Shown here: piece after piece, positions 1 to 64,000 of the stretch | Position numbering within the stretch: the stretch's first letter is position 1 | Layout of the letters: every line of letters starts with the position of its first letter | Source of the DNA: Gammaproteobacteria bacterium | GTDB taxonomy: Bacteria > Pseudomonadota > Gammaproteobacteria > Steroidobacterales > Woeseiaceae | Assembly: GCA_029863125.1 (NCBI GenBank) | Contig: JAOTWB010000001.1 | Location: forward strand, 79,605-143,604 | Direction of reading: 5' to 3' | Length of the DNA: 64,000 nt | Made by a program: the position numbers and the translations under genes | The notes under the pieces: generated by a model | What the model was told of the DNA's origin: nothing | Seen by the model: only the letters and a program-made list of their open reading frames with translations | Databases searched by the model: none

Positions 1-1
1 C

Positions 2-1204
2 CTGCGCAGTCCGGATGGCGGCGACAACCTGTTTCTTTCGTCTGTCATTGCGGTCAACGCTGGCACTGGCGAGTACGTCTGGCACTACCAGACTGTTCCC
101 GAGGACAGCTGGGAGTACAACGCGACGATGAACATCATTCTCGCGGATTTGAATATCGACGGCAAGCAACGGCAGACGCTGCTGATCGCGCCGAAGAACG
201 GTTTTCATTACGTTTTGGACCGGCATACGGGCGAGCTAATTGCCGCGGACAAGTTTGCGAAGGTTAACTGGGCGACACACATCAACCTCGAGACGGGCAG
301 GCCCGTTTACGATCCGGCTGCTGAATATTGGGCGCGACCTGATGACGCTGTCGCCGTCTGGCCAAATATGTGGGGTGCGCACAGCTGGAATCCGATGGCG
401 TATCACCCGCAGCTCCAGCTCGTTTACATCCCCGTCATTGACGTCCCGACAGTTGTGACGGGTTACGACAACGGTGATTTCGTCGACACGCTTGAAATGC
501 TCACCGAAGTTGACGGACGGCCGTTCAGCCCGGGCAAACTCGTCGCCTGGGATCCGGTAGCAAACCGGCCGCGCTGGACAGTCGATCACGACCTTCCGTT
601 CAACGGCGGCGTTCTGGCCACGGCCGGTAACCTCGTCTTTCAGGGCGATGCCTTCGGCCGGTTCAGTGCCTACGCGGCAGACAGCGGCGAGAAACTCTGG
701 TCCGTCGCGACCGGCTCAAACATCACGGCGGCCCCTGTCAGCTATTCGCTCAATGGCAAGCAGTACGTCCTGGTGCCTGTTGGTGCAGGCGGCGGCGTTC
801 AGTTCGTCTATCCACAAATGCACGCCGGTGAGCAGATACACGGGCCGACGCGGCTCATGGCATTCGCGCTGAACGAAAAGACATCAATACCGTCGCCAAG
901 AGCCGAATCGCGTCCACTCCCGCCGCAGCCGGAGCTGGATGCAAGCCCGGAGGAGCTTGAAAGGGGACAACAGGTTTTCAGCCGGGAATGCAAAGGCTGT
1001 CACGGCAACAACGCCGTCGCCCGTTTCGGTGGTTCAGTGCCGGACCTGCGTTACGCAACGGCAGATACGCACGCAGCGTGGCACGGCATCGTGATCGGCG
1101 GCGCGCTTCAAATTAACGGCATGCCGCGCTTCGAACTCGGCATCGAAGAATCGGAAGCCGTCCGCAGGTACGTGCTGTCTCAGAGCCTGTCGATCAGCGA
1201 ATAG
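2..1204 (+). CDS. PQQ-dependent quinohemoprotein alcohol dehydrogenase (type II ADH-like), 5' end outside window
   Basis: The frame of ORF 128..1204 stays open back to nt 2 (LRSPDGGDNLFLSSVIAVNAGTGEYVWHYQTVPEDSWEYNAT, typical PQQ propeller text). The C-terminal c-type haem site CKGCH is followed by a GMPRF Met ligand region. Confidence 0.8.
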   Translation: MRSPDGGDNLFLSSVIAVNAGTGEYVWHYQTVPEDSWEYNATMNIILADLNIDGKQRQTLLIAPKNGFHYVLDRHTGELIAADKFAKVNWATHINLETGRPVYDPAAEYWARPDDAVAVWPNMWGAHSWNPMAYHPQLQLVYIPVIDVPTVVTGYDNGDFVDTLEMLTEVDGRPFSPGKLVAWDPVANRPRWTVDHDLPFNGGVLATAGNLVFQGDAFGRFSAYAADSGEKLWSVATGSNITAAPVSYSLNGKQYVLVPVGAGGGVQFVYPQMHAGEQIHGPTRLMAFALNEKTSIPSPRAESRPLPPQPELDASPEELERGQQVFSRECKGCHGNNAVARFGGSVPDLRYATADTHAAWHGIVIGGALQINGMPRFELGIEESEAVRRYVLSQSLSISE

Positions 1205-2475
1205 TAGAGCATGGCAAGCACCATGCCCGGGTAACGCAGCAGCGTGCCGCCCGGGAATATATGTGTCGGCAGCCCCGCAAATACATCAAATCGTGTCGCT
1301 GTACCGCCAATGGCCTCGGCGATGACCTTGCCCGCGAAATTCGCCGTCGAGATACCGTGTCCGGAGTAGCCTTGCGCAAAGTACACATTCGGTTCCAGGC
1401 GTCCAAAATGTGGCAGGCGATTGACGGTGACCGACAGGGTGCCACCCCATGCGTAGTTGATCCTGGCATCGTCGAGCTGCGGAAACAGCTTGAGCATATA
1501 GGGAAGAACGAACTTCGATATGTCGGCCGGGAACTCGCGACGGTAGTTTTCACCACCACCGAACAACAGGCGATGGTCCTCCGAAAGCCGAAAGTAATTG
1601 ACAACAAAACGTGTGTCGTGAACGCCAAATCGTCCATTGATGAGTTCACTTGCGCGTCGCTCACCCAGTGGTTCCGTTGCAATCATGAAATTATTGATCG
1701 GCATTATTTTGCGGGCGATCCGGCGTTCGAGCTTGTCAAGATAGCCGTTGCAGGCCAGGACCACGAAATCGGCCTTCACCGAGCCCTGCGATGTCTCAAC
1801 GAGCGCCGGCTCTGTTCGCGAATAGCTTGTCACGCGTGATCGCTCAAAAATACGCACACCGGCATTCGCGGCAGCATTCGCGATACCGAGTGTATAGTTC
1901 AATGGATGCAGCGCGAGGGCCTGCGAATCGTACAGCGCTCCCAGAAAACCGTCGGTCGCAACGAGCGCTCTCGTTTGTTCTGCATTCAGCGACTTGCAGT
2001 GCGGGTATTCGTATCGCTCAGCCAGCTTGTCGCTCAGCTCCTGTGGCCAACCCTGATAGCGCTTTTTATGAACGCCCACCAGCTGGCCGTTTTGCAAGTC
2101 ACAGGAAATCGCGTGTTTTGTCACTCGCTCCCGAATCTCGTTCTTTGCCAGTTCGGCGAAATCCCATAGTTGCCTCGACCGCTCGTAGCCGAAAGCTTCT
2201 TCGGTTTCAATCACATCTTTGCGCTGGCCGCTGCCGACAAGCCCACCGCAGCGACCCGATGCGCCGAAGCCAATGCGCTCCCCCTCGAGCAAGACGACAT
2301 CGAATCCCTGCTCCGCCAGGTTCAGCGCCGCGGATAACCCGGTAAAACCACCACCAATGACACATACGTCAGCACGCTCAGTCCCTGCCAGCGCCAGGTG
2401 ATCGCGCATGCCCACGGCCGTGGCCGCGAAATAGGTATCGGGATAGCCCGAAGGCAGTTTCTTCTCTTTCTGCAC
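1180..2475 (-). CDS. FAD-dependent oxidoreductase, gamma-glutamylputrescine oxidase (PuuB/OrdL)-like
   Basis: 431-aa ORF with a GTG start. It has an N-terminal dinucleotide fold DVCVIGGGFTGLSAALNLAEQGFDVVLLE and DAO-family length. Its 3' end overlaps the convergent ADH gene by 25 nt. Confidence 0.7.
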   Translation of the reverse strand: MQKEKKLPSGYPDTYFAATAVGMRDHLALAGTERADVCVIGGGFTGLSAALNLAEQGFDVVLLEGERIGFGASGRCGGLVGSGQRKDVIETEEAFGYERSRQLWDFAELAKNEIRERVTKHAISCDLQNGQLVGVHKKRYQGWPQELSDKLAERYEYPHCKSLNAEQTRALVATDGFLGALYDSQALALHPLNYTLGIANAAANAGVRIFERSRVTSYSRTEPALVETSQGSVKADFVVLACNGYLDKLERRIARKIMPINNFMIATEPLGERRASELINGRFGVHDTRFVVNYFRLSEDHRLLFGGGENYRREFPADISKFVLPYMLKLFPQLDDARINYAWGGTLSVTVNRLPHFGRLEPNVYFAQGYSGHGISTANFAGKVIAEAIGGTATRFDVFAGLPTHIFPGGTLLRYPGMVLAMLYYSLIDRL

Positions 2476-2592
2476 GACACGTCCTGGCGATTCACCGCAC
2501 CACGGTAGCCGGAGGAATAATAGCGGACACCGTCGATGCTATTGGGCTATTGTTTCACGATCCAAACAAGAAAGACGGCATGATACTACGCG

Positions 2593-3255
2593 ATGACCAG
2601 GGTAAATCAGCAATGCCATATCTACTTTGATCTCGACGGCACACTAACCGACCCCTACGAAGGCATTACCAGGTGCATCTTGTACGCGCTCGATGAACTT
2701 GGTTTCGCTCACCCGAGTGACGAATACCTGCACAGTTGCATCGGCCCACCTCTGTACGAGACGTTTCCGCAGATGGTCGGCAAGGACCTGACGCTTAAAG
2801 CAATTTCTTTGTACCGGGCGCGATTCGTAGACGCCGGTTGGCGGGAGAACAGACTATACGAGGGAATACTCGATGCGCTGGAAACACTTTCTGCTGCCGG
2901 CTACACCCTGTTCGTCGCCACCAGCAAGCCGCGGGTGCACGCAAAGCGCATCGTCGAACATTTCGGCATGGGGCCTTTTATCGAGGAGGTGTATGGCTGC
3001 GAACTGGACGGCACACGATCCAACAAAGCCGAGCTGTTGAAGTACGCGATCGACGAAAATCCGGACGCAGAAAAACGCATGATGGTCGGTGACCGCAAGC
3101 ACGACCTGATCGGGGCAATCGCGAACGACATGAGGCCAATCGGAGTTGCTTATGGCTACGGATCGGTCGAGGAGCTGAGCAACGCCGGCGCCATCGCTAT
3201 CGCCAGCTCACCTGCGAGCTTGCCGACGGTTGTCTTCAAAAGCCTTGCTGGCTAG
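2593..3255 (+). CDS. HAD-superfamily hydrolase (phosphatase-like)
   Basis: ATG start. HAD motif I is FDLDGTLTD, motif II is VATSKP, and motif III/IV is MVGDRKHD. Confidence 0.75.
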   Translation: MTRVNQQCHIYFDLDGTLTDPYEGITRCILYALDELGFAHPSDEYLHSCIGPPLYETFPQMVGKDLTLKAISLYRARFVDAGWRENRLYEGILDALETLSAAGYTLFVATSKPRVHAKRIVEHFGMGPFIEEVYGCELDGTRSNKAELLKYAIDENPDAEKRMMVGDRKHDLIGAIANDMRPIGVAYGYGSVEELSNAGAIAIASSPASLPTVVFKSLAG

Positions 3256-4073
3256 AACTGCGTCCACCTCGCGGTGATTCCCTTCAGCATTTGTACGAGC
3301 AGCCAGAGGAAGGCCAGCGGCAGGATTATCGTTTGCAGCACAAACAAAACGATGAGATCCACTATGTGCTCAGCGGCTTTCGATGCATTTTCCTGCAGAC
3401 TCGCCAGACGATCAGAGATATTGACGGAGGCCAGCGACTCGTCGATTACCGAATTGAGGCGGTCCATTATCGACGGGTCATCGATGGGCGGAGTCTTCAC
3501 GTCGACATTCGCTTCCTTGATCGATTTTCCCGTCACCTCGAGTGCTGCTGTCGCTTCAGCCTGCTGCGGCACCAGAAAGGCATCGGAGACCAGGTTGGTT
3601 CCTATGACCAGCACAGGAATAATGAATCGGACAACCAGCATCACGAGGAGTATTCGCGACGCTCCCGCCGCTATCTTGTTTTTGTTTAAGCGCGGCGTCC
3701 ATAAAATGACAACGGCCAGTATCGAAGCAACGATCATCGCGATGGTCACGAACCGCGACGCCGTGATGGTCAGCAGCACGTTTTGCAGGCCGAGGGAACT
3801 GGCCGCAACCAGCATAACGCTGGAGAACTGTTCGACCAGGTCGTTGATCGGGTCCAGGATTTGACCAACCGCGACCGTCACGCCGACGCCAACCTCGGTA
3901 CTTTGAACGACCGAAATGACGCCGTTGAGCGTACGCGCCGCCGCAAACGTCACGAGCGCCCGTTTGAGCGCATCCTGGGCATAGGAATCGGCCGCGTGGT
4001 CGGCCACACCGCTCACTGCAACCGCCGAAGCTATTAGCGCAAGCAGCGTCCAGATGATTCTTCGTTGGTCCAT
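3252..4073 (-). CDS. hypothetical membrane protein
   Basis: 273-aa ORF with an ATG start and several hydrophobic segments. I recognise no catalytic motif. Confidence 0.5.
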   Translation of the reverse strand: MDQRRIIWTLLALIASAVAVSGVADHAADSYAQDALKRALVTFAAARTLNGVISVVQSTEVGVGVTVAVGQILDPINDLVEQFSSVMLVAASSLGLQNVLLTITASRFVTIAMIVASILAVVILWTPRLNKNKIAAGASRILLVMLVVRFIIPVLVIGTNLVSDAFLVPQQAEATAALEVTGKSIKEANVDVKTPPIDDPSIMDRLNSVIDESLASVNISDRLASLQENASKAAEHIVDLIVLFVLQTIILPLAFLWLLVQMLKGITARWTQF

Positions 4074-4165
4074 GGTCAGTTCCTAGAATAGCATCGAGCG
4101 CGTCATTGCGTATAAAGTGTCTTGCAATAGGCTAATCGTCGCAGACGGTTTCAGAGGTATACGCC

Positions 4166-4951
4166 ATGGTTACGAGAGCAATTGAACGTCTGCGCCAGAC
4201 CGACTGGCGCATCTTCATGGGCAGCATCATTACCGTACTCTGGCTCATCGCCGGTGTCGTTTATATTCGCGGCGGCAAATTCAGCCAAGCGACAATCTAC
4301 GACATACCGCTGGAGGATATCGGCAGTTTCCTTGAAGGCGCGTTCGCACCGCTCGCGTTCCTGTGGCTGGTCATCGGCCTCTTTATTCAGCAAAGAGAGC
4401 TGGCCGACAATACCGAGGTTCTTCGTCAGACCTCGATCCAATCCGAAAAACAGACCCAGGCTATCGCGGCCACAGAGATGAACGCGCGTCAGGAAACGTT
4501 TTTCAAAATCGCCGAGAGCGTCAAGGGCCAGCTGGGTGGCATAACCGGCATGCTGTTCATCTCTTGTGTCGGTGCAACGGAGGGTCAGCTCGTTCCAAGA
4601 GAACGAATATCGGAGATGTGGCACATGCTTGCCAGGCGCGATGACGCCGTATTTGCGCGCGAATTCCTGCTATTTGACGCAGACGCCTATGGCGGTTACG
4701 AGGCGTTGTTTTACAAGACCGAGATTCGTCGCCGTCATACAGGAAATTTTGTCAGGACATTCGATCGACTGATGGAAATGGCCAGGAACTGCGACAGCCC
4801 AAACGGCATTATCGCGGACTCGTTGGCGCAAACGGCGCACGGACTTCTGTACAACCGCATGCGGGAACACCAACCGAAAGATCAGCACATAGAATGTGCG
4901 CCGGTGGATACGGCAGATTACGAAACGGTATTCGAACAATCTCGAGCCTGA
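4166..4951 (+). CDS. hypothetical membrane protein (two N-terminal TM helices)
   Basis: 261-aa ORF with an ATG preceded by AGAGG. It has two hydrophobic helices followed by a soluble domain of no recognised family. Confidence 0.5.
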   Translation: MVTRAIERLRQTDWRIFMGSIITVLWLIAGVVYIRGGKFSQATIYDIPLEDIGSFLEGAFAPLAFLWLVIGLFIQQRELADNTEVLRQTSIQSEKQTQAIAATEMNARQETFFKIAESVKGQLGGITGMLFISCVGATEGQLVPRERISEMWHMLARRDDAVFAREFLLFDADAYGGYEALFYKTEIRRRHTGNFVRTFDRLMEMARNCDSPNGIIADSLAQTAHGLLYNRMREHQPKDQHIECAPVDTADYETVFEQSRA

Positions 4952-4981
4952 CGAATTATTCCAATAATAAGGGGAACGCTC

Positions 4982-5918
4982 ATGGCTACGAAAGTCGCCG
5001 TCACTCAAAGACCGCCGGTTTTGCTAGACCGGCCGAAAACCATTGCAAGCATGCTTGATTCCGTCGACGAGGCGGCTGCCGAGGGCGCGTCACTCCTCAT
5101 TTTCCCCGAAGCGTACATTCCCGGCTATCCAACGTGGGTCTGGCGCCTTCGACCCGGTGGAGACATGACTCTTGCGGCGAACATCCATACCCGGCTGCGG
5201 CAACACGCTGTTGACCTGTCGCGAGACCACCTGCAGCCGGTACAGGACCGGCGTCAAAACACAACGTCACTATTATTTCCGTGTGCACGAGCTCGACAGC
5301 GAATTTAGCGGCACCACTCTTTTTAACACCGTGGTCGTTATCGGTCCGGACGGGGCCATTCTCAATCGACACCGCAAATTGATGCCCACCAATCCCGAGC
5401 GCATGGTGTGGGGCATCGGTGACGCGACGGGCCTCCGCGTGATCGATACGCCGGCTAGCCGGCTGGGTACGCTGCTCTGCTGGGAGGCGTACATGCCGCT
5501 GGCAAGATATGCCCTGTATGCCCAGGACATCGACATCCTGGTAACGCCGACCTGGGATTGTTCCGACCGTTGGCTGGCGAGCATGCTCCACATTTCGACC
5601 GAAGGCGGTTGTTGGGTAATCTCAACCGCGACCGCGCTGCAAGGTGGTGACGTGCCGGTTGATTTCCCGGAACGCGACAGACTGTTTGCTCCTGAGGAAT
5701 GGATCACCGACGGCAATGCGGTCGTAGTCAACCCAATGGGTGAGCTCGTTGTCGGGCCAATGCGCCGGGAAAAAAGCGTCCTGTACGCCGAAATCGACAG
5801 GGAGGAGGCGCGTCGCGCTCGGCGGTCACTGGACGTTTGTGGCCACTATGCACGCCCCGACGTCTTTTCTTTATCGGTAAATCGACGGCCGCTTGATCCC
5901 GTGACCTTTTCGGATTGA
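4982..5918 (+). pseudogene. nitrilase / carbon-nitrogen hydrolase, reading frame disrupted
   Basis: The Glu region (LLIFPEAYIPGYP) lies in ORF 4982..5308. The Lys (NRHRKLMPT) and Cys (LLCWEAYMP) regions lie in ORF 5172..5918, which is in a different frame. The third frame reads ASKHNVTIISV between about 5251 and 5283, which looks like the missing strand. Confidence 0.65.
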
Positions 5919-5969
5919 TCATGGCATTATCGCCAGAAATGGGAATTTACCTGAGCACGGAGTGAGTTT

Positions 5970-7742
5970 ATGTCGAGACTTATCGGAATGTTGCTCATCA
6001 TCGGACTGCTCACAGCATGCCAGCAAGCTCCGGAATCCTCAGCGCCCGCTGAAAGGGCCGACAAAGGCGCCGAAACGAAAGCGGCGCCGGAGATTAAGCT
6101 GGCCGATGCGGTTTATCATTCGGGCCGCATCTACACAGTCAATCCGGATCAGCCGTGGGCGCAGGCGGTCGCGATTCGCGACGGGAAAATCGTTTTCGTC
6201 GGGTCGGACGACGCCGTTCGCAGCTTAATCGGCCCGCATACCGCTGTACATGACCTGCGGCGTCGCCTGATGTTGCCGGCGTTTCAGGATTCGCACATTC
6301 ATCCGATCATGAGCGGCATTGAAGCTCGGGCGTGTGATCTCAACAGTCTAAATGATGTTGCACTTTACCGGGTCAAGATCTCCGAGTACGCAACGGCCAA
6401 TCCTGACGCGCCGTGGATTCTGGGCGGCGGCTGGTCGATGGCGGTGTTCGGCCCCGGCGCATCACCGAGCCGCAAGATCCTCGATGAACTGGTGCCGGAT
6501 CGTCCCGTGTACCTGAGTTCGGCGGACGGCCACTCCGGATGGGCCAATTCTGTTGCCCTCGAGATCGCCGGCATTACCAAAGACACGCCGAATCCACCCG
6601 ACGGCATCATCGACCGCGACCCTGAATCCGGCGAACCGATCGGCAGCCTGCAGGAAGGCGCTATGGGACTCGTGACGCGACACATCCCCGAAACAACGCT
6701 CGAGGAACGTTTGCAGGGGCTCAGGTACGCCCGCGACATGCTGCACGGATACGGAATTACATCGATTCAGGACGCCATTGTGTATGAGGGCGATCTCGAG
6801 GCCTACGCGGCGCTCGATGCCGCCGCCGACCTGAATCTGCGCGTTGTCGCCTCCCTTTGGTGGGAGCGGGACCAAACGGAAGAACAAATTCCGCATCTCC
6901 TGGAGCTGCGCGAGAGGTTCAATAAGGGACACATTCGACCGACCACCGTAAAGATCATGCAGGACGGGGTCATGGAAAATTATACGGCCGTCATGCTGGA
7001 ACCGTATCTCACCGAAGAAGGCACGCGCGGCATTCCGATGGTTGAACCCGAGTTCCTGAAGGAAGCGGTCAGCCTGCTCGACGCCGACGGGTTCCAGGTA
7101 CACTTTCATGCTATCGGAGATGGTGCCATTCGACAGTCGCTCGATGCGATCGAAGAAGCGCGTAATCGAAACGGTGAACTCGGCCACCGCCATCATATCT
7201 CGCATTTACAGATCATCGACCCGGCGGACATACCCCGCTTTGCCGAGCTCGATGTCACAGCCAACTTCCAGCCCCTCTGGGCCTATGCAGACGATTACGT
7301 TGTCGACCTCACGCTTCCGTTTATCAGCGAGGAGCGTGCAAAATGGATGTACCCGATCAAGTCGGTCATTGATGCCGGCGGCAAGGTGGCGTTCGGCAGT
7401 GACTGGTCCGTTTCGACGGCGAATCCCTTTCCGCAGATCGAGACGGCAATCACGCGAGTGGACGCCGAATCGCATAACACCGAGGTGCTGAACCCCGAGC
7501 AGCGCATCAACCTGCAGCAGGCAATCGAGGCGTTTACGATCAACGCCGCTTTCATCAACAAGCAGGATGACAGCACCGGCTCCATCGAGAAAGGCAAACT
7601 CGCGGACCTGATCGTCATTGATCGCAACCTGTTCGAGATAGAGCCCGGAGAGATATCCGACGCCAGTGTCGTGCTGACGTTGTTCGAGGGCAAACCGGTA
7701 TATGGTGGTCTGAAAACAACATCTCCCCAAGCAGTGAATTGA
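5970..7742 (+). CDS. amidohydrolase-family (Amidohydro_3 / YtcJ-like) metal-dependent hydrolase, lipoprotein
   Basis: Lipobox LLTAC after the signal peptide. Metal-ligand motifs are FQDSHIHP, HFHAIGDGA, ISHLQ and AFGSDWSV. GGAG lies upstream of the ATG. Confidence 0.8.
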   Translation: MSRLIGMLLIIGLLTACQQAPESSAPAERADKGAETKAAPEIKLADAVYHSGRIYTVNPDQPWAQAVAIRDGKIVFVGSDDAVRSLIGPHTAVHDLRRRLMLPAFQDSHIHPIMSGIEARACDLNSLNDVALYRVKISEYATANPDAPWILGGGWSMAVFGPGASPSRKILDELVPDRPVYLSSADGHSGWANSVALEIAGITKDTPNPPDGIIDRDPESGEPIGSLQEGAMGLVTRHIPETTLEERLQGLRYARDMLHGYGITSIQDAIVYEGDLEAYAALDAAADLNLRVVASLWWERDQTEEQIPHLLELRERFNKGHIRPTTVKIMQDGVMENYTAVMLEPYLTEEGTRGIPMVEPEFLKEAVSLLDADGFQVHFHAIGDGAIRQSLDAIEEARNRNGELGHRHHISHLQIIDPADIPRFAELDVTANFQPLWAYADDYVVDLTLPFISEERAKWMYPIKSVIDAGGKVAFGSDWSVSTANPFPQIETAITRVDAESHNTEVLNPEQRINLQQAIEAFTINAAFINKQDDSTGSIEKGKLADLIVIDRNLFEIEPGEISDASVVLTLFEGKPVYGGLKTTSPQAVN

Positions 7743-7855
7743 TTCTATCGGCTTATTCTTGAGCTATACTGGAGGGGAGTTGGAGTTATTTGTGGCGCTG
7801 CCGCAACACAGCCCTCAAAGCGCTCTTTAAGTCAATAAATAAACGGGGGACGAAA

Positions 7856-10834
7856 ATGAAATACCGTGTACCCATTGCCAGCGGACTCAGTGTCGCCTTG
7901 GTACTTTCAGTTTTTTCGATTTATTCATCGACTGCGGCCGCGCAGGATGCGGGCGCTGACGAAGCCGTGGAAGAGGTTATCGTCACGGGGTCGCGTATAC
8001 GCCGGGATCCGCTCGACGAGCCCGTCGCGATCATGGACATCAATACCCAGGATCTGGAGCGGACTGGCCTGACTAACCTCGGCGATGCCCTGCGGCAGCT
8101 GCCGATCACCGGTTCGGCGATCAATTCGCAGTTCAACGTGCCCGGCAACTCCGGGTTTCCGCAGGACGGTGCCGGCATTGGCGCCGGGGCAGTGGAGCTA
8201 TCGATCCGCAATGTCGGCGCCAAGCGCACGCTCGTTCTTGTTGACGGCAGACGCTGGGTTGCCGGCGCATCGGCGTCAGGTGTGCCCAGCGCCGTGGACC
8301 TGAACACGATTCCGGACAATGTCATCGAGCGAATCGAGATATTGCAGGATGGCGCATCGGCAATTTACGGCTCCGACGCGATCGGTGGTGTCGTCAATGT
8401 CATCACGAATCAGGACTACGAGGGCTTCAAGGTCGAAGCGCAGACCGGCAGCTACATCTCCGATAGTGATGGCGAGACGTTCGAGATTTCGGCCCTTTGG
8501 GGAGGAGGTAACGACACGACCGATTTCATACTGAGCGCGAGCTACAAGGACGAAAAAGGCATCGAGACCTGGAATCGAAGCCGCTCTGCTTATCCGAACC
8601 CGGATGCGACTAGCTGTGACGTTGATGGTTCCTTCTGCTCGTCATTCACTCCACAGGGTCGCTTCATTCTGGGCTCGGCTATCGGTCTGTACAGGAACGG
8701 CGTGCTTGATCCGACCTGCACGTCAACAGATCCCGACTGCGGCGTAGCGAGCCTTACTCTCAATAACGGCGTATTGAACGACGGTGACCAAAATATCCCG
8801 TTCTTTGATGTAAATGACCTTAATGGCGGTGACTTTCATCCGTTTACGAATGCGGATCGCTTCAACTACAACGGCCCCGGTTACAACTTCCTCAAGACGC
8901 CGAACGAGCGCGTCAATTTCTATGCCAACGTTCGCCACGAGTTGTCACCCCAGGTGACATTGTTTGCGACGCTGTCGTACACCAACCGTTCGTCGGCAAC
9001 CAAGGCGGCGCCGGAACCGTTGTGCTTCTTCGACTGCGGCAACCGCATAGCCGACAACACCGTGATTTCGGCATTGAACCCCTACAATCCATTTGGCGTG
9101 GATCTGTCGGTAGCGGATGGGACCGCCATCTTCTTCGGTCGACGCCCGCTGGAATCCGGCGGACGCCTGTTCTTCCAGGACGTCAATACCTACATGTACT
9201 CGATGGGTCTGGTCGGTGAATTCTCCGCGGGCGGACGGAACTTCTATTGGGATCTCGTGGGCGGCTACGGCGACAACCGCGGCTTCCAGGAGAAATACAA
9301 TTCTCACAACCAGGCCAAACTTCAGATTGCGCTTGACGATCCTGCCGTATGTGACGCCGTTCCCAACTGCGTACCGTTCAACCTGTTTGGCGGCCAGGGT
9401 CCGGACGGTTCTGGCTCGTTCACCCAGGAGATGCTCGATTTCATCACCTACACGCAGCGCGATTTCAGCGAGCAGACGTTGAAAAACTTCGCATTTAACA
9501 TCGGCGGCGACCTGGCAGAGATGCCGGCCGGCAATCTGGCGTTTGCGGCAGGCTTCGAATACCGGGATCACGAAGGCTCCTTCCGTCCGGATCCGATTGC
9601 CGAACGCGGAGAAACAGCGGGAATTCCGTCCGGTGGCACCGCCGGCGCATTCGATGTGACGGAATTCTATGGCGAGCTGAATATCCCGCTGCTGCAAGGC
9701 GTTTCCGGAGCTGACTACGCCGAGGTCAACCTGGCCGTCAGGAGTTCGGATTACAGCACCTTCGGCAGCGAGTCGACCTACAAGGCGAGCGGTCTGTGGC
9801 GGATCTATGAAGACGTTTCGCTGCGCGCGTCTTTCTCCACGGGCTTCCGAGCACCGGGAATCGGCGAACTGTTCGGCGGCGCGGCCCGTGAGGACTTCAC
9901 GTATTTCGATCCCTGCGCTGACTACACGGCTATCCTGGGTTCTGGCGCCGGCGGCCGCGATACACCGCAGCCGGCCAATATCCAGGCCAACTGTTTCGAT
10001 CTGGGTGTGCTTCCTGGTTTAGCACAGGTAAACCCGCAGTTTTCGGCCGTATCCGCCGGCAACCCAACGCTGTCTCCGGAAGAGTCCGACAACTGGACCG
10101 CCGGAATCGTCTACAGCCCGTCCTGGTCCGAAAATCAGGACTGGACCGACGGCGTCACGGTGTCGCTGGACTTCTACGACCTGCAGATCGACAACGCGAT
10201 TCAGGGTCGGGACCCGGGTGACCTGGTCGATGCCTGTGTCGAAACTCTGGATTCGTCACTGTGCGCCCTCGTGCCGCGGTCGGCTGCGGGACAGATCGGC
10301 CTGATTAACAATCAGCTGCAGAACATTGGTGGCATAGAAGCATCGGGCTTCGATCTGATGGTCAACTACCTCAGCCCGGAAACGTCATTTGGCCAATTCA
10401 ACGCCAAGATGAACGCGACCAGATTGAGCGACTACAAGGAAACGACCAGGAATCCGGACGGCAGTGTGAGCGTTAATGATCTGAAGGGACAGCATACGGA
10501 TCAGACGTTCGCGAGGGCTTTTCCCGAGCTGCGGCTGAATACGACGATCGACTGGATGCGCGATCGCTGGAACGGTTCGCTGGTATTCCGGTGGACTGAC
10601 GACATGACAACGGCTGACGGTTTTGATCTCGACTCCGTCATGTTCACCGATCTTCGGGCCAGCTATAACCCGAATATCCTGGACGATGCGCTAACGATCA
10701 CGCTCGGATTCAACAACGTGCTGGACGAGGATCCACCGGTTTGCTTCCCATGCGGAGTTATCGGCCTGAGCACGGTCTCCCACGACCTGCCGGGGCGGGT
10801 TGGTTATCTGAGAGTTGTTTACGAGCCCAAGTAG
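7856..10834 (+). CDS. TonB-dependent receptor
   Basis: The track ORF begins at a TTG (7790). The ATG at 7856 follows GGGGGA and gives the signal peptide MKYRVPIASGLSVALVLSVFSIYSSTAAAQ. The plug text is EEVIVTGSRIRRD ... IERIEILQDGASAIYGSDAIGGVVNVIT, followed by a roughly 800-aa barrel. Confidence 0.9.
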   Translation: MKYRVPIASGLSVALVLSVFSIYSSTAAAQDAGADEAVEEVIVTGSRIRRDPLDEPVAIMDINTQDLERTGLTNLGDALRQLPITGSAINSQFNVPGNSGFPQDGAGIGAGAVELSIRNVGAKRTLVLVDGRRWVAGASASGVPSAVDLNTIPDNVIERIEILQDGASAIYGSDAIGGVVNVITNQDYEGFKVEAQTGSYISDSDGETFEISALWGGGNDTTDFILSASYKDEKGIETWNRSRSAYPNPDATSCDVDGSFCSSFTPQGRFILGSAIGLYRNGVLDPTCTSTDPDCGVASLTLNNGVLNDGDQNIPFFDVNDLNGGDFHPFTNADRFNYNGPGYNFLKTPNERVNFYANVRHELSPQVTLFATLSYTNRSSATKAAPEPLCFFDCGNRIADNTVISALNPYNPFGVDLSVADGTAIFFGRRPLESGGRLFFQDVNTYMYSMGLVGEFSAGGRNFYWDLVGGYGDNRGFQEKYNSHNQAKLQIALDDPAVCDAVPNCVPFNLFGGQGPDGSGSFTQEMLDFITYTQRDFSEQTLKNFAFNIGGDLAEMPAGNLAFAAGFEYRDHEGSFRPDPIAERGETAGIPSGGTAGAFDVTEFYGELNIPLLQGVSGADYAEVNLAVRSSDYSTFGSESTYKASGLWRIYEDVSLRASFSTGFRAPGIGELFGGAAREDFTYFDPCADYTAILGSGAGGRDTPQPANIQANCFDLGVLPGLAQVNPQFSAVSAGNPTLSPEESDNWTAGIVYSPSWSENQDWTDGVTVSLDFYDLQIDNAIQGRDPGDLVDACVETLDSSLCALVPRSAAGQIGLINNQLQNIGGIEASGFDLMVNYLSPETSFGQFNAKMNATRLSDYKETTRNPDGSVSVNDLKGQHTDQTFARAFPELRLNTTIDWMRDRWNGSLVFRWTDDMTTADGFDLDSVMFTDLRASYNPNILDDALTITLGFNNVLDEDPPVCFPCGVIGLSTVSHDLPGRVGYLRVVYEPK

Positions 10835-10850
10835 CTCACAGCAACGATGG

Positions 10851-10880
10851 GAACGGCCCCTTCGGGGGCCGTTCTTTTTT
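10851..10880 (+). terminator. rho-independent terminator after the TonB-dependent receptor gene
   Basis: Perfect 10-bp stem GAACGGCCCC / GGGGCCGTTC with loop TTCG, followed by TTTTTT. Confidence 0.85.
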
Positions 10881-10925
10881 GCCAACAACATTTACCGTCG
10901 CTGCGGAAACCAATCACCATCACGT

Positions 10926-13025
10926 TTATACACGTGCGGTTTCTCTGCGATCGCGCCCGACGGCAAACGCATCGACAGCGATCGCGCCGTTCTCATTGAC
11001 GATGACCGGGTTGACGTCGACCTCCGACAATACGTCACTAAGCGCATGTGCCAGCACTGAAAAGCGCGAAGCTGTCTCACAAAAGCTATCGATGTCCACG
11101 GCCGGGCTGCCGCGAACACCGTCGAGCAGCGGACGAAGTCGCATCCTGTCGATGCAGCGACGCGCATAAGCCGCGTCGAACGGTGGCAGCGCGAACTGCA
11201 CATCGTTGATCGTCTCTGCCAGCACGCCACCGAAACCCAGTATCACGATTGGGCCAAACTGTGGATCACGCTTCAGCCCGAGGAACATTTCGATGCCGGT
11301 CGCAACCATTGGGGCGACAAGTACGTCGTTTCCCAGCCGGTTCCTGAGAAACTGGTACATCTGTCGCAGCTGATCCGCATCGCGAATTCCGAGGATCACG
11401 CCGCCCCTGTCCGTCTTGTGTAACAAACCCTCTTTCGCAGTCTTCAGGGTAAGCGGATACCCGATGCGGTTTGCGGCATCCAGGACTTCTTCCTCGCTGC
11501 TCGCCGCTTCCGGTTTCGAGGTCGGTATTCCGAAGTCCTCGAGCAACAGGAGGGTGTCAATCTCTGCGAGCGTGCCTCCCGACCGCAACTGGCCCTGCCA
11601 TTTTTTAACGACAGTCCTGTCAGGGCTGACCGGATCTTGCGCTTCCTGCAGCAGGAAATCGCGATAAGCAAAAAGCGCATGCACGCCGCGAAGAAACTGG
11701 CTTACACCATCGAGCACCGGAAAACCCGTGTGAGTGCTGGCGACAACGGCTTCGTCGTACCCCGTACCCTGTCGGGCAGCTACGAGGGCCACGGGTTTTC
11801 CGGATTCGGCGCGGGCCCGCTGCATGTAGCTCAGGTAGCTCGCGTAGATTTTTCCGCCCGGCGCACGATCATGAATGACGGCCGCCAGCGCGGCGCCGGC
11901 ATCCTGCATCATCAGTGACAGGCTCTGCGTCATAACTCTGCCGGCATCGGGTCCGCCGCGGCTCCAGGCATCGAGCGGGTTTACGGCAGGTAGTTCCGGG
12001 TCCAGGATCTTGTCCAGTGCGCTCACCGTCGTTTCCGACAATTCAGTCAGCGGCACGCCGGCGTCGTGGGCAAGGTCGACGAGCAACTGCCGCTCGCCGC
12101 CGGAATCGTGCAGCGCCACGAGGCCGCCGGCACCGGCCGGGTGCAGTTCCGCGAACATGATAAGCATGGTGGCGAACTCATCCTGATCGCGTGCGCGCTG
12201 CACGCCGTATCGATTGAACAAGGCTTCATAAGTCGCATCATCCCCGGCGATTGCACCCGAATGCGATACCGTGAGTGCCGCCGACTTGTCCGTGCGCCCT
12301 ACTTTCAAAGCGACGACCGGGATGCGCTTCTGCGACGCTTTCGAAAGTGCCGCCCGAAATCCGTCAGGGTTTCTCGCCGTTTCAACGAACAAGCCGACGA
12401 CGCGCGTTTCGGGCAGGTCGAGCACGAAGTCGAGGTACTCGTCCATCGTCACGCCAAGTTCATTGCCCGTCGACACGGCAACGTTGATTCGTAGTCTCGC
12501 TTCGCAATCGATAATGCCCGACATGCCGGAGCCTGAGTGGCTTATCAGCGCAACATTACCAGGCGCTTCGTGCGCTGTGCTGTCAAAACCACAGCTCCAC
12601 ACATGGTCGCGAACGTTGTAATAGCCCATGCCATTTCCACCGCACACCAGCATCCCCGCACTTTCGATCTTCTGCCTTACTCGGTCACGCAAGACGGGTA
12701 AGGAGTCATCATCAATAATCAGCGGCGACTGGATGACGGCTGCGGGAATTCCGGCAGCGATAGCCTCGTCGAGTACGGCTTCAAGGTGCCTGTCGCCAAC
12801 GGCAAAAATGACGAGATCCGGCGTCTCCGGCAGATCGGCAAGCGCGGCAAAACAGCGATGACCTTGCAGCGTTTCATATGCGGGGTTTACCGGGTAGATG
12901 CCACCACGATAGCCGCCCCGGTCCAGGTTTTTGAGCACCCACTCGCCCATGGAGTCGGGTCGATTCGACGCGCCGACGATCGCAACCGAACGCGGCCGTA
13001 GCAACGGGTTTAGCCGGTGCTCCAT
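10926..13025 (-). CDS. acyl-CoA synthetase (NDP/ADP-forming), CoA-binding + ATP-grasp fusion
   Basis: 699 aa. The N-terminal CoA-binding fold is RSVAIVGASNRPDSMG. A ligase-CoA middle region is followed by a C-terminal ATP-grasp-like segment (GYPLTLKTAKEGLLHKTDRGGV). Confidence 0.75.
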   Translation of the reverse strand: MEHRLNPLLRPRSVAIVGASNRPDSMGEWVLKNLDRGGYRGGIYPVNPAYETLQGHRCFAALADLPETPDLVIFAVGDRHLEAVLDEAIAAGIPAAVIQSPLIIDDDSLPVLRDRVRQKIESAGMLVCGGNGMGYYNVRDHVWSCGFDSTAHEAPGNVALISHSGSGMSGIIDCEARLRINVAVSTGNELGVTMDEYLDFVLDLPETRVVGLFVETARNPDGFRAALSKASQKRIPVVALKVGRTDKSAALTVSHSGAIAGDDATYEALFNRYGVQRARDQDEFATMLIMFAELHPAGAGGLVALHDSGGERQLLVDLAHDAGVPLTELSETTVSALDKILDPELPAVNPLDAWSRGGPDAGRVMTQSLSLMMQDAGAALAAVIHDRAPGGKIYASYLSYMQRARAESGKPVALVAARQGTGYDEAVVASTHTGFPVLDGVSQFLRGVHALFAYRDFLLQEAQDPVSPDRTVVKKWQGQLRSGGTLAEIDTLLLLEDFGIPTSKPEAASSEEEVLDAANRIGYPLTLKTAKEGLLHKTDRGGVILGIRDADQLRQMYQFLRNRLGNDVLVAPMVATGIEMFLGLKRDPQFGPIVILGFGGVLAETINDVQFALPPFDAAYARRCIDRMRLRPLLDGVRGSPAVDIDSFCETASRFSVLAHALSDVLSEVDVNPVIVNENGAIAVDAFAVGRDRRETARV

Positions 13026-13039
13026 CGTCGCAGGCCCGT

Positions 13040-14236
13040 TCAGTATGGTGCGGGTGGTGTTGCGCTGCGGCGCGGCGGGAACCAGAACGGCTTGTCGACC
13101 ACTGTCGCTTTAGCCATCTTGCGGTTCCAGTGCATCTCACGCTGATAGTAAATCTCGACCCAGACCGAACTGCCCGGTTTGCCGTACGGCGTGCGAACCG
13201 TGCCAAGCGCGATGTTTTGCTTGCAGACCGGGGACCACGCAGCCGAGGTTACGAATCCAATCTGGCCTTTGTTGGCTTTTTCGTTGCCGAAAATATAAGA
13301 ATGGTGCGCCGGCTTGTTGCCCTCGATATCGAGCTTCACCAGCTGCCACGTCGAGCCGTTTCGTTTTTCTTCTGCAAGGGCCCGACGGCCGTTGAAGTTC
13401 GGTTTCTTGAAATCGACCAGCCATTCGAGGCCGAGCTCCAGCGGCGAGCGCGAAACGCCGGTGCGCACGGTTTCGTCGGCCGGCAGGAAATCCATGTAGG
13501 CCGCGAGAAAACCAGCCTCGATGCGCGCCAGCTCCAGTGCGTGAGTTCCGATGGCGCGAATGCCGAACAGCTTGCCGGCCTCGAACAGCGCATCCCAGAG
13601 TGCCTCGGCCTTGTCGGGGTCGATCCAGAGCTCGTAGCCCAGGTCACCCGTAAACCCGGTCCGGGAAACCATGAGCTCGGTGCCCTGGAATTTGAGGTGC
13701 GTCAATCCGAAAGGCTTGAGTTCTTCAAGACCTTCAAGGCCCATCGTCTTAAGTACGCTGAACGACGTCGGCCCCTGAACGGCGAGGGCGGCAACGTCTT
13801 CGGTCTCGTGCCTGATCGTTACATCGAATCCGATGGCAGCCGTTTTGAGCCAGGCAAAGTGGCGTTCCTGCGAGCAAAGGCGGTACTCACCATCACGCAG
13901 GTGAAAGATCGTGCCGTCGTCGATCACCTGTCCCTGATCGTCGCACCAAACGGCGTAAGCAACCCGGCCCGGACGAATCTTGGCCATGTCGCGCGTAACC
14001 AGGCGGTTGAGATAATCGAGCGAGTCGGGACCCGTAATTCGGTACTTTGTCATCGGCGTGAGATCGAAAACGGCGGTCGCGTTTCGGATCGCGAAGTATT
14101 CGATGTCTTCGCAAAACAAGGAATCCGCACTCGAATAGCCTTTCCACTGGTGCCATTCGTTAACGGTATCGAGCGCCGCCAGCCGGGAATAGAACGGCGT
14201 CTTCAGGCGTCCCTGGTGAACTGCTTGACTCTTCAT
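13040..14236 (-). CDS. GcvT-family folate-binding aminomethyltransferase/demethylase-like protein
   Basis: Motifs ALAVQGP and SRTGFTGDLGYELW. I moved the start to the ATG at 14236 (MKSQAV...), which follows GGAGAAAGC and overlaps the upstream stop as ATGA. The track start at 14326 lies inside the upstream gene. Confidence 0.8.
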   Translation of the reverse strand: MKSQAVHQGRLKTPFYSRLAALDTVNEWHQWKGYSSADSLFCEDIEYFAIRNATAVFDLTPMTKYRITGPDSLDYLNRLVTRDMAKIRPGRVAYAVWCDDQGQVIDDGTIFHLRDGEYRLCSQERHFAWLKTAAIGFDVTIRHETEDVAALAVQGPTSFSVLKTMGLEGLEELKPFGLTHLKFQGTELMVSRTGFTGDLGYELWIDPDKAEALWDALFEAGKLFGIRAIGTHALELARIEAGFLAAYMDFLPADETVRTGVSRSPLELGLEWLVDFKKPNFNGRRALAEEKRNGSTWQLVKLDIEGNKPAHHSYIFGNEKANKGQIGFVTSAAWSPVCKQNIALGTVRTPYGKPGSSVWVEIYYQREMHWNRKMAKATVVDKPFWFPPRRSATPPAPY

Positions 14237-15777
14237 GCTGCTTTCTCCCGGCCGAGAATGGCTCTCGCCGCATTTCTTCCGGCTGCGCCACTGACGCCAC
14301 CGCCCGGATGCGCGCCGGCACCGCAAAGATAAAGACCATCGAGCGGCATGCGGTATTGCGCCGCACCGCTAACCGGCCTGACGAATAGAAACTGGTCCAG
14401 CGTGAGTTCGCCGTGATGCCAGTGCCCACCCGTGATATGAAACTCGCGCTCGATGTCCACCGGCGTCAGTAATTCACTCGCCGTAATGCGCTGTTCGATG
14501 TCAGGCGCGTAATTCGAAATCGTATCGATCACAGCCTGGCGGAACGTCTCTCGCGCTTCTTTATTCCATCCGCCTTTCAAATCGTACGGCGCGTACTGCA
14601 CCACAGCCGATAACACATGCTTGCCGGTCGGCGCGAGTGTCTGGTCGCGAAAACTCGGAAACGTCATTTCGATGACCGGGTTCGGCGAACTTTCACCATA
14701 TTTGGCCGGGTTGAATGCACGTTCAACATAGTGCTCGTCCGGCGCGATCACCAGACGTTCAGCAAAGTCCTTCTTCGACAGACCTTCAATGATCGGCAGC
14801 CCGTCGAGGGCGAGATGCAGCTTGGCAGCATTGCCCTTCGAGCGCAGATGATGAATGCGGCGGGCAAAGCCCGTCTCTACATGTCTTGCGCCGACCAGTC
14901 CCATCACGGTGCGCTTAGGATCTGCGTTGGAGATCACCGTATAACTGTCAAAACGCTCGCCGTCCTCGGTTTCGACTCCGGTAACCCGGCCATTCTCGAC
15001 GATGATGCGTTTCACGGGCATCTGGGTACGAATCGTTGCGCCGGAAACGCGCGCCTCATGCGCGAGCTCGTCGGAGACGCTTCCCATGCCACCCTTTGGA
15101 ATGGCGGCGCGGCCATGATCACCGGCGAGCCGATAGAGATATGTCATTACCGTATTGGGCGACCGCGGCCCCAGATGAGTGCCGAGTACGGCATCCAGAC
15201 TCAATGCGCCCTTCAATAACGGGCTTTCAAAACGCTCGTCGAGTTCATCGTAGATATTCATGCCGATGAGCCTCAGAAACTCCCGCATTTCCTGTTTGCC
15301 CAGACGGCGAATATCAAAGCCCAGCTGGCCCAGCGTAACGAGATCTTTCATATCTTTGGTGCCGAGGCGAGGGGGTGCTTTGTTCAGGTATTTTCTGAGC
15401 AGATCCGCGAAACGCATCATGCGTTTCTTGAAACGTCGATAGCTGGCGACATCCGCATCGGATACGCCTGCAACCGTATTCCAGGTCAACCGCACGTGCT
15501 TGCCCTTCTCGGCCAGGGCAATAGTTGTCATGTCTTCGCTGGACAAAGTCGGCGCGAGCTTGAGTTCTTTCCGTACCTCTGGCTGCAGCTGGTAGAGAAG
15601 GTGAGCACACGCCGAGACAGAGTAGCCGTCGGCAAACTCGCGCGTCACCGCAGCACCGCCGACCTGCTCGTTCGCCTCGAGCACCAGCACGTTCTTGCCG
15701 GCTTTGGCGAGCAGGGCCGAACACACGAGGCCGTTGTGCCCAGCTCCCACTACGATCGCGTCATATCTTTCACCCAT
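14233..15777 (-). CDS. NAD(P)/FAD-dependent oxidoreductase, phytoene-desaturase (CrtI)-like family
   Basis: N-terminus YDAIVVGAGHNGLVCSALLAKAG and C-terminal DGLYLCGAGAHPGGGVSGAAG. Confidence 0.8.
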   Translation of the reverse strand: MGERYDAIVVGAGHNGLVCSALLAKAGKNVLVLEANEQVGGAAVTREFADGYSVSACAHLLYQLQPEVRKELKLAPTLSSEDMTTIALAEKGKHVRLTWNTVAGVSDADVASYRRFKKRMMRFADLLRKYLNKAPPRLGTKDMKDLVTLGQLGFDIRRLGKQEMREFLRLIGMNIYDELDERFESPLLKGALSLDAVLGTHLGPRSPNTVMTYLYRLAGDHGRAAIPKGGMGSVSDELAHEARVSGATIRTQMPVKRIIVENGRVTGVETEDGERFDSYTVISNADPKRTVMGLVGARHVETGFARRIHHLRSKGNAAKLHLALDGLPIIEGLSKKDFAERLVIAPDEHYVERAFNPAKYGESSPNPVIEMTFPSFRDQTLAPTGKHVLSAVVQYAPYDLKGGWNKEARETFRQAVIDTISNYAPDIEQRITASELLTPVDIEREFHITGGHWHHGELTLDQFLFVRPVSGAAQYRMPLDGLYLCGAGAHPGGGVSGAAGRNAARAILGREKAA

Positions 15778-15782
15778 TATTC

Positions 15783-17399
15783 TTAGTCATCCCCGAAATT
15801 CTCCGGTACCGTGTTCCGCCGCTTGAGATCGGACAGTATCTCCCGTGCCGCATTTGCCCCCGGGGCCGCCATGACGCCGCCGCCCGGATGAGTGCTCGAT
15901 CCACACAGGTACAGCCCGTCTACCGGACCACGGTACTGTGCATAGCCCGGCACCGGCCGATTGAACAACAGCTGATCCATCGTCAATTCGCCGTGGAATA
16001 TGTTGCCCTCAGTGATTCCGATCTCCGCCTCGATATCCTGCGGGGTCCTGATTTCGACGTGCAGAATCAGGTCTTTGAAATCGGGGCTGTACCGGGCTAT
16101 CTGGTCGATGACGGTCGCGCCAAATGCATCCCTTTCTTCACTTGTCCAGGCGCGGCCTTCGACCTGGTACGGACAGTACTGAACGAAGCAGCTCATGAAG
16201 TGTTTCCCGGGCGGCGCCATGGTCGGGTCATTCAGTGTCGGAATCAGCATATCGACGTAAGGGTCTCTGGACCATGTGCCGTCCTTCCAGTCGTCGTAAG
16301 CGCGCTCCATGCGTTCCATCGAATCGATGAAGTGCATATCGCTGTGATACAGCGAACTGCCCTCCGGCAGCGCCGGGAAAGTCGGCAGACCATCGAGTGC
16401 GATGTTCAGTTTTCCCGACGAACCGCGAATCTTGAAATTCTCAACGCGCTTGTAGAACGACTCCGGCAGGTCATCCTTGTCCATGCAGTTAAGGAACGTC
16501 CGCTTGACGTCCATGGCGGAGACGACCACCGGTGCCGAGATCTCATCGCCATTTTCAAGCGCGACGCCGGCTGTCTTACCGTTCTTCACGATTATCCGGT
16601 CGACGCCCGCTTCGGTTCGCAGCTCGCCTCCAGCCGCCTGAAAAGCACCCGCGATGGAATTTGATACCGCGCCCATGCCGCCGCGCGCGAAACCCCAGGA
16701 ACCGACGTTGCCGTCCACTTCGCCCATGTAATGATGCAGCAACACGTAGGCGGTGCCCGGTGAATGAATACCCAGGGCCGTACCGATGATGCCGCTGCCG
16801 GAAAACGCCGCCTTGATAACGTCCGTTTCGAAATACTCGTCCAGGTACTCCGCGACACTCATGGTCCAGAAACGGATGGTTTCGTACATGCGATCTTCAC
16901 CCATGTCGAGGAACTTGCCGCCGATCCTTATGAGCTCTTTTATATCGCTGGGTTTGAACGACGTCGGGTCAGGCGCGGTGCTGAGCAGGAAATCGCGAAT
17001 GAATCGACATTGCCGCATGGTGTCGGCCGAATAGGTCTTGTACGCGTCGGCATCGTGCCGGGAAAACCGGGCCATTTCACGGTAGGACACCTCCGCATCC
17101 TGGTAGGAACCGTAGTAATCGCCGTTTTCCATGAACGTCACGGAACCGCCGTAGGGCGTTACCTGGAGTCCGTGCTTGTGAAGCTCCAGCGCCCGGTAGA
17201 TTTCCGGTCGCAGCAGGCTGCACACATAAGAACAGTTTGAATACCACCAGTCCTTGTAAAGATTTCGGCTGACCGCCGCACCGCCGATGTAGTCATTCTT
17301 CTCGACACAAACGACATCCAGACCGGCTCTGGCGAGGAATGCGGCGTTCGTTAGCCCGTTGTGACCCGCACCAACGACAATCGCGTCATAGGTTTTCAT
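15783..17399 (-). CDS. NAD(P)/FAD-dependent oxidoreductase, phytoene-desaturase (CrtI)-like family (paralogue of the downstream gene)
   Basis: N-terminus YDAIVVGAGHNGLTNAAFLARAG and C-terminal DGLYLCGSSTHPGGGVMAAPG. Its start overlaps the upstream stop as ATGA. Confidence 0.8.
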   Translation of the reverse strand: MKTYDAIVVGAGHNGLTNAAFLARAGLDVVCVEKNDYIGGAAVSRNLYKDWWYSNCSYVCSLLRPEIYRALELHKHGLQVTPYGGSVTFMENGDYYGSYQDAEVSYREMARFSRHDADAYKTYSADTMRQCRFIRDFLLSTAPDPTSFKPSDIKELIRIGGKFLDMGEDRMYETIRFWTMSVAEYLDEYFETDVIKAAFSGSGIIGTALGIHSPGTAYVLLHHYMGEVDGNVGSWGFARGGMGAVSNSIAGAFQAAGGELRTEAGVDRIIVKNGKTAGVALENGDEISAPVVVSAMDVKRTFLNCMDKDDLPESFYKRVENFKIRGSSGKLNIALDGLPTFPALPEGSSLYHSDMHFIDSMERMERAYDDWKDGTWSRDPYVDMLIPTLNDPTMAPPGKHFMSCFVQYCPYQVEGRAWTSEERDAFGATVIDQIARYSPDFKDLILHVEIRTPQDIEAEIGITEGNIFHGELTMDQLLFNRPVPGYAQYRGPVDGLYLCGSSTHPGGGVMAAPGANAAREILSDLKRRNTVPENFGDD

Positions 17400-18733
17400 T
17401 TATTCAAGCTCTTGGCTCTGGTTTTTTCTTCGAGTTTTGACAGCGTAATGTCCACTGCCCTCTCAAATTTGTCCAGCGTTTCGTCCAGGCATCCCACATT
17501 GTGAGATTCACACAGGAACCAGGGTTCTCGTGAATCCGGTTCAACGAGTATTCCCTGTTCGTGCAGCTCCGGCGCAAGTGCGTCATAGAGCTCGTAATCC
17601 GAATTCACCCACTCGCGGTAATTACTCGGCGCTTCATCGGCAAAAAAGAGACCCATAAGCGCAGGATGTCCTGTAAAACTATGAGGTACGCCACGCCTCG
17701 TCAGAATGCGGCTGAGCCCTTTCTGCAGCTTCAATCCATAGCTTTCGATGTCTGCGAGCGCGGTCGTTTCATCGAGGATTTCCAGCGTCTTTGCCGCCGC
17801 GGCAAGGGATACCGAATGGCCGGTAAAGGTGCCGCCATGTACGACACTATCGCCGACATGTCGCATGATGTCTTCACGCCCGGCGACAACCGATATCGGA
17901 TAGCCGTTTGCGATCGCTTTCGCAAACGTACACAAATCGGCTTTAATGCCAAACAACTCCTGGACGCCACCCTTAGCGACGCGAAATCCGGTCTTAACTT
18001 CGTCGACAATCAACAGCACGTTATATCGATCGCAGATTTCGCGCACGTCTTTCATGTATTGCCTGCGCGTGCTGATGGCACAACAGTTTCCCATGATCGG
18101 CTCGATCAGGAATGCGCCGATCTCCGTGTGTTTGCGCTTCATCAGGTCCTCAAGCGCATTTGCGTCGTTCAGGGGCACCGGATGAAAGAGACGTTTTGTT
18201 ACCGCCGGAACGCCGTCGCCATAGGGCAGGAGCTCCGGCTGGCCGTCGCCCGGCTCCCATTCTTCAACTTCGGAGTACCACATCACTTCGCTGAATACGC
18301 CGTGATAGCCACCTTCCATGACGACGTGCCCGTCTTTGCCGGTGAATGAACGCGCAATACGTAACGCGGCCATGACGGCTTCAGTGCCAGAATTGGAAAA
18401 TCGTATAAGTTCAGCCGCCGGCACCATCTTGTTGATTCGGCAGGCCACCTCGTATTCGAGTTCGGTGGACAGTGCGAAAACGCCGCCGACCTCCATACCT
18501 TTTCTGGCTGCCTCGTCCACGCGCGGATCCGCGTAGCCGAGGATGATGGGACCGTAGGCGAGGCGATAGTCAATGTACTCGTTGCCGTCGATATCCCAGA
18601 GGCGCGCGCCCTTGCCTTGCCTGGCGTAGATCGTCCGATCATCGCCCCAGTAGCGAAAGTTTGATGACACACCGAGCGGCAGCTTCTGGATCGCTCGTTT
18701 GAAATGCCGGTTGGACCGGGCCAGGCTACGCAT
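17396..18733 (-). CDS. class-III (GSA-aminomutase-like) PLP-dependent aminotransferase
   Basis: 445 aa. Motifs LIVDEVKTGFRVAKGG, SNSGTEAVMAALRIAR and the TFAKAIANGYP Lys region. Confidence 0.85.
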   Translation of the reverse strand: MRSLARSNRHFKRAIQKLPLGVSSNFRYWGDDRTIYARQGKGARLWDIDGNEYIDYRLAYGPIILGYADPRVDEAARKGMEVGGVFALSTELEYEVACRINKMVPAAELIRFSNSGTEAVMAALRIARSFTGKDGHVVMEGGYHGVFSEVMWYSEVEEWEPGDGQPELLPYGDGVPAVTKRLFHPVPLNDANALEDLMKRKHTEIGAFLIEPIMGNCCAISTRRQYMKDVREICDRYNVLLIVDEVKTGFRVAKGGVQELFGIKADLCTFAKAIANGYPISVVAGREDIMRHVGDSVVHGGTFTGHSVSLAAAAKTLEILDETTALADIESYGLKLQKGLSRILTRRGVPHSFTGHPALMGLFFADEAPSNYREWVNSDYELYDALAPELHEQGILVEPDSREPWFLCESHNVGCLDETLDKFERAVDITLSKLEEKTRAKSLNK

Positions 18734-18751
18734 CAGCGCCTCCCTTGAAAA

Positions 18752-18771
18752 ATGAATGAGTATTCATTCAT
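18752..18771. promoter_or_regulatory. palindromic operator candidate in the TetR / aminotransferase-operon divergent region
   Basis: ATGAATGA-gtat-TCATTCAT has perfect 8-bp inverted arms. It lies 19 nt from the aminotransferase start and about 20 nt upstream of the preferred TetR start. Confidence 0.5.
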
Positions 18772-18790
18772 ATTATGGCATGATTGCAGC

Positions 18791-19420
18791 ATGGTAGCCA
18801 CAGCCGGGAACGCCAAACGAACGGCGCGACGCGAACAGCGGCGTCGGCAGCTGATCGACGCAACGATGAAATGCATCGCCCGCAAAGGCATGGGAAGCAC
18901 GACGCTCGCCGATGTTGCCGGCGAAGCGGGACTCTCGCAGGGAATCGTAAACCTGCATTTCGAAAGCAAGGAGAACCTGCTCACCGAGACGCTTCACCAC
19001 CTCGCCGACGAATACAAAGCGCAGTTCAACAAGGCCTATGAAAATTCCGGACCCGGCCCTGCGGAAAAGCTCCTGGCACTGATTGAGCTCGACCTGCGCC
19101 CTTCAATCTGTGACCGCCGCAAGGTCGCCGTGTGGTTTGCATTCTGGGGCGAAGTCAAGTCCAGGCCGACCTATCGCAAGATTTGCGATGAGCGGGACCA
19201 ATACTACGACGATATTGTCGAGAGTCTCGCCAGGGAAATCATAACCGAGGGCGGATACGAAGGCGTCACTGCCGAATCGGTTGCTATCGTACTGACATCG
19301 ATGACGAACGGCCTGTGGTTATCGTGCCTCATCAGTCCGGGCTCATTTGACCGGCACAAAGCGATGCTTGCCGTGCTGGAGTACCTGCGCGGCGTTTTTC
19401 CACGACATTTTCCGCAGTGA
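18791..19420 (+). CDS. TetR/AcrR-family transcriptional regulator
   Basis: HTH region RQLIDATMKCIARKGMGSTTLADVAGEAGLSQGIVNLHF. The start is ambiguous between the ATG at 18752 (inside the palindrome) and the ATG at 18791. I chose 18791 for the usual N-terminal length. Confidence 0.75.
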   Translation: MVATAGNAKRTARREQRRRQLIDATMKCIARKGMGSTTLADVAGEAGLSQGIVNLHFESKENLLTETLHHLADEYKAQFNKAYENSGPGPAEKLLALIELDLRPSICDRRKVAVWFAFWGEVKSRPTYRKICDERDQYYDDIVESLAREIITEGGYEGVTAESVAIVLTSMTNGLWLSCLISPGSFDRHKAMLAVLEYLRGVFPRHFPQ

Positions 19421-19427
19421 GATCCCG

Positions 19428-20588
19428 ATGCACATAGACATCAGCAAAGACGCAACTCGATGGCAAAAGATTGCGCGTGAATACGCGGACGAATATCTGC
19501 AGCCGCATGAAGTGGCAGCGGAGCTCAACGAGGGCGTGCTTCCGGATGAGATCACGAAACGCAACAAGCAGCGGGCGATGGAGCTTGGATTCACGGCCAT
19601 CGATGTGCCGAAGAGTCATGGCGGTCTCGAGCTGCCGATGGAATCCCAGGTGGCAATCTGGGAGCAGCTCGGGCGCGTAACCAACGCGCTGTCCTGGTGC
19701 TTTCCCGAAGCACAGTCGTGGATGTTCGATGCCTGCTCCGATGAGCAGATCGAAAAATTCATCCTGCCGATGATGCGCGGCGAGCGCAAAGACTGCTACG
19801 CGATTACGGAAGCGGGCCCTGGTTCCGACATTTCGGGGCTGCAGGCGACAGCGACCCGGGACGGCAACGACTATTTGCTGAACGGCGAAAAGTGGTACGT
19901 CACCAGCGGAAATCTCGCGGACTTTTTCTGGTTCCAGGCGCGCCTGCCGGATGAAGACGACGAGGCCCTGTTTCTCGTCGACCAGGGCTGTGACGGGATA
20001 GAAATTATCGCAAACCCGTTATTCAGTCATACCTATGCGGCTCATCATCCTACCTATCTCTTTGCCAACGTGCGCGTGCCCGCCTGCCGACGTGTCGGCA
20101 GTCCAGGCGACGGCATGGCCTTCACGCACAGCTGGTTTCGTCACGAAAGACTGATGATCGGCGCTCGCAGCTGCGGCGCCGCGGCCCGGCTCATTGAAGA
20201 AGCGCTCGCGTTCGCCAACGAACGCATCGTCGATGGCTCCCCGCTCAGCGAAAAACAGGCCATTCAATTCATGCTGGCGGACAGCGTGACCGAGCTTTAT
20301 GCGTCAAGACTCATGACCTACGAGGCCGCGCGCGCCGCGGATCGTGGCGAAGACGTCAAGGCGCTGCACAGCCGCTGCTCCATGGTGAAGCTGTACGTCT
20401 CCGAAATGGCAAACCGGGTGGCCGACCGTGCAGTGCAGATTTTCGGCGGTCGTGGCTATATGCGTGAAAATGTCGCCGAGCGTTTCTTCCGCGAGCTGCG
20501 CGTCGATCGAATTTGGGAAGGCACGAGCGAGATCCAACGGCTTATAATCGCCAGATCCTTGTTGAAGCGCGGACTGGACGGAATGTGA
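19428..20588 (+). CDS. acyl-CoA dehydrogenase family protein
   Basis: The ATG at 19428 lies 8 nt after the TetR stop; the track start at 19347 overlaps TetR. The C-terminal signature is FGGRGYMRENVAERFFRELRVDRIWEGTSEIQRLIIAR. Confidence 0.85.
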   Translation: MHIDISKDATRWQKIAREYADEYLQPHEVAAELNEGVLPDEITKRNKQRAMELGFTAIDVPKSHGGLELPMESQVAIWEQLGRVTNALSWCFPEAQSWMFDACSDEQIEKFILPMMRGERKDCYAITEAGPGSDISGLQATATRDGNDYLLNGEKWYVTSGNLADFFWFQARLPDEDDEALFLVDQGCDGIEIIANPLFSHTYAAHHPTYLFANVRVPACRRVGSPGDGMAFTHSWFRHERLMIGARSCGAAARLIEEALAFANERIVDGSPLSEKQAIQFMLADSVTELYASRLMTYEAARAADRGEDVKALHSRCSMVKLYVSEMANRVADRAVQIFGGRGYMRENVAERFFRELRVDRIWEGTSEIQRLIIARSLLKRGLDGM

Positions 20589-21700
20589 CTGTACGAGCGA
20601 TCCTTCGCATTGCCCTCTATTCAGTATTCCTCCTGCTTGGCGCCTGCTCAGGCGATTCGAATAACGCGTCTCACGTCCGGGATGTTGTCAATGTCTACAA
20701 CTGGGCCGACTACATTGCGCCCGACACGCTCGAAAAATTCGAAGCCGAATACGGCATCAAGGTCAATTACGATATTTACGACTCTTCGGAGGTTGTTGAC
20801 GTCAAACTTCTTGCCGGAAACAGCGGTTATGACGTCGTGGTACACAGCAACCAATTCTCTTCGCGCCTTGCACCGATCGGAATATTCGACAAACTCGACA
20901 AGAGCAGGCTTACGAATCTGAAGAATCTCGACGAGGATGTGTTTGCCAGCATCGACGTCTACGACAAGGTCAGGGATTACAATATTCCGTACCACTGGGG
21001 CACCACGGGTTATGCATGGAATGTCGAAATGGTCCGTGCGCGCCTCCCGAACCACCCCATGGACAGCGGCGACGTGCTGTTTGACCCTGCCGTCGTGTCG
21101 AAGCTGGCGGACTGTGGCGTAAGCCTGCTTGATGGCCCGACGGACCTGTTCCCGATGGTGCTTGCGTACCTGGGCCGCGACCCGAATGCCGTTGACGATG
21201 AGAGCCTCGCGGCAGCCGAAGCGCAGCTGAAGCTCGTGCGTCCTTACATCCGCTATTTCAGTAATCAGAAAATGATCTCTGACCTGCCGAACAAGGAAGT
21301 CTGCGTCGCCATGAGCTGGTCCGGTGACTTTGCGCAGGCAGCGACTCGCGCGAAAGAGGCCGGTATCGATATCGAATTACGTTATACGGTGCCGAAAGAA
21401 GGCTCCGGACTCTGGGTCGATGGCCTGTTCATCCCGAGCGACGCACCGCATAAAGACAATGCCTACCTGTTTCTCGACTTCCTGCTGCGCCCGGATATAG
21501 CCGCCAAAATCGCCAATACCGTCTTCTACGCCAACGCGAACGGCGCATCCTGGGCATTCGTAAAGCCCGAAATATTAAACAATCCGTCGATATTTCCGGA
21601 CGCAGAAACCTGGAAGCGCCTTTACCCGATTCTCTCGCCCGACCCGAAACGGGAGCGCCCCCGTACGCGGGCGTTTGCCCGGGTCAAAAGCGGCATATGA
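20585..21700 (+). CDS. potF: polyamine (putrescine/spermidine-type) ABC transporter substrate-binding lipoprotein
   Basis: The GTG at 20585 overlaps the upstream TGA (GTGA). Lipobox LLGAC. The text VNVYNWADYIAPDTLEKFEAEYGIKVNYDIYDS matches the PotF/PotD family. The symbol rests on this similarity plus the F-G-H-I gene order, and the true ligand is unknown. Confidence 0.75.
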   Translation: MTVRAILRIALYSVFLLLGACSGDSNNASHVRDVVNVYNWADYIAPDTLEKFEAEYGIKVNYDIYDSSEVVDVKLLAGNSGYDVVVHSNQFSSRLAPIGIFDKLDKSRLTNLKNLDEDVFASIDVYDKVRDYNIPYHWGTTGYAWNVEMVRARLPNHPMDSGDVLFDPAVVSKLADCGVSLLDGPTDLFPMVLAYLGRDPNAVDDESLAAAEAQLKLVRPYIRYFSNQKMISDLPNKEVCVAMSWSGDFAQAATRAKEAGIDIELRYTVPKEGSGLWVDGLFIPSDAPHKDNAYLFLDFLLRPDIAAKIANTVFYANANGASWAFVKPEILNNPSIFPDAETWKRLYPILSPDPKRERPRTRAFARVKSGI

Positions 21701-22788
21701 ACAGTTTCATTCGCATCCGCGGCATCAGCAAACACTTCGGGGACTTTGTTGCCGTTGATAACGTCGATCTCGATATTGCCAAAGGCGAGCTCTTTTCCAT
21801 TCTCGGCGGCTCGGGTTGCGGCAAAACCACGTTGTTGAGGATGCTTGCCGGATTCGAGATTCCGACGAGTGGAACGATCGAGATAGACGGCGTAGACGTT
21901 ACTCACCAGGCGCCGTATGACCGCCCCGTCAACATGATGTTCCAGTCCTACGCCGTTTTCCCGCATATGTCGGCCGCAAAAAACATTGCCTATGGTTTGC
22001 AGAAGGAACGCCTGGCAAAAAAGGAGATCGAGAGGCGGGTTGACGAGATGCTCCAGCTGGTGCAGCTCGGTGACTTTCGCAATCGCAAACCGGATCAACT
22101 GTCGGGTGGTCAGCGGCAGCGGGTTGCGCTTGCAAGGGCGCTGATCAAGCGGCCAAAAGTATTGCTGCTGGACGAGCCGCTTGCGGCGCTGGACAAGAAG
22201 CTCCGCGAACGCACTCAGTTTGAGCTCATGAATATCCAGGACGAGCTCGGCGTCACCTTTGTCGTCGTAACTCATGACCAGGAAGAAGCGATGACCCTGT
22301 CGACGCGCATTGCGGTCATGGAAAAAGGCCGGTTTCTGCAGATCGGTACGCCGCTGGAAATTTACGAGTATCCCTCCAGCAAATTTGTCGCTGACTTTAT
22401 CGGCACCATCAATATCTTCGAAGGCACGGTCCGACGCATCGATGACGACTCAATGGTCATTGACTGCGAAGAAGCGGGGGCCACTCTAACAGCGTTAGGG
22501 AAACACGATGTCGTGGTCGGACAAAAAGTCTCTATTGCCGTACGGCCTGAAAAAATATTTGTTGGCAAGAACGAACCCGACAACGACGACGACACGAAGG
22601 TTTCGGGCGTCGTACATGATCTCGGCTACCTGGGAAACCTGTCGATTTATCGCATACAGTTAGCCAACGGCAAGGTCGTCCTGGTTAGTTCCCAAAACAG
22701 GCGCCGGTCGGCAACCCGCTTCCTCGAATGGGAAGATCAGGTCTGGATATCGTGGCGGCCACGCAGCGCCGTCGTCTTGCTGGACTAG
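21697..22788 (+). CDS. potG: polyamine-type ABC transporter ATP-binding protein
   Basis: Walker A GGSGCGKTT, signature LSGGQRQRVALARAL, Walker B VLLLDEP, and a C-terminal TOBE-like domain. ATGA overlap with the SBP gene. Confidence 0.85.
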   Translation: MNSFIRIRGISKHFGDFVAVDNVDLDIAKGELFSILGGSGCGKTTLLRMLAGFEIPTSGTIEIDGVDVTHQAPYDRPVNMMFQSYAVFPHMSAAKNIAYGLQKERLAKKEIERRVDEMLQLVQLGDFRNRKPDQLSGGQRQRVALARALIKRPKVLLLDEPLAALDKKLRERTQFELMNIQDELGVTFVVVTHDQEEAMTLSTRIAVMEKGRFLQIGTPLEIYEYPSSKFVADFIGTINIFEGTVRRIDDDSMVIDCEEAGATLTALGKHDVVVGQKVSIAVRPEKIFVGKNEPDNDDDTKVSGVVHDLGYLGNLSIYRIQLANGKVVLVSSQNRRRSATRFLEWEDQVWISWRPRSAVVLLD

Positions 22789-22793
22789 GACAA

Positions 22794-23693
22794 ATGCCGG
22801 GCGAGAATGCACTAAACAGGGATCAGCTTTGGCGTCACGTGGCCGTCGCCGTGCCGTATTTATGGCTCCTCGTATTCTTTCTGGCGCCCTTCGCTATTAT
22901 CTTGAAGATCAGCCTGGCCGACCCGGTCATCGCCCAGCCGCCCTTCACGCCCGCGTTCGACGAAAGCGGCAAATTCCTCGCATCCGTCGATAGTTTCAGG
23001 TTCCTGCTGACCGACAGGCTTTATGCAACAACCTACCTTCGGTCCATATTCATGGCCGGCATGGCGACCTTGCTCTGCCTTGCGCTGGGCTTCCCGATGG
23101 CCTACGGCATCGCGCGCGCGCCCGCATCTGCGCGCAGTCTGCTGCTGCTGCTGATCATGCTGCCATTCTGGATCTCGTTCCTGCTCCGCGTCTACGCATG
23201 GATGGGACTCATGAACAACTACGGCGTCGTCAACAACCTGTTGATGTGGCTGGGACTCATCGAGCATCCGATTCAGCTGATGTATACAGATTTCGCGATC
23301 TTCGTCGGTCTTGCTTACTCGTATTTGCCGTTCATGATACTGCCGCTGTACGCGACGCTCGAACGCATGGACCTCGACCTCGTCGAGGCGGCGCAGGACC
23401 TCGGGGCATCTCGCACGAGGGCTTTCTGGGATATTACCTGGCCGCTGGCCAGACCCGGCGTCATTGCGGGCTGCCTGCTGGTCTTTATTCCCGCGATGGG
23501 CGAGTACGTCATTCCCTACCTTCTGGGCGGCCCCGAATCACTCATGATCGGCCGGGTGCTGTGGGACGAGTTCTTCGTCAACCGCGACTGGCCGCTGGCC
23601 TCGGCCGTCGCGATTGTCCTGCTTCTGCTGCTCGTTGTGCCCATCGTGCTGTTGCAGCGATACCAGGCAAGGGACAAGGAAGCGGGTATATGA
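22794..23693 (+). CDS. potH: polyamine-type ABC transporter permease
   Basis: The ATG at 22794 lies just after the potG stop. EAA loop is EAAQDLGASRTRAFWDITWPLARPG. About six TM segments. Confidence 0.8.
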   Translation: MPGENALNRDQLWRHVAVAVPYLWLLVFFLAPFAIILKISLADPVIAQPPFTPAFDESGKFLASVDSFRFLLTDRLYATTYLRSIFMAGMATLLCLALGFPMAYGIARAPASARSLLLLLIMLPFWISFLLRVYAWMGLMNNYGVVNNLLMWLGLIEHPIQLMYTDFAIFVGLAYSYLPFMILPLYATLERMDLDLVEAAQDLGASRTRAFWDITWPLARPGVIAGCLLVFIPAMGEYVIPYLLGGPESLMIGRVLWDEFFVNRDWPLASAVAIVLLLLLVVPIVLLQRYQARDKEAGI

Positions 23694-24487
23694 AACCTCA
23701 CTCCCGATTCGTTCTTTCTGTACTCGCTTTCGGCTATGCGTTTCTCTACATACCGCTGGTGTTCGTCATCGTATATTCCTTTAACGACTCCAGGATCGCG
23801 ACTATCTGGGGCGGGTTTTCCACCCGCTGGTACGGTGAACTGTTTCGCAATGACCAGGTGCTGGATGCCGCGCTGCTGAGCCTTCGCATCGCTTTCACTT
23901 CTGCGACTATCGCTACAATCCTCGGAACGATGGCCGGACTCGTGCTTGCGCGCTTTGGCAGATTCAAAGGCAGAACGCTGTTTTCCGGGATGATAACGTC
24001 GCCCATGGTCATGCCCGAGGTGATTACGGGACTTTCGCTGTTGCTGCTATTCGTAACCCTTCAACAGCTCACCGGGTGGCCCGGCCAGCGCGGTTTTTCG
24101 ACGATTACCATTGCGCATACGACGTTCTCGATGGCCTACGTCGCTGTCATTGTGCAGTCCCGATTGATGTCGATGGACGAGTCGCTGGAAGAAGCGGCAA
24201 TGGATTTGGGCGGTCGGCCGGTGCGGGTCGTTTTCGACATCACTCTGCCGCTGATCGCCCCGGCAATGGTAGCCGGATGGCTGTTGGCATTCACACTGTC
24301 ACTCGACGATCTCGTTATCGCGAGTTTCGTGTCCGGTCCCGGCAGCAGCACGCTGCCGATGTATATTTTCTCGAAAGTGAAGCTCGGCGTGTCGCCCGAC
24401 ATCAATGCGCTGGCAACACTGCTAATAGCGGCAGTAAGTCTGGGTGTGTTGATCGCCTGGATAGCGATGCGCCGAATGCGAACCTGA
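23690..24487 (+). CDS. potI: polyamine-type ABC transporter permease
   Basis: The real start is the ATG at 23690 (MKPHSRFVLSVLAFGY...), overlapping the potH stop as ATGA. The track ORF 23198..24487 carries a spurious N-terminal extension. EAA loop is EEAAMDLGGRPVRVVFDITLPLIAPA. Confidence 0.8.
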   Translation: MKPHSRFVLSVLAFGYAFLYIPLVFVIVYSFNDSRIATIWGGFSTRWYGELFRNDQVLDAALLSLRIAFTSATIATILGTMAGLVLARFGRFKGRTLFSGMITSPMVMPEVITGLSLLLLFVTLQQLTGWPGQRGFSTITIAHTTFSMAYVAVIVQSRLMSMDESLEEAAMDLGGRPVRVVFDITLPLIAPAMVAGWLLAFTLSLDDLVIASFVSGPGSSTLPMYIFSKVKLGVSPDINALATLLIAAVSLGVLIAWIAMRRMRT

Positions 24488-24628
24488 TTACGCTTGGCAC
24501 CCGTTCTGAAGCCGATCAACCGCTTAATTGAATTGTGAACGAATGTAACATAAGTCTCGTATTTGACGGGGTCTGCTGCCCATAAAGTATAGTAGGATGA
24601 TCGTAAATCTAAGGACAGGGGAATCTTG

Positions 24629-25480
24629 ATGAAAATGCGTTCTGTTGCCGTACTCGCCGGCAGCCTGCTCTTATTCTCTCACTACGCGACAGCGGGTCAC
24701 ACCTGGAACAACTACCACTGGGCGCGCACCGCGAATCCCGTGCCGCTAAAAGTTGTCGACAGCGTATCAAGCGACTGGCAGTTCGAACTCGACACCGCGC
24801 TTGATGAGTGGTCGAAGCCGACAGGTGGCGCGCTGGATGTATTCAACTTCCCGATCGACTCTGCTGATGATTCCAACCGCGCGCGCAAACAGTGCAAGAT
24901 GACCGCTGGCCAGATGCGCGTCTGCAACGCGTCCTACGGTTTCAACGGCTGGCTCGGCCTCGCCTCGATCGGCCTCGACAGCAACGGCCATATCGACCGG
25001 GGTACCGCGAAAGTGAACGACAGTTATTCCTCGTACTGGGCCGACCCGGATGAGAAACGCCACGTCATGTGCCAGGAGATCGGCCACGTGTTCGGCCTGG
25101 GCCACACCTCTGAAGACGGTTCGAGCCAGAAGACCTGCATGGATTATTCTCAGGACCCGAACAGCATTTCGCCGAATCAGCACGATTATGACCTGTTGGC
25201 GGCCATGTATGGGCATCTGGACAGCTACAACAGCTACGATGATGGTTCCTCCGGCGGTAGTGGCGGCGGTGACGGCGGTGACGGCGATAAGCCCTGTAAC
25301 CCGAATTCGCCGAAATGTAATCCGCGCGATGCCGGTCTGGGACCCAACGGCATCCCGCCGATGGGTGTGCGCGTACACAAAGGCGAGTTTGAAGAAATCT
25401 GGGTGGCGTCGCGGCCGGACGGCGGCCTCTGGATTCACCATATCCGCCTGGTGCCCGATGCGTTTCGGATAATCAAATAG
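24629..25480 (+). CDS. secreted metzincin-like protein with variant zinc motif (QEIGHVFGLGH)
   Basis: The ATG at 24629 lies 7 nt after GGGGA. Signal peptide MKMRSVAVLAGSLLLFSHYATA. The motif HVMCQEIGHVFGLGHTSEDG is followed by a CMDY Met-turn-like segment, then a Gly/Asp-rich linker and a short C-terminal domain. Confidence 0.6.
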   Translation: MKMRSVAVLAGSLLLFSHYATAGHTWNNYHWARTANPVPLKVVDSVSSDWQFELDTALDEWSKPTGGALDVFNFPIDSADDSNRARKQCKMTAGQMRVCNASYGFNGWLGLASIGLDSNGHIDRGTAKVNDSYSSYWADPDEKRHVMCQEIGHVFGLGHTSEDGSSQKTCMDYSQDPNSISPNQHDYDLLAAMYGHLDSYNSYDDGSSGGSGGGDGGDGDKPCNPNSPKCNPRDAGLGPNGIPPMGVRVHKGEFEEIWVASRPDGGLWIHHIRLVPDAFRIIK

Positions 25481-25503
25481 CGACGTCGTCACGCACAGAT
25501 AGT

Positions 25504-25535
25504 AAAAAGAGCCCGGCTATAGCCGGGCTTTTTTT
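25504..25535. terminator. bidirectional rho-independent terminator between convergent genes
   Basis: AAAAAGA-GCCCGGCT-at-AGCCGGGC-TTTTTTT. The GC-rich hairpin is flanked by an A-run and a T-run. Confidence 0.85.
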
Positions 25536-25545
25536 GGGGCCTTTC

Positions 25546-26766
25546 CTAAGGCCTCTGCAATTCCTGCAGAATCCACTCGACGTAAACGCGCTCCGGGCGT
25601 TCCATTCCGGAGAACGGCCCGGGCCGATAGTATTTTGAATGCACGCCTTTCGAATTATTGACGATTATCTTTTTGTCAGCCTGCGTCGTGACATCCCAGA
25701 GCCAGGTCAAGGCATCGACGTCGTAGTCTTTGCCCTCCTCAGCATCACCGCGAACAAGCCAGTAGATTTCGCAGTTCGAGTTCTTGTGATCGACAGGCGT
25801 GAATACATAAGCGACGACGTGATCGCTGTAGGCCAGCAGAAACGAGAACGGGCCGAAAGTAAAGTCTGAAGCGCCGCCGTCATAGTCAGAAAAATCGCCG
25901 AGCAACGGCGCGACAGGGCCACCGTCTTCGCTGCCAGTCTTGTACTTGTCGAAGAGTGCCGTGCGGCTGTAGCCGAAGCCAATTTCACCGGGGCGCGCAG
26001 CCGTATCGACGTGATAAATATAAAGATCTTGCACGCCGCAGGCCGCCATTCGTGCCTTCATACTCCCCTGCACCCGTTCCCGCTTATCGGGATCGAGCAT
26101 CAACGTGTGCATGCGGGCGTACTCCGGGTGTGCCGTCGCGCAGTGGTAGCACTCCTGGTAGTTCTCGATCGACAGCTTCCAGTTCGCCGGAATGCCGTAG
26201 CTCTTCTGTGCCGCGACTTTAAGGTTGTCGAAATCGAACATCGCCATGGGCTCAGCCAGGTCCCGCTTGGCACCCTCGAGTGACGGAGGCGTATCTGTAA
26301 AACAAACGAAAATCAGTCCGTGGATGACGTCGACTGATACCGGAACGAGGCTGTGCGCCAGCATATCGAAGTCGTCGGGCATGTTTCGCGCCGCGAACAG
26401 CTTGCCATCGATGTCATACGTCCAGCCGTGGTACGGACAAGCAAACTTGTCTGCGTGGCCTTTTGGCTCCAGGCATACCAGCGAACCACGGTGACGACAA
26501 ACGTTGGCGAAGCCTTTCAGTTCGCCGCTCTTGCCGCGCACGATAATGGCCGACTCCCGCGCAACATTGAGGACCTTGAAATCGCCCGGCTCCGGCAGCT
26601 GCGATATGTGTCCTGCCAGTATCCAGTTGCGATTGATGATGCGCTCGAGTTCCAGCTCGTAGATGTCAGGGTCCGTATAAAAACGCTGATCCAGAGAATA
26701 CCCGGGCGTCTGTTCCGCGATCAGTTCCGCGATTGATCGCTTGTCTCCTTTGAGTACGGCACTCAT
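25546..26766 (-). CDS. Rieske [2Fe-2S] oxygenase alpha subunit (GbcA/Stc2-type N-demethylase-like)
   Basis: Rieske motif CRHRGSLVC...CPYHGWTY and a C-terminal catalytic domain with ECYHCATAHPEY. The first track M is a TTG at 26769; the ATG is at 26766. Confidence 0.8.
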   Translation of the reverse strand: MSAVLKGDKRSIAELIAEQTPGYSLDQRFYTDPDIYELELERIINRNWILAGHISQLPEPGDFKVLNVARESAIIVRGKSGELKGFANVCRHRGSLVCLEPKGHADKFACPYHGWTYDIDGKLFAARNMPDDFDMLAHSLVPVSVDVIHGLIFVCFTDTPPSLEGAKRDLAEPMAMFDFDNLKVAAQKSYGIPANWKLSIENYQECYHCATAHPEYARMHTLMLDPDKRERVQGSMKARMAACGVQDLYIYHVDTAARPGEIGFGYSRTALFDKYKTGSEDGGPVAPLLGDFSDYDGGASDFTFGPFSFLLAYSDHVVAYVFTPVDHKNSNCEIYWLVRGDAEEGKDYDVDALTWLWDVTTQADKKIIVNNSKGVHSKYYRPGPFSGMERPERVYVEWILQELQRP

Positions 26767-26932
26767 CAATTATCCCAGCATATGAAACGTCAATATCCTT
26801 ACTTTGCTACGATATCACAGCCGTTGTGATCTGCCCGACAGGGTCAATTCCCGATGACCTGGCGGCCACTACGGGTACATCCCCGCCAAGGGGGATATAC
26901 TGAGCGAAAAGCGGCCGTGACGCCGTGAAAAA

Positions 26933-27598
26933 ATGGGGAAACGCATGGTAGAGACTGCTCTCATTGGGCCATTGGCCGGACACGCTGAGTTTGACTCGTT
27001 GATCGCGAGACTTGCCGACGAATACGACGCCGATAAAGCCGAGGTGATACGCGCGCAGATTATCGACCAGTTTGCTGTTGAAGGCACCGTGTTCATATCG
27101 GACATGGCGAGCTTTTCCAGTACATCCCGAAAGCGCGGCGTATGCCATTTCCTGAAGTTGATTCATCGCGCCAGGCAAATAATTGCTCCAATCATCGCTG
27201 CTAACAACGGCAGATTACTTAAATGCGAGGCCGACAACTGCTATGCCTTCTTCAAAACGCCGGACGAGGCTATCCGGGCGAGCTTCGACATCAATGCAGC
27301 ACTGTTTGAATCGAATCGCGCATTTGAACTCGACGAGCATATTTTTCTGTCAGTGGGTATCGACTACGGCCGTGTATTACTCGTTGGCGACAAGGACTTT
27401 TTCGGGGATCCGGTAAATACCGCTTCGAAGCTCGGCGAAGATCTCGCCATCCACGCCGAGACCCTGGTAACCAAGCGCGCGCTCGAACACTCCAATTTTC
27501 GGGTCCCGGAGCTCGCCGAACGCATGGTGGCGCGAATATCAGATATAGAGATCAAGTACGTTCGACTCCCGATGACCGCAGAAACGGAGAGCTACTGA
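26933..27598 (+). CDS. stand-alone class-III adenylate/guanylate cyclase-homology domain protein
   Basis: 221 aa. Metal-Asp regions are VFISDMASFS and LKCEADNCYAFF. The text SVGIDYGRVLLVGDKDFFGDPVNTASKLGE matches the cyclase transition-state/dimer region. Confidence 0.7.
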   Translation: MGKRMVETALIGPLAGHAEFDSLIARLADEYDADKAEVIRAQIIDQFAVEGTVFISDMASFSSTSRKRGVCHFLKLIHRARQIIAPIIAANNGRLLKCEADNCYAFFKTPDEAIRASFDINAALFESNRAFELDEHIFLSVGIDYGRVLLVGDKDFFGDPVNTASKLGEDLAIHAETLVTKRALEHSNFRVPELAERMVARISDIEIKYVRLPMTAETESY

Positions 27599-27601
27599 TA
27601 C

Positions 27602-28858
27602 ATGGCCCAGGGTATCGACGACACGCAGGCGCTGCGGCAGATCCTCGAGGTCACGCGCAAGCTGGCTGCGCCTTTCGATCTCGATACGATGCTCGCCGAG
27701 GTTGTCGATGCCTCCCGCAAGGTGCTCAATGCCGACAGAGGCACTGTCTTTCTTTACGACAGCGAAGCCGACGAGCTCGTAGTGCGCGTCGGTACGGGGC
27801 TGGAGCAAATCCGTATCCCGGCCGATAAAGGCATCGTCGGCGAATCCGCGCAGACGCGAAAGCTCATTAACGTACCGGACTGTTACGCAGACGATCGCTT
27901 CAACCGTGACATAGACAGGCAATCTGGCTATCGCTCGCGTTGCATGTTGACCATCCCGTTGATTGGTTACGAAGACTCCCTCGTTGGTGTACTGCAGATA
28001 CTCAACAAGAAAAACGGCGTTTTCGACGACAAGGACGAATTCGTAGCCCAGGCGCTCGCCGCGCAGGCCGCCGTGGTACTGCATCGCGCCGCTGTCACGG
28101 AACAGATCATTGAGTCCGAACGCCTGGACCGGGAAATTACGGTCGCCCGCGACGTTCAAATGGGCACCTTGCCCAAGAGAATGCCGGAGATCAGGGGCTA
28201 CGAGTTTGGCGGCGCATTTGCACCGACCGACCAAACCGGGGGCGACCTTTACGATTTTGTGCCTCTCGACGACGAGCGCTTGTTCCTGTTGATGGGTGAC
28301 GCAACCGGGCATGGTATCGGTCCGGCGCTTAGTGCCACACAGGTTCGCGCCATGCTACGCGTAGCCATCCGGCTGAACTCGAGCCTCGATGACGCTTTTG
28401 TGCAAATCAATAATCAGCTCTGCGAGGACCTGCCCGACGACCGTTTTGTCACGGGGTTCTTCGGCCTGCTGGACGCAACGACCAACACGATAACGTTTCA
28501 CTCGGGCGGCCAGGGCCCAATCATGCACTTCCATGCACGACGCAATGAATACGACTGGCACGAAGCAACGACATTCCCATTAGGCTATATGCCGCAAACC
28601 GATCTGCATCAGGCAGTCGTCAAGACGCTGGAGCCAGGCGACGTGCTCGGCCTGATTTCCGATGGCATCTATGAGTATGAAAACGAATCCGGCCTGCAGT
28701 TCGGCCAGCAGGGTGTCATCAACATCATTGACAACAATCCTGACGCAAGTGCTCAGGAACTCGTGAATTTGATCATGCACGGCGCCAGGAAACACGGCGG
28801 CTCCGCCCCGCAGGCCGACGACATTACCATCGTGCTCGCGCGACGGCTTCCGGAGTAA
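27602..28858 (+). CDS. GAF domain + PP2C (SpoIIE/RsbU-type) serine phosphatase
   Basis: N-terminal GAF-like region of about 160 aa (LNADRGTVFLYD...GIVGESAQT...). PP2C motifs are GGDLYDF, MGDATGHGIGPAL, ISDGIYE and DDITIVL. Confidence 0.85.
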   Translation: MAQGIDDTQALRQILEVTRKLAAPFDLDTMLAEVVDASRKVLNADRGTVFLYDSEADELVVRVGTGLEQIRIPADKGIVGESAQTRKLINVPDCYADDRFNRDIDRQSGYRSRCMLTIPLIGYEDSLVGVLQILNKKNGVFDDKDEFVAQALAAQAAVVLHRAAVTEQIIESERLDREITVARDVQMGTLPKRMPEIRGYEFGGAFAPTDQTGGDLYDFVPLDDERLFLLMGDATGHGIGPALSATQVRAMLRVAIRLNSSLDDAFVQINNQLCEDLPDDRFVTGFFGLLDATTNTITFHSGGQGPIMHFHARRNEYDWHEATTFPLGYMPQTDLHQAVVKTLEPGDVLGLISDGIYEYENESGLQFGQQGVINIIDNNPDASAQELVNLIMHGARKHGGSAPQADDITIVLARRLPE

Positions 28859-28873
28859 CGCGTCCCGAACAAA

Positions 28874-29275
28874 ATGCACAGACAGTTCGCCAGAGATTAC
28901 GATTCCCTCGCCGCCATTTATGAGTTCGCGGAAGAGATTCTTGCGGCGAACGAGATTGGTGAGGCCGTCCGTTTCCCGGTACACCTCGCAATGGAAGAAC
29001 TGTTTACCAACATGGTGAAATACAGCCCGGATACCGACGGTGACATCGGCGTCGATGTTGTGGTTGAGGGAGGCGCTGTAACGGTTACGCTGACCGAAGA
29101 TGATGTCGATGAATTCGACGTCACCCGGCCCAGCGGTGCCGATACTACCTCCCCGCTTGCGGAGCGAACGCCCGGTGGACTCGGTCTACACCTGCTGCAC
29201 AATATCGTCGATAAACTCGAGTACGACTACCATAACCGACGAAGTAGAGTAATATTTACCAAGGAGTCAGGATAA
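28874..29275 (+). CDS. RsbW/SpoIIAB-type anti-sigma factor serine kinase (HATPase_c)
   Basis: 133 aa. N-box is MEELFTNMVKY and the G-box is TPGGLGLHLLHNIVD. Confidence 0.8.
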   Translation: MHRQFARDYDSLAAIYEFAEEILAANEIGEAVRFPVHLAMEELFTNMVKYSPDTDGDIGVDVVVEGGAVTVTLTEDDVDEFDVTRPSGADTTSPLAERTPGGLGLHLLHNIVDKLEYDYHNRRSRVIFTKESG

Positions 29276-29279
29276 CAAT

Positions 29280-29576
29280 ATGTTCGAAATCGACTACGGC
29301 GACGACGGGAAGATCAAGTGCAGCGGGCGATTGGACGCCTCGCAATGCGAAAAAGCACAGTCGTTCATGGACGACATCGCCGATACCCGGACACTGGATT
29401 TTTCCGGACTGGAATATATCTCCAGCGCCGGTCTGGGTATACTGCTAAAGACGCAGAAACGGCTGGCCGAGAGTGGCGCAGCGTTAAAAATAACCAACGT
29501 CAACAATCACATATACGACGTATTCCGCTATTCTGGCTTCAACGCCATTTTCGACATTAAAGCAAAAGAACAATAA
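29280..29576 (+). CDS. STAS-domain anti-sigma-factor antagonist (RsbV/SpoIIAA-like)
   Basis: 98 aa. Phospho-Ser context is LEYISSAGLGILL. AGGAG-like RBS. It starts 4 nt after the kinase gene. Confidence 0.8.
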   Translation: MFEIDYGDDGKIKCSGRLDASQCEKAQSFMDDIADTRTLDFSGLEYISSAGLGILLKTQKRLAESGAALKITNVNNHIYDVFRYSGFNAIFDIKAKEQ

Positions 29577-29621
29577 GTCGAATCTCGTCTTGACCAACTT
29601 TTTGCCGGGTCAGTTGTACGT

Positions 29622-30161
29622 ATGAGTAAGACAGACGATACAAACTTGATTGAGCGGTGTATTGGCGGTGACCGCAAGGCCTTTGAGATCTTGTTGGTGC
29701 AATACGAGAGACCCGTGTTTAACGCAGCGTTTCGCATGCTTGGCAGCAGGGATGACGCAATGGACGTCACCCAGACGGTTTTTCTAAAAGTTTTTGAGAA
29801 CATCGATCAGTATGACCCATCGCGCCGTTTTTTCAGCTGGATCTACCGAATCACGTTGAACGAGTCGATCAACTGGCTCGGCAAGGCGAAACGGTTACAG
29901 CCGCTGAAAAGTGAAGTGGTAGATGATGGCAAGAGTCTCGAACAGGAAATCGACAGTGCAAATCTCTCAAAGGACGTACAGGCAGCACTAATGGCCATCA
30001 ACCCCGACCAGAGAACCGTAATTGTTTTGAAGCATATCCTGGGATGCAGTTACGGCGAGATCGGAGAGATTCTCGAGATCCCTGAAAAAACAGTTAAATC
30101 GCGTCTTTATTCGGCGAGACAGCAGCTAAAAGACGTTCTGACAAGGACCGGCGCATATTAA
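29622..30161 (+). CDS. ECF (sigma-70 group 4) RNA polymerase sigma factor
   Basis: 179 aa. Region 2 is FEILLVQYERPVFNAAFRMLGSRDDAMDVTQTVFLKVF...FFSWIYRITLN. Region 4 is RTVIVLKHILGCSYGEIGEILEIPEKTVKSRLYSARQQL. Confidence 0.9.
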   Translation: MSKTDDTNLIERCIGGDRKAFEILLVQYERPVFNAAFRMLGSRDDAMDVTQTVFLKVFENIDQYDPSRRFFSWIYRITLNESINWLGKAKRLQPLKSEVVDDGKSLEQEIDSANLSKDVQAALMAINPDQRTVIVLKHILGCSYGEIGEILEIPEKTVKSRLYSARQQLKDVLTRTGAY

Positions 30162-30922
30162 TGGCTATTCTGCAAAAGTATCTGGACCTGATCAACGCCG
30201 ACATCGACGGTGAAATCGGCGACAGCGATCGGGCCGAATTACAGGCTTTCCTGGCCGAAAGTGCCCAGGGCCGCGCTCTACATCAAGAGCTTGCCTTGCT
30301 GTGTTCGACGCTCGATGACGTCGATACAATTGACCCGCCACCGCACATGCGGCACATGATCATGAACGCCGTGAAACCCATCCGGGCGATCCCCCAGTCC
30401 CAGGGCTACCTCAAAAAGCTATTCGCGATGCCGGCTCTGACGCACGCCATCACTTTTGCAGTGGGTGTTGTCCTTACGTTGAGCCTGCTGAGCTCCGGGC
30501 AGATTTCAACCCGGGCCTTCGACGATGTCACGGGACTCGTTGGTACGATCGCCGAACCCATCAGTGTCGGCGTTTCCAGCGCTGTGTCATTCGACAAGCC
30601 CGAAGTCGCAGGCAAAGTGTCACTGCGCCGCTCCGGCGCCATGCTCATCCTGGACATGGACCTCGTAGCCACAGCGCCCATCGAGATAGAGGCCGACTAC
30701 ACGGACAGAACGATCTGGTTTAACGGTTTTGCGCAGCTCGAGAGCACTGGCACCAGGATCTCGACCGAGACTGGCCGTGTAAGACTGGGCATAGAGGGCA
30801 AACGGCGCTTTGCCGTTTACCTGCAGAACAAGGCCGAAAGGGACACTACGATCAATTTGCGTTTTTTAGTGGATGGGAAAGTCGTGCACGAAGCGAACCT
30901 CGACTACACGCCCACCCGGTAG
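30161..30922 (+). CDS. putative single-pass membrane anti-sigma factor
   Basis: TAATG overlap with the sigma gene. It has a roughly 75-aa cytoplasmic helical N-terminus, one TM (AITFAVGVVLTLSLL) and a periplasmic domain of about 140 aa. No HxxxCxxC zinc motif is present. The call rests on position and topology only. Confidence 0.6.
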   Translation: MAILQKYLDLINADIDGEIGDSDRAELQAFLAESAQGRALHQELALLCSTLDDVDTIDPPPHMRHMIMNAVKPIRAIPQSQGYLKKLFAMPALTHAITFAVGVVLTLSLLSSGQISTRAFDDVTGLVGTIAEPISVGVSSAVSFDKPEVAGKVSLRRSGAMLILDMDLVATAPIEIEADYTDRTIWFNGFAQLESTGTRISTETGRVRLGIEGKRRFAVYLQNKAERDTTINLRFLVDGKVVHEANLDYTPTR

Positions 30923-31045
30923 GGTCCATGAAATGGTCTGCTTTTCAGGCAATTACGAATGGACACCAACCTTTTCATGCCTGGGATGTATTACCAGGTA
31001 GAACAGACAGTGAATAGCCCCGATGGGGCCAAAGGGGAAGACGAC

Positions 31046-32404
31046 ATGGCAACGAGTAACAAGGCAATTCCGCTAATCCTGGTCGGCGTTGCAGCACTCG
31101 CCGTAATAGCTTACTTCGGAATGAAATATCCGCCGGGCGGTGATGATGTTGCCGGTACGGTAGCTCCGGCCGAGCGCTATCGTGCAGAGCAGCCGGGCGC
31201 GGATGATATTGCACTCGGCGATACGGAGATTCAAAGCCTGTTGCAGACCGACTACATCGATCGGCTTATTCGCGACGATGATTTCGTCAAGTTAATGGGC
31301 AACGCCGCGTTTTCAGCAGCGCTCGGCAACGCCGATTTCGCAAGGGCTCTGGGTAATGCGGATTTCGCAAGAGCATTGGGTAACGCGGATTTCGCGAGAT
31401 CGTTGGGCAGTGCCGATTTCTCACGCGCTATCGGCAACGCCGATTTTTCAAGAGCCCTGGGTAACGCAGATTTCGCCAGAGCACTCGGCAATGCCGATTT
31501 CGCGCGCGCTCTCGGCAACGCAGACTTCGCAAAAGCCCTGGGTAGCGCAGACTTCTTGAGAGCACTCGGTAATGCTGACTTCTCGCGCGCACTAGGCAAC
31601 GCGGACTTTTCGAGAGCACTCGGTAACGCCGACTTTTCGAGAACGATCGGCAACGCGGACTTTTCGAGAGCACTCGGAAATGCCGATTTTGTGAGAGCAA
31701 TGGGCAACGCAGACTTTGCCAGAGCAATGGGCAATGCAGACTTTGTGCGGGCCCTGGGCAGTGCCGACTTTGTCCGGGCATTGGGAAGTGCGGACTTTGC
31801 AGCCGCGAGGGCGAATGCCGACTTTAACCGCGCAATGGGTAACGCGGACTTTGCGCGAGCCATGGATAACGCGGACTTTGCGCGAGCCCTGGGTAATGCG
31901 GACTTTGCGCGGGCTATGGGTAATGCGGACTTTGCGCGGGCTGTGGGTAACGCGGATTTTGCACGGGCTATGGGCAATGCAGACTTTGCGCGGGCTTTGG
32001 GTAGTGCAGACTTTGCGCGGGCTTTGGGTAGTGCAGACTTTGCCAGGGCTATCGGTAATGCCGACTTCTCACGTGCGCTCGGCAACGCAGACTTTGCCAG
32101 GGCTATCGGTAATGCCGACTTTGCCAGAGCACTCGGCAACGCAGACTTTGCACGAGCACTCGGTAACGCAGACTTTGCACGAGCACTCGGCAACGCAGAC
32201 TTTGCACGAGCACTCGGTAACGCAGACTTTGCACGAGCACTCGGTAACGCAGACTTTGCACGAGCACTCGGTAACGCAGATTTTGCAAGAGCGCTCGGTA
32301 ACGCAGACTTTGCACGAGCACTCGGTAATGCTCAGTTTGCGAGGGCTTTGGGTAATGCGCAATTCACGAACGCCCTAGCCAACCGTCAGTTTGCACGGGA
32401 GTAA
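31046..32404 (+). CDS. membrane-anchored nonapeptide-repeat protein (about 41 x GNADFARAL)
   Basis: The ATG at 31046 lies 7 nt after GGGGA (track start 30959 is also possible). One TM, AIPLILVGVAALAVIAYFGM, is followed by a short linker and then 368 aa of uninterrupted 9-aa repeats up to the stop codon. Confidence 0.75.
   Translation: MATSNKAIPLILVGVAALAVIAYFGMKYPPGGDDVAGTVAPAERYRAEQPGADDIALGDTEIQSLLQTDYIDRLIRDDDFVKLMGNAAFSAALGNADFARALGNADFARALGNADFARSLGSADFSRAIGNADFSRALGNADFARALGNADFARALGNADFAKALGSADFLRALGNADFSRALGNADFSRALGNADFSRTIGNADFSRALGNADFVRAMGNADFARAMGNADFVRALGSADFVRALGSADFAAARANADFNRAMGNADFARAMDNADFARALGNADFARAMGNADFARAVGNADFARAMGNADFARALGSADFARALGSADFARAIGNADFSRALGNADFARAIGNADFARALGNADFARALGNADFARALGNADFARALGNADFARALGNADFARALGNADFARALGNADFARALGNAQFARALGNAQFTNALANRQFARE
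31298..32401 (+). repeat. in-frame 27-nt tandem repeat array, 40 full units + 1 truncated
   Basis: I checked the unit register by hand. Unit 1 starts at 31298, unit 31 at 32108, and units 32-38 (32135..32323) are almost identical at the DNA level. The 5' units carry many synonymous differences. Confidence 0.95.
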
Positions 32405-32497
32405 ACGCCACAGAGGCCAAACTAGACAAAGACCAGAAGCACAATCGGGAATTCGGAAAATAACAAAAATAGCCTAAGGGCCTAGGCAAACAAGGAC

Positions 32498-32537
32498 AAT
32501 ACTGCGAACGGGGCCGTTCGCAGTATTTGTTCTTTTT
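32498..32537 (+). terminator. rho-independent terminator after the repeat-protein gene
   Basis: 13-bp perfect stem AATACTGCGAACG / CGTTCGCAGTATT with loop GGGC, followed by TGTTCTTTTT. Confidence 0.85.
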
Positions 32538-32563
32538 GCGCATGTCATTGGGGGAAACAGGAC

Positions 32564-35533
32564 ATGCAAGAATCAATACCTCAACGCGTGCTGGCAATAC
32601 TGCTGCTCGGCTCGACGCAGCTGGCCAGCGCGGCCGAACTGGGCGAACTCGAAACCCAGGATTTCAGGCTGCTCTACTTCGACACGACACAGACTTATCT
32701 AACACCTCACGTCACAATAGGCTTTCACAATTCACTCGAGCGCCAGCGCTCAATCTTCGGATACGACCCTGACGAACGAACTACGGTTCTGTTGAAAGAT
32801 TTCTCTGACTACGCGAATGCGGCTGCCGGCGCTATACCTAGAAATACTGTGCAAGTGGACGTATCGCCGATGAGTTTCGCATTCGAAACGATGCCGGTGG
32901 GTGAGCGAATGACCACCATCATGAATCACGAGCTGGTGCATGTGGCGATGATGGATCAGCCTAATAGTAGCGATCGTCGCTACCGGCGCTTCTTTGGCGG
33001 CAAAGTTTCACCCGTTTCGGAACACCCGGAGACTATGTTCTATTCCTATTTGACTAACCCGCGCGTCTGGACGCCGGGCTGGTTCCTGGAGGGCAGTGCA
33101 ACTTTTCTGGAGACCTGGCTGTCGGGTGGGCTCGGCCGCGCCCTCGGCGCATACGACGAAATGGTATTTCGCGCGATGGTTCGCGACGGCGCACATTTCT
33201 ATGACCCTCTAGGACTCGTTGCAGAAGGAACAAAGGTCGACTTTCAAGTAGGCATCAATAGCTATCTTTACGGTACGCGTTTTATGAGTTATCTCGCCTA
33301 CACGTATACGCCGGAAATGCTTATTCAATGGATAGGACGTCACGATGGCAGCGAGCGCAATTACCGGTCACAGTTCCAGAAAGTTTTTGGAATTCGGCTC
33401 GTGGACGCTTGGCAGAACTGGATCGATTGGGAGCATGAATTTCAGACAAATAATCTGGAATCCGTGCGGCAATACGAAATTACGCACCACGAAGACATTA
33501 CTGATCAATCTCTTGGTTCTATATCGCGGGCGTATTTTGATCCAGAATCGAGGACGCTTTACGCGGCATTTAGATACCCGGGCGTCGTGGCGCATATCGG
33601 TGCATTGTCAGTTGACGACGGTTCGATCGAAAAGATCGTGGACATCAAGGGCCCGATGATCTTCCGGGTTTCGTCGCTGGCATACGATGCCGACTCGAAC
33701 ACGATTTACTACACGACCGACAACTACGCGCATCGTGATCTCGTATCGCTAGACATCAGGACGGGCAAGACCCGTATCCTGCAGAAGGACGCTCGAATCG
33801 GCGAGCTCGTGTACAACAAAGCCGACAATTCGATTTGGGGCGTGCGGCATTTGAATGGGCTGGCGACTCTCGTCCGAATCCCGTATCCCTACGACGAGTG
33901 GAATCAGATTCATACTTTCGACTATGGGCAGGTACTTTATGATTTAGACATTTCTCCAGATGGCAAACTAGTCTCGACCTCGATGGGCCAAGTTGACGGC
34001 GGACAGTCTGTTCGCGTAATGAATACCGAAGCTCTTTTGACGGGAGATACTACGCCAGTGGCCGAATTTGACGTTGGTCGAGCCGTACCGGAGGGCTTTG
34101 TCTTCTCCACCGATGGTCGATTTCTCTACGGCAGCTCTTACTACACGGGTGTATCCAACATCTGGCGATACGAACTCGATAGCGAGCGTCTTGAGATCGT
34201 AAGCAATACCGAGACGGGTTTTTTCCGACCGATACCGTTGGCAGACGGGTCGCTCATCGTTCTCCGCTATACGGGCACAGGTTTCATACCCACAATTATC
34301 GATCCCAAACCTTTGGAAGACGTAAATCCAATTACGTTTCTTGGTCAGCAAGTCGTCGTCAAGCACCCGCAAATTGGCGAATGGCAGGTGCGCGCGCCCA
34401 ACGAAGTATCTCTGGATGAGCTGGTTGAATCGGAGGGACACTACACACCCATTGCCAATCTGGGATTGGAGTCTTTTTATCCGATTGTTGAAGGTTACAA
34501 GGACTCGTACGCGCTGGGTCTCAATGTGAGCTTTTCCGACCCGATCATGTTTGACACTCTGAACATTAAGGCTTCGTACAGCCTTGATAGCGATCTACCC
34601 AGCAACGAGCTTATGCATGCAAGCATTGACTATCGGCACGTTGTTGCCGACGCAACTGCGCTCTCGGGCGTCTGGTCTGTCGGATTTCGACACAACTATG
34701 CCGATTTTTACGACCTCGCGGGCCCGACGGAACGCAGTCGCAAAGGCAATCGATTTTCCGTTGGTTACGAAAAGTCATTGATCTACGACGAACCCAGACT
34801 GTTGGATCTTTCGGCAGAACTCAATCACTACACAAACCTGGATAGTCTGCCACGCTACCAAAATGTGCCCGCATCGCTTGATGAATTGTCGACCTTGAGC
34901 GTCGATCTTAACTATTCGAATCGGCGCAGATCCCTGGGGGCCGTTGATTACGAAAAAGGATTCAACTGGCGGCTGGCGACGACAGTAGATCATGTAGACG
35001 GCGATACGATTCCCAAGGTCGTCGCGGGCTTCGATTTTGGGCTTGCCTTGCCGTGGAAACATTCATCCATCTGGTTACGTAATTCAGCTGGTGCAGCATT
35101 CGGCGAGCCGGACGATGAATTCGCGAACTTCTTTTTCGGCGGATTCGGCAATAACTATGTTGATCGCGGCTCGATCAAGCGCTATCGGGAGTTTTATGCG
35201 ATGCCCGGCTTTGAACTTAACCAAGTACCGGGTCGGAATTTTCACCGCGCCATGCTCGAGTGGAACCTTCCACCGATACGATTCAAGCGTGTCGGCACCC
35301 CGGGCTTTTATTTGAGCTGGGCACGGCCCGCAGTGTTCGTTAGCGCATTGACGACGAACCTCGACGACGCCTCGATTCGACAGGAGGTACAAAGCGCCGG
35401 CGTGCAAATCGACTTCAGGTTTACAGTACTCTCTCGCATGAATATGACCTTGTCGTTCGGTTATGCCGAAGGGTTCGGTGGAGACACTGTCGCCGATGAC
35501 AACGAGTTCATGGTGTCACTCAAAATACTGTAG
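32564..35533 (+). CDS. secreted 989-aa protein: gluzincin-like HExxH domain + beta-propeller-like repeats + C-terminal Omp85-like beta-barrel (tentative)
   Basis: Signal peptide MQESIPQRVLAILLLGSTQLASA. Motifs IMNHELVHVAMMD and the downstream WFLEGSATFLE. PD40/TolB-like strands are DISPDGKLVSTS and FSTDGRFLYGSS. The C-terminal third has alternating beta-strand text with FFGGFGNNYVDRGSIKRY. The domain assignments come from motif recall only. Confidence 0.55.
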   Translation: MQESIPQRVLAILLLGSTQLASAAELGELETQDFRLLYFDTTQTYLTPHVTIGFHNSLERQRSIFGYDPDERTTVLLKDFSDYANAAAGAIPRNTVQVDVSPMSFAFETMPVGERMTTIMNHELVHVAMMDQPNSSDRRYRRFFGGKVSPVSEHPETMFYSYLTNPRVWTPGWFLEGSATFLETWLSGGLGRALGAYDEMVFRAMVRDGAHFYDPLGLVAEGTKVDFQVGINSYLYGTRFMSYLAYTYTPEMLIQWIGRHDGSERNYRSQFQKVFGIRLVDAWQNWIDWEHEFQTNNLESVRQYEITHHEDITDQSLGSISRAYFDPESRTLYAAFRYPGVVAHIGALSVDDGSIEKIVDIKGPMIFRVSSLAYDADSNTIYYTTDNYAHRDLVSLDIRTGKTRILQKDARIGELVYNKADNSIWGVRHLNGLATLVRIPYPYDEWNQIHTFDYGQVLYDLDISPDGKLVSTSMGQVDGGQSVRVMNTEALLTGDTTPVAEFDVGRAVPEGFVFSTDGRFLYGSSYYTGVSNIWRYELDSERLEIVSNTETGFFRPIPLADGSLIVLRYTGTGFIPTIIDPKPLEDVNPITFLGQQVVVKHPQIGEWQVRAPNEVSLDELVESEGHYTPIANLGLESFYPIVEGYKDSYALGLNVSFSDPIMFDTLNIKASYSLDSDLPSNELMHASIDYRHVVADATALSGVWSVGFRHNYADFYDLAGPTERSRKGNRFSVGYEKSLIYDEPRLLDLSAELNHYTNLDSLPRYQNVPASLDELSTLSVDLNYSNRRRSLGAVDYEKGFNWRLATTVDHVDGDTIPKVVAGFDFGLALPWKHSSIWLRNSAGAAFGEPDDEFANFFFGGFGNNYVDRGSIKRYREFYAMPGFELNQVPGRNFHRAMLEWNLPPIRFKRVGTPGFYLSWARPAVFVSALTTNLDDASIRQEVQSAGVQIDFRFTVLSRMNMTLSFGYAEGFGGDTVADDNEFMVSLKIL

Positions 35534-35571
35534 TCTGGCAGCGAGCCCATACCGGACGACCCAAAGCAAGG

Positions 35572-36585
35572 ATGATCGGAGACTTCTTTTTACACGCCCT
35601 GCTCGGTCTGCTCCCTGTCTGCTGCTTTCTGGCAGCACTCATGTATCTCGACAGCTACAAACTGATACCAATGCGCTGGATTCTCGGCACGATCGCGCTT
35701 GGCTGTGGCACCGCTATCGTCAGTTACCCCTTAAACATCATCGGACTCGAGTGGCTCGACATCGGGTTCGTCACGTTTTCTCGCTATGCCGCCCCGGTCG
35801 TTGAAGAGGCACTAAAAGCACTGGTAATAATCATGTTGGTGCGTCGCAATCGCATCGGCTTTCTCGTCGATGCCGCGATCTTCGGTTTCGCAGTGGGTAC
35901 CGGATTCGCGATATTCGAGAATTTGTTCTATCTACAGGCGCTTCCCGACACGAAACTGGGCACCTGGATCGTGCGGGGCTTCGGCACCGCATTCATGCAC
36001 GGTGGTACCACAGCTATTTTCGCTATCGTGTCGCACACGCTCGCAGGGCAGAAGCTGACCAGGGGCCGAGCCGTGTATATACCGGGGTTCGTTATCGCCG
36101 TCATTGTGCATTCGGTCTTCAATCACTTTTTCTTTGCACCGATCGTCAACACGCTGTTGATACTGGTCTCGCTGCCAATTTTGCTTGCGGTCGTATTTCA
36201 GCAAAGCGAAAAATCAGTATCGGAATGGCTTGGCATGGGATTCGATGCCGATGCCGAGCTGCTCGAACTCATCAACTCGGGCGAGCTGTCAACTTCCAAG
36301 GTCGGTAAGTACCTGCATTCGCTCAAGGAGAAGTTCGAGGGTCCTGTCGTTGTCGATCTCTTGTGCTACCTGCGTTTACATGCCGAACTTTCAATGCGGG
36401 CCAAAGGTCTTCTCATGATGCGCGAGTCCGGATTTGCCAATAAAACCGGCGAGGAAACCAAGGCGAAACTCGAGGAACTCAAGTTCCTCGAGTCCAGTAT
36501 TGGTCCTACCGGTTTATTGGCGATGAAGCCATTTCTCGAGATGAGCCAGAAAGACCTGTGGCAGCTCTACATGCTGTCAAACTGA
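35572..36585 (+). CDS. PrsW-family intramembrane metalloprotease with cytoplasmic C-terminal extension
   Basis: PrsW signatures are VVEEALKAL (EExxK), GTGFAIFENLFY, GTAFMHGGTTAIF and VHSVFNHFFF. The soluble tail of about 130 aa begins at SEKSVSEW. Confidence 0.75.
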   Translation: MIGDFFLHALLGLLPVCCFLAALMYLDSYKLIPMRWILGTIALGCGTAIVSYPLNIIGLEWLDIGFVTFSRYAAPVVEEALKALVIIMLVRRNRIGFLVDAAIFGFAVGTGFAIFENLFYLQALPDTKLGTWIVRGFGTAFMHGGTTAIFAIVSHTLAGQKLTRGRAVYIPGFVIAVIVHSVFNHFFFAPIVNTLLILVSLPILLAVVFQQSEKSVSEWLGMGFDADAELLELINSGELSTSKVGKYLHSLKEKFEGPVVVDLLCYLRLHAELSMRAKGLLMMRESGFANKTGEETKAKLEELKFLESSIGPTGLLAMKPFLEMSQKDLWQLYMLSN

Positions 36586-37757
36586 CGGACAGCGTCTGCG
36601 GCCGTCAGCGTCTTCAAAAACGTCTCCAGCTGACGCCGCTCCCTGGTTCCAAGTGCAAGCGGCTTGGCTTCATTGTGGCCGATCATGGCATCGGGAGCTT
36701 CGTTGTAATGCCGGAGAACTTCTGCAAGCGTCGCGACCTGGCCTTTCTGCATGTACGGCGACGTCATTTCAACGTTACGCAGGGATGGGGTACGGACGGC
36801 TCCGATGAGTTCCGGTCCCGTCCTGACGAACGTGAGCTCCGCGCATTGCCGCTTGGGGTCGTCGCTGTAGTCACCGAAACAGTTGAACGGATCCGCAAGC
36901 ACTTCGCGCACGCCAATCGCGCGACCTTTATCGGGAAGTTCACCGGGTGAACTCAGCACGCCCGTATTGTGAAATTCATTGTTCGTGAACAGCGGGCCGT
37001 TGTGACATTGAGTGCAATTTGCTTTGCCGATGAACAGGCGCAAACCCTGCACTTCATCGTCGCTGAACAGCGTTTCCTGCTCCTTTACGTCGCCAGTGTT
37101 CAGTGCCGCGACGTAATCATCGAAGCGCGACGCGGCGGGCAAAAGCGTGCGCTCGAAAGCCGCGATTGCCTTGCCGACATTGGCAAACGCGGTATTCAAT
37201 GCGACCGGATCGTCGCCGGATATGTTGCCGAACTCCCCGAACAATGCCTCGTAAGAGGCTCTATAGGCCTCGTCTCCGGCAACGACTGCGACGACCTCCA
37301 GGCGGCTGGAGCCATGTTCGTTCGGGTCTTCGAGGGGAGACAACGCCTGTGCCCACTGGCTGTCGCGCCGGCCGTCCCAATACAACCACGGACTGTATGC
37401 GCTACCGACAATGCTGGGCGTATTGCGCTTTGATGTGCCGATAGCCTGACCCTTGGGTAAGCCATCCGTGAAATGGCGCACGGGCTGGTGGCAGGTCGCA
37501 CAGGAGATACCGCCGTTAGCGCTCAAACGCGGATCAAAAAACAAGCGCTCGCCAAACGCTGCAGCGTCTGGATTGTCGGCCACTGCGTTGCTCGGGTCGG
37601 GTGGTAATTCGGGAAGGCTCGCGAGCGACAGCGAACGCAGCACGTTGATCTCGGCATCGGTCCAGGGCGGAGCCGCCAGCGGCCGAACGTGCCAGCCGAT
37701 GACGATAACCGCAGCCACCGCGACCGCGCCGCCAGCCTTGAGAAACGTCGACTTCAC
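36567..37757 (-). CDS. di-haem cytochrome c peroxidase (CCP/MauG family)
   Basis: Two CxxCH sites (CATCHQP and CTQCHNGP) and a signal/TM N-terminus. The GTG start overlaps the upstream stop (GTGA). The 3' end overlaps the convergent PrsW-like gene by 19 nt. Confidence 0.85.
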   Translation of the reverse strand: MKSTFLKAGGAVAVAAVIVIGWHVRPLAAPPWTDAEINVLRSLSLASLPELPPDPSNAVADNPDAAAFGERLFFDPRLSANGGISCATCHQPVRHFTDGLPKGQAIGTSKRNTPSIVGSAYSPWLYWDGRRDSQWAQALSPLEDPNEHGSSRLEVVAVVAGDEAYRASYEALFGEFGNISGDDPVALNTAFANVGKAIAAFERTLLPAASRFDDYVAALNTGDVKEQETLFSDDEVQGLRLFIGKANCTQCHNGPLFTNNEFHNTGVLSSPGELPDKGRAIGVREVLADPFNCFGDYSDDPKRQCAELTFVRTGPELIGAVRTPSLRNVEMTSPYMQKGQVATLAEVLRHYNEAPDAMIGHNEAKPLALGTRERRQLETFLKTLTAADAVRQFDSM

Positions 37758-38728
37758 AATTGCAGCGGTATGACGATAACCGACGCCCCCTCCGCGGTCC
37801 CGACCGTAAGCGTGATTTCCCAGTACCCCCGCATGTGGAAGCGCATGCCGTCCAGCCGGTAGTCACCGTTGCCGAGCTCCTCGGTTACCCTCGGCTGCGT
37901 CGGCAGACCGTGATCGTGCTCGGGCATGCCGCCGGAAACCTCGATTGTTGCGTTCTCGACCGGCATACCTTCGGCGGATTCCAGGTGCAGTATCCAGCTG
38001 TGAATTCGATTGATCTCGGGCGGCCCCGCCGGCGTCGAGTAGCTCACGCGCAGACCGCCTTCATCCGCAGCGACGGGCGCGATCAGTAACGCACAGAGCA
38101 GAATGCCGGCAGCAACGCCTGGCGACCTGCGCTTTATCCAGCCCTTTAGACGACCGCTCATCAACAGATACTGCAGCTGCAGTAACACGAGCACAGCGAT
38201 AAAAAACGGCCAGTAGCCAACACCGGTAAATCCCACTTCGAACGGAAAGACAGCTGCGTAGACCTTGCGTGTATCGAGCTGCGTGGCGGACACGATGCCA
38301 ATGAACTCGCCTTCCTCAGCAAACTCATGCATGACCGTAAACACGTCAGGCTCGATCATTGCTGGCTGATAAAACACGGTTACGCCATCGAGATCGCCTA
38401 ATTGCTCGACGTCCTCCATCCGCGCGAAGCGACCTTTGCCAGTAACGTCTCGAATGATCCTGAAATCGATTGGCATGCTCTTGAGCGCGTCGTGCTGATA
38501 CTCCATGATGAACACGCTTTCGGATGCAGCCGGCAGGTCTTCACAGAACTGCTCGTGGCCGCTGACACGCGGCTGGTATATCTTGAAATGTGCGCGCAGG
38601 TAATTGACCTTGATGACGCAAAGGTCGTCTTCCTGTACAACTCCGCCGTGTGCAACAGCCGCTTCCCATAAGAATGTCGACAAAACGAAGCCGAGGAAAA
38701 ATCGTACTGCAATCCTTTCCATAATCAT
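37754..38728 (-). CDS. two-module envelope protein: unknown periplasmic domain + TM + YtkA/FixH-like domain
   Basis: 324 aa. The C-terminal 135 aa (from the internal ATG at 38161) begin with a signal-peptide-like segment MSGRLKGWIKRRSPGVAAGILLCALLIAPVAA. This region also contains SGGMPEHDHGLP and YRLDGMRFHMRGYWEITL, which is typical YtkA-like text. Confidence 0.55.
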   Translation of the reverse strand: MIMERIAVRFFLGFVLSTFLWEAAVAHGGVVQEDDLCVIKVNYLRAHFKIYQPRVSGHEQFCEDLPAASESVFIMEYQHDALKSMPIDFRIIRDVTGKGRFARMEDVEQLGDLDGVTVFYQPAMIEPDVFTVMHEFAEEGEFIGIVSATQLDTRKVYAAVFPFEVGFTGVGYWPFFIAVLVLLQLQYLLMSGRLKGWIKRRSPGVAAGILLCALLIAPVAADEGGLRVSYSTPAGPPEINRIHSWILHLESAEGMPVENATIEVSGGMPEHDHGLPTQPRVTEELGNGDYRLDGMRFHMRGYWEITLTVGTAEGASVIVIPLQL

Positions 38729-38789
38729 TCGTGTATTCTAACCGCAGCCCGCGCGCTATCACAGTTGCTGCAACAAGGCCGCTGATCGT

Positions 38790-39479
38790 ATGAATTTGCT
38801 ACTGAGCATTGCCGCTTTACTGCTTGGCCCGATCATTTACGGCATCGGCCGACGGAATCCTATTGCCAGGCAGATCCTCGATGGCTTTATTTTTATCACG
38901 ATTGCCGGGATTATCTGCGTCAATATCATTCCGGAATCGCTGACTATCGGCGGCATTCTGGCCGTTTTCTTCCTGATTCTCGGTATCGTGTTCCCGGTCA
39001 TCATCGAGCGCGGCTTTCACGGCGCCTTTCACGAGGCACACAAGCTGGTATTGATTATCGCCGCGTTGGGTTTAATCGTTCATGCGCTTATCGATGGTAT
39101 CGCTCTGCTGCCCTCCCGCGGCGGCGATCTCGCTTACGCCGTGGTTCTGCACAGACTTCCGGTCGGCATGGCGATCTGGTGGTCACTGCGCCCCAACCTC
39201 GGCCTGCCGGTCGCAATTGCCGCGCTCGCGGTGATCAGTATCGCCACGGCGGTATCCTATACGCTCGGCGCACCAATGGTCGACCTTGCGGAAGCGCGGA
39301 GCATTGCCTACGTGCAGGCCTTCGTTTCGGGTTCGTTGATCCATGTCGTTGCATTTGGAGTGACGCACGATCACGGCGGACACATAGAGCCGGTCGCAAA
39401 GTCGCAGGACTGGGGCTACCGCTTGGGTATCCTGCTGGGGCTGTTTCTCGTATTTACGGCCCCGCAGCTGAACGGCTAG
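38790..39479 (+). CDS. polytopic membrane protein, ZIP-like divalent-metal transporter (tentative)
   Basis: 229 aa with about seven hydrophobic helices. Motifs VHALIDGIAL, LHRLPVGMA and HVVAFGVTHDHGGH resemble ZIP/ZupT metal-site helices. Confidence 0.45.
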   Translation: MNLLLSIAALLLGPIIYGIGRRNPIARQILDGFIFITIAGIICVNIIPESLTIGGILAVFFLILGIVFPVIIERGFHGAFHEAHKLVLIIAALGLIVHALIDGIALLPSRGGDLAYAVVLHRLPVGMAIWWSLRPNLGLPVAIAALAVISIATAVSYTLGAPMVDLAEARSIAYVQAFVSGSLIHVVAFGVTHDHGGHIEPVAKSQDWGYRLGILLGLFLVFTAPQLNG

Positions 39480-39526
39480 TCGGCTTTCGACGCCGTGGGG
39501 CGTGCGCCCCGTCGTTGCCGAGCAAC

Positions 39527-40885
39527 CTAGAAGCTCGAGAAACCACTTGCCTCCATGAATCGATACAAACCGCGTTTGACGAGCGACTCGTCGCGGTAAT
39601 GTTCGTACGGCACGGAGAAAATCTGGTTCGGGCCGTTGCGCCATAAGAGATCGAAGTGCGCCGTTGCATCCCTCATGACCGGGGTCGACAGCGATGAGCG
39701 AATCAATACATTGGTTTCCAGATTGAAGTTTTCGAGGTTGCGGCGAGTCAGGTTAGCGGAACCGACCAGCAATTGCGCTTCCTGGTTCTGGCCAACTGTG
39801 AGCAACATCTTGTCATGACACTGCTCGCCATGCGTGTGACTCCAACGCACCTCGATGCCCGAACTCGATAACTCCGCCGCAACGGAACGGTTGGGAATAC
39901 CGAACTTGTTGTAACCGAATGCGTCCTTGTTTGGATCGAGCAGCACGCGCAGGCGGACTCCGCGACGCCTGGCGTCCTTGAGCACCCGGATAACGTCACG
40001 GTCCGACAAGTAAAAACAGGCGAGGTCGACGCGCTCATTGCGCTGCCCGTCAGCGACCAGCGTTAATACACGGGACTTGATGGCCCTTTCTGTCAGCACC
40101 TGGACCGTGGCTTCGCTCGCCGGTACGTCGTGGTTTGCCGGCACGGTCAATGGCGATCGTTTGCACATTCTCAGGACTGCATTTTCGCTCGCCAGCAGGT
40201 CGTTGACGGCCGCACCGTCAAACGTGCAGGCGACATTGGTATGTGCGCTGCTCGCATCGTGCGGATTCGCTGACGTAACCATGCCGACGAGCGCGTCGCC
40301 CTCGTCCGTGATCAGTACTTTTCGATGATTGGCCTTGAAGTTCGGCATGGCCAGGTAACTCCTCAGCGTCACTTTGTGCTCCGGACTGAACGGGTTCGGC
40401 CAGCGCCCGCGGGTCGAATTCCCGAGCGGCCGAATCAAAGGACGCCAGAAGACAGAATACGTCGGATTACTGTCGCGCAAGCAGGTGAGGTCGGTGATTA
40501 CGACCTCGATATCGGCGGCCTCGAGCTCGGCGAAAGCCTTCGAAGCAACCGAACCGTAGACCGTATTGACCGGATCCGTAATGACGATGATCCTGATATC
40601 AGGGTGCGCCTGCTTCTTCTGCACCAGCAGTTCCGTCAGCTCGCGCGTCAATGGACGTACCGGACTGGGCACCCCCATCAGAAAGTCGTTATAGAGAAAC
40701 ATGTCCAGCAAAACCAGGCGTCGGGCGCGACGGATCATTTCGAAGGCGGCGTCGAATATCTGCTGGCTGCTGTGCCGCGAGCCTTCGGAATCCACCCAGG
40801 TCGAGTCGGCCAGGAAAGTGACGCTGGCAGCAGGGTGTTCATCGCCCGCGAACGACAGGCCCTCCGGTAGTCTCCTTCGCATCAT
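39527..40885 (-). CDS. phospholipase D-family protein (two HKD-type motifs)
   Basis: NHRKVLITDEGDALVGMVTSANP and CHDKMLLTV...LLVGSANLTRRN. Confidence 0.75.
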   Translation of the reverse strand: MMRRRLPEGLSFAGDEHPAASVTFLADSTWVDSEGSRHSSQQIFDAAFEMIRRARRLVLLDMFLYNDFLMGVPSPVRPLTRELTELLVQKKQAHPDIRIIVITDPVNTVYGSVASKAFAELEAADIEVVITDLTCLRDSNPTYSVFWRPLIRPLGNSTRGRWPNPFSPEHKVTLRSYLAMPNFKANHRKVLITDEGDALVGMVTSANPHDASSAHTNVACTFDGAAVNDLLASENAVLRMCKRSPLTVPANHDVPASEATVQVLTERAIKSRVLTLVADGQRNERVDLACFYLSDRDVIRVLKDARRRGVRLRVLLDPNKDAFGYNKFGIPNRSVAAELSSSGIEVRWSHTHGEQCHDKMLLTVGQNQEAQLLVGSANLTRRNLENFNLETNVLIRSSLSTPVMRDATAHFDLLWRNGPNQIFSVPYEHYRDESLVKRGLYRFMEASGFSSF

Positions 40886-40945
40886 CCTGGTGGCTCCAAC
40901 ATCGAGTCTGAACCCGCGACAAAAGTCAGCGTGGCCTGACGTTCC

Positions 40946-41440
40946 TCACGAAGGACTTTCTTTTCTGAGAAACCGGCTCCGGTGGATAATGAGCGGATCG
41001 GTTTCCCTGCCCTCGCAATGATGCACGCGGCCCACGATGATCTTATGGTCGCCGCCCGGGTAGACGTGCTCCGTACTGCACTCCAGGCACGCCGCAAAAT
41101 CGGGGAGGATCGGCACGCCGTGAATGCCCTGGCTACAATCAAGCGATTCGAACTTGTTGTTGCCACTTTGTGCGAATCGATCGGATAAATCCTGTTGATG
41201 CAGCGCCAGCACGTGCACAGCAAAATACTTGGCGTTGACGAATACGTCATAGCTCATTGAGTCGACCCCGACGCTCCACAGGATTAACGGCGGCTCGAGG
41301 GAAACGGAGTTAAAACTACTCACGGTGATGCCGACTTTGTCGCCCCTGGCATCGAGCGTCGTAACGACTGTCACTCCGGTCGCGAAGCAGCTCAGCGCAC
41401 GGCGAAAATCCTCGACGTCTATTTCTGTCCTGTCTGCCAA
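40946..41440 (-). CDS. flavin reductase-like FMN-binding protein
   Basis: FRRALSCFATGVTVVTT and ITVSSFNSVSLEPPLILW. TTG start. It overlaps the upstream gene by 22 nt. Confidence 0.75.
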   Translation of the reverse strand: MADRTEIDVEDFRRALSCFATGVTVVTTLDARGDKVGITVSSFNSVSLEPPLILWSVGVDSMSYDVFVNAKYFAVHVLALHQQDLSDRFAQSGNNKFESLDCSQGIHGVPILPDFAACLECSTEHVYPGGDHKIIVGRVHHCEGRETDPLIIHRSRFLRKESPS

Positions 41441-42354
41441 AGCAGTTGCCTTTTGTTATCCAATGCGCGAAACAGGCCGACGATAAGCCCCCCGGCAATC
41501 AAATCCCATACGCCCCATACGGCAGCGATCGCCGCGGCGCCGCCCAGCCCTTTCAGCTGACTCACAAGAATAACAAGAGCGAGCCCCGAATTCTGAATGC
41601 CGATCTCAAATGTAAGTGCCCTGCGCGTTGCCCGAACGCGCGAGAGAACCAGTCCGGCGCCCGCACCTAAAGCGAACGCAACGGCATTGTGGATCACGAC
41701 GAGGAAACCTAGAAGCGACAAGACTGGAAACAGGATGTCCAGGAAGTAGACGATGCCGTAGATGATGACGCCGAGCAGCACCGAGCTCCCGAGTAACGTA
41801 GTACGCCGCCGAATTCGCGCCGCCACGTCCGGCGCCCGTGCTGCGACCGTCATTCCCAGCACCAGCGGCACGGCCAGCAGAAAGGTCGTTTGCGCCAGGA
41901 ACAGGAACGGACTGACATCCAGCGTTTTCAAAAGCGTCGACGTGGGCTCGTAGGTATGCGACCAGAAAAGGATTGACGCCGGGGTCAACAGGGCGGCCAG
42001 CATGCTCGATGCCGCGGTAAGGGCGACCGATATAGCGACGCTGCCGCGGGACAGATACGTCATCAGGTTTGACACCGCGCCGCCCGGACAGCAGGCGACG
42101 ACAATCATCCCTAGGGCGACGGATGCGGGCGGTGCAATGATGAGAATAAGCAGGTAGGTAACAAATGGCAGGACAAGCACTTGCGCAAACACGCCTCCCA
42201 GGAACAGCAGGGGCTTGTCCAGGAGGAAGCGAAAATCATCGACGCGCAGCCCGAGCGCGACGCTGAACATGACGATCATGAGCGCCAGGGCGACGCCCGT
42301 CTGCCCGATCGGATCGAGGACTATACGCAGGCTGTCGAGCTCGTTTACGTCCAT
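41419..42354 (-). CDS. bile acid:Na+ symporter (BASS) family transporter
   Basis: 311 aa, polytopic, with the motif VVACCPGGAVSNLMTYLSRG. Confidence 0.75.
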   Translation of the reverse strand: MDVNELDSLRIVLDPIGQTGVALALMIVMFSVALGLRVDDFRFLLDKPLLFLGGVFAQVLVLPFVTYLLILIIAPPASVALGMIVVACCPGGAVSNLMTYLSRGSVAISVALTAASSMLAALLTPASILFWSHTYEPTSTLLKTLDVSPFLFLAQTTFLLAVPLVLGMTVAARAPDVAARIRRRTTLLGSSVLLGVIIYGIVYFLDILFPVLSLLGFLVVIHNAVAFALGAGAGLVLSRVRATRRALTFEIGIQNSGLALVILVSQLKGLGGAAAIAAVWGVWDLIAGGLIVGLFRALDNKRQLLWQTGQK

Positions 42355-42490
42355 GTTTTCAACAACTTGTGTCTCCCGCGAAATTAAGGCTTTACGGCCG
42401 GTTTCGCCTGCCGCGTGACCGCATCAAAGGGCTTGCGCCCATAGTGACATAGGCATAACGTGATTGAACGACCAACGCCGGAGAGAACCT

Positions 42491-43213
42491 ATGAAGAGGC
42501 GAAGATTTTTCAGATTAGCGGCGCTATCAACCTCGATTCTAATGTTGTCCGGCTGTGTCGTATCCAGCAACGTACAGCAAATCGATCGGCTCGAGTCAGT
42601 TGGCGAGAATCCGCGTATCGTCATGATGCCACCTGATGTGAAGTATTACCTGTTGACGGCGTCCGGCGTTCCGGAGCCTAACGTCGAATGGACCACTGCA
42701 GCCCGCGAGAACTTCCGCGCGGCGATGACGGACTATGCTGCTTCGATCGGTACGGATCTCGTCTTTGTCGGCAGTGACAGCCTGAGCGAGGACGAGATAC
42801 GGTATGAAGCCCTGCACTCGGCAGTCGGCAGCTCGCTGCTGAATCATCACTTCGGCATGATGAAGCTCCCCAGCAAGAACGGCAAGTTCGACTGGTCATT
42901 GGGGCCCGATATTGCGTCGATCGGCGAAGACCACGATGCTGACTACGCGTTGTTTGTTTACTACCGCGACTACCAGGCTTCGGGCGGCCGGGTTGCCCTG
43001 GCGGTCCTCGCCGCCGCGGTCGGCGCAGGGGTCGCGACCGGTTCGGAACATGGCTTCGCTTCACTGGTCGATCTCAAATCGGGTGACATCGTGTGGTTCA
43101 ACGTCGTTAATGCCGGCGCTGGCGAGCTGCGGAACAAGGATGGCGCCGTTACTGCCGTGCGCACGCTCTTCAAAGATATTCCGACCTCCCGAGTTCGTGA
43201 CGCGCAACAATGA
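42491..43213 (+). CDS. hypothetical lipoprotein
   Basis: The ATG at 42491 follows GGAGAG (the track start at 42464 is a TTG). The signal peptide plus lipobox is MKRRRFFRLAALSTSILMLSGC. Confidence 0.6.
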   Translation: MKRRRFFRLAALSTSILMLSGCVVSSNVQQIDRLESVGENPRIVMMPPDVKYYLLTASGVPEPNVEWTTAARENFRAAMTDYAASIGTDLVFVGSDSLSEDEIRYEALHSAVGSSLLNHHFGMMKLPSKNGKFDWSLGPDIASIGEDHDADYALFVYYRDYQASGGRVALAVLAAAVGAGVATGSEHGFASLVDLKSGDIVWFNVVNAGAGELRNKDGAVTAVRTLFKDIPTSRVRDAQQ

Positions 43214-44379
43214 GCCAGGTTCGTCGTGTCGTCCTGTTGACTGTGCTGCTGGTCTGCTGGCCCGCATACAGCGCCACGGACGAGACGCTTGATCACAGGA
43301 TTCCGCCGGGGTACGAACCAGTCCAGGCAGAGGACGAGCTGGGACTCTGGATGGAAATGCACGAATACGAACAGCGCCTCAGGAATTCTGCCCTGCTCAT
43401 CAGGGATCCGGACCTGAACGACTATCTTCAGGAAATCCTTTGCAAGGTTGCGGCGGCGTATTGCGGCGACTTTCGGGTTTACCTGATCCGTAATCCGGAC
43501 TTCAATGCATCTATGACGGCAACAGGCATGATGCAGATCTGGACAGGCCTCATTGTCCGCGCAAATTCGACGGACGAAATTGCAGCCGTTATTGGTCACG
43601 AAATCTCGCATTACACGCTGCTGCACTCACTCGAGACGCTTCGAGCGCTAAAGAAACGACTGGCGACCGGCACGTTCGTCGATATCGCGTTAATACTTGC
43701 AACCGGATATGGCACCGGGCTCGGGCAAACAATGGCTGCCCTGAGCGTAATGTCCTTCAGCCGTGAACAGGAAACGGAAGCCGATCTTCTTGGCGTTCGT
43801 TTGCTCGCCGAGGCCGCGTATAACCCTCACGCCTCTTACGGAATCTGGGAAAAGATTATTGCCGAAGAGGAAGCGGCCGAGGTCAAACGCGACAAGCCCG
43901 GTGCATTTTCAAAAACTCACCCGGACGCCAGGCTTCGCGCGGCGTACCTCAAGGACGTTGTCACGGCCCGCCATGGACCGCCCGATGCCGAGCAGACGCC
44001 CGACGGGCGCCTGTTAGGCATTCTCAACAATAACTACATGCTGTTGATGGAAGACCAGCTCGATACCAATCGCTTTGGCCGCACCAAGGAATTGCTCGAA
44101 CGCCATGCTGCGCTGGGCGTCGAGCCGAGCCTCGTCCGCTTTTTTTATGGCGAGATGTTCCGGCAACGCGGCAAGGAAGGTGACAGGGATCTCGCCAGGA
44201 GCGCCTATCTGCATTCGATCGAAGGAGGCAAGGCGCCGGCGGCAGCCTATAGCAACCTCGGCTACCTGTATATCAAAGACGGCGACACGGACAGCGCAAG
44301 AACCTATTTCGCCAAATACCTGGAAATCGACCCGGACGCCTCGGATCGGGAGATGATCGAGTTTTACCTGGAGGATTAA
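43210..44379 (+). CDS. M48-family zinc metallopeptidase with C-terminal TPR
   Basis: Signal peptide, HEISHY (HExxH) with the downstream EADLLG Glu, and TPR-like text AYSNLGYLYIKDGDTDSARTYFAKYLEIDP. ATGA overlap with the upstream gene. Confidence 0.8.
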   Translation: MSQVRRVVLLTVLLVCWPAYSATDETLDHRIPPGYEPVQAEDELGLWMEMHEYEQRLRNSALLIRDPDLNDYLQEILCKVAAAYCGDFRVYLIRNPDFNASMTATGMMQIWTGLIVRANSTDEIAAVIGHEISHYTLLHSLETLRALKKRLATGTFVDIALILATGYGTGLGQTMAALSVMSFSREQETEADLLGVRLLAEAAYNPHASYGIWEKIIAEEEAAEVKRDKPGAFSKTHPDARLRAAYLKDVVTARHGPPDAEQTPDGRLLGILNNNYMLLMEDQLDTNRFGRTKELLERHAALGVEPSLVRFFYGEMFRQRGKEGDRDLARSAYLHSIEGGKAPAAAYSNLGYLYIKDGDTDSARTYFAKYLEIDPDASDREMIEFYLED

Positions 44380-44381
44380 TC

Positions 44382-45008
44382 GTGATGATCTATCGAACCT
44401 CAATGCTCGTCTTGTTGGCCGTCATCACCTCAGGATGTGCGGCCACCGGATATACGCTTGTCGAACCAGGCGCGAGAGCTCTCGAAGGTCTGCAGGTCAA
44501 CGCCACCGGCGGCTGGAACCAGGCGCCATTAATGCACGCGCCCTCGATGCGCAAAGGTGCGGCGCTGTGGACACACGACGGCCCGCTGCTCGACCAGCTG
44601 ATCATCATCCCCGGGGTTGCCGACGGCGAACCGCTCATGAAGAGCTCGAGCAAAACCGCTGCGCCGCCGCTTTTCAGGAAAGACATGCTGCCGAACGAAA
44701 TCCAGGAGCTGACCGAGTCCACGCTGGTCAAGTACTTTGGCGAAGGCAGCTCGGTAGTGACGACCAGGAACCTGCGGCCACACCGCTTCGGAGAGTATCG
44801 CGGCATGATGTTCGATTTCGACGCAACCCTGTCCGACAATCCCGACTACCGGGGAACGGCGGGAGCGTTTGTCGCCAACGAAAAGCTCTACATGTTGTTT
44901 TTCCTTGGCGCGATGCCGTACTACTTCGACAAGCATTCAGCGGCCGCTACTTCGGTCATCCAGAGCGCCATGTTGGCCAGCGGTAGCAGTACGCCCGTTA
45001 CGAACTAG
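44382..45008 (+). CDS. hypothetical lipoprotein
   Basis: GTG at 44382 or ATG at 44385, following GGAGGA. Lipobox ITSGC. Confidence 0.6.
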   Translation: MMIYRTSMLVLLAVITSGCAATGYTLVEPGARALEGLQVNATGGWNQAPLMHAPSMRKGAALWTHDGPLLDQLIIIPGVADGEPLMKSSSKTAAPPLFRKDMLPNEIQELTESTLVKYFGEGSSVVTTRNLRPHRFGEYRGMMFDFDATLSDNPDYRGTAGAFVANEKLYMLFFLGAMPYYFDKHSAAATSVIQSAMLASGSSTPVTN

Positions 45009-45036
45009 AGCGTCACCGCGACCGAGCTTGTACACC

Positions 45037-47166
45037 CTACACGTTCAGTTCAGGCCGGGATGATAGCAATGTTCCCCTGTGCAGCCACAGAACCTCGTGC
45101 GCGGCCTGCAGCACCTGGTCGCTGTGGGTGATTACGATCCGGGTTGCCTCAAGCCGGGAAACAGAATCCACGACACGTTTCTCCAGGCAAGCGTCGAGGC
45201 CGCTGGTCGCCTCATCCAACAACAATATTTTGGGTGAGCGATAAAAGGCGCGCGCGAGCAGGACGCGCTGTATTTGCCCCTTGGACAGTGACGAGCCCAG
45301 GTCGCAGACACGCGTTTCATAGGCCATTGGCAGCGATTCGATTTCTGCATCGATGCACGCTCGTTCCGCAGCCTGCCGAATTCGCCCGAAATCCACGTTG
45401 CCTTCGAACAGCGCGATATTCTGAGCAATAGAGCCTTTTAACAGGCAGTCTTCCTGAAACACGGTCGCCATTTCCGTGCGCAGGCTGCGCGTGCCCCAGT
45501 CCTTGACCGCCATTCCTCCCACCAGCACTTCGCCGACGGCCAGCGGCTCTACGCCGGCGATAAGCCTGAGGAGCGTACTTTTGCCCGATCCCGAGCAGCC
45601 GGCAATGGCCGTGAAGCCATTCACCGGGATGCGGCACGAGCAGTCTTTGAGAACCCACGAATCGTTGGCCGCATAGCGAAACGCAACGTTCCTCAACTCG
45701 ATTTCAAGAACGGCGTCGGAAGGCGCTTTCCTGCCGCAGCCGTCGTGCTCCTCGTCATTGAAGACGATATCCGCCAGCCTGTTCAGGGGCACGTCGAGTA
45801 GCCGGTACTCGATCACCCGATCAACGATGCCGCCAGCTCGCGACATGAACATCCCGAGGTAGGCGACAAAAGCAGAGATCATGCCGATACTCATGCGACC
45901 GTCCAGGCCTCGTCGAGCAAGCAGGTAAACAACCGCGACGCGAAGTCCCTGAAACAGCAGTTGGCCAAACGCGCTGTCGACAATCAGGACATTACCGGCC
46001 CTGATTTTTTGGTTAAGGCCGTTGGCAAACAGGTTTCGCCATTCCGACTGCCTCGCCGCCCCGCCGTTTGCCATCTTGATCGTTTGCACGGCGCGCAACG
46101 TCTCCAGGAAGTGCGTCTGCACGGAGGATTCGGAGAGCGAGATATCGTTGGATAGCCGAAGCCTGAGCGGCAGCAAGGACGCACGCCACAGACTCCAGAC
46201 AATTACGGCGACGATGGCAAGAGCCGTGAGACCTGGCTCGTACATGGCCATCAGTCCTGTGATCAACACGATGAACAACACGTCGAGCACCAATGCTGGC
46301 GCCGAATACACGATGAAATCCTGTACTCGCCTGAGAGACTGGATGCGATGCTGCACGTCGCCAAGGTCGCGGCTCCGAAAGTAGTCCAGCGGCAAACGCA
46401 GCAGCTTGTGCAGTACCCGGGCCGTCAGGTCGAATACGGAAACCTGGCTGAGATACTGAAAAGTCAGCTGCCGCATCGAGTTGGCAACTACCTGAAACAC
46501 GAGCAGCACGCCAAAACCAACGGCCAGGACGTTCAGCAACAGGTAGTCGCCTTTGCCGAGGACCTGATCGATCACGGTCTGGAGATAGAAAGGAGAAGCC
46601 AGGACAAGCAATTCGCAGATCAATGCAAGCGCCAGTCCGGCTGACAGTTTGCTGACGATACCCCTGTCCAAAGACATCATTGCGCCCAGCGTGAGCTTTG
46701 GCGACCGACGGCCTTTCCTGAAATGAGGGCCTCGCGATATTTCCAGCGCGATGCCGGTGAATGCCTCTTCTGCACGTTTGTAAGAATCTTTTACGAGCCC
46801 GCGCGCCGGATCATGAATGACGAGATGGTCGCTACGAGCCGCTTTCAACACGACGAAATGATTGAAACCCCAGTGCAGCAAGCACGGCGTTCGCAGGCGG
46901 CGTAACTCTGACACGCGACACGTCACTGCGCGCGTCGATAGTCGAAGTGCGTCACAGATTGCCGTGATGTTCCTCAGCGTGGCGCCTTTCAGGGACGTCG
47001 GATGCTGTCGCCGAAGTGCTACGAGGTCGACACCGGCCCCGAGGTAGTTTGCGATCATTGCAATACAGGTCAACCCGCACTCGGTCGCTGTGGTTTGTCG
47101 GATGATCGGAAGCCGAGGCGTTCCACTCATTCGCAGATAGGGCCGCCTGGGGGTTTCGGCACGCAC
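45037..47166 (-). CDS. peptidase-C39-domain ABC transporter (bacteriocin/peptide exporter, CvaB-like)
   Basis: C39 residues are QTTATECGLTCIAMIANYLG (Gln and Cys) and NHFVVL...IHDP (His). There are six TM helices. Walker A GCSGSGKST, signature LSKGQIQRVLLARAF, Walker B ILLLDEATSGLD. The start is the GTG at 47166 abutting the HlyD stop; the ATG at 47130 is an alternative. Confidence 0.85.
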   Translation of the reverse strand: MRAETPRRPYLRMSGTPRLPIIRQTTATECGLTCIAMIANYLGAGVDLVALRRQHPTSLKGATLRNITAICDALRLSTRAVTCRVSELRRLRTPCLLHWGFNHFVVLKAARSDHLVIHDPARGLVKDSYKRAEEAFTGIALEISRGPHFRKGRRSPKLTLGAMMSLDRGIVSKLSAGLALALICELLVLASPFYLQTVIDQVLGKGDYLLLNVLAVGFGVLLVFQVVANSMRQLTFQYLSQVSVFDLTARVLHKLLRLPLDYFRSRDLGDVQHRIQSLRRVQDFIVYSAPALVLDVLFIVLITGLMAMYEPGLTALAIVAVIVWSLWRASLLPLRLRLSNDISLSESSVQTHFLETLRAVQTIKMANGGAARQSEWRNLFANGLNQKIRAGNVLIVDSAFGQLLFQGLRVAVVYLLARRGLDGRMSIGMISAFVAYLGMFMSRAGGIVDRVIEYRLLDVPLNRLADIVFNDEEHDGCGRKAPSDAVLEIELRNVAFRYAANDSWVLKDCSCRIPVNGFTAIAGCSGSGKSTLLRLIAGVEPLAVGEVLVGGMAVKDWGTRSLRTEMATVFQEDCLLKGSIAQNIALFEGNVDFGRIRQAAERACIDAEIESLPMAYETRVCDLGSSLSKGQIQRVLLARAFYRSPKILLLDEATSGLDACLEKRVVDSVSRLEATRIVITHSDQVLQAAHEVLWLHRGTLLSSRPELNV

Positions 47167-48471
47167 CTACGCAGCATCTCGTTGCCGGAGCCTGAGTGGC
47201 TCGAGCAGCCAGTCGAGCAGGCTTCGGCTTTCGAGAATGATCTCGGCAGCGAGCAGCATCCCTGGCCTCAGGGGCGCATTGCCCGACTTTAAAACAACAA
47301 AGTCACTGTCGATCGCGATGTGCACCTTGAATGTCGCCTCTCGCAAAAGAAAGGTCTGGGGTACCTCTGATGGCATCAGGATGAATTCGGAGACGCTTTG
47401 CACTTTGCCGGCAAACGTCCCGAACTGTTGCAGCGGGAACGCATCGTACATCAGCCGTGCACGCTGTCCAGGCCTGATGAATCCGATCGCACTGGAAGGA
47501 ACGAACACTTCGGCAACCATTGTCATGTTCTCAGGGAGAACGGTTGCCAGCAGCTGGTTTGGCAATACGGCGTTACCCTCATGAATCTCGAGAGATGCCA
47601 GCCTTCCGCTAATCGGTGACTTGAGCACAACGCGTCGCGTGGATTCCTGTTCGGTAATTTCCTGCAGCAGCTGCGACCGCTGTGACATCAGGCTGGAAAT
47701 CAAACGCTCGGTTTCGACAGGCAGGCTCCGGTCCCGTGCCATTAATTCCTCACGCTCACGCTCGAGCGCCATTTCGCTTTGCTGCATTGCGCCGAACGCC
47801 TGCTTCAGAACGATTCGTTCATCTTCCTGGCGCAACACTTCCCACTGGGTCGCAGCACCGTTCCGGGCGGCCGACTTGAGCAGCGTCAGCTTCTCCCGCG
47901 CCGAAGTGAGCCGCCGCTGCTGCTCGATCATCTGGCGCGACAGAGCGCCACGCTCCTGCTCCAGGCCCTGCAGCTGGGTCGCAACGGCGTCGCGCTCGAT
48001 GGCGGCTTGGGCCCGGACCAGCGCAGCCTGCCGATCGAGCGCCGCGACCTGCTGCCTGAGCTCCAGCAGCATTTCATCGCTCGAACTGCGGCCGTCCTCG
48101 AGAAACGTGTCTCGCGACAGGTAAATGACTGGGTCGCCAGCGCGAACCGACTCGCCCGGTTTCGTTGCGATGCTGTCGACGATGCCGGCAACGTTATGCG
48201 TGATGCGCGCTACGCCATCGCGCGAGACCAGCCAGCCACGGATGGTTTCTTTGCGGGCATACTCGGCCGTCGCCAGGAACAGTGCGGCGATAGCCGCAAA
48301 CACAACGATGAGGCCACTCAACCATATCCACGGTTTCGGCATGACGGAGATCGGCCTGCCGAACGGGCGCTTCGATAAAGCGCTGATCGCCTTTCGTCGA
48401 AATAGCGTTTCTGAATAGAGCCTTGTCACGCCTCTATTCGTAGGGCAGCCGGGGCCTGACTGCAAAGTCAA
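47167..48471 (-). CDS. HlyD-family membrane fusion/secretion protein (CvaA-like)
   Basis: N-terminal LFRRKAISALSKRPFG is followed by a TM, a long coiled coil and a C-terminal beta domain. The start is uncertain: the track start is a TTG at 48471, and an in-frame GTG lies 14 codons downstream. Confidence 0.8.
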   Translation of the reverse strand: MTLQSGPGCPTNRGVTRLYSETLFRRKAISALSKRPFGRPISVMPKPWIWLSGLIVVFAAIAALFLATAEYARKETIRGWLVSRDGVARITHNVAGIVDSIATKPGESVRAGDPVIYLSRDTFLEDGRSSSDEMLLELRQQVAALDRQAALVRAQAAIERDAVATQLQGLEQERGALSRQMIEQQRRLTSAREKLTLLKSAARNGAATQWEVLRQEDERIVLKQAFGAMQQSEMALEREREELMARDRSLPVETERLISSLMSQRSQLLQEITEQESTRRVVLKSPISGRLASLEIHEGNAVLPNQLLATVLPENMTMVAEVFVPSSAIGFIRPGQRARLMYDAFPLQQFGTFAGKVQSVSEFILMPSEVPQTFLLREATFKVHIAIDSDFVVLKSGNAPLRPGMLLAAEIILESRSLLDWLLEPLRLRQRDAA

Positions 48472-48545
48472 TTAACGCGCTAAAAACCCAGAAAGTGTGA
48501 GCGCATCGTTCTCTCGCCGTTCAACGAGACGCTTCTTCCGCCCGA

Positions 48546-48959
48546 TCACTCTCCACCCGTCGGATCATCGATGAAGCGCTGGCGAAGCTCATCACCCGGT
48601 ATCCAGCATTCGGCTTTCTTGCCAAACCACTTGTACCGCCGGTTGCCAATGAAGTCGTAAACCGGGTCGGCAATGAACTTTGGCACCCAGAAAAATGCGT
48701 AGTAGAGCAGCGGCCACGCGCCATCCAGTCGCCTGACGATCTGCAGCGCGGCACGCGATTTCCTATACAGCGTGTCATCGATGATCAGCAGCACCGAGCT
48801 CAGATCGTCAAAGACGTATTGATGACTAGCGAGCAGTTCCTGCGCCGCGGCCGACTGCAGGGACGCGAAGCGAAACTGCTTGTTCGTGTCCCGGCGAACA
48901 ACGAAATGGACCGTGCTTTCGCACAGGTTGCATACACCGTCGAACAGGATAATGGGCAT
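48546..48959 (-). CDS. DCC-family (DUF393) thiol-disulfide oxidoreductase
   Basis: MPIILFDGVCNLCESTVHFVVRRD contains the CxxC motif. The ATG at 48959 lies 1 nt after the upstream stop. Confidence 0.75.
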   Translation of the reverse strand: MPIILFDGVCNLCESTVHFVVRRDTNKQFRFASLQSAAAQELLASHQYVFDDLSSVLLIIDDTLYRKSRAALQIVRRLDGAWPLLYYAFFWVPKFIADPVYDFIGNRRYKWFGKKAECWIPGDELRQRFIDDPTGGE

Positions 48960-48960
48960 A

Positions 48961-50397
48961 TCAGTGCCTGCACCGCTTCGGCTGCGCATCGTCCACCAAC
49001 CTGAACGACATGTACTTGCGTTCGAGCCAGGACTGCTCGGTGAAGTGCTCGTTTACGAATGCCGTGAAATTGGTCGGATTGTCGAGCTTGTAAATAGCGT
49101 CATCGATACGCAGCGTCAGCGGCAAAGCAAGTCGATCCCGATACATGAAGTGGCGTTGAAAATCGAACATCACCATTCCCTGCCCCTGTTCGCTGAGCTC
49201 CTGCAGGTTGGGGGCCGTTGCCTGCTCCACGTAAACGACCTTGTCCTGGTAGGAGAACAGGGGAATAGGCTCACGAATGACGTAGTGGTTGGAGATGCCA
49301 CCTTCAGTTCGAAGCCCACTGAACATCGTCAGCGCACCCCCCGTGCCGAGACCGATATACGGGCTCGCGCAATGCAGAAAATACCAAATCGACAGCAGAT
49401 TCAAACCTAAAACGGGAGATTTCAGACGGTACGGCGCGTCCCCCGGGCGCATCTGGCCATACTTTAAGACCGTAAACATCAGCACGACCGCGAACAGGGC
49501 GAACAGGCTGTTGACCAGGAAGCCGTCCCGGGTGATTCCAAGATGCAGGGCAAACGCGACTTGCAGCGTGACAAGCAGTATCGTTACAACGCGAAAATTG
49601 GCGGCATTTTTGAGTACTTTTGGAACAAGCCGTTCGCCGTAGATTCGTTGACCAAATCCGGACGGCAAGAAAAGCGCGTGCATTGCGAGCGCATACGCCG
49701 AAAAATGCGCGAGCGTCCCGTACCCGGAAATGCCAATAATAAAATGGAAAGACATGCCCAGGAGCATGCCGAAGTACTTTGTGCGCGTCGAAAGCAATAG
49801 CAGCATCGCGATCGCTTCCAGGAACAACGTTCCATAAATTGCAGCGTATTCCATCCACCCGGACCCCAGGAATTCACGCAGGATCGGGACGCCCGTAACG
49901 AAGGGCGGCGCACAGCTGGAATCAAGGCTCAAAAAGCCGGGGTTGATCTTATGAAACGTGCCGTAGAAATACATGATGACGAGCAGCCAGCGGCCGACCG
50001 GGCTGAACAGGGCAAACATCTCGTCGAGAGATACGGCGAAGGTGCGGCGTTTTACGGCCAGGTAAAGAAAAGCGCCCAGGATGCTCAGGTTGAGAAATAA
50101 CTCCATCACCAGGTGATCGGCGACGTACGGGACGCGCAGACCGATGGCGATCAGATGTGCAACACACATCACCATTACGGCCAAGGTCTTGCTCGGGTAG
50201 CAGGCGGCGATGAACGCGGAGACGATGGACAAGGCGATCAGCGGCGTGACCAGCGGATCGTAGCGGAACCAGTAGTCGCCGATTTCGAGTCCCGATGACG
50301 TGTAGTGCCAGATTGCCGATACGGCAAAAAGCCACACAAAAACGGCCGCGTGGCTCGCGCCAGGCCTGTTTTCCGGGTCGGACTGCAGTGCCGTCAT
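48961..50397 (-). CDS. polytopic membrane protein, HTTM (vitamin-K-carboxylase-like)-type (tentative)
   Basis: 478 aa with at least eight hydrophobic helices and a soluble C-terminal domain of about 130 aa. The segment MFSGLRTEGGISNH reminds me of HTTM-family text. The family call is unverified. Confidence 0.45.
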   Translation of the reverse strand: MTALQSDPENRPGASHAAVFVWLFAVSAIWHYTSSGLEIGDYWFRYDPLVTPLIALSIVSAFIAACYPSKTLAVMVMCVAHLIAIGLRVPYVADHLVMELFLNLSILGAFLYLAVKRRTFAVSLDEMFALFSPVGRWLLVIMYFYGTFHKINPGFLSLDSSCAPPFVTGVPILREFLGSGWMEYAAIYGTLFLEAIAMLLLLSTRTKYFGMLLGMSFHFIIGISGYGTLAHFSAYALAMHALFLPSGFGQRIYGERLVPKVLKNAANFRVVTILLVTLQVAFALHLGITRDGFLVNSLFALFAVVLMFTVLKYGQMRPGDAPYRLKSPVLGLNLLSIWYFLHCASPYIGLGTGGALTMFSGLRTEGGISNHYVIREPIPLFSYQDKVVYVEQATAPNLQELSEQGQGMVMFDFQRHFMYRDRLALPLTLRIDDAIYKLDNPTNFTAFVNEHFTEQSWLERKYMSFRLVDDAQPKRCRH

Positions 50398-50532
50398 GCC
50401 GCGAGCCTACCTCTTTGTGCCTGCCGTCGCTAATTGTCGTCGGGGACCCATAGATCCCAATTGAATACCGGTATAACCAGACCATCTCGCCAGGTCATTG
50501 CTCATTCTGTTCGGCTATATAGACTCAGACCG

Positions 50533-51504
50533 ATGAACGCGCGCGTCGAAGAAATCTACCGGTGCGACGAGCAGGTCTTTGACAGCATCGCTGACCTGAT
50601 TCCGAGCCCCGAAAACCCGACGCCCATGCTGAGGCTGGGCGAGCGCTTCAATCCGCATGCGGACTACGAGGTCCTGCTGAAGCTGGAGGGCATGAACCCG
50701 TTCGGTTCGATCAAGGACCGCACCGCGCTGTACATGCTGCAGGGCCTGCACCTGAAAGAAGGGCAGTCGCTCGTTGAACCCTCTGCCGGCAACACCGGCA
50801 TCGCGCTGGCCGCCCTAGCTAACGCCCGCAACACGCCGATCGAGATAGCCCTGCCGGAAGGCGCGCCGGAAGAGAAAAAGGCGCTGCTGCGCTTTCTGGG
50901 CGCCGAACTGATCGAGGTCGAGGACGAGCTGTGCCCGATATTTCCATCCGAGGGCGCTCGCGGCGTCGTCAAGAGCATGGTCGAAAGCGAGGCTTATGAC
51001 GGCAAGTACGTCAGCCCCAATCAGTACGAAAGTGAGCTCAACGTCGCCGCCCACTACCACACGACAGGTCCTGAAATCTGGCGCCAGACGGGCGGCAACA
51101 TCGATTACTTCTTCGCCAGCATCGGCACCGGCGGCACGATCAGCGGCGTCGGACGCTATCTCAAGGAACAGAACCCGGCCATCCGCATCATCGGCGTCGA
51201 ACCCGCAAGTCGCCAGCATCAACTGTCAGGGTTGAAACGGATAACGGGGTTGCCCGACGAGTATTTTCCGAAAATACTCGATCGCGACCTCCTGGATGAC
51301 CTCATTTCAGTGAGCGACGACGACGCTTTCAAGGCCGGCATCAGGCTGGCGCGCACCGACGGCGCGATGGTCGGCCCGACAACGGGCGCGGTTCTTCACG
51401 CGGCGATCGAAATGGGCGCGACCAACAAAGGCCGCGCCGTGCTGATTTCCGCCGACAGTGCGACCAAGTACATCTCGGCCTACGCAAAGTACCTCGAAAG
51501 CTGA
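50533..51504 (+). CDS. cysteine synthase-family PLP-dependent enzyme (CysK/CysM/SbnA-like)
   Basis: KLEGMNPFGSIKDRTALYML contains the PLP Lys. Other motifs are EPSAGNTGIALA and IGTGGTISGVGRYLKE. The ATG at 50533 is preferred over the track start at 50434. Confidence 0.8.
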   Translation: MNARVEEIYRCDEQVFDSIADLIPSPENPTPMLRLGERFNPHADYEVLLKLEGMNPFGSIKDRTALYMLQGLHLKEGQSLVEPSAGNTGIALAALANARNTPIEIALPEGAPEEKKALLRFLGAELIEVEDELCPIFPSEGARGVVKSMVESEAYDGKYVSPNQYESELNVAAHYHTTGPEIWRQTGGNIDYFFASIGTGGTISGVGRYLKEQNPAIRIIGVEPASRQHQLSGLKRITGLPDEYFPKILDRDLLDDLISVSDDDAFKAGIRLARTDGAMVGPTTGAVLHAAIEMGATNKGRAVLISADSATKYISAYAKYLES

Positions 51505-51600
51505 ATCCCCGCCCTCTCAGCTCGCTGGACATTGCCAGCCGTATCTACCAGACTTCTTGGTACTTATGGCGCAATCGCATCATGACCTGAGAGACTCAAC

Positions 51601-52401
51601 ATGCACCAATTCAAGTTACTCGGACGACTGCTGCCGCTGTTGTCTTTATTTGTTAGTTCCCTCGCTACCGCCGACGTGCTCGACGACATCCTCGACAGGG
51701 GCGCTATCCGCGTCGGTGTCGCCGAATTCGTCCCTTGGACGATGCGCAACAAGTCGGGCGATCTGATCGGATTCGAAGTCGATGTTGCCAAGCAGATCGC
51801 CTCAGATATGGGCGTCGAAGCGGAGCTCAAGGTTTACGATTGGGACGCAATAATCCCAGCCCTGGACAAGGGTGAGATCGACGTGATCGCGGGCGGCATG
51901 GCCATTACGCCGGAGCGTGCGCTCAAAGTGAATTTCAGTCGCCCGCTTGCGATATCCGGCGTCGGGCTGGCAACCAACACGAACAAGACACAGAACATGA
52001 AAACGCTGGACGACTTGAACGACAAGAGCGTAACGATTACGACGGTTGCCGAAACTATGGCGGCGAACGTGGCCAGGACCTTGTTCGATCGCGCCAATGT
52101 CAAAATATTTCCGACGAAAGAGCCCGCCGAAAAGGCTGTGATCGAGGGTAGCGCTCACGCCTACCTGGCCGGCGTCCCCGAAGTGCGGTTCCTGGTGCTC
52201 AGAAATCCGGCAAAACTCGATCTGCCGATCAATGAGCCGTTGGTCGCTTCCAGCGAGGCGCTTGCGGTCAGGAAAGGCGAGCAGCAGCTGCTGAATTTCC
52301 TCGATGCATGGGTGACGGTAAGGCAAACCGACAGCTGGCTCGCGACTTCACGTGACTACTGGTTTGGAACGCTGGACTGGGCACCGACGCTCGGTGATTA
52401 A
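51601..52401 (+). CDS. family-3 (amino-acid-type) periplasmic substrate-binding protein
   Basis: Signal peptide, then RGAIRVGVAEFVPWTMRNKSGDLIGFEVDVAKQIASDMG and IDVIAGGMAITPERA. Confidence 0.75.
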   Translation: MHQFKLLGRLLPLLSLFVSSLATADVLDDILDRGAIRVGVAEFVPWTMRNKSGDLIGFEVDVAKQIASDMGVEAELKVYDWDAIIPALDKGEIDVIAGGMAITPERALKVNFSRPLAISGVGLATNTNKTQNMKTLDDLNDKSVTITTVAETMAANVARTLFDRANVKIFPTKEPAEKAVIEGSAHAYLAGVPEVRFLVLRNPAKLDLPINEPLVASSEALAVRKGEQQLLNFLDAWVTVRQTDSWLATSRDYWFGTLDWAPTLGD

Positions 52402-52799
52402 TGCAAGCGCTGCGCGAAACTTCATTGACACTCATCGCGGCACTCGCTGCGATACCGCTGCTGACGTTTGCGCAGGAAACAGAGGATCAGCCGGAAGCCG
52501 ACGATAAAGCGATCGAGGAAGTTGTTGTTTACGGACCCCGAAGCGGCGATCCGGTCGATATCGATGCTTTGTACCTGGAGCAGCTACGCAAGCGGGTCCT
52601 TGACGACTATTTTGAGCAGCAGCAAATCATGGAAAGACAGCGGTGGCGGAGCTCCCTCGACGTCAAGTTGAAGAGCCCTTCGCGAATACGCTGGGGCTAC
52701 GACCCGGGTGCAGAACTGCGCATGCGCCGGGAGACCGACCTGATGGACCTGCCGTTTGAAACCACAAGGCCTGCATCGATTTTCCGCATCGGCTTCTGA
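52401..52799 (+). CDS. hypothetical secreted protein
   Basis: TAATG overlap with the SBP gene. Signal peptide MQALRETSLTLIAALAAIPLLTFA. It ends in FRIGF. Confidence 0.5.
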   Translation: MQALRETSLTLIAALAAIPLLTFAQETEDQPEADDKAIEEVVVYGPRSGDPVDIDALYLEQLRKRVLDDYFEQQQIMERQRWRSSLDVKLKSPSRIRWGYDPGAELRMRRETDLMDLPFETTRPASIFRIGF

Positions 52800-52842
52800 T
52801 CAACCGGTATTCCGGGGGGTGGCCGCCAAAACTGCCGCCGCG

Positions 52843-53754
52843 TCAGAAACGCCATGCCACCGCCGCACTGAAACGCGTCGCCGGATCGCTGCGAAATCGC
52901 GCTCGACTGTCATCCAGCAAGGTCAATTCGAATCGATTTCGAAACTGGCGGCCGACCCCCGCCGTAATCATCAAATGCTCGTGGGCCTGCCATACAATGT
53001 CCCACTCAAGCGACCACGCCTCGTAGACCACGCGGGACTGCTTTTCAAGGCTTTCGTCCTTGACGTACCACTCATTGCCATCCGGCCTGATCCGTATCGC
53101 GGACGCCAGATTTCGGGATAGGCGGCGGGTCAGCTGCGATGCCGGGAAACCCAGCTCGATGGTCCAATCGTTAGCAGGCTCAATCTCGATCCCGACCGAA
53201 GGGTATATCTGGTAGCTGCCGAAACGGTGGTCGCCGCACACGCCGTACCACAGCTTGGTCCGGCCGGATGGTTGCCGGCTCCAAATCAGTGCTGCCAGCA
53301 CCTGAAGTGCATCTGCTTTGTACTCGCGCGGCTTTTTGGCGACGTTGGACGAAGCGGACAGGGCGGGCGCAATGCTGAATCGCACACTGCTGTTATCCGA
53401 CCGGCGCTGTTTGTGCAGGGCAAGAAAATAAGTGTGTAAATGTCCGTTTGTTTGCGGCTGGAGCGGGTCGACATTCAAGATCGTGTAGCGATGCCCGGCC
53501 CCGAACGACCAGTCATTGCGCAGCTGGAACTGCAGGTCGAAACGGCTGTTTTCCTGGTCGATCTCACCGATGTCCGGTTCGATGGAAGACGCTTGCTGCC
53601 TGCTGAAAGCGATCGACAAATACGAATAGGGCGCCGGCTGCCGGCAGATATCAACGCCAGCCAGGCTACTCGAGACGCAAAACGGCAGGAGACAAAGGCC
53701 CCTGAAGCTGCTCTGGAACAGCCTCAAACCTAAGCTATGTATTGCGCCATGCAC
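52843..53754 (-). CDS. putative outer-membrane beta-barrel protein
   Basis: Alternating amphipathic strands and the terminal motif AAVAWRF. It has a GTG start and the N-terminus is uncertain. Confidence 0.5.
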   Translation of the reverse strand: MHGAIHSLGLRLFQSSFRGLCLLPFCVSSSLAGVDICRQPAPYSYLSIAFSRQQASSIEPDIGEIDQENSRFDLQFQLRNDWSFGAGHRYTILNVDPLQPQTNGHLHTYFLALHKQRRSDNSSVRFSIAPALSASSNVAKKPREYKADALQVLAALIWSRQPSGRTKLWYGVCGDHRFGSYQIYPSVGIEIEPANDWTIELGFPASQLTRRLSRNLASAIRIRPDGNEWYVKDESLEKQSRVVYEAWSLEWDIVWQAHEHLMITAGVGRQFRNRFELTLLDDSRARFRSDPATRFSAAVAWRF

Positions 53755-53782
53755 CTTGTGTCGCCGCCCGCGATCGCCGGGA

Positions 53783-54310
53783 TTACATCTCGGCGACCAT
53801 GCGCCCGAATTCTTCTACTTTTTTCCAGTCAGTGAATTCGACAATGGCGTTCGGGTCCGTTGGGCCCCTGGTTATCCACATGATGAAGCGGATCATTTGC
53901 CTGTCGACGAAACCCAGACTCGGATAGTCGATCCTGCCGGCGAAGACACCGAGATGCTGCGGCTGCCAGCTTATTTTTTTCAGAAATTTTTGTAGGTAGG
54001 GATTGGTTTCGGGCCGGTTCTTTTCGGCTTTTCGTGCGACCACGTTAACGGAGAAGAACGCGTTCGGATACGCTTCGAGAGTGTTTTGATTTTCGTTTAT
54101 GAACTCTGCAACAAGCGGCTGGTGTTTGCCGTAACGAATGCTCGCCCCGATTACGACCTTGTCGAACGTTCCTGGAACGAGCTCCGGCCCATCCTTAAGA
54201 TCCTTCAGCTGAACGCTGTTACCGTGCGCTGCAACCGTTTGCTTGATGCGCCTGCAGATCTCTATTGTGTGGCCGTCCGTGGTGGAGTAGAGAATGAGTA
54301 CTTTCGCCAT
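53783..54310 (-). CDS. hemG: flavodoxin-like protoporphyrinogen IX dehydrogenase (menaquinone-dependent)
   Basis: With the ATG at 54310 the protein is 175 aa and starts MAKVLILYSTTDGHTIEICRRI. Its length and the long-loop flavodoxin layout are typical of HemG. Confidence 0.7.
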   Translation of the reverse strand: MAKVLILYSTTDGHTIEICRRIKQTVAAHGNSVQLKDLKDGPELVPGTFDKVVIGASIRYGKHQPLVAEFINENQNTLEAYPNAFFSVNVVARKAEKNRPETNPYLQKFLKKISWQPQHLGVFAGRIDYPSLGFVDRQMIRFIMWITRGPTDPNAIVEFTDWKKVEEFGRMVAEM

Positions 54311-54395
54311 CGAGTGCCGCTCCCCGGGCATAGGTGGAATCCATAACTGCTTCCGTCTGTAAAATACCTTACAAAGGTAGGTTAGGAGAACCTCC

Positions 54396-56237
54396 ATGGC
54401 CAGGCATGTCGACATCCCGCGGTTGCGTAGCCAGCTGACGTCGATCAGCGAGTGTGCGAAACAGCTCGAATCCGACTACGCGGACGACCTCGCCGCCGTC
54501 CATCCCGAGTTTCGTGACAGCGCCCTGAACCTGGTTCACTACCTCGCGCTGCGCCAATCGGACATAAGCGAACTTCAGGAAGACCTTGCCAGCCTCGGCC
54601 TGTCTTCGCTGGGTCGCGCCGAACGCAATGTGATGGGTTCGGTCAACGCCGTCCGGACAGCCTTACAGAGACTCAGCAGCAGCGACGGCGACGAACCGGA
54701 CCTTAAAGGCACATCTTTACAGCTAAGGAATCCCCGCGCCGATGCGCACAAGCGGGCAATTCTCGGAGATCACCCCGCTGGCCGGGACGTGAACATCATG
54801 GTCACGCTGCCGATCGAAGCTGCGGAAAACCAGCAGCTCGTATCAGAAATGATCGCCGCCGGAATGGATCTTGCGAGAATCAACTGCGCGCACGACGACG
54901 CGGCTATCTGGCAGGCTATGGTCGCGAATGTAAGGGCCGCCGGCGCCGCGGCCAACAAAGACTGCAGGATAGTAATGGACCTGGCTGGCTCGAAACTCCG
55001 CACCGGCGATTTGCGCCCCGGCCCGCGGGTGCTTCACCTTCGGCCACGGCGTGATCCGCTGGGGCGCGTCATCGGACCCAGGCGCATTCGATTCATGCCC
55101 GATGACGTCCTGCAGCGCGGCACCAAGGCCGCTGTCATACCGGTACCCCGCGAATGCATTGAAATGGCAGAGGAAGGCAACGAATTCCGCTTCAAGGATA
55201 CGCGCGGCAAGAAACGTCGTCTGATCGTGGTCGATAACGACGCCAAGGGTCTTGTGCTCGAGATATGGAAGGGCGCCTATATCGCGACAGGAACAAAACT
55301 GCGCCTCGTCCGGCACGATGTCGGCGAAAAGCTCGTCTTTCACGTCGGCGAGTTGCCGGCGATCGAGCAACCCATCCAGCTGCGGGTCGGAGACACATTG
55401 ATTCTCCATAAGGACAACATTCCGGGCGCGCCCGCAAAGGAAGATGCCGAGGGAAGTATTGTCACGCCCGCCCATATCTCGTGCCAGCAGCCAGAGGTTT
55501 TCGAATTCCTCGCCGTCGGCCACCCGATCTCCCTCAACGATGGCAAAATTACAGGCGTCGTGCGGTCGATTACTGACGATCAGCTCGAGATCGAAATCAC
55601 CAAGGCGAAGCCGGCCGGAAGCCGTTTGCGGGGGAATCGCGGCATCAACTTCCCGGGCAGCGACATACGGCTGCCGGGCCTGACGGCGTTTGACAGGGAA
55701 AACCTGAAGTTCGTCGCCGCAAACGCTGACGCGGTTGGACTTTCATTTGTTCGAGAACCATCCGACATAACGCTTCTGCAGCAAGCGCTTGCGCAGTTTC
55801 CCGCCAGGCGCGTCGGCGTTGTCATAAAAATAGAGACGAAGCGTGGATTCAACAACCTGCCACGCCTGCTGCTGACCGCAATGCGCAGCTATCCTGCCGC
55901 GGTCATGATCGCGCGCGGTGACCTCGCGGTCGAATGCGGTTGGGAGCGCCTTGCCGAACTGCAGGAAGAAATCCTGTGGCTTTGCGAAGCTGCGCAAATG
56001 CCTGTGATGTGGGCAACACAGGTCCTGGAACAGGAAGCCAAAAAGGGGCAACCGTCCCGCGCCGAGATTAGCGACGCAGCAATGTCACAGCGCGCCGACT
56101 GCGTGATGCTCAACAAGGGACCGCACATTCTTGCGGCCATCCGCATGCTCGACAACATCTTACGTCGAATGCAAAAACATCACTTCAAGAAGACCGCCCG
56201 AATGCGTGAACTCAGTTTCTCCGAAGACGGCGACTAG
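54396..56237 (+). CDS. atypical pyruvate kinase-family protein (N-terminal extension, enlarged B-domain)
   Basis: AGGAG lies 7 nt upstream of the ATG. PK-like motifs are NIMVTLP...AGMDLARINCAHDD, MDLAGSKLRTG, GINFPG, MIARGDLAVECG and ATQVLEQEAKKGQPSRAEISDAA. Confidence 0.65.
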   Translation: MARHVDIPRLRSQLTSISECAKQLESDYADDLAAVHPEFRDSALNLVHYLALRQSDISELQEDLASLGLSSLGRAERNVMGSVNAVRTALQRLSSSDGDEPDLKGTSLQLRNPRADAHKRAILGDHPAGRDVNIMVTLPIEAAENQQLVSEMIAAGMDLARINCAHDDAAIWQAMVANVRAAGAAANKDCRIVMDLAGSKLRTGDLRPGPRVLHLRPRRDPLGRVIGPRRIRFMPDDVLQRGTKAAVIPVPRECIEMAEEGNEFRFKDTRGKKRRLIVVDNDAKGLVLEIWKGAYIATGTKLRLVRHDVGEKLVFHVGELPAIEQPIQLRVGDTLILHKDNIPGAPAKEDAEGSIVTPAHISCQQPEVFEFLAVGHPISLNDGKITGVVRSITDDQLEIEITKAKPAGSRLRGNRGINFPGSDIRLPGLTAFDRENLKFVAANADAVGLSFVREPSDITLLQQALAQFPARRVGVVIKIETKRGFNNLPRLLLTAMRSYPAAVMIARGDLAVECGWERLAELQEEILWLCEAAQMPVMWATQVLEQEAKKGQPSRAEISDAAMSQRADCVMLNKGPHILAAIRMLDNILRRMQKHHFKKTARMRELSFSEDGD

Positions 56238-58991
56238 CTATTCGCGTACGCCGATAAACTCCTTTTCACGCAGCTTCGCGTTCGCGGCTGCCAGCCTCGC
56301 GATCGGCACCCGCGGACCCGAGCAAGAAACATAGTTGAGGCCGACGTGGTGGCAGAAGCGAATTGATTCCGGGTGGCCGCCTTGTTCGCCGCAAATGCCG
56401 ATCTTGAGATCTTCGCGCTGCTTGCGGCCACGATAAACTGCCAGGTCGATCAACTGGCCAACGCCCTGCACGTCCAGTACCTCGAACGGATTGTCCTGCA
56501 GGATTCCGGATTCGTTGTACATGGGAAGGAACTTGTTTTCCGCATCTTCGCGCGAAAACGAGAAAACCGCCTGGGTAAGGTCATTGGTACCGAACGAGAA
56601 GAACTCGACGTGTTCCGCCAACTGTTTTGCCCGCGTACAGGCTCGCACGGTTTCGATCATCGTTCCGAATTTAAACCGGATCTTCTTGCCAAATCCCTTC
56701 TCGAGTTCTTCCGTCAGTGCGTCAACCGTAAGCCTCACCTTGGAAAGCTCCTGCGACGTGATGACCTGCGGCACCATGATCTCGGGATTTACCGAAATGC
56801 CCTTGTTCGCGCATTCGACGGTGGCTTCCAGGATCGCCTGAATCTGCATCGAGTAGATTTCCGGGTACGCAATACCGAGGCGCACGCCGCGGTGGCCCAG
56901 CATCGGATTGACTTCCTGAAGCTCACGCACCTTTTTCAGCATGCGCTCTTTCTTGCCCAGGGCGTCGTTGACCAGCTCCTCGCTGAGTTCATTGAATGCT
57001 TCCGGCAGGCTTGGCGGATTCGACATCGTAGCCAAAGCGGTTTGTCGTCCTCGTACCACGTTACGATAAAGACTCAAGGTCTCGATTTGCTCGAGCAGCT
57101 GCTGCTCGGTCGGCAGGAATTCATGCATGGGCGGATCCAGCAACCTGACGGTAACCGGGTTCGGCGACATTACCGAAAACAACTCAACGAAGTCGGCGCG
57201 CTGGATTGGCATCAGCCGATCCAGAGCAGCCTTTCGGTCTTCCTCGTTATTCGCAAGGATCATGTCGATAACGATGGGCAGGCGATCGCTGGCGTTGAAC
57301 ATTCGCTCGGTGCGGCACAGTCCAATACCCATTGCGCCGTATTCGAGGGCTATTTTCGCTGCTTCCGGTGTGTCGGCATTGGCCATCACCTTCAGGCTGG
57401 CCGTCTCATCCGCCCAGCTTAGCAGCACCTCGAGGTCATCCGAGAAATGCGGCGGCACCGTGGGAATCGCGCCCAGATACACCATGCCCGTACCGCCATC
57501 GAGCGTTATGACGTCGCCTTCGTGGAGAATGTACTCGCCGACATGCGCCTGTCGCAGGGCGACATCGACGACAATCCCCTCGGCTCCCGCAACGCAGGGC
57601 TTGCCCATACCACGGGCAACGACGGCTGCATGCGAAGTCTTGCCGCCACGGCTGGTGAGGATGCCCTCGGCTGCGAAGAAGCCGTGTATATCCTCGGGGC
57701 GCGTTTCTTCGCGCACCAGTATGACCTGGTCACCGATTTTGCCAAGTTTCTCCGCGAGATCGGCGTCGAATACACATTTTCCTGACGCCGCGCCCGGAGA
57801 GGCCGGCAGTCCCGTCGCAATCGGTCTGGAGCTGCTTCCGGGGTCCAGGCTCGGATGCAGCAGCTGCTCCAGCAGTTCCGGGTCAATTCTTAACAACGCC
57901 TGCTCTTTCGAGATCAGCTTCTCTTCGAACATATCGACGGACGTCTTGACCATCGCGGCCGCATTCATTTTTCCATTGCGAGTCTGCAGGCAATATAGCG
58001 TTCCTTTTTCGATCGTGAACTCGTAGTCCTGCACCTCCTTGTAATGCGACTCGAGCTTGTTACGTAGCTCCACGAGCTGCGCATACTGCTTCGGCATTTC
58101 CGTTTCCATTTGCTGCAAAGGTTTTGGCGTGCGAATGCCGGCGACAACATCTTCACCCTGGGCGTTGGTCAGGTACTCACCGAACATTTCATTCTCACCT
58201 GTACCGGGATTTCGCGTGAAGCCAACACCCGTCGCGCAGTCGTCGCCCATGTTGCCGAAGACCATTGTGCAGATATTCACGGCCGTCCCATTCGCCATGT
58301 CCGGCGTGATATGAAATTCGCGGCGATAGTCAACGGCACGCCGGCCCATCCACGAACGAAATACGGCTTCGACGGCGAGCTGCAGCTGCATCATTACGTC
58401 CTGAGGAAAATCACTTCCGCTTTCGCGGTGCACCACGCTGAGAAACTTTTCACTGATCCCCTTGAGATGAGCTGCATTCAGCCCGACATCCGCTTTAACG
58501 CCTGCATGTTTCTTGACGTCCTCGAAATGCTCGTCGAAATACTCATCCCCGATACCCAGCGCGACCTTGCCGAAGAGCTGGATGAAGCGACGATAAGCGT
58601 CGTAGGCAAATCGCTCGTCGCCGGTCTGTTTGATCAGCCCTGCGAGCGTTTCGTCGTTCAGGCCGAGGTTGAGAATGGTGTCCATCATGCCGGGCATGGA
58701 CAGAGCTGAACCGGAGCGAACCGATACCAGCAGGGGATCGTCCCCTTTTCCAAACGACTTGCCGGTAGCCTCCTCGAGTTTGCTGATTTCTTCCCGTACA
58801 GCCTCCATGAGTCCCTTGGGCAACTTGTTTTCCTTCAAATAGTCGAGGCACGCCTCCGTTGTGATGACAAAGCCCGGCGGCACGTTGATTCCGATCTGGG
58901 TCATCTCGCACAAATTGGCGCCTTTGCCGCCGAGTAGTTTCTTGTTGTGGCCGTCGCCGTCAGCGAAAGAGTAGACGCGTTTGTTCTTCAT
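56238..58991 (-). CDS. ppdK: pyruvate, phosphate dikinase
   Basis: The ATG at 58991 gives MKNKRVYSF...GGKGANLCEM. The phospho-His loop is TSRGGKTSHAAVVARG. The PEP/pyruvate domain has FFSFGTNDLTQ and ICGEQGGHPES. Confidence 0.9.
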   Translation of the reverse strand: MKNKRVYSFADGDGHNKKLLGGKGANLCEMTQIGINVPPGFVITTEACLDYLKENKLPKGLMEAVREEISKLEEATGKSFGKGDDPLLVSVRSGSALSMPGMMDTILNLGLNDETLAGLIKQTGDERFAYDAYRRFIQLFGKVALGIGDEYFDEHFEDVKKHAGVKADVGLNAAHLKGISEKFLSVVHRESGSDFPQDVMMQLQLAVEAVFRSWMGRRAVDYRREFHITPDMANGTAVNICTMVFGNMGDDCATGVGFTRNPGTGENEMFGEYLTNAQGEDVVAGIRTPKPLQQMETEMPKQYAQLVELRNKLESHYKEVQDYEFTIEKGTLYCLQTRNGKMNAAAMVKTSVDMFEEKLISKEQALLRIDPELLEQLLHPSLDPGSSSRPIATGLPASPGAASGKCVFDADLAEKLGKIGDQVILVREETRPEDIHGFFAAEGILTSRGGKTSHAAVVARGMGKPCVAGAEGIVVDVALRQAHVGEYILHEGDVITLDGGTGMVYLGAIPTVPPHFSDDLEVLLSWADETASLKVMANADTPEAAKIALEYGAMGIGLCRTERMFNASDRLPIVIDMILANNEEDRKAALDRLMPIQRADFVELFSVMSPNPVTVRLLDPPMHEFLPTEQQLLEQIETLSLYRNVVRGRQTALATMSNPPSLPEAFNELSEELVNDALGKKERMLKKVRELQEVNPMLGHRGVRLGIAYPEIYSMQIQAILEATVECANKGISVNPEIMVPQVITSQELSKVRLTVDALTEELEKGFGKKIRFKFGTMIETVRACTRAKQLAEHVEFFSFGTNDLTQAVFSFSREDAENKFLPMYNESGILQDNPFEVLDVQGVGQLIDLAVYRGRKQREDLKIGICGEQGGHPESIRFCHHVGLNYVSCSGPRVPIARLAAANAKLREKEFIGVRE

Positions 58992-59110
58992 AAGTGGATT
59001 ACCGGTGACTGAGTCTTGAATACTTGGGTTCGAATAGTCGCCCAATAGCCTGCCGCATTCCATTACGGCAAACCACTAAAGCCCGAGCCGGAATTCTGCC
59101 ATAATGGTGC

Positions 59111-60475
59111 ATGGACGATCTCGGCGCGCTGACCCTCATACCGACATTGATTGTCTTCACGCTGGCCATCCTCACGCATCGGCCAATCGAGTCACTCATC
59201 ACGGGTTCGCTGGTCGGCCTCATAATGATCCACGGCACGAGCTTCGTTGGCGGGTTTGCCGAAGCGTCAATCCGGGTAATGACCGATGATGACGTCGCCT
59301 GGGTAATTCTCGTATGCGGTTTCATGGGCAGTCTGATCGGCATTCTCATTCGCACGGGTGCGACCTCTTCTTTTACCGCGCTGATGATGCGCTACGTGCG
59401 ATCCGAGAAGAGCGCGCTGATGGCAACCTGGGGTTTAGGCATCCTGATGTTTGTCGATGACTACCTTAATTCGCTTGCCGTCGGCTCGGCCATGCGCAAT
59501 CTAACCGACAAGTACAAGGTCTCGCGCGAGAAGCTCGCCTATGTCGTGGATTCAACGGCAGCACCTATCAGCGTCATTATTCCCTTTTCGACCTGGGGAG
59601 TTTTCTTCGCCGGGCTGATCGTCGCCAACGGTATTGCGCCGGAGGGAGAGGGTCTTGCGACTTACATCAGCGCTATTCCCTACATGTTGTACGCATGGAT
59701 AGCCGTGCTCCTGGTGCCTCTCGTGATTCTGGGCGTGATTCCGTCGTTCGGCCCGATGAAAACGGCCGAAACCCGCGCGCAGACGACGGGCCATACGGTG
59801 CCACCGAGCGCTGCCCACATCGAGGCCGCCAACCAGTCCATCATGCCCAGTCCGGATGTCAAGCCCCGAGTCTCGATGTTCGTGGTGCCGATGACCGTGC
59901 TCGTGCTCGCCACGCTTTACTTCGACAAGGATTTCTTGGTTGGCATCTACATCGCGCTCGGCGGGACGGCGATCTACATTCTTGCGACTCGCATGCTCAG
60001 CATGAACGATACCTTCGACACGATCGTCGACGGTTTCAAAATGATGATCGAGCCCCTCGGCGTGCTGGTGGCGGCGTTTATCCTCAAGGACGTAAATGAC
60101 GTACTCGGCCTCGCGCCGTATGTCGTCACTACGATGCAACCGTTCTTGACGCCGGAGTCCCTGCCGGCCGTCATTTTCGCCTCGATGGCACTTGTTTCCT
60201 TCATGACGGGATCGAACTGGGGCGTTTTCGTGATCATACTGCCGATCGTCACGGCGCTCGCCAACAACCTGGGCGCGGACATGGTCCTGGTGATCGGCGC
60301 AACGCTGTCCGCCAGCACGTTCGGCAGTCATGCCTGCTTTTATTCCGACGCCACCGTGCTAACCGCACAGGCGTCAGGCTGCACGCCGTTCCAGCACGCC
60401 GTTACGCAGATACCCTACGCCCTGATCGCCGCCGCAATCTCGGTCGCGGGATTTCTGCTCATCGCCTACTTTTAG
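59111..60475 (+). CDS. Na+/H+ antiporter NhaC-family membrane protein
   Basis: 454 aa, polytopic. The text FVDDYLNSLAVGSAMRNLTDKYKVSREKLAYVVDSTAAP is typical of the NhaC-like C-terminal family. Confidence 0.7.
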   Translation: MDDLGALTLIPTLIVFTLAILTHRPIESLITGSLVGLIMIHGTSFVGGFAEASIRVMTDDDVAWVILVCGFMGSLIGILIRTGATSSFTALMMRYVRSEKSALMATWGLGILMFVDDYLNSLAVGSAMRNLTDKYKVSREKLAYVVDSTAAPISVIIPFSTWGVFFAGLIVANGIAPEGEGLATYISAIPYMLYAWIAVLLVPLVILGVIPSFGPMKTAETRAQTTGHTVPPSAAHIEAANQSIMPSPDVKPRVSMFVVPMTVLVLATLYFDKDFLVGIYIALGGTAIYILATRMLSMNDTFDTIVDGFKMMIEPLGVLVAAFILKDVNDVLGLAPYVVTTMQPFLTPESLPAVIFASMALVSFMTGSNWGVFVIILPIVTALANNLGADMVLVIGATLSASTFGSHACFYSDATVLTAQASGCTPFQHAVTQIPYALIAAAISVAGFLLIAYF

Positions 60476-60485
60476 TCCGACCGGC

Positions 60486-63400
60486 TTACTGGACCCCCCT
60501 GCCCGGCGTCCACGGCACTCGCGCAGCATCCAGGGCTTCCTTGAGCCCGGCATACTCGACGTCGACCAGTTCCGACAGTCGTCGTGAGACGTCGTCGTAC
60601 AGTGCGCGCCCGATCTGCAGCGACTCTCGCTGTTCCGGCGTCGGTCCGTAAGCACTCGAGCGCGGGTCGAATCGGGCGTGCCAGATTCGATCGCTGAGAG
60701 CTACTTCGTCCCAGTCCTTGAACATGCTGCGAGTCTCGCTGCTTTGCAGGCGATCACGCTGCACCGTCATGCGCTGCTGAATCGAATTGGCGATTTCGTA
60801 GAGCGACGCGTCGGCCGTCGAACGCAGCAGCACCTCCTTGACGGCGACGAGTTCTGTGACGACTTCGTCAAGCGCTTTGACCGTGCCATCGGATGCGCGA
60901 ATCAGCTCATCGATCTGAGATTCGAATACGACCCGCTGCTCCTGTGTGCTGCCCGGCAACGTCGGCTCCCGAATAGAGACGACTTCAAAGCTCTGCCGTT
61001 GTCCGAGGTCGGTCAGAACACCATCCACACGTTTGTGCATCGACACCGAATAGGTGCCGGGCACGACCAGTACACCGGTCCCTTCATCATCTTCGTCCTC
61101 GAGTTCTTCGACCGGTGCCCAGCCCTGCAGCGCCGGGTAACGCAGGTCCCAGGAAACGCGCTGGAAACCGGCTTCGACGGGGCCTTCTATCTGCCGCACG
61201 ATGCTGCCATCCGCGCTCGTAACGGTAAGCACGATCGCCGGCGCATCCTCGCGCTGCTCCTCGAGGATCTTGTCCCACGATGCAAACATCACGTTCTGGT
61301 TTTCTTTTTCGCGCTCTTTCTCTGCCTCACGGCGTGCATCTTTCCCCGTCTGCATGGCTTTAGGCAAGTAGTAGGTGAACGTTGCGCCGAAGTCGGGGTT
61401 CGGCGCAACGTAATAGGCGTCACCCTGGCTTCCCGCGCAGCCCGGATCACCGCAGCCCAGCGGCCGCTTCGGAACATACCAGTGTGCTTTACGCACCGGA
61501 AACAGCACGGTGTCGTTCTTTAGCAGGTCGGTGCTCAACGCACGCAGCGGCGTGTAATCGTCGAGGATGTAAAAACTGCGTCCGAAGGTCGCGCCGACGA
61601 GGTCGTTCTCACGCGTCTGGATCACGAGATCGCGGAACGGGATATTCGGTGAACCCCCTTTCAGCTTCGTCCACTCGCGACCGCCGTTGACCGTAAAAAA
61701 CACGCCGAACTCGGTGCCGAGGAACATGAGCCCCGGCTTCTCATGATCCTGCACGATCCGCCACAGGATATGGCGTTCAGGCAAATTGCCCGCGATGCTC
61801 TTCCAGCTGCGACCGCGATTCTCACTTTTCAACACGTAGGGCGAGAAGTCACCGCTCTTGTGGTCGTCAACCACAACATAAACCACGTCGGGATCATGCA
61901 GGTCCGCTTTGATGTCATTGACAAAGAAACGGTTCGGCACACCCGGCAGCTTTTCGAGGCGCCGCCAGTTCTTGCCGCCGTCTTCCGTTACGTGGATGAG
62001 GCCATCGTCCGTGCCAACGTATACCAGTCCGGCGACCAGCGGCGATTCGGACAAGGATGTGATCGTATTGAACGATGACATCGCGTACAGGTCCCAGGAC
62101 GAGTCGAAACTCCAGGTGCGGCCCATCAGGGGTTGGCCGGTGCGTTTTTCGTTCCGCGTCAGATCGCCACTGATCGCGGTCCAGGTGTCGCCGTAATCCT
62201 CGCTTTTCCAGACGCGCTGCGTGCCAAAAAACAGCGTCGACGACTTATGCGGGCTAATCAGGATCGGCGCATCCCAGTTGTAACGATCGGGCGGCTCGCC
62301 TGCAGCCGGCTGCGGCCGTATGTACACGTTCTCTCCGGTCTTGCGATCGAAACGAGATAGGTTGCCCTGCTGCCACTGCGCATAAACGATGTCCGGATTG
62401 TTCGGGTCGACCGCCGACTGGTGGCCATCGCCGAACAAGGTGACGAACCAGTCCGAATTTCGGATGCCTACATTATTATCGGTGCGCGACGGGCCGCCCT
62501 GGCTGTTGTTGTCCTGCGTGCCGCCGTAAACATTGTAGAAAGGCTCGTCGTAGTCGACCGCGACCTTGTAATACTGCGTGATCGGCAGGTTGCTGACGAA
62601 GCGCCACGTCTCACCCAGGTCGTATGATTCGTAAACCCCGCCATCGTTGCCCACCAGCAGGTAGTTTTCGTCCATCGGATCAAACGCCATTGCATGGTGA
62701 TCGACGTGCTTGGTGTCGTGGTCGAGCTTGGTGAAGTTCGTCCCGCCGTCTTCGGTCACGTGCAGGTTCACGTCCATCTGGTAGACGCGGTCGAACTGAT
62801 GCGGGCTGGCGAACAGTTCCTGATAGTAATGTGGGCCGGTACCGCTGGAGAGATACTCGTTGCGCTTCTCCCAGGTCTCACCACCGTCCTCCGATCGCCA
62901 GAAGCCGCCCGTGCGGTTTGCGAGTTCGATCGTGGCGTAAACGACGTCCGGGTTCTGCGGTGAAATCGCAAGGCCCGTTTTACCACGGTTTTCTTCGGGG
63001 AGGCCCTCCGTCAGTTCGCGCCACGTCTCGCCGCCGTCCTCTGACTTGTGGATCCCCGTTCCCGGCCCGCCGTCCATCAGCACCGCGACGTTTCGAAATC
63101 GCTGCCACGACACGGCGTACATGACGTCGGGATTGCGGGGGTCCATGTGGACTTCCGAAACGCCCGTGTACTGGTCGTCAATCTCGCTATTGCCGAGCCC
63201 GTTCCCCAATATCTTGCGCCAGGTTTTTCCGCCGTCGGTCGATTTAAAAAGGCCGCGCTCGCCTCCGCCGGACCAAAGCGGACCCTGCGCCGCCACGAAC
63301 ATCGTATTGGAGTCGCGCGGATCGATACGAATCATGCCGATGTGTTCGGAGCGCTCGAGGCCCATGTTTTCCCAATTCTGGCCGCCGTCACGGCTCCGGT

Positions 63401-63785
63401 AGATGCCCGAGCCGTAGCCGACATGGCGCCCGCTTACGTTCTCGCCGGTACCGACCCATACCGTGTTCGGGTTGTTCGGATCGATCGTGATGCAACCGAT
63501 CGAATAGGACTCTTCATTGTCGAATATCGGCTCCCAGGTCGTGCCACGATTGACCGTCTTCCAGACGCCGCCACTGCCGACGCCAACGTACCAGGTGCTC
63601 TGATTTCCAGGATCGATGGCAATATCGGCAATACGACCGGACATGAAGGCCGGACCGATGCTGCGGAATTCGAGTCCTTTGAAGGTCACCTCATTAAAAC
63701 CGGGTTCCGGAGTTTCCTCGTCGGCTGCGAACGCTGCGGAATATTGAAGTACCAGGACAATGGCGCAGAGCGCGAATCGCTTCAT
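60486..63785 (-). CDS. secreted BNR/Asp-box repeat protein (sortilin/VPS10-like double propeller)
   Basis: Signal peptide MKRFALCAIVLVLQYSAAFA. At least nine SxDxGxTW-type Asp boxes are present (SRDGGQNW, STDGGKTW, SEDGGETW twice, TEDGGTNF, SYDLGETW, SEDYGDTW, TEDGGKNW, TVNGGREW). Confidence 0.8.
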   Translation of the reverse strand: MKRFALCAIVLVLQYSAAFAADEETPEPGFNEVTFKGLEFRSIGPAFMSGRIADIAIDPGNQSTWYVGVGSGGVWKTVNRGTTWEPIFDNEESYSIGCITIDPNNPNTVWVGTGENVSGRHVGYGSGIYRSRDGGQNWENMGLERSEHIGMIRIDPRDSNTMFVAAQGPLWSGGGERGLFKSTDGGKTWRKILGNGLGNSEIDDQYTGVSEVHMDPRNPDVMYAVSWQRFRNVAVLMDGGPGTGIHKSEDGGETWRELTEGLPEENRGKTGLAISPQNPDVVYATIELANRTGGFWRSEDGGETWEKRNEYLSSGTGPHYYQELFASPHQFDRVYQMDVNLHVTEDGGTNFTKLDHDTKHVDHHAMAFDPMDENYLLVGNDGGVYESYDLGETWRFVSNLPITQYYKVAVDYDEPFYNVYGGTQDNNSQGGPSRTDNNVGIRNSDWFVTLFGDGHQSAVDPNNPDIVYAQWQQGNLSRFDRKTGENVYIRPQPAAGEPPDRYNWDAPILISPHKSSTLFFGTQRVWKSEDYGDTWTAISGDLTRNEKRTGQPLMGRTWSFDSSWDLYAMSSFNTITSLSESPLVAGLVYVGTDDGLIHVTEDGGKNWRRLEKLPGVPNRFFVNDIKADLHDPDVVYVVVDDHKSGDFSPYVLKSENRGRSWKSIAGNLPERHILWRIVQDHEKPGLMFLGTEFGVFFTVNGGREWTKLKGGSPNIPFRDLVIQTRENDLVGATFGRSFYILDDYTPLRALSTDLLKNDTVLFPVRKAHWYVPKRPLGCGDPGCAGSQGDAYYVAPNPDFGATFTYYLPKAMQTGKDARREAEKEREKENQNVMFASWDKILEEQREDAPAIVLTVTSADGSIVRQIEGPVEAGFQRVSWDLRYPALQGWAPVEELEDEDDEGTGVLVVPGTYSVSMHKRVDGVLTDLGQRQSFEVVSIREPTLPGSTQEQRVVFESQIDELIRASDGTVKALDEVVTELVAVKEVLLRSTADASLYEIANSIQQRMTVQRDRLQSSETRSMFKDWDEVALSDRIWHARFDPRSSAYGPTPEQRESLQIGRALYDDVSRRLSELVDVEYAGLKEALDAARVPWTPGRGVQ

Positions 63786-63805
63786 GCTGTTTTCCCTTTT
63801 TCTAA

Positions 63806-64000
63806 TTAATAGCTGGCGGCTGGCTGGTCATGGTGGTCGCTCTCAAACGGCTTGTCCAGCGTTTCGAGCACCTTCGCGTCCCACTCATAAATGTCGTCGT
63901 AAAAATGCATGACGCCCAGGTCATCAACTTCCGCCGTCCAGTAGACGACATGAACCGGCAGAGGGTCTGCCAGGACGACGGTCTTGGTCACATTGGAATC
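63806..64000 (-). CDS. L,D-transpeptidase (YcbB/LdtD-like) C-terminal fragment, 5' end outside window
   Basis: The C-terminal text PVHVVYWTAEVDDLGVMHFYDDIYEWD resembles the conserved tail of YcbB-type L,D-transpeptidases. Only 64 codons are visible. Confidence 0.5.
   Translation of the reverse strand, partial: DSNVTKTVVLADPLPVHVVYWTAEVDDLGVMHFYDDIYEWDAKVLETLDKPFESDHHDQPAASY

Follow-up and report, generated by a model that had tools for sequence, protein, structure and literature searches.

A nine-gene cluster recurring across bacterial lineages brings together a PrsW-family protease, an ECF sigma factor and a partner switch

Gene content of the locus

The window analysed was a stretch of Woeseiaceae DNA of 64,000 nucleotides (64 kb), in which nine genes, g1 to g9, were recovered as ORFs on the + strand. 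The original prediction had placed nine co-directional genes at exactly these positions. Its gap sizes also matched: with the ATG at 31046 taken as the g7 start, the gaps measured from g1 to g9 were 3, 15, 4, 45, −1, 123, 159 and 38 nt. The block is bounded by neighbours on the opposite strand, a Rieske oxygenase gene and a cytochrome c peroxidase gene. Profile and structure searches confirmed the domain content proposed earlier, with a weak anti-sigma match for g6 and, in the Pfam profile search, no family match for g8. The genes and associated features were:

26933–27598, + strand: g1, small class III (CHD) cyclase-like protein, 221 aa (PF00211, 22.7 bits, cutoff 21.9)
27602–28858, + strand: g2, GAF-PP2C (SpoIIE-type) serine phosphatase (PF07228, E 2e-38; GAF, E 5e-19)
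28874–29275, + strand: g3, RsbW/SpoIIAB-like HATPase_c_2 protein, 133 aa (PF13581, 64.3 bits)
29280–29576, + strand: g4, single-domain STAS protein, anti-sigma-antagonist type (TIGR00377, 56.1, cutoff 53.45)
29594–29618, + strand: ECF-type promoter-like motif, CCAACTTT-N13-TGTA, 3 nt 5′ of the g5 ATG
29622–30161, + strand: g5, ECF (group 4) sigma factor, SigW-like (Sigma70_r2 and r4_2)
30161–30922, + strand: g6, membrane anti-sigma candidate (weak NF052375 anti-sigma match)
30966–30990, + strand: the promoter-like motif again, CCAACCTT-N13-TGTA, 55 nt 5′ of the g7 start
31046–32404, + strand: g7, bitopic inner-membrane protein with nonapeptide repeats (ORF, TM and repeat analysis)
32498–32527, + strand: 13-bp stem-loop with T-run, terminator- or attenuator-like, in the g7–g8 gap (folding energy −25.7 kcal/mol)
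32564–35533, + strand: g8, 989-aa secreted protein (AlphaFold2 model, Foldseek, residue conservation)
35572–36585, + strand: g9, PrsW-family intramembrane protease, 7 TM helices (PF13367, 78.8 bits)

The first gene, g1, matched the PDB cyclases 3mr7 and Ma1120 at E values of 6e-10 to 1e-7. Both metal Asp residues, the Lys and the Asn were kept in the alignment, while the transition-state Arg was replaced by Lys. In g2, the alignment to PF07228 spanned the full profile. The best PDB matches of g3 were SpoIIAB and RsbW; its N-box Glu/Asn and GGLG lid were conserved, and its G1 box was degenerate (TEDDVDEF). The Ser of the YISSAGLG sequence in g4 aligned with the Ser that is phosphorylated in RsbV and SpoIIAA.

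The sigma factor g5 scored 107.8 against TIGR02937 (cutoff 42.9). Its best NCBIfam family was SigW, at 115.6 bits and thus below the cutoff of 209, and its best solved relative was also SigW (5wuq, E 1e-25). The start of g6 overlaps the g5 stop (ATGA). The product of g6 consists of an N-terminal anti-sigma-like domain, a TM helix at residues 92–110 and a periplasmic domain of ~140 aa, an architecture that recurred in KSB1, Thermoanaerobaculia and Bacteroidetes.

The g7 ORF is open from 30959, and the ATG at 31046 carries the Shine-Dalgarno sequence AGGGGA. A TM helix is followed by a conserved juxtamembrane G-T-[IV] segment and 41 in-register GNADFARAL nonapeptides. The repeats begin at ~31298 and show a DNA period of 27 nt without indels. 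Of the codon differences between repeat units, 70% were synonymous, and purifying selection acts on the repeat peptide. In Acidobacteriota and Gemmatimonadota-type loci, g7 was homologous to the ectodomain of fused anti-sigma proteins, in which a single ORF encodes an anti-sigma domain, TM helix, juxtamembrane segment and nonapeptide repeats, and the N-terminal part of g6 was homologous to the N-termini of these fusions. In these two phyla the repeat protein is thus the anti-sigma ectodomain. A periplasmic G-[TS]-[IVM] motif was common to g6-type and g7-type proteins.

The AlphaFold2 model of g8 (pLDDT 71.8) comprised a signal peptide, a helical HExxH domain, a TolB-like propeller and a C-terminal barrel of ~16 strands, the N-terminal domain around HExxH being modelled with low confidence. 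Foldseek matched the propeller to TolB (E ~1e-8); it also returned BamAP (9n2e). A separate, weak match was to Omp85_2 (E 2e-3). Residues H122, E123, H126 and E176 were invariant across three phyla, and distant relatives gave sub-threshold Peptidase_MA_2 matches. On this structural evidence g8 is predicted to be a metallopeptidase-like outer-membrane protein; its family numbers 5777 proteins or more, every one annotated as hypothetical.

All four PrsW catalytic motifs (EEALK, FAIFE, H and HSVFN) could be read from the g9 sequence and agree with the published motif list (PMC12943098). A C-terminal extension of ~125 aa, conserved across phyla, is predicted to be cytoplasmic and, in a low-confidence part of the AlphaFold2 model, helical. 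The NCBIfam PrsW equivalog score was 29.6 against a cutoff of 225, so the substrate of g9 cannot be deduced by orthology.

Conservation across lineages

The nine genes recurred together, rearranged, in at least six bacterial lineages. This recurrence in several phyla, rather than strand bias alone, places the grouping beyond chance. Linkage was assessed in 105 related loci from Woeseiaceae, Acidobacteriota and a Gemmatimonadota-type group, and was counted only at loci with enough flanking sequence. Since the loci were retrieved via g8, the figures are conditional on g8, and loci within one lineage are not independent: PrsW lay beside the g8 gene in 75/75 loci, and g8 was accompanied by the ECF sigma gene in 59/59, the STAS gene in 42/42, the RsbW-like gene in 42/43 and the PP2C gene in 21/21. 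The parallel drawn earlier with SigW and PrsW was supported by this adjacency and by the SigW matches of g5. In Bacillus subtilis, SigW is restrained by the anti-sigma RsiW, on which PrsW acts as the site-1 protease (PMC12943098, PMC3498285).

Gene order, strand and PP2C input domains varied between lineages. Woeseiaceae loci were collinear; in Acidobacteriota and Gemmatimonadota-type loci the switch genes were divergent from the sigma gene; and the PrsW gene came first in L112 and some Bacteroidales. The kinase–STAS–sigma order was found in Woeseiaceae, KSB1, Thermoanaerobaculia and L111. PP2C orthologues carried STAS-FHA-GAF input domains in Acidobacteriota and REC in the Gemmatimonadota-type loci, where the REC-PP2C gene lay directly 3′ of the PrsW gene and often overlapped it; L111 contained a GAF-PP2C-kinase fusion. 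The cyclase gene, found in 11/11 Woeseiaceae loci against 0/22 others, is a member of the block here and an accessory of that family alone. The neighbourhood is conserved in multiple phyla, clearly disposing of the possibility that it is confined to this genome.

Ten distant neighbourhoods showed an older core of a g7-type membrane protein, the outer-membrane protein and PrsW. In almost every lineage, including KSB1, Thermoanaerobaculia, Bacteroidetes, L106 and L110, a g7-type gene came before that of the outer-membrane protein. The repeat and 989-aa proteins had been cast as mere inputs or outputs; with PrsW they instead form the most widely conserved part of the block. This trio occurred without the sigma gene in L106 and L110, and in L106, from Bacteroidales, the switch was present as well. 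Conversely, L109 and L113 kept the sigma and lacked the switch. Sigma pair and switch are thus add-ons to the older g7/g8/g9 core that can be separated from it and from each other. Two distant g8-family members (P0390 and L114) had neither PrsW, this sigma type nor the switch.

Distance-matrix correlation was highest between the ECF sigma and the PrsW TM domain (partial r 0.64–0.67), above the RsbW–STAS positive control (0.50–0.55), which gives weak support to a functional unit.

Promoter-like motifs and the g7–g8 hairpin

In every lineage a SigW-like promoter motif, CCAACYTT-N13-xGTA, was present 5′ of the sigma gene, and g7 is preceded by one too. The exact motif matched twice in the 64 kb window, against a chance mean of 0.17. 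Upstream of the sigma gene it was found in 55 loci from three phyla, and also in KSB1, Thermoanaerobaculia, Bacteroidetes and L111–L113. The copy before the g7 orthologue recurred in L004, L017 and L019, and in L108 and L111 it was followed by a 24-nt leader with a Shine-Dalgarno sequence. Before the sigma gene, the −10-like element ended 1–4 nt from the start codon in every lineage, a spacing unfit for normal promoter geometry.

A similarly strong hairpin of different sequence occupied the same g7–g8 position in 26/26 loci from three phyla. Promoter-like motifs inside the block, before g5 and g7, together with the hairpin conserved downstream of g7, speak against one transcript covering all nine genes and suggest that the block is not one simple operon.

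A proposed envelope-to-sigma system and its alternatives

Since the nine genes were confirmed and are repeatedly found in each other's company, they constitute an undescribed signalling unit; no published account of this system was found in the literature searched, in line with the original prediction, which knew of no described system with this combination. Our leading interpretation, held with about even confidence, is that the block is one conserved envelope-spanning signalling system of three modules. The old core would comprise g7, whose single TM helix leads into a conserved periplasmic juxtamembrane segment and a long ectodomain of helices or repeats; g8, anchored in the outer membrane and presenting its HExxH metallopeptidase-like domain and TolB-like propeller to the periplasm; and g9, an intramembrane protease of the PrsW type whose tail domain lies in the cytoplasm. 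The second module would be the SigW-like sigma g5 with its membrane anti-sigma g6, and the third a serine-phosphorylation partner switch of the g2 phosphatase, kinase-like g3 and STAS protein g4. The input domain of the switch varies by lineage; here it is a GAF domain, for which the Woeseiaceae-specific cyclase g1, encoded upstream, may supply the ligand. An envelope cue would lead g8, PrsW or both to cut the ectodomain or juxtamembrane region of g7 or g6; the anti-sigma would then be degraded, and the freed sigma would drive the CCAAC-N16-xGTA promoters before its own gene and g7. In Woeseiaceae the repeat protein and the anti-sigma are two proteins, so the model has to assume that a signal passes between g7 and g6. 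The partner switch would feed a cytoplasmic input into the same pathway, with the sigma, the PrsW tail or another protein as candidate targets.

A stricter form of gating, in which g3 would be a second, cytoplasmic anti-sigma on g5, titrated by dephosphorylated g4, while PrsW separately starts g6 proteolysis, is in our judgement unlikely. The kinase–STAS–sigma order mirrors the rsbV-rsbW-sigB and spoIIAA-AB-sigF operons, the best solved relatives of g3 are anti-sigma kinases, and in 42/43 loci the switch accompanies the sigma. Yet g5 already has a canonical, translationally coupled membrane anti-sigma. In the SpoIIAB–sigmaF complex, observed contacts involve sigma region 3, which ECF sigmas are not known to contain and which was not detected in g5 by domain search. 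Switch and sigma each also occur without the other (L106; L109 and L113), so direct sequestration of g5 by the RsbW-like protein is only one option. The partial correlation of RsbW with the ECF sigma (0.34–0.43) was not above that with the PrsW tail (0.36–0.38), and two ECF reviews give no STAS/RsbW-type switch for ECF sigmas. The Bordetella precedent proved weaker than had been claimed: BtrU/V/W were studied alongside the ECF sigma BtrS as type III secretion regulators (PMC7498569), but they control secretion post-transcriptionally, not as negative regulators, and do not control BtrS as an anti-sigma (PMC8256260).

The switch might instead act on a non-sigma target, the PrsW cytoplasmic tail or the cytoplasmic face of g6, its phosphorylation state licensing or blocking proteolysis. 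This would suit the retention of the switch with g8, PrsW and a g7-type protein in the sigma-less L106, the REC-PP2C gene adjoining PrsW in Gemmatimonadota-type loci and the conservation of the tail across phyla, in every lineage; STAS proteins serve as outputs in several Gram-negative systems, and non-sigma outputs have been reviewed (PMC8256260). However, the tail is also present in L109, L110 and L113, which have no nearby switch, and is therefore not specific to switch-bearing loci. Its AlphaFold2 model reached a pLDDT of 40–64, with no Foldseek match below E 0.28, and the correlation analysis did not favour this target. We consider the proposal rather doubtful.

Alternatively, g7–g9 could be outputs, forming an envelope maintenance or peptide-processing machine (for example, a repeat protein cut by two proteases) whose expression is controlled by the sigma and the switch. 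The sigma-type motif directly before g7 in three lineages, the sigma-less trios of L106 and L110 and the purifying selection on the repeats are compatible with this. It is nonetheless improbable: in two phyla the repeat domain is covalently joined to the anti-sigma and so is part of the sensing protein there, ECF sigma operons commonly include their own regulators, and the hairpin dividing g7 from g8–g9 suggests that these are not simply co-expressed. That the modules are unconnected neighbours kept together by inherited synteny is very improbable and already contradicted, since the syntenic flanking genes that make conservation within Woeseiaceae alone uninformative are unrelated outside it, where orders, strands and domain fusions all differ and the components still recur in Acidobacteriota, Gemmatimonadota-type loci, KSB1, Thermoanaerobaculia, Bacteroidales and others.

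Comparison with known systems

The three-module system resembles SigW/RsiW/PrsW (RasP) of B. subtilis in the closest family and solved relative of g5, in its single-pass anti-sigma with an N-terminal cytoplasmic domain and in a PrsW with all four motifs. The SigW promoter consensus is TGAAAC-N16-CGTA, which the locus motif AAC-N16-xGTA resembles. It differs in that g5 and g9 both fall below NCBIfam equivalog cutoffs, g9 has an extra cytoplasmic domain and is encoded inside the cluster, and g6 lacks the zinc motif HxxxCxxC. The setting is diderm, with a dedicated outer-membrane peptidase/propeller protein and a protein carrying a repeat ectodomain; the block also includes a partner switch and has no site-2 protease gene.

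With RsbU/RsbV/RsbW and SpoIIE/SpoIIAA/SpoIIAB the locus shares a PP2C phosphatase, a HATPase_c_2 protein and a conserved-Ser STAS protein beside a sigma gene. Those systems adjoin a group 3 sigma, whereas the sigma here belongs to group 4 (ECF) and comes with a membrane anti-sigma of its own. Further differences are the degenerate ATP-binding G1 box of g3 and the presence of the switch beside the envelope core without a sigma (L106). Bordetella BtrU/V/W, Vibrio SypE/SypA and Rhodobacter RbaV/W/Y are likewise STAS/kinase/phosphatase sets in diderms, with outputs other than a classical group 3 sigma (PMC8256260, PMC3999984). Those sets have no link to PrsW, an outer-membrane peptidase or a repeat anti-sigma, and the Bordetella switch acts on secretion, not on BtrS.

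Cell-surface signalling of the FecA/FecR/FecI type links a protein of the outer membrane to an ECF sigma by way of an inner-membrane anti-sigma that has a periplasmic domain and undergoes proteolysis, and the present locus is alike in logic. Domain searches found no Plug or TonB-dependent receptor domain in g8 and no FecR domain in g6 or g7; membership of that family was rejected on these grounds, leaving a functional resemblance only. Finally, g8 matches the TolB propeller in structure over its middle domain, and its C-terminal barrel is weakly similar to Omp85_2 and BamAP of the Omp85 superfamily. Lacking the TolB N-terminal domain and a POTRA domain, g8 differs from both in fusing a propeller, a barrel and an HExxH domain in one protein.

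Layout of the block

Nine open reading frames were found on the + strand at 26933-36585, exactly where the original prediction had placed them, with the same spacing between neighbours (3, 15, 4, 45, -1, 123, 159 and 38 nt, taking ATG 31046 as the start of the seventh). The analysis bore out the predicted domains: a cyclase-like protein (g1), a GAF-PP2C phosphatase (g2), an RsbW-like protein (g3), a STAS protein (g4), an ECF sigma factor (g5), a candidate membrane anti-sigma factor (g6), a nonapeptide-repeat membrane protein (g7), a 989-residue HExxH/propeller/barrel outer-membrane protein (g8, OMP) and a PrsW protein with a cytoplasmic tail (g9). The start of g7 is likely ATG 31046, as a Shine-Dalgarno sequence (AGGGGA) and a promoter-like motif lie upstream. 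The block is flanked by opposite-strand genes encoding a Rieske oxygenase and a di-haem cytochrome c peroxidase. Database records from a Gammaproteobacteria MAG include proteins identical to g8 and g9, and the closest relatives are Woeseiaceae MAGs.

Elsewhere in the window, a C39-peptidase ABC exporter and an HlyD-type adaptor (45037-50397, - strand), adjoined by a 478-residue ORF without a Pfam match, look like an export pair for a bacteriocin or peptide. A 1099-residue Sortilin/BNR-repeat protein (60486-63785, - strand) and a TonB-dependent receptor (7790-10834, + strand) appear unrelated to g1-g9. Rfam returned no matches across the whole 64-kb window.

Conservation and modularity

Homologous loci were collected through the g8 family. 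A genome scan with g8 itself gave 25 loci, and a metagenome scan with a Gemmatimonadaceae homologue gave 80 more. Components were mapped by tblastn, and each was scored only in loci with a long enough flank.

Table. Components found in loci with enough flank
PrsW: 75/75
ECF sigma: 59/59
STAS: 42/42
RsbW-like: 42/43
PP2C: 21/21
Cyclase: Woeseiaceae 11/11; other lineages 0/22

The components recur in other phyla; the collinear order is kept in Woeseiaceae and differs elsewhere. In Woeseiaceae the complete order is retained and the flanks are syntenic as well, so collinearity within this family proves little by itself, and the weight falls on the other phyla. Distant g8 relatives were then aligned (26-37% identity) and ten further neighbourhoods were read.

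Table. Gene arrangement or content by lineage or locus
Acidobacteriota: PP2C(-) STAS(-) RsbW(-), divergent from ECF(+) anti-sigma/repeat(+) OMP(+) PrsW(+)
Gemmatimonadota-type: STAS(-) RsbW(-), divergent from ECF(+) anti-sigma/repeat(+) OMP(+) PrsW(+) REC-PP2C(+)
KSB1, Thermoanaerobaculia, L111 and L112: sigma pair, g7-type protein, OMP, PrsW, RsbW-like domain, STAS
L111: GAF-PP2C-kinase fusion
L112: RND pump inserted between OMP and switch genes
Bacteroidetes L109 and L113: sigma, anti-sigma, g7-type protein, OMP, PrsW; no switch nearby
Bacteroidales L106: PrsW, g7-type protein, sensor kinase, REC-PP2C, OMP, RsbW, STAS; no ECF sigma
L110: g7-type protein, OMP and PrsW only
P0390 and L114 (two distant members): PrsW, this sigma type and the switch all absent

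No PP2C gene was seen beside the KSB1 or Thermoanaerobaculia clusters. The differing content of the ten distant neighbourhoods indicates a modular system. Its core is the g7-type protein, the OMP and PrsW, to which the sigma/anti-sigma pair is usually attached and the partner switch (g2-g4 type) often.

Transcription signals

Three putative regulatory elements were located within the block:

29594-29618: promoter-like motif, before g5
30966-30990: second copy of the promoter-like motif, before g7
32498-32527: stem-loop with a T-run, between g7 and g8

The motif is bipartite, CCAACYTT-N13-xGT(A/C), equivalent to AAC-N16-xGTA, and lies directly upstream of the sigma gene. The hallmark of ECF autoregulation is an AAC-type -35 element with an xGT-type -10 element upstream of the sigma factor's own gene, together with a mapped transcription start. 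Exact matches to the motif numbered two in the 64-kb window, against a chance mean of 0.17. The sigma-gene copy was present in 55 loci from three phyla, and also in KSB1, Thermoanaerobaculia, Bacteroidetes and L111; slight spacing changes were seen in L112 and L113. The second copy recurs in L004, L017, L019, L108 and L111, and in the last two, as at an ordinary promoter, it stands 24 nt before a start codon that has a Shine-Dalgarno sequence. At the sigma gene, only 1-4 nt separate the end of the -10-like element from the start codon in all lineages, and there is no Shine-Dalgarno sequence (sites covered: window 29594-29624, L003, L007, L014-16, L036, L066 and L107-L113). Such geometry suggests that the transcript is leaderless or unusual in some other way. 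The TTG start of the sigma gene in Gemmatimonadota-type loci is directly preceded by an in-frame TAA. A small GC hairpin, GCCCCGATGGGGC, lies in the leader of g7 (31000-31045), immediately before the Shine-Dalgarno sequence; L004, L017 and L019 share it.

Other identities for the motif were rejected. The GG-N10-GC signature of a sigma-54 site is absent in Woeseiaceae and Acidobacteriota, and the complementarity needed for an RNA hairpin (CAAC...GTTG) is missing in L020, L023, L024 and Acidobacteriota. A simple sigma-70 promoter scan of the block gave fewer matches than shuffled sequence and was thus uninformative.

A strong stem-loop of 12-18 bp follows g7 or the anti-sigma gene and precedes the OMP gene in all 26 loci examined, across three phyla. 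Its sequence differs among loci, indicating that structure, rather than sequence, is conserved. Its probable role is that of a terminator or attenuator, setting how much sigma/anti-sigma is made relative to g8/g9. Taken with the motifs, the stem-loop suggests that the block is expressed as three or more units: g1-g4; a g5-g7 unit that would depend on the sigma factor; and g8-g9, downstream of the putative attenuator or terminator.

The sigma factor, its candidate anti-sigma and the repeat protein

Domain content places g5 in the ECF group (group 4): Sigma70_r2 (E 2e-15) and r4_2 (E 1e-14) were matched, with no match to region 3, and TIGR02937 scored 107.8 against a cutoff of 42.9. The best NCBIfam family was SigW, as was the best solved relative (5wuq, E 1e-25), but scores fell below both SigW equivalog cutoffs (115.6 against 209 and 103.3 against 243; NF007223 / TIGR02948). 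By these scores, SigW is the closest family, but g5 is no SigW equivalog.

Class I membrane anti-sigma factors are recognised by an N-terminal anti-sigma domain, a single TM helix and coupling of their gene to the sigma gene. The start of g6 overlaps the sigma stop codon, and its product is a single-pass protein with a TM helix at residues 92-110. It matched the anti-sigma model NF052375 weakly (21.5 bits, cutoff 100) and no Pfam family. Zinc-binding anti-sigma (ZAS) factors such as RsiW carry an HxxxCxxC motif; this was absent from the g6 N-terminus as read, which sets g6 outside the ZAS class.

The g7 product consists of a TM helix followed by 41 GNADFARAL units, all perfectly in register. 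These are encoded at 31298-32404 by 35 distinct 27-nt DNA units that are ~71-78% identical and differ by no indels. Codon differences between units are 70% synonymous, and differences at third positions (4068) far exceed those at the first two (1405 and 686). This identity, the lack of indels and the synonymous, third-position bias rule out a slippage artefact, and the last of these features indicates an old array selected at the peptide level. Spacing between the genes flanking the repeat gene ranges over ~1408-1777 nt in Woeseiaceae, so copy number probably varies there. In Acidobacteriota the repeat protein shows a super-repeat of 18 residues.

In two lineages, a single ORF encodes, in order, an N-domain of anti-sigma type, a TM helix, a conserved juxtamembrane segment and a long run of nonapeptide repeats:

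Acidobacteriota: L014 7243-9807; L016
Gemmatimonadota-type: L036, L038, L054, L087, L042

The N-domain of g6 is homologous to the first element of the fused ORF, and g7 to the last three. This gene structure links the repeat protein to the anti-sigma. Outside the fused lineages, as in the window, the anti-sigma and the g7-type protein have a gene each. The g7-type proteins, to which no family is assigned, always have the TM helix and juxtamembrane segment (approximately GT[IV]G...Q.[ST]..D[IV].L), followed by a distal part that is repetitive, or just helical and of low complexity, depending on lineage. A G-[TS]-[IVM] motif is common to the g6-type proteins, at a periplasmic position similar to that in the g7 type, and could mark a site of recognition or cleavage common to both. 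Pfam searches with single sub-domains of g6, g7 and g9 gave no matches.

The outer-membrane protein and PrsW

An AlphaFold2 model of g8 (pLDDT 71.8, pTM 0.61) comprised a signal peptide, a helical N-domain with the HExxH motif, a propeller (309-580) and a C-terminal barrel of ~16 strands, the last visible in the predicted model only. The propeller resembled TolB (Foldseek E about 1e-8). For the barrel, similarity to Omp85_2 was weak (E 2e-3; 17.8, cutoff 23.1) and Foldseek returned BamAP; no POTRA domain was found, and by these tests g8 lies outside the Omp85 superfamily. The full sequence had no Pfam match, and a g8-family profile matched PDB sequences through the propeller only, with none for the HExxH domain or barrel. 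MA-clan (gluzincin) metallopeptidases are marked by HExxH and a Glu ligand further downstream. In the g8 family, residues H122, E123, H126 and E176 are invariant over three phyla; in distant relatives Peptidase_MA_2 was matched below threshold (25.1 against 32.4), and the HExxH region was modelled at low confidence. The family numbers at least 5777 members, every one named hypothetical, which fall into 2783 clusters at 50% identity.

PrsW proteins are defined by the motif set EExxK, FxxxE, H and HxxxD/N (PMC12943098). All four were read in g9 (EEALK, FAIFE, H and HSVFN), which scored 78.8 bits against PF13367 (cutoff 23.5) and is thus a PrsW family member; against the B. subtilis PrsW equivalog model NF033739 it scored 29.6 bits (cutoff 225). 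The model used for its C-terminal extension of ~125 residues (213-337) came from a shallow alignment (75-91% identity) and had a pLDDT of 65. A Foldseek search with this tail returned nothing below E 0.28, APH-1-like similarity being confined to the TM part.

The cyclase and partner switch

Alignment of g1 to cyclases showed that both metal-binding Asp residues, the Lys and the Asn are kept, and that the transition-state Arg is replaced by Lys. PF00211 scored 22.7 bits (cutoff 21.9) and PDB cyclases matched down to E 6e-10, a marginal match that makes g1 a candidate class III cyclase. The gene lies 3 nt upstream of g2, and in Woeseiaceae its product may supply a nucleotide ligand to the g2 GAF domain.

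In g2, PF07228 scored 132.6 bits and was matched from position 1 to position 191 of its 192, a full-length PP2C/SpoIIE domain. The PP2C input domain differs by lineage, being GAF, STAS-FHA-GAF or REC. PF13581 (HATPase_c_2) scored 64.3 bits in g3, where the N-box (E42, N46) and GGLG lid are conserved and the G1 box (DxGxG) is replaced by TEDDVDEF, variable among orthologues. With G1 degenerate, kinase activity is plausible but not assured. The g4 protein scored as a STAS antagonist (TIGR00377, 56.1, cutoff 53.45), and on alignment its Ser falls at the position that is phosphorylated in RsbV and SpoIIAA.

In Gemmatimonadota-type loci (L036-L105; e.g. L055 6940-8711, L059, L060) REC-PP2C lies directly 3' of PrsW, often with ~18 nt overlap, and in some (L030, L044, L046, L049) PrsW and PP2C are separated by another RsbW/STAS pair. 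In L106 the RsbW-STAS pair is followed by a 756-residue STAS-TCAD9-APH (kinase-like) protein (13525-15795), which could be an alternative switch output.

Mechanism

The components, their linkage, the fusions and the motifs best support a proteolytic pathway across the envelope, whose cleavage, binding and stimulus we infer. The outer-membrane-anchored g8 and PrsW would target g7/g6 in the ectodomain or the juxtamembrane region; in the fused forms their substrate would be the anti-sigma itself. Cleavage would free the SigW-like sigma factor to feed back on g5 and g7. The reading of PrsW as a possible site-1 protease, which would cut the extracytoplasmic part of the cognate anti-sigma, draws on its genomic linkage (75/75) and the SigW-likeness of the sigma factor. 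In a distance-matrix (mirror-tree) comparison, a weak method, the highest correlation was between the ECF sigma and the PrsW TM domain (partial r 0.64-0.67), above the RsbW-STAS control (0.50-0.55).

The partner switch is clearly part of the system and may act on the sigma factor, the PrsW tail or another target. It had been proposed that the sigma factor may be gated twice, by PrsW proteolysis of the anti-sigma and by the RsbW-like g3, which may sequester g5 directly. The kinase-STAS-sigma gene order of four lineages and the near-constant linkage of switch and sigma are consistent with sequestration. Against it, the sigma factor already has a coupled membrane anti-sigma, region 3 is absent from ECF sigmas, and loci exist with the switch and no sigma, or with the sigma and no switch. 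A further point against it is that the switch offered as precedent, Bordetella BtrU/W/V, is no anti-sigma system for BtrS (PMC8256260). Mirror-tree values for RsbW were about equal against the ECF sigma (0.34-0.43) and the PrsW tail (0.36-0.38), and are confounded by linkage and shared ancestry. One elaboration of the proteolytic pathway, which we consider unlikely, is that the repeat ectodomain serves as a consumable fuse, trimmed by g8 until PrsW acts, with the switch licensing PrsW through its cytoplasmic tail. If true, regulated intramembrane proteolysis would for the first time be seen under the control of a serine-phosphorylation partner switch, and PrsW would have its first described function in diderm bacteria.

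Comparison with known systems

Among the main routes by which bacteria sense stress are ECF sigma pathways and partner switches, normally treated separately. Here, across at least six lineages and in thousands of metagenomic sequences, both are genetically tied to two families without any annotation: an outer-membrane peptidase/propeller/barrel protein, and a membrane protein whose ectodomain is repetitive or helical. The proteolytic model, if true, would provide a new mode of ECF sigma activation in diderm bacteria, a role for PrsW beyond Firmicutes, and a function for a large hypothetical-protein family that is abundant among bacteria of marine sediment and soil. The model can be tested directly, given the conserved promoter motif and the existence of both fused and split anti-sigmas.

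The original prediction knew of no described system with this combination, and targeted literature searches (ECF with partner switch and PrsW; ECF with RsbU/V/W) likewise found no description of the cluster. STAS/RsbW switches with ECF sigmas are unmentioned in the ECF reclassification (PMC7826278), where PrsW never occurs, and in a review of non-canonical ECFs (PMC8999054). Nearest in working is SigW/RsiW/PrsW, combined here with an RsbU/V/W-type switch, although g5 and g9 are not equivalogs of the B. subtilis SigW and PrsW. The outer-membrane-to-sigma logic is like that of cell-surface signalling, but the TonB-dependent transducer and FecR domains are missing (no Plug, TonB_dep_Rec or FecR Pfam matches in g6, g7 or g8). 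The cluster is widely conserved and testable, and to these known kinds of signalling it adds two unannotated families, g8 and the g7 type.

Follow-up and report, generated by a model that had tools for sequence, protein, structure and literature searches.

The 64,000-nt stretch of gammaproteobacterial DNA analysed here (the window) carries, on its forward strand, a gene for a 452-aa repeat protein that lies between the genes of an ECF sigma factor and its anti-sigma factor on one side and those of a 989-aa protein and a PrsW-family intramembrane protease on the other, with a partner-switching trio preceding the sigma gene (Table 1). The enclosing open reading frame spans 30959-32404 (+). A preliminary description, made from the letters alone, had placed the start at ATG 31046. 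This choice was supported by the Shine-Dalgarno sequence, read directly, whose GGGGA is kept in the aligned upstream regions of orthologues, by orthologue N-termini reading MATSNK at the matching position, and by the location of the alternative ATG (30959) upstream of a conserved promoter-like motif. The protein consists of a 6-residue N-terminus, one transmembrane (TM) helix, a 58-residue juxtamembrane (JM) segment and a repeat array that runs up to the stop codon.

Table 1. Genes and sequence features around the repeat gene (window coordinates)
Feature	Position	Strand	Details
GAF-PP2C phosphatase (partner-switching trio)	27602-28858	+	Pfam
RsbW-like kinase/anti-sigma (partner-switching trio)	28874-29275	+	Pfam
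STAS protein (partner-switching trio)	29280-29576	+	Pfam
ECF-type promoter element of sigma gene	29594-29621	+	CCAACTTTT-N13-GTACGT-ATG; abuts sigma ATG
ECF sigma factor, 179 aa	29622-30161	+	Pfam Sigma70_r2 and r4_2
Anti-sigma factor, 253 aa	30161-30922	+	Start overlaps sigma stop; homologous to fused N-termini
ECF-type promoter-like element of repeat gene	30966-30993	+	CCAACCTTT (30966-30974), 13-nt spacer, GTATTA (30988-30993)
Shine-Dalgarno AAGGGGA	31032-31038	+	7 nt 5' of ATG 31046
Repeat-protein CDS	31046-32404	+	452 aa plus stop; homologues found, codon-position asymmetry, pN/pS 0.17
Single TM helix, type-II N-in anchor	31064-31123	+	AIPLILVGVAALAVIAYFGM, residues 7-26; sequence, AF2, orthologues
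JM segment	31124-31297	+	KYPPGGDDVAGTVAPAERYRAEQPGADDIALGDTEIQSLLQTDYIDRLIRDDDFVKLM; family signature, candidate protease/partner recognition site; alignment, profile
Tandem array, consensus GNADFARAL	31298-32401	+	40 nine-codon units and one 8-codon unit ending at the stop
DNA-homogeneous part of array	32017-32299	+	7 units (189 nt) more in the window than in two other assemblies
Intrinsic terminator	32498-32537	+	13-bp stem, GGGG loop, then TGTTCTTTTT
989-aa protein	32564-35533	+	Signal peptide, HExxH domain, TolB-like beta-propeller, C-terminal Omp85-like beta-barrel
PrsW-family intramembrane protease	35572-36585	+	Pfam PF13367, E 5e-22

The array is free of indels, with all of its 27-nt units in frame, and TRF reported a period of 27 (also 81) over 31318-32328. 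The residues first described as near-invariant agree with the counts over the 41 units (G1 38, N2 35, A3 40, D4 37, F5 41, R7 37 and A8 38), positions 6 and 9 being variable. Differences between units fall on codon positions 1, 2 and 3 at rates of 0.20, 0.10 and 0.58, and pS and pN between units are 0.78 and 0.13 (ratio 0.17); this asymmetry and ratio place the array far beyond chance and identify it as coding. The membrane-anchored protein of about 41 nonapeptides is thus encoded by a real gene, and its units are under protein-level selection. The minus-strand frame at 31252-32193 and the ORFs in other frames are by-products of a stop-free repeat. An assembly artefact or a non-coding array is ruled out by this selection, by a run of ~26 initial units whose sequence is the same in independent assemblies and by the conserved orthologues.

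Units 32-38 are near-identical at the DNA level. Two independent assemblies of the same genome (L085 and L086) have 34 units, versus 41 in the window; their ORF is identical to that of the window over its first 1058 nt and last 105 nt, and the flanks show no mismatch in 4 kb on each side of the gene. A third contig of this genome breaks within the array. The count of 34-41 units reflects either a polymorphism or a limit of the assemblies.

No curated family in Pfam, NCBIfam or PADLOC matched the repeat protein, the searches returning spurious summed matches or none, in keeping with the earlier statement that the unit matches none of the familiar repeat classes. Pfam DUF3192 (38.7 bits) and DUF1641 (27.3 bits) scored above their whole-sequence cut-offs, yet no single stretch passed alone, and the alignments cover 1 and 19 profile positions, respectively, as expected of summed repeat noise. 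Similarly, Pfam Cro and vATP-synt_AC39 and NCBIfam CpcG1 and ogt had no passing stretch at the domain level and were discarded as repeat noise. The LIM-domain protein 9e5c_0q of the PDB was matched at E 6.5e-21; this alignment sets GNADFARAL against a repeat of 18 residues, EALNATETVEATEVAEAA, at an accuracy of ~0.47 and was set aside as a low-complexity coincidence.

RTX repeats have the Gly/Asp-rich, Ca2+-binding consensus GGxGxDxUx, and RTX proteins carry a C-terminal type I secretion signal and have adjacent T1SS genes. The present array is likewise a short tandem repeat of period 9, but GNADFARAL shares only G1 and D4 with that consensus and has no GG or GxD pattern, and the protein is anchored by an N-terminal TM helix and neighbours a sigma factor, an anti-sigma factor, an outer membrane (OM) protein and PrsW rather than T1SS genes. 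Pentapeptide repeats, which form a right-handed quadrilateral beta-helix, are also short tandem repeats, and their A(D/N)(L/F) core resembles ADF; the window period, however, is strictly 9 residues (27 nt), with no 5-residue autocorrelation. The period shared with RTX and the pentapeptide-like ADFxx, both read from the sequence alone, speak for the extracytoplasmic beta-roll or beta-solenoid fibre first proposed. Several features make such a fold extremely improbable. GGxGxD is absent, and neither Pfam nor NCBIfam gives an RTX or pentapeptide match. The units have helix-capping features (an N/S/D cap, Ala/Leu/Arg-rich content and a terminal Gly), Pro often directly follows the N/S cap in orthologues, and this cap-like consensus recurs across lineages. 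Moreover, the AlphaFold2 (AF2) model, although of low confidence (pLDDT 51), has a 7-residue helix in each unit with GN between helices, so that the units are predicted to be alpha-helical and not beta. The best reading of the array is a predicted long chain of capped two-turn alpha-helices.

In this low-confidence model the short helices stack into a superhelix, as in ARM/HEAT proteins, and the nearest PDB folds are beta-catenin and importins (query-normalised TM-scores 0.16-0.36). These Foldseek matches, the only resemblance obtained, were non-significant (E>=3.6e-3) and serve solely to describe the model; the unit has 9 residues versus about 40 in ARM/HEAT repeats, and there is no sequence relationship.

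The conserved part of the protein is the JM segment, which the preliminary description had not singled out. The window sequence aligns here with 61 orthologues and 20 database fragments, and the consensus of the 62-sequence alignment is Pp...GTiapA.RYra..Q...DV.lgd...mQtD.f...D. Together with the TM helix, which AF2 places at residues 9-27 and whose position is kept in the 61 orthologues, it defines an unnamed family (GTIAPAERYRAEQ...DV.LGD...MQTD.F) of about 1065 clusters at 50% identity, the profile search with the JM segment having returned 1065 representative proteins at E<=1e-3. The search with the full protein gave only 10 matches, its word pre-filter being saturated by the repeat; the true family is therefore much larger. 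Its signature is a TM helix followed by (Y/F)PP...GT(I/V)(A/G)PA(E/Q)RY(R/Q)..Q...DV.LGD...MQ(T/S)D.F...D, which reads KYPPGGDDVAGTVAPAERYRAEQPGADDIALGDTEIQSLLQTDYIDRLIRDDDF in the window protein, and an Ala-rich tandem array reaching the C-terminus, also found here. AF2 models the first 63 residues, including the GTVAPAERYRAEQ core of the JM segment, as coil or at low confidence.

The nonapeptide itself is not conserved, contrary to its implied uniqueness: orthologues have other, lineage-specific units with periods of 4, 6, 8, 9, 10, 14 or 20, in arrays of about 50 to about 590 residues. For example, the unit is mainly RDASFSALL in L005, where the homologue of the 989-aa protein is 71% identical to that of the window, and ANADFANLM in L013. 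Degenerate arrays were found in L002, L025, L029, L031 and L055.

Among the neighbouring genes, the ECF sigma factor has SigW as its best NCBIfam match, at a score of 115.6 that lies below the equivalog cut-off of 209. The anti-sigma factor, for which an alignment of 25 orthologues was made, begins with the anti-sigma domain and has in addition a TM helix, the motif GTI at residues 128-130 and an ectodomain of ~130 aa that is rich in beta structure. The AF2 model of the 989-aa protein (pLDDT 78, pTM 0.75) matched TolB at E 1.6e-9 and also BamAP in Foldseek, in addition to a weak Pfam Omp85_2 match (E 0.0023), and HELVH is invariant among its homologues. Its relatives form at least 5777 clusters at 90% identity, and a collection with one genome per species has them in at least 586 stretches. 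All named homologues of this protein and of the repeat protein are called hypothetical. The PADLOC defence models matched none of the five cluster proteins.

The gene order was then compared across 84 loci with a homologue of the 989-aa protein, using phmmer with the first 114 residues of the repeat protein (TM, JM and first repeats) as query. A repeat gene was found upstream of the homologue in 63/84 loci. Of the apparent exceptions, four (L012, L022, L032 and L038) have upstream repeat-only ORFs cut by a contig end and L084 has a divergent fusion, while in the remainder the upstream DNA is shorter than ~1.1 kb; L021 and L050, which belong to this last group, matched the full-length query. 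The order repeat gene, ~985-aa OM protein and PrsW is thus found in Gamma-, Alpha- and Betaproteobacteria and in Acidobacteriota wherever upstream DNA is available. The repeat protein, the HExxH/TolB-propeller/Omp85-barrel protein and PrsW are three invariably linked genes, and in the window, too, the repeat gene lies directly 5' of the other two. The gene that follows the repeat gene is always that of the HExxH/propeller/barrel protein. The partner-switching trio accompanies the cluster in 33-41 loci.

Many relatives carry this TM-JM-repeat module in one protein with an anti-sigma domain, namely that of the anti-sigma factor of the adjacent ECF sigma, and these fused genes lie immediately after the sigma gene and before those of the ~985-aa protein and PrsW. 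The N-terminus of the separate window anti-sigma factor is homologous to that of the fused proteins (BLASTP 3e-6; hhalign probability 99.6%, E 1e-23). The window repeat protein, having only 6 residues before its TM helix, is by sequence a homologue of the ectodomain half of such anti-sigma factors and not itself an anti-sigma factor. Because the cytoplasmic anti-sigma domain of the fused relatives is N-terminal to the shared TM helix, the repeats must be periplasmic, and the type-II (N-in/C-out) topology first proposed stands.

The homologue of the 989-aa protein is followed by prsW in 74/84 loci. In Alphaproteobacteria and some Acidobacteriota, the three-gene core occurs with no ECF sigma factor detectable within 8 kb. 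The function of the core may therefore not be sigma control.

One possible function is that of a periplasm-spanning tether or mechanical probe, reaching from the inner membrane to the propeller of the OM protein in the manner of domain II of TolA/TonB, changes in the spacing of the envelope or in the state of the OM being read through PrsW cleavage. The task of the array would then be its length and stiffness, not its sequence. TolA and TonB have an N-terminal TM anchor and a long, low-complexity periplasmic region that is strongly lineage-variable; their hallmarks are a TM helix with the SHLS motif, domain III at the C-terminus and motor genes nearby (PMC12204202). The repeat protein resembles them in its TM anchor and its long, Ala-rich, predicted helical periplasmic region, whose unit sequence and period vary freely among lineages while a long array is always retained, and its neighbour has a TolB-like propeller fixed to an OM barrel. 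In contrast, its TM helix has no Ser/His motif of the SHLS motor-binding type, its repeats reach the stop with no domain III or conserved C-terminal docking motif found, no TolQR/ExbBD or Pal genes are adjacent to the cassette, and there is no sequence similarity. Array length is too variable for a ruler, and a tether leaves the sigma-dependent promoter and terminator of the repeat gene, described below, unexplained; we consider this reading unlikely.

The same synteny places the array next to two predicted proteases and an Omp85-type barrel, and its units are near-identical within an array and different between lineages, as would suit a polyprotein precursor that the HExxH domain and/or PrsW would cleave at the unit borders into ~40 nonapeptides with a signal or antimicrobial role. 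No conserved inter-unit cleavage motif was found, however, and many orthologues have degenerate or irregular units with periods from 4 to 20. Family-wide conservation resides in the JM segment rather than in the units, and the fusion to an anti-sigma domain suits a signalling role, making a precursor very unlikely.

The repeat gene and the sigma gene share a promoter motif. ACCAACYTTTT has only two matches in the 64-kb window, in the promoter-like element of the repeat gene and at 29593 before the sigma gene. The motif is found with identical spacing (GTA at offset 22) 74-145 nt 5' of the TM-coding start in 29 loci, of 59 with enough upstream DNA, and CCAACnTTT-N13-GTA shows no variation when the closest loci are aligned. 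It also precedes 36/45 sigma genes of related loci, nearly always with an ATG or GTG directly after it. In 2.3 Mb, 65/69 of its matches are at sigma-gene or repeat-gene sites, versus about 9 expected. Moreover, the motif is present inside fused anti-sigma ORFs, followed by a Shine-Dalgarno sequence and an ATG just before the TM helix. In some split loci the motif is missing and the ORFs of the anti-sigma factor and the repeat protein overlap. A second candidate promoter, TGAAAY-N19-TACGA (26783 and 30929), was conserved in no orthologous locus. The strong terminator reported after the repeat gene was also found, at 32498-32527, and a comparable hairpin with a T-run separates the repeat gene from the gene that follows in at least 30/60 loci, across phyla.

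The repeat protein had been proposed as either the regulon output or the sensory partner of the sigma module, and each holds in part: having the conserved ECF-type promoter of the sigma gene makes it a predicted regulon output, and homology to the anti-sigma ectodomain of relatives makes it a predicted sensory partner. Shared promoter and fused relatives support its functional membership in the ECF sigma/anti-sigma/PrsW module.

Induction by the sigma factor would fit a protective effector just as well as the decoy set out below. The induced array could act as a sponge that absorbs a harmful agent (a protease, bacteriocin, phage protein or amphipathic peptide), with the anti-sigma copy as the sensor, as RsiV does in binding lysozyme. 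The dedicated sigma-type promoter and terminator, which make the gene a monocistronic unit in the window, the fast divergence of units between close relatives (the window, L005 and L013) and the multivalent repeated surface of the array are consistent with such a role. On the other hand, PADLOC gave no defence match, the homogenisation of units within arrays can be explained by concerted evolution alone, and degenerate arrays occur. We regard a sponge as distinctly unlikely.

The explanation that we favour, with a probability of about 0.5, is that the repeat protein is a free-standing periplasmic sensor arm of the anti-sigma factor of this ECF family, lacking the anti-sigma domain and acting through a decoy or feedback mechanism. 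PrsW is the site-1 protease of RsiW (PMC3482391, PMC5358783), and a bulky ectodomain has been described as a steric block to the site-2 protease (PMC11506125). By analogy with the action of PrsW on RsiW in Bacillus subtilis, a signal that we infer to arise at the envelope would lead PrsW, possibly with help from the periplasmic HExxH/propeller protein, to clip the TM-JM-repeat module in or close to its JM segment. In fused forms, this clipping would take off the bulky ectodomain, allow site-2 proteolysis and free the sigma factor, which would transcribe its own operon. The sigma factor would also drive, from a second dedicated promoter, the TM-JM-repeat protein without an anti-sigma domain, its transcript ending at the terminator, and the induced protein may compete as a decoy substrate for the same protease or partner, damping or resetting the signalling. 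A role as substrate or decoy of PrsW is probable for the repeat protein, whose gene is linked to prsW and whose conserved JM segment is predicted to be unstructured. The separate anti-sigma factor of the window has an ectodomain of its own that is unrelated to the array, so that cutting the repeat protein would not by this alone release the sigma factor. At split loci like this one, the repeat protein may also partner the separate anti-sigma factor, and both have a GT[IVM] motif just outside the membrane.

A broader and more tentative version, which we hold possible but doubtful, describes an as yet undescribed, multi-phylum trans-envelope sensing machine with a rapidly diversifying helix-array sensor that sits on an anti-sigma factor and forms a new, 9-residue alpha-solenoid class, OM HExxH/propeller/Omp85 and PrsW partners, and a sigma-induced decoy with bait repeats. 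In that version the decoy would be encoded as a separate gene, as in the window, or as a gene within a gene through an internal promoter and start codon, and the repeats would offer a bait or ligand surface, for example to proteases, bacteriocins or phage proteins.

The favoured sensor-arm reading has its closest parallel in SigW/RsiW/PrsW of Bacillus subtilis. Both systems combine an ECF sigma factor (here with SigW models as best NCBIfam matches), a single-pass anti-sigma gene directly after the sigma gene and a PrsW-family protease in the cluster, and the sigma gene is apparently autoregulated through an AAC-N16-nGTA promoter of the general ECF type. Unlike that system, the cassette occurs in Gram-negative hosts, its ectodomain is a lineage-specific tandem-repeat array that is also encoded without an anti-sigma domain (by its own gene or internal promoter), and it includes a conserved OM HExxH/propeller/barrel partner and a linked GAF-PP2C/RsbW/STAS trio. 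FecA-FecR-FecI similarly co-encodes an OM protein, a single-pass inner membrane regulator with a periplasmic domain and an ECF sigma factor, and proteolytic sigma release is expected in both. The cassette, however, has no TonB-dependent transducer or FecR domain; its OM protein combines an Omp85-like barrel, a propeller and an HExxH domain, and its protease is PrsW.

Pairs of ECF sigma and anti-sigma factors make up one of the major signalling systems of bacteria. To our knowledge, the signal sensed by most anti-sigma ectodomains is unknown. The main text of the ECF re-classification paper (PMC7826278) mentions neither PrsW nor STAS, SpoIIE or PP2C, and literature searches on anti-sigma tandem-repeat ectodomains, anti-sigma internal promoters or isoforms and Woeseia sigma factors gave nothing matching; DdvA (PMC11506125), a TPR-CHAT anti-sigma factor, is unrelated. 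The repeat gene belongs to a predicted envelope-signalling cassette that is widespread and entirely unannotated, in part because short-read assemblies break inside the arrays and leave mostly fragments in databases. This cassette would have a sensor domain built from a lineage-specific tandem array and a PrsW that works in a Gram-negative envelope together with a predicted OM protease/propeller protein. If it folds as predicted, the array would be an unusually short-period alpha-helical repeat, of relevance to structural biology and protein design. Finally, a sigma-induced sensor isoform without the anti-sigma domain would give ECF systems a type of feedback of which the literature searched has no description.

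The repeat array is coding on the + strand. The preliminary description had claimed a tandem nonapeptide array varying at positions 6 and 9, and both points were reproduced: cut into 27-nt units, the array consists of 40 full units and a final unit of 8 codons that reaches the stop, with no indels, and TRF returned a period of 27 (also 81). In the unit consensus, GNADFARAL, F5 never varies, G1, N2, A3, D4, R7 and A8 seldom do, and positions 6 and 9 are variable. Units compared pairwise differ by 0.20, 0.10 and 0.58 at codon positions 1, 2 and 3, with a saturated pS of 0.78 versus a pN of 0.13; most units are therefore old in DNA and constant in protein. Near-identical DNA is limited to units 32-38. 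That the array is a polyprotein precursor of peptides appears very improbable. The preference for the start at ATG 31046 over 30959 was supported by an AAGGGGA Shine-Dalgarno sequence, by orthologues that begin MATSNK there, and by a conserved promoter-like element between both ATGs. Long ORFs that read antisense or out of frame over the array, such as one of 313 aa with (A/L/E)KSALP(S/I/R)A(R/L) repeats, are by-products of the stop-free repeat that gene callers risk mis-annotating.

In two further assemblies of this genome the array has 34 units, with 0 mismatches in the 4 kb on either side, so that the copy number is 34-41; a third contig of this genome stops within the array. The difference of 7 units (189 nt) between these assemblies (loci L085, L086 and L087) falls within the DNA-homogeneous 3′ part and reflects either expansion or contraction of the array in the population or collapse during short-read assembly. 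Coordinates are listed in the table.

Features of the cluster in window coordinates
Feature	Position (strand)	Description
Upstream genes	26933-29576	Four genes 5′ of the sigma gene: cyclase-like (weak Guanylate_cyc match), GAF-PP2C (SpoIIE) phosphatase, RsbW-like HATPase_c_2, STAS
TGAAAY-N19-TACGA	26783-26812; 30929-30958	Two exact intergenic copies, one 5′ of the first gene in the cluster, one 5′ of the repeat gene
Sigma-gene promoter element	29594-29624	CCAACTTTT-N13-GTACGT-ATG; ATG directly abuts the GTAnnT hexamer
Sigma gene	29622-30161 (+)	ECF sigma factor
Anti-sigma gene	30161-30922 (+)	Separate anti-sigma factor
G-T-(I/V/M), anti-sigma factor	30542-30550	Residues 128-130
ORF containing the array	30959-32404 (+)	From the ORF listing of the window
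Repeat gene	31046-32404 (+)	Transmembrane (TM) helix, juxtamembrane (JM) segment, repeats
G-T-(I/V/M), repeat protein	31151-31159	Residues 36-38
Array start	31298
DNA-homogeneous 3′ part	32017-32299	
Opposite-strand ORF	31252-32193 (-)	By-product of the repeat
Other-frame ORFs	31356-32378	By-products of the repeat
Terminator	32498-32527	Behind the repeat gene
989-aa gene	32564-35533 (+)	Signal peptide; alpha/beta and helical domain with invariant HExxH; beta-propeller 310-580; C-terminal beta-barrel 630-989, ~16 strands
PrsW gene	35572-36585 (+)	PrsW-family intramembrane protease

Among curated families, Pfam and NCBIfam gave only whole-sequence scores summed from tiny repeat matches, with no stretch passing, and PADLOC gave no match. 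A PDB sequence match to a LIM protein from a eukaryote arises by coincidence with its 18-residue Ala/Glu repeat. The first database search returned 10 relatives only (P0001-P0010). P0001-P0008 are fused proteins in which an anti-sigma domain at the N-terminus and a single TM helix precede a segment GYPPIDGAQGTVGAAKRYQADQ... and 9-residue repeats of the ASPDFAKAL type. Their genes lie directly 3′ of an ECF sigma gene and directly 5′ of the genes for a ~981-aa protein, 50% identical to the 989-aa protein of the window, and a PrsW protease. Homology links the fused N-terminus to the separate anti-sigma factor of the window (BLASTP E 3e-6; profile-profile probability 99.6%, E 1e-23); with the matching neighbours, this indicates that the window has two genes for the relatives' one. 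An alignment of 62 sequences defined a family signature: a short basic N-terminus, the TM helix, (Y/F)PP, GT(I/V)(A/G)PA(E/Q)RY(R/Q)..Q...DV.LGD...MQ(T/S)D.F...D, then the array. The profile of this TM-JM signature matched 1065 representative proteins at E<=1e-3 (479 at E<=1e-10) among 1.84 billion, the segment starting at residues 1-20 in stand-alone and 70-165 in fused proteins. Because the arrays interrupt assembly, database entries are mostly short pieces from short contigs.

ECF promoters have the general architecture AAC-N16-nGTA. In the aligned upstream regions of the repeat gene in close relatives, ACCAAC.TTT followed by GTA is invariant. Exactly two copies of ACCAACYTTTT are found in the 64-kb window (~0.06 expected for exact matches, by our own arithmetic), 28 nt before the sigma ATG and 81 nt before the repeat-gene ATG. 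Across the loci, CCAACnTTT-N13-GTA, always with equal spacing, lies upstream of 36 of 45 sigma genes and of 29 repeat genes, and 65 of its 69 matches in 2.3 Mb are at sigma or repeat genes versus ~9 expected. An ATG or GTG directly after the GTAnnT hexamer, as in the window, is found in 30 of the 45 related sigma genes and suggests that the sigma mRNA is autoregulated and leaderless, or nearly so. Fused genes have the element within the anti-sigma ORF, 3′ of the anti-sigma domain and 5′ of the TM helix; a Shine-Dalgarno sequence and an ATG follow it just before the helix (for example at locus L047). P0009 and P0010 match the short form of P0008 lacking the anti-sigma part and may also be truncated gene calls. 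The terminator previously noted behind the repeat gene was confirmed, and a strong hairpin with a T-run separates the repeat and 989-aa genes in at least 30 of 60 loci. Given the element at repeat genes and inside fused ORFs, together with the terminator, the sigma factor appears to have the TM-JM-repeat protein without an anti-sigma domain as a dedicated output, whether the genes are fused or split. Such an output might act as a stress effector or sponge, which we consider quite unlikely. TGAAAY-N19-TACGA is not conserved in orthologous loci, so its two copies are probably not promoters but chance occurrences.

The sequence of the repeat unit is not conserved among orthologues. The dominant period is 9 (GNADFARAL, RDASFSALL, ANADFANLM, SDAFRQALA, SADLQKALQ with ~65 units at L052, NNSGFAGLV). 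Period 10 (ARNPQAFAAM) occurs in Alphaproteobacteria and some gammaproteobacteria, other lineages have periods of 8 (NSATQRAV, AADGAAKG), 6 (DAASLK, ~39 copies), 14, 20 or 4, and some orthologues have degenerate arrays. Tails of period 6, 8, 14, 4 (SQAA, AAGQ) and 10 (AQNPQAFAAL) were seen at L053, L059, L064, L063, L074, L084, L067, L072, L012 and L022. Such free turnover of the repeat period at a conserved gene position is an unusual case.

Common to the 9- and 10-residue units are an S/N/D cap, P/A/D/E, an acidic or small residue, F/L, and A-(L/M) 3-4 residues on. AlphaFold2, run without an alignment, predicted a TM helix in the first 63 residues with the rest mostly coil, including the JM core GTVAPAERYRAEQ. 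In its array model, of low confidence (pLDDT 51), each unit forms one 7-residue helix with GN between; the nearest PDB folds are ARM/HEAT alpha-solenoids, none significant. The unit sequence has helix-type features: Asn/Ser at the cap, an Ala/Leu/Arg-rich core, F5 and L9 spaced i, i+4, and Gly after the helix. Pro is frequent at the first helical position in orthologue units, where it is favoured; it is not tolerated inside a helix or a beta-roll strand. From the model and these features, the array is read as a chain of capped two-turn helices, probably a solenoid or segmented rod. An RTX-like beta-roll was thus not upheld, and the beta-roll fibre of the preliminary description is hardly credible. 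A TolA-like tether or spacing probe is possible, if rather unlikely.

For the 989-aa protein, a model built from a 42-sequence alignment (pLDDT 78, pTM 0.75) had TolB as its best Foldseek match (E 1.6e-9), with BamAP also among the matches, and Pfam gave a weak Omp85_2 match on the barrel. For the HExxH domain, Pfam has no family. Most simply, the protein would be anchored in the outer membrane, with the propeller and a putative metalloprotease domain facing the periplasm. The family is very large and unannotated (at least 5777 clusters at 90% identity), and its predicted HExxH/TolB-like propeller/Omp85-like barrel architecture is unusual. The best NCBIfam matches of the sigma factor are SigW models, under the equivalog cut-off. 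The GAF-PP2C, RsbW-like and STAS genes accompany the cluster in 33-41 loci, at times on the opposite strand, and look like a cytoplasmic partner-switching input tied to the membrane anti-sigma system.

A one-genome-per-species scan with the 989-aa protein gave at least 586 confirmed relatives, of which the best 80 loci are from Gammaproteobacteria (Woeseiaceae, Steroidobacteraceae, Lysobacterales), Alpha- and Betaproteobacteria, and Acidobacteriota (Vicinamibacteria). The closest relative in the scan is from a Woeseia MAG (71% identity); an identical copy in a gammaproteobacterial MAG is annotated only as "hypothetical protein". At 63 loci, a phmmer search of all ORFs with the first 114 residues of the repeat protein (TM, JM and first repeats) found a repeat gene immediately 5′ of the 989-aa homologue. 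Among the loci without a match, the upstream ORF was purely repeats cut by the contig end (L012, L022, L032, L038) or encoded a fusion ending in (AAGQ)n (L084). The others have less than ~1.1 kb upstream of the 989-aa gene, and two of these, L021 and L050, were matched by the full-length query. No ECF sigma gene was detectable within 8 kb in Alphaproteobacteria and some Acidobacteriota loci, where the trio is still present: the repeat protein, the 989-aa protein and PrsW are the invariant core. In two closely related contigs (L001 11493-14081 versus L003 11132-14077), the ~981-aa gene is broken into two ORFs in one, by a frameshift or sequencing error. At L072 (1932-5760; Caulobacteraceae, no adjacent sigma gene), the repeat gene directly follows an RND efflux pair made up of an HlyD-like adaptor and an AcrB-like pump, the latter apparently divided between two ORFs.

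The anti-sigma factor RsiW has PrsW as its site-1 protease (PMC3482391, PMC5358783), and bulky ectodomains hold off site-2 proteases until removed (PMC11506125). The module keeps PrsW, a conserved JM segment predicted to be unstructured, and a large ectodomain. By analogy, the TM-JM-repeat module may be the substrate or sensor arm, with the sigma-induced copy lacking the anti-sigma domain giving feedback, a reading to which we assign a probability of about 0.5. Upon a signal, PrsW would clip the module near the JM segment, perhaps after or together with action of the HExxH/propeller protein. In fused proteins, clipping would begin the release of the sigma factor. The induced copy without the anti-sigma domain would then be a competitor for this protease or partner. 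Where the genes are split, as in the window, the stand-alone anti-sigma factor has a beta-rich ectodomain of its own. A G-T-(I/V/M) motif occurs in both membrane proteins, past the TM helix by ~20 residues (anti-sigma factor) or ~10 residues (repeat protein), and is the sole near-invariant extracytoplasmic motif among 25 aligned separate anti-sigma factors; it may be a common recognition site for a protease or partner, or chance.

An ECF sigma factor under a membrane anti-sigma factor and PrsW-type proteolysis is of a known kind. No description of the cassette was found in the searchable literature, and its occurrence, without annotation, in several Gram-negative phyla is new. Also new are a sensor half predicted to be a lineage-specific array of tandem helices that bears a conserved juxtamembrane signature, and a sigma factor that appears to induce this half on its own, free of the anti-sigma domain, from a separate gene or from one nested in another. 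The fourth new feature is the module's obligatory linkage to a predicted outer-membrane HExxH/TolB-propeller/Omp85 protein.
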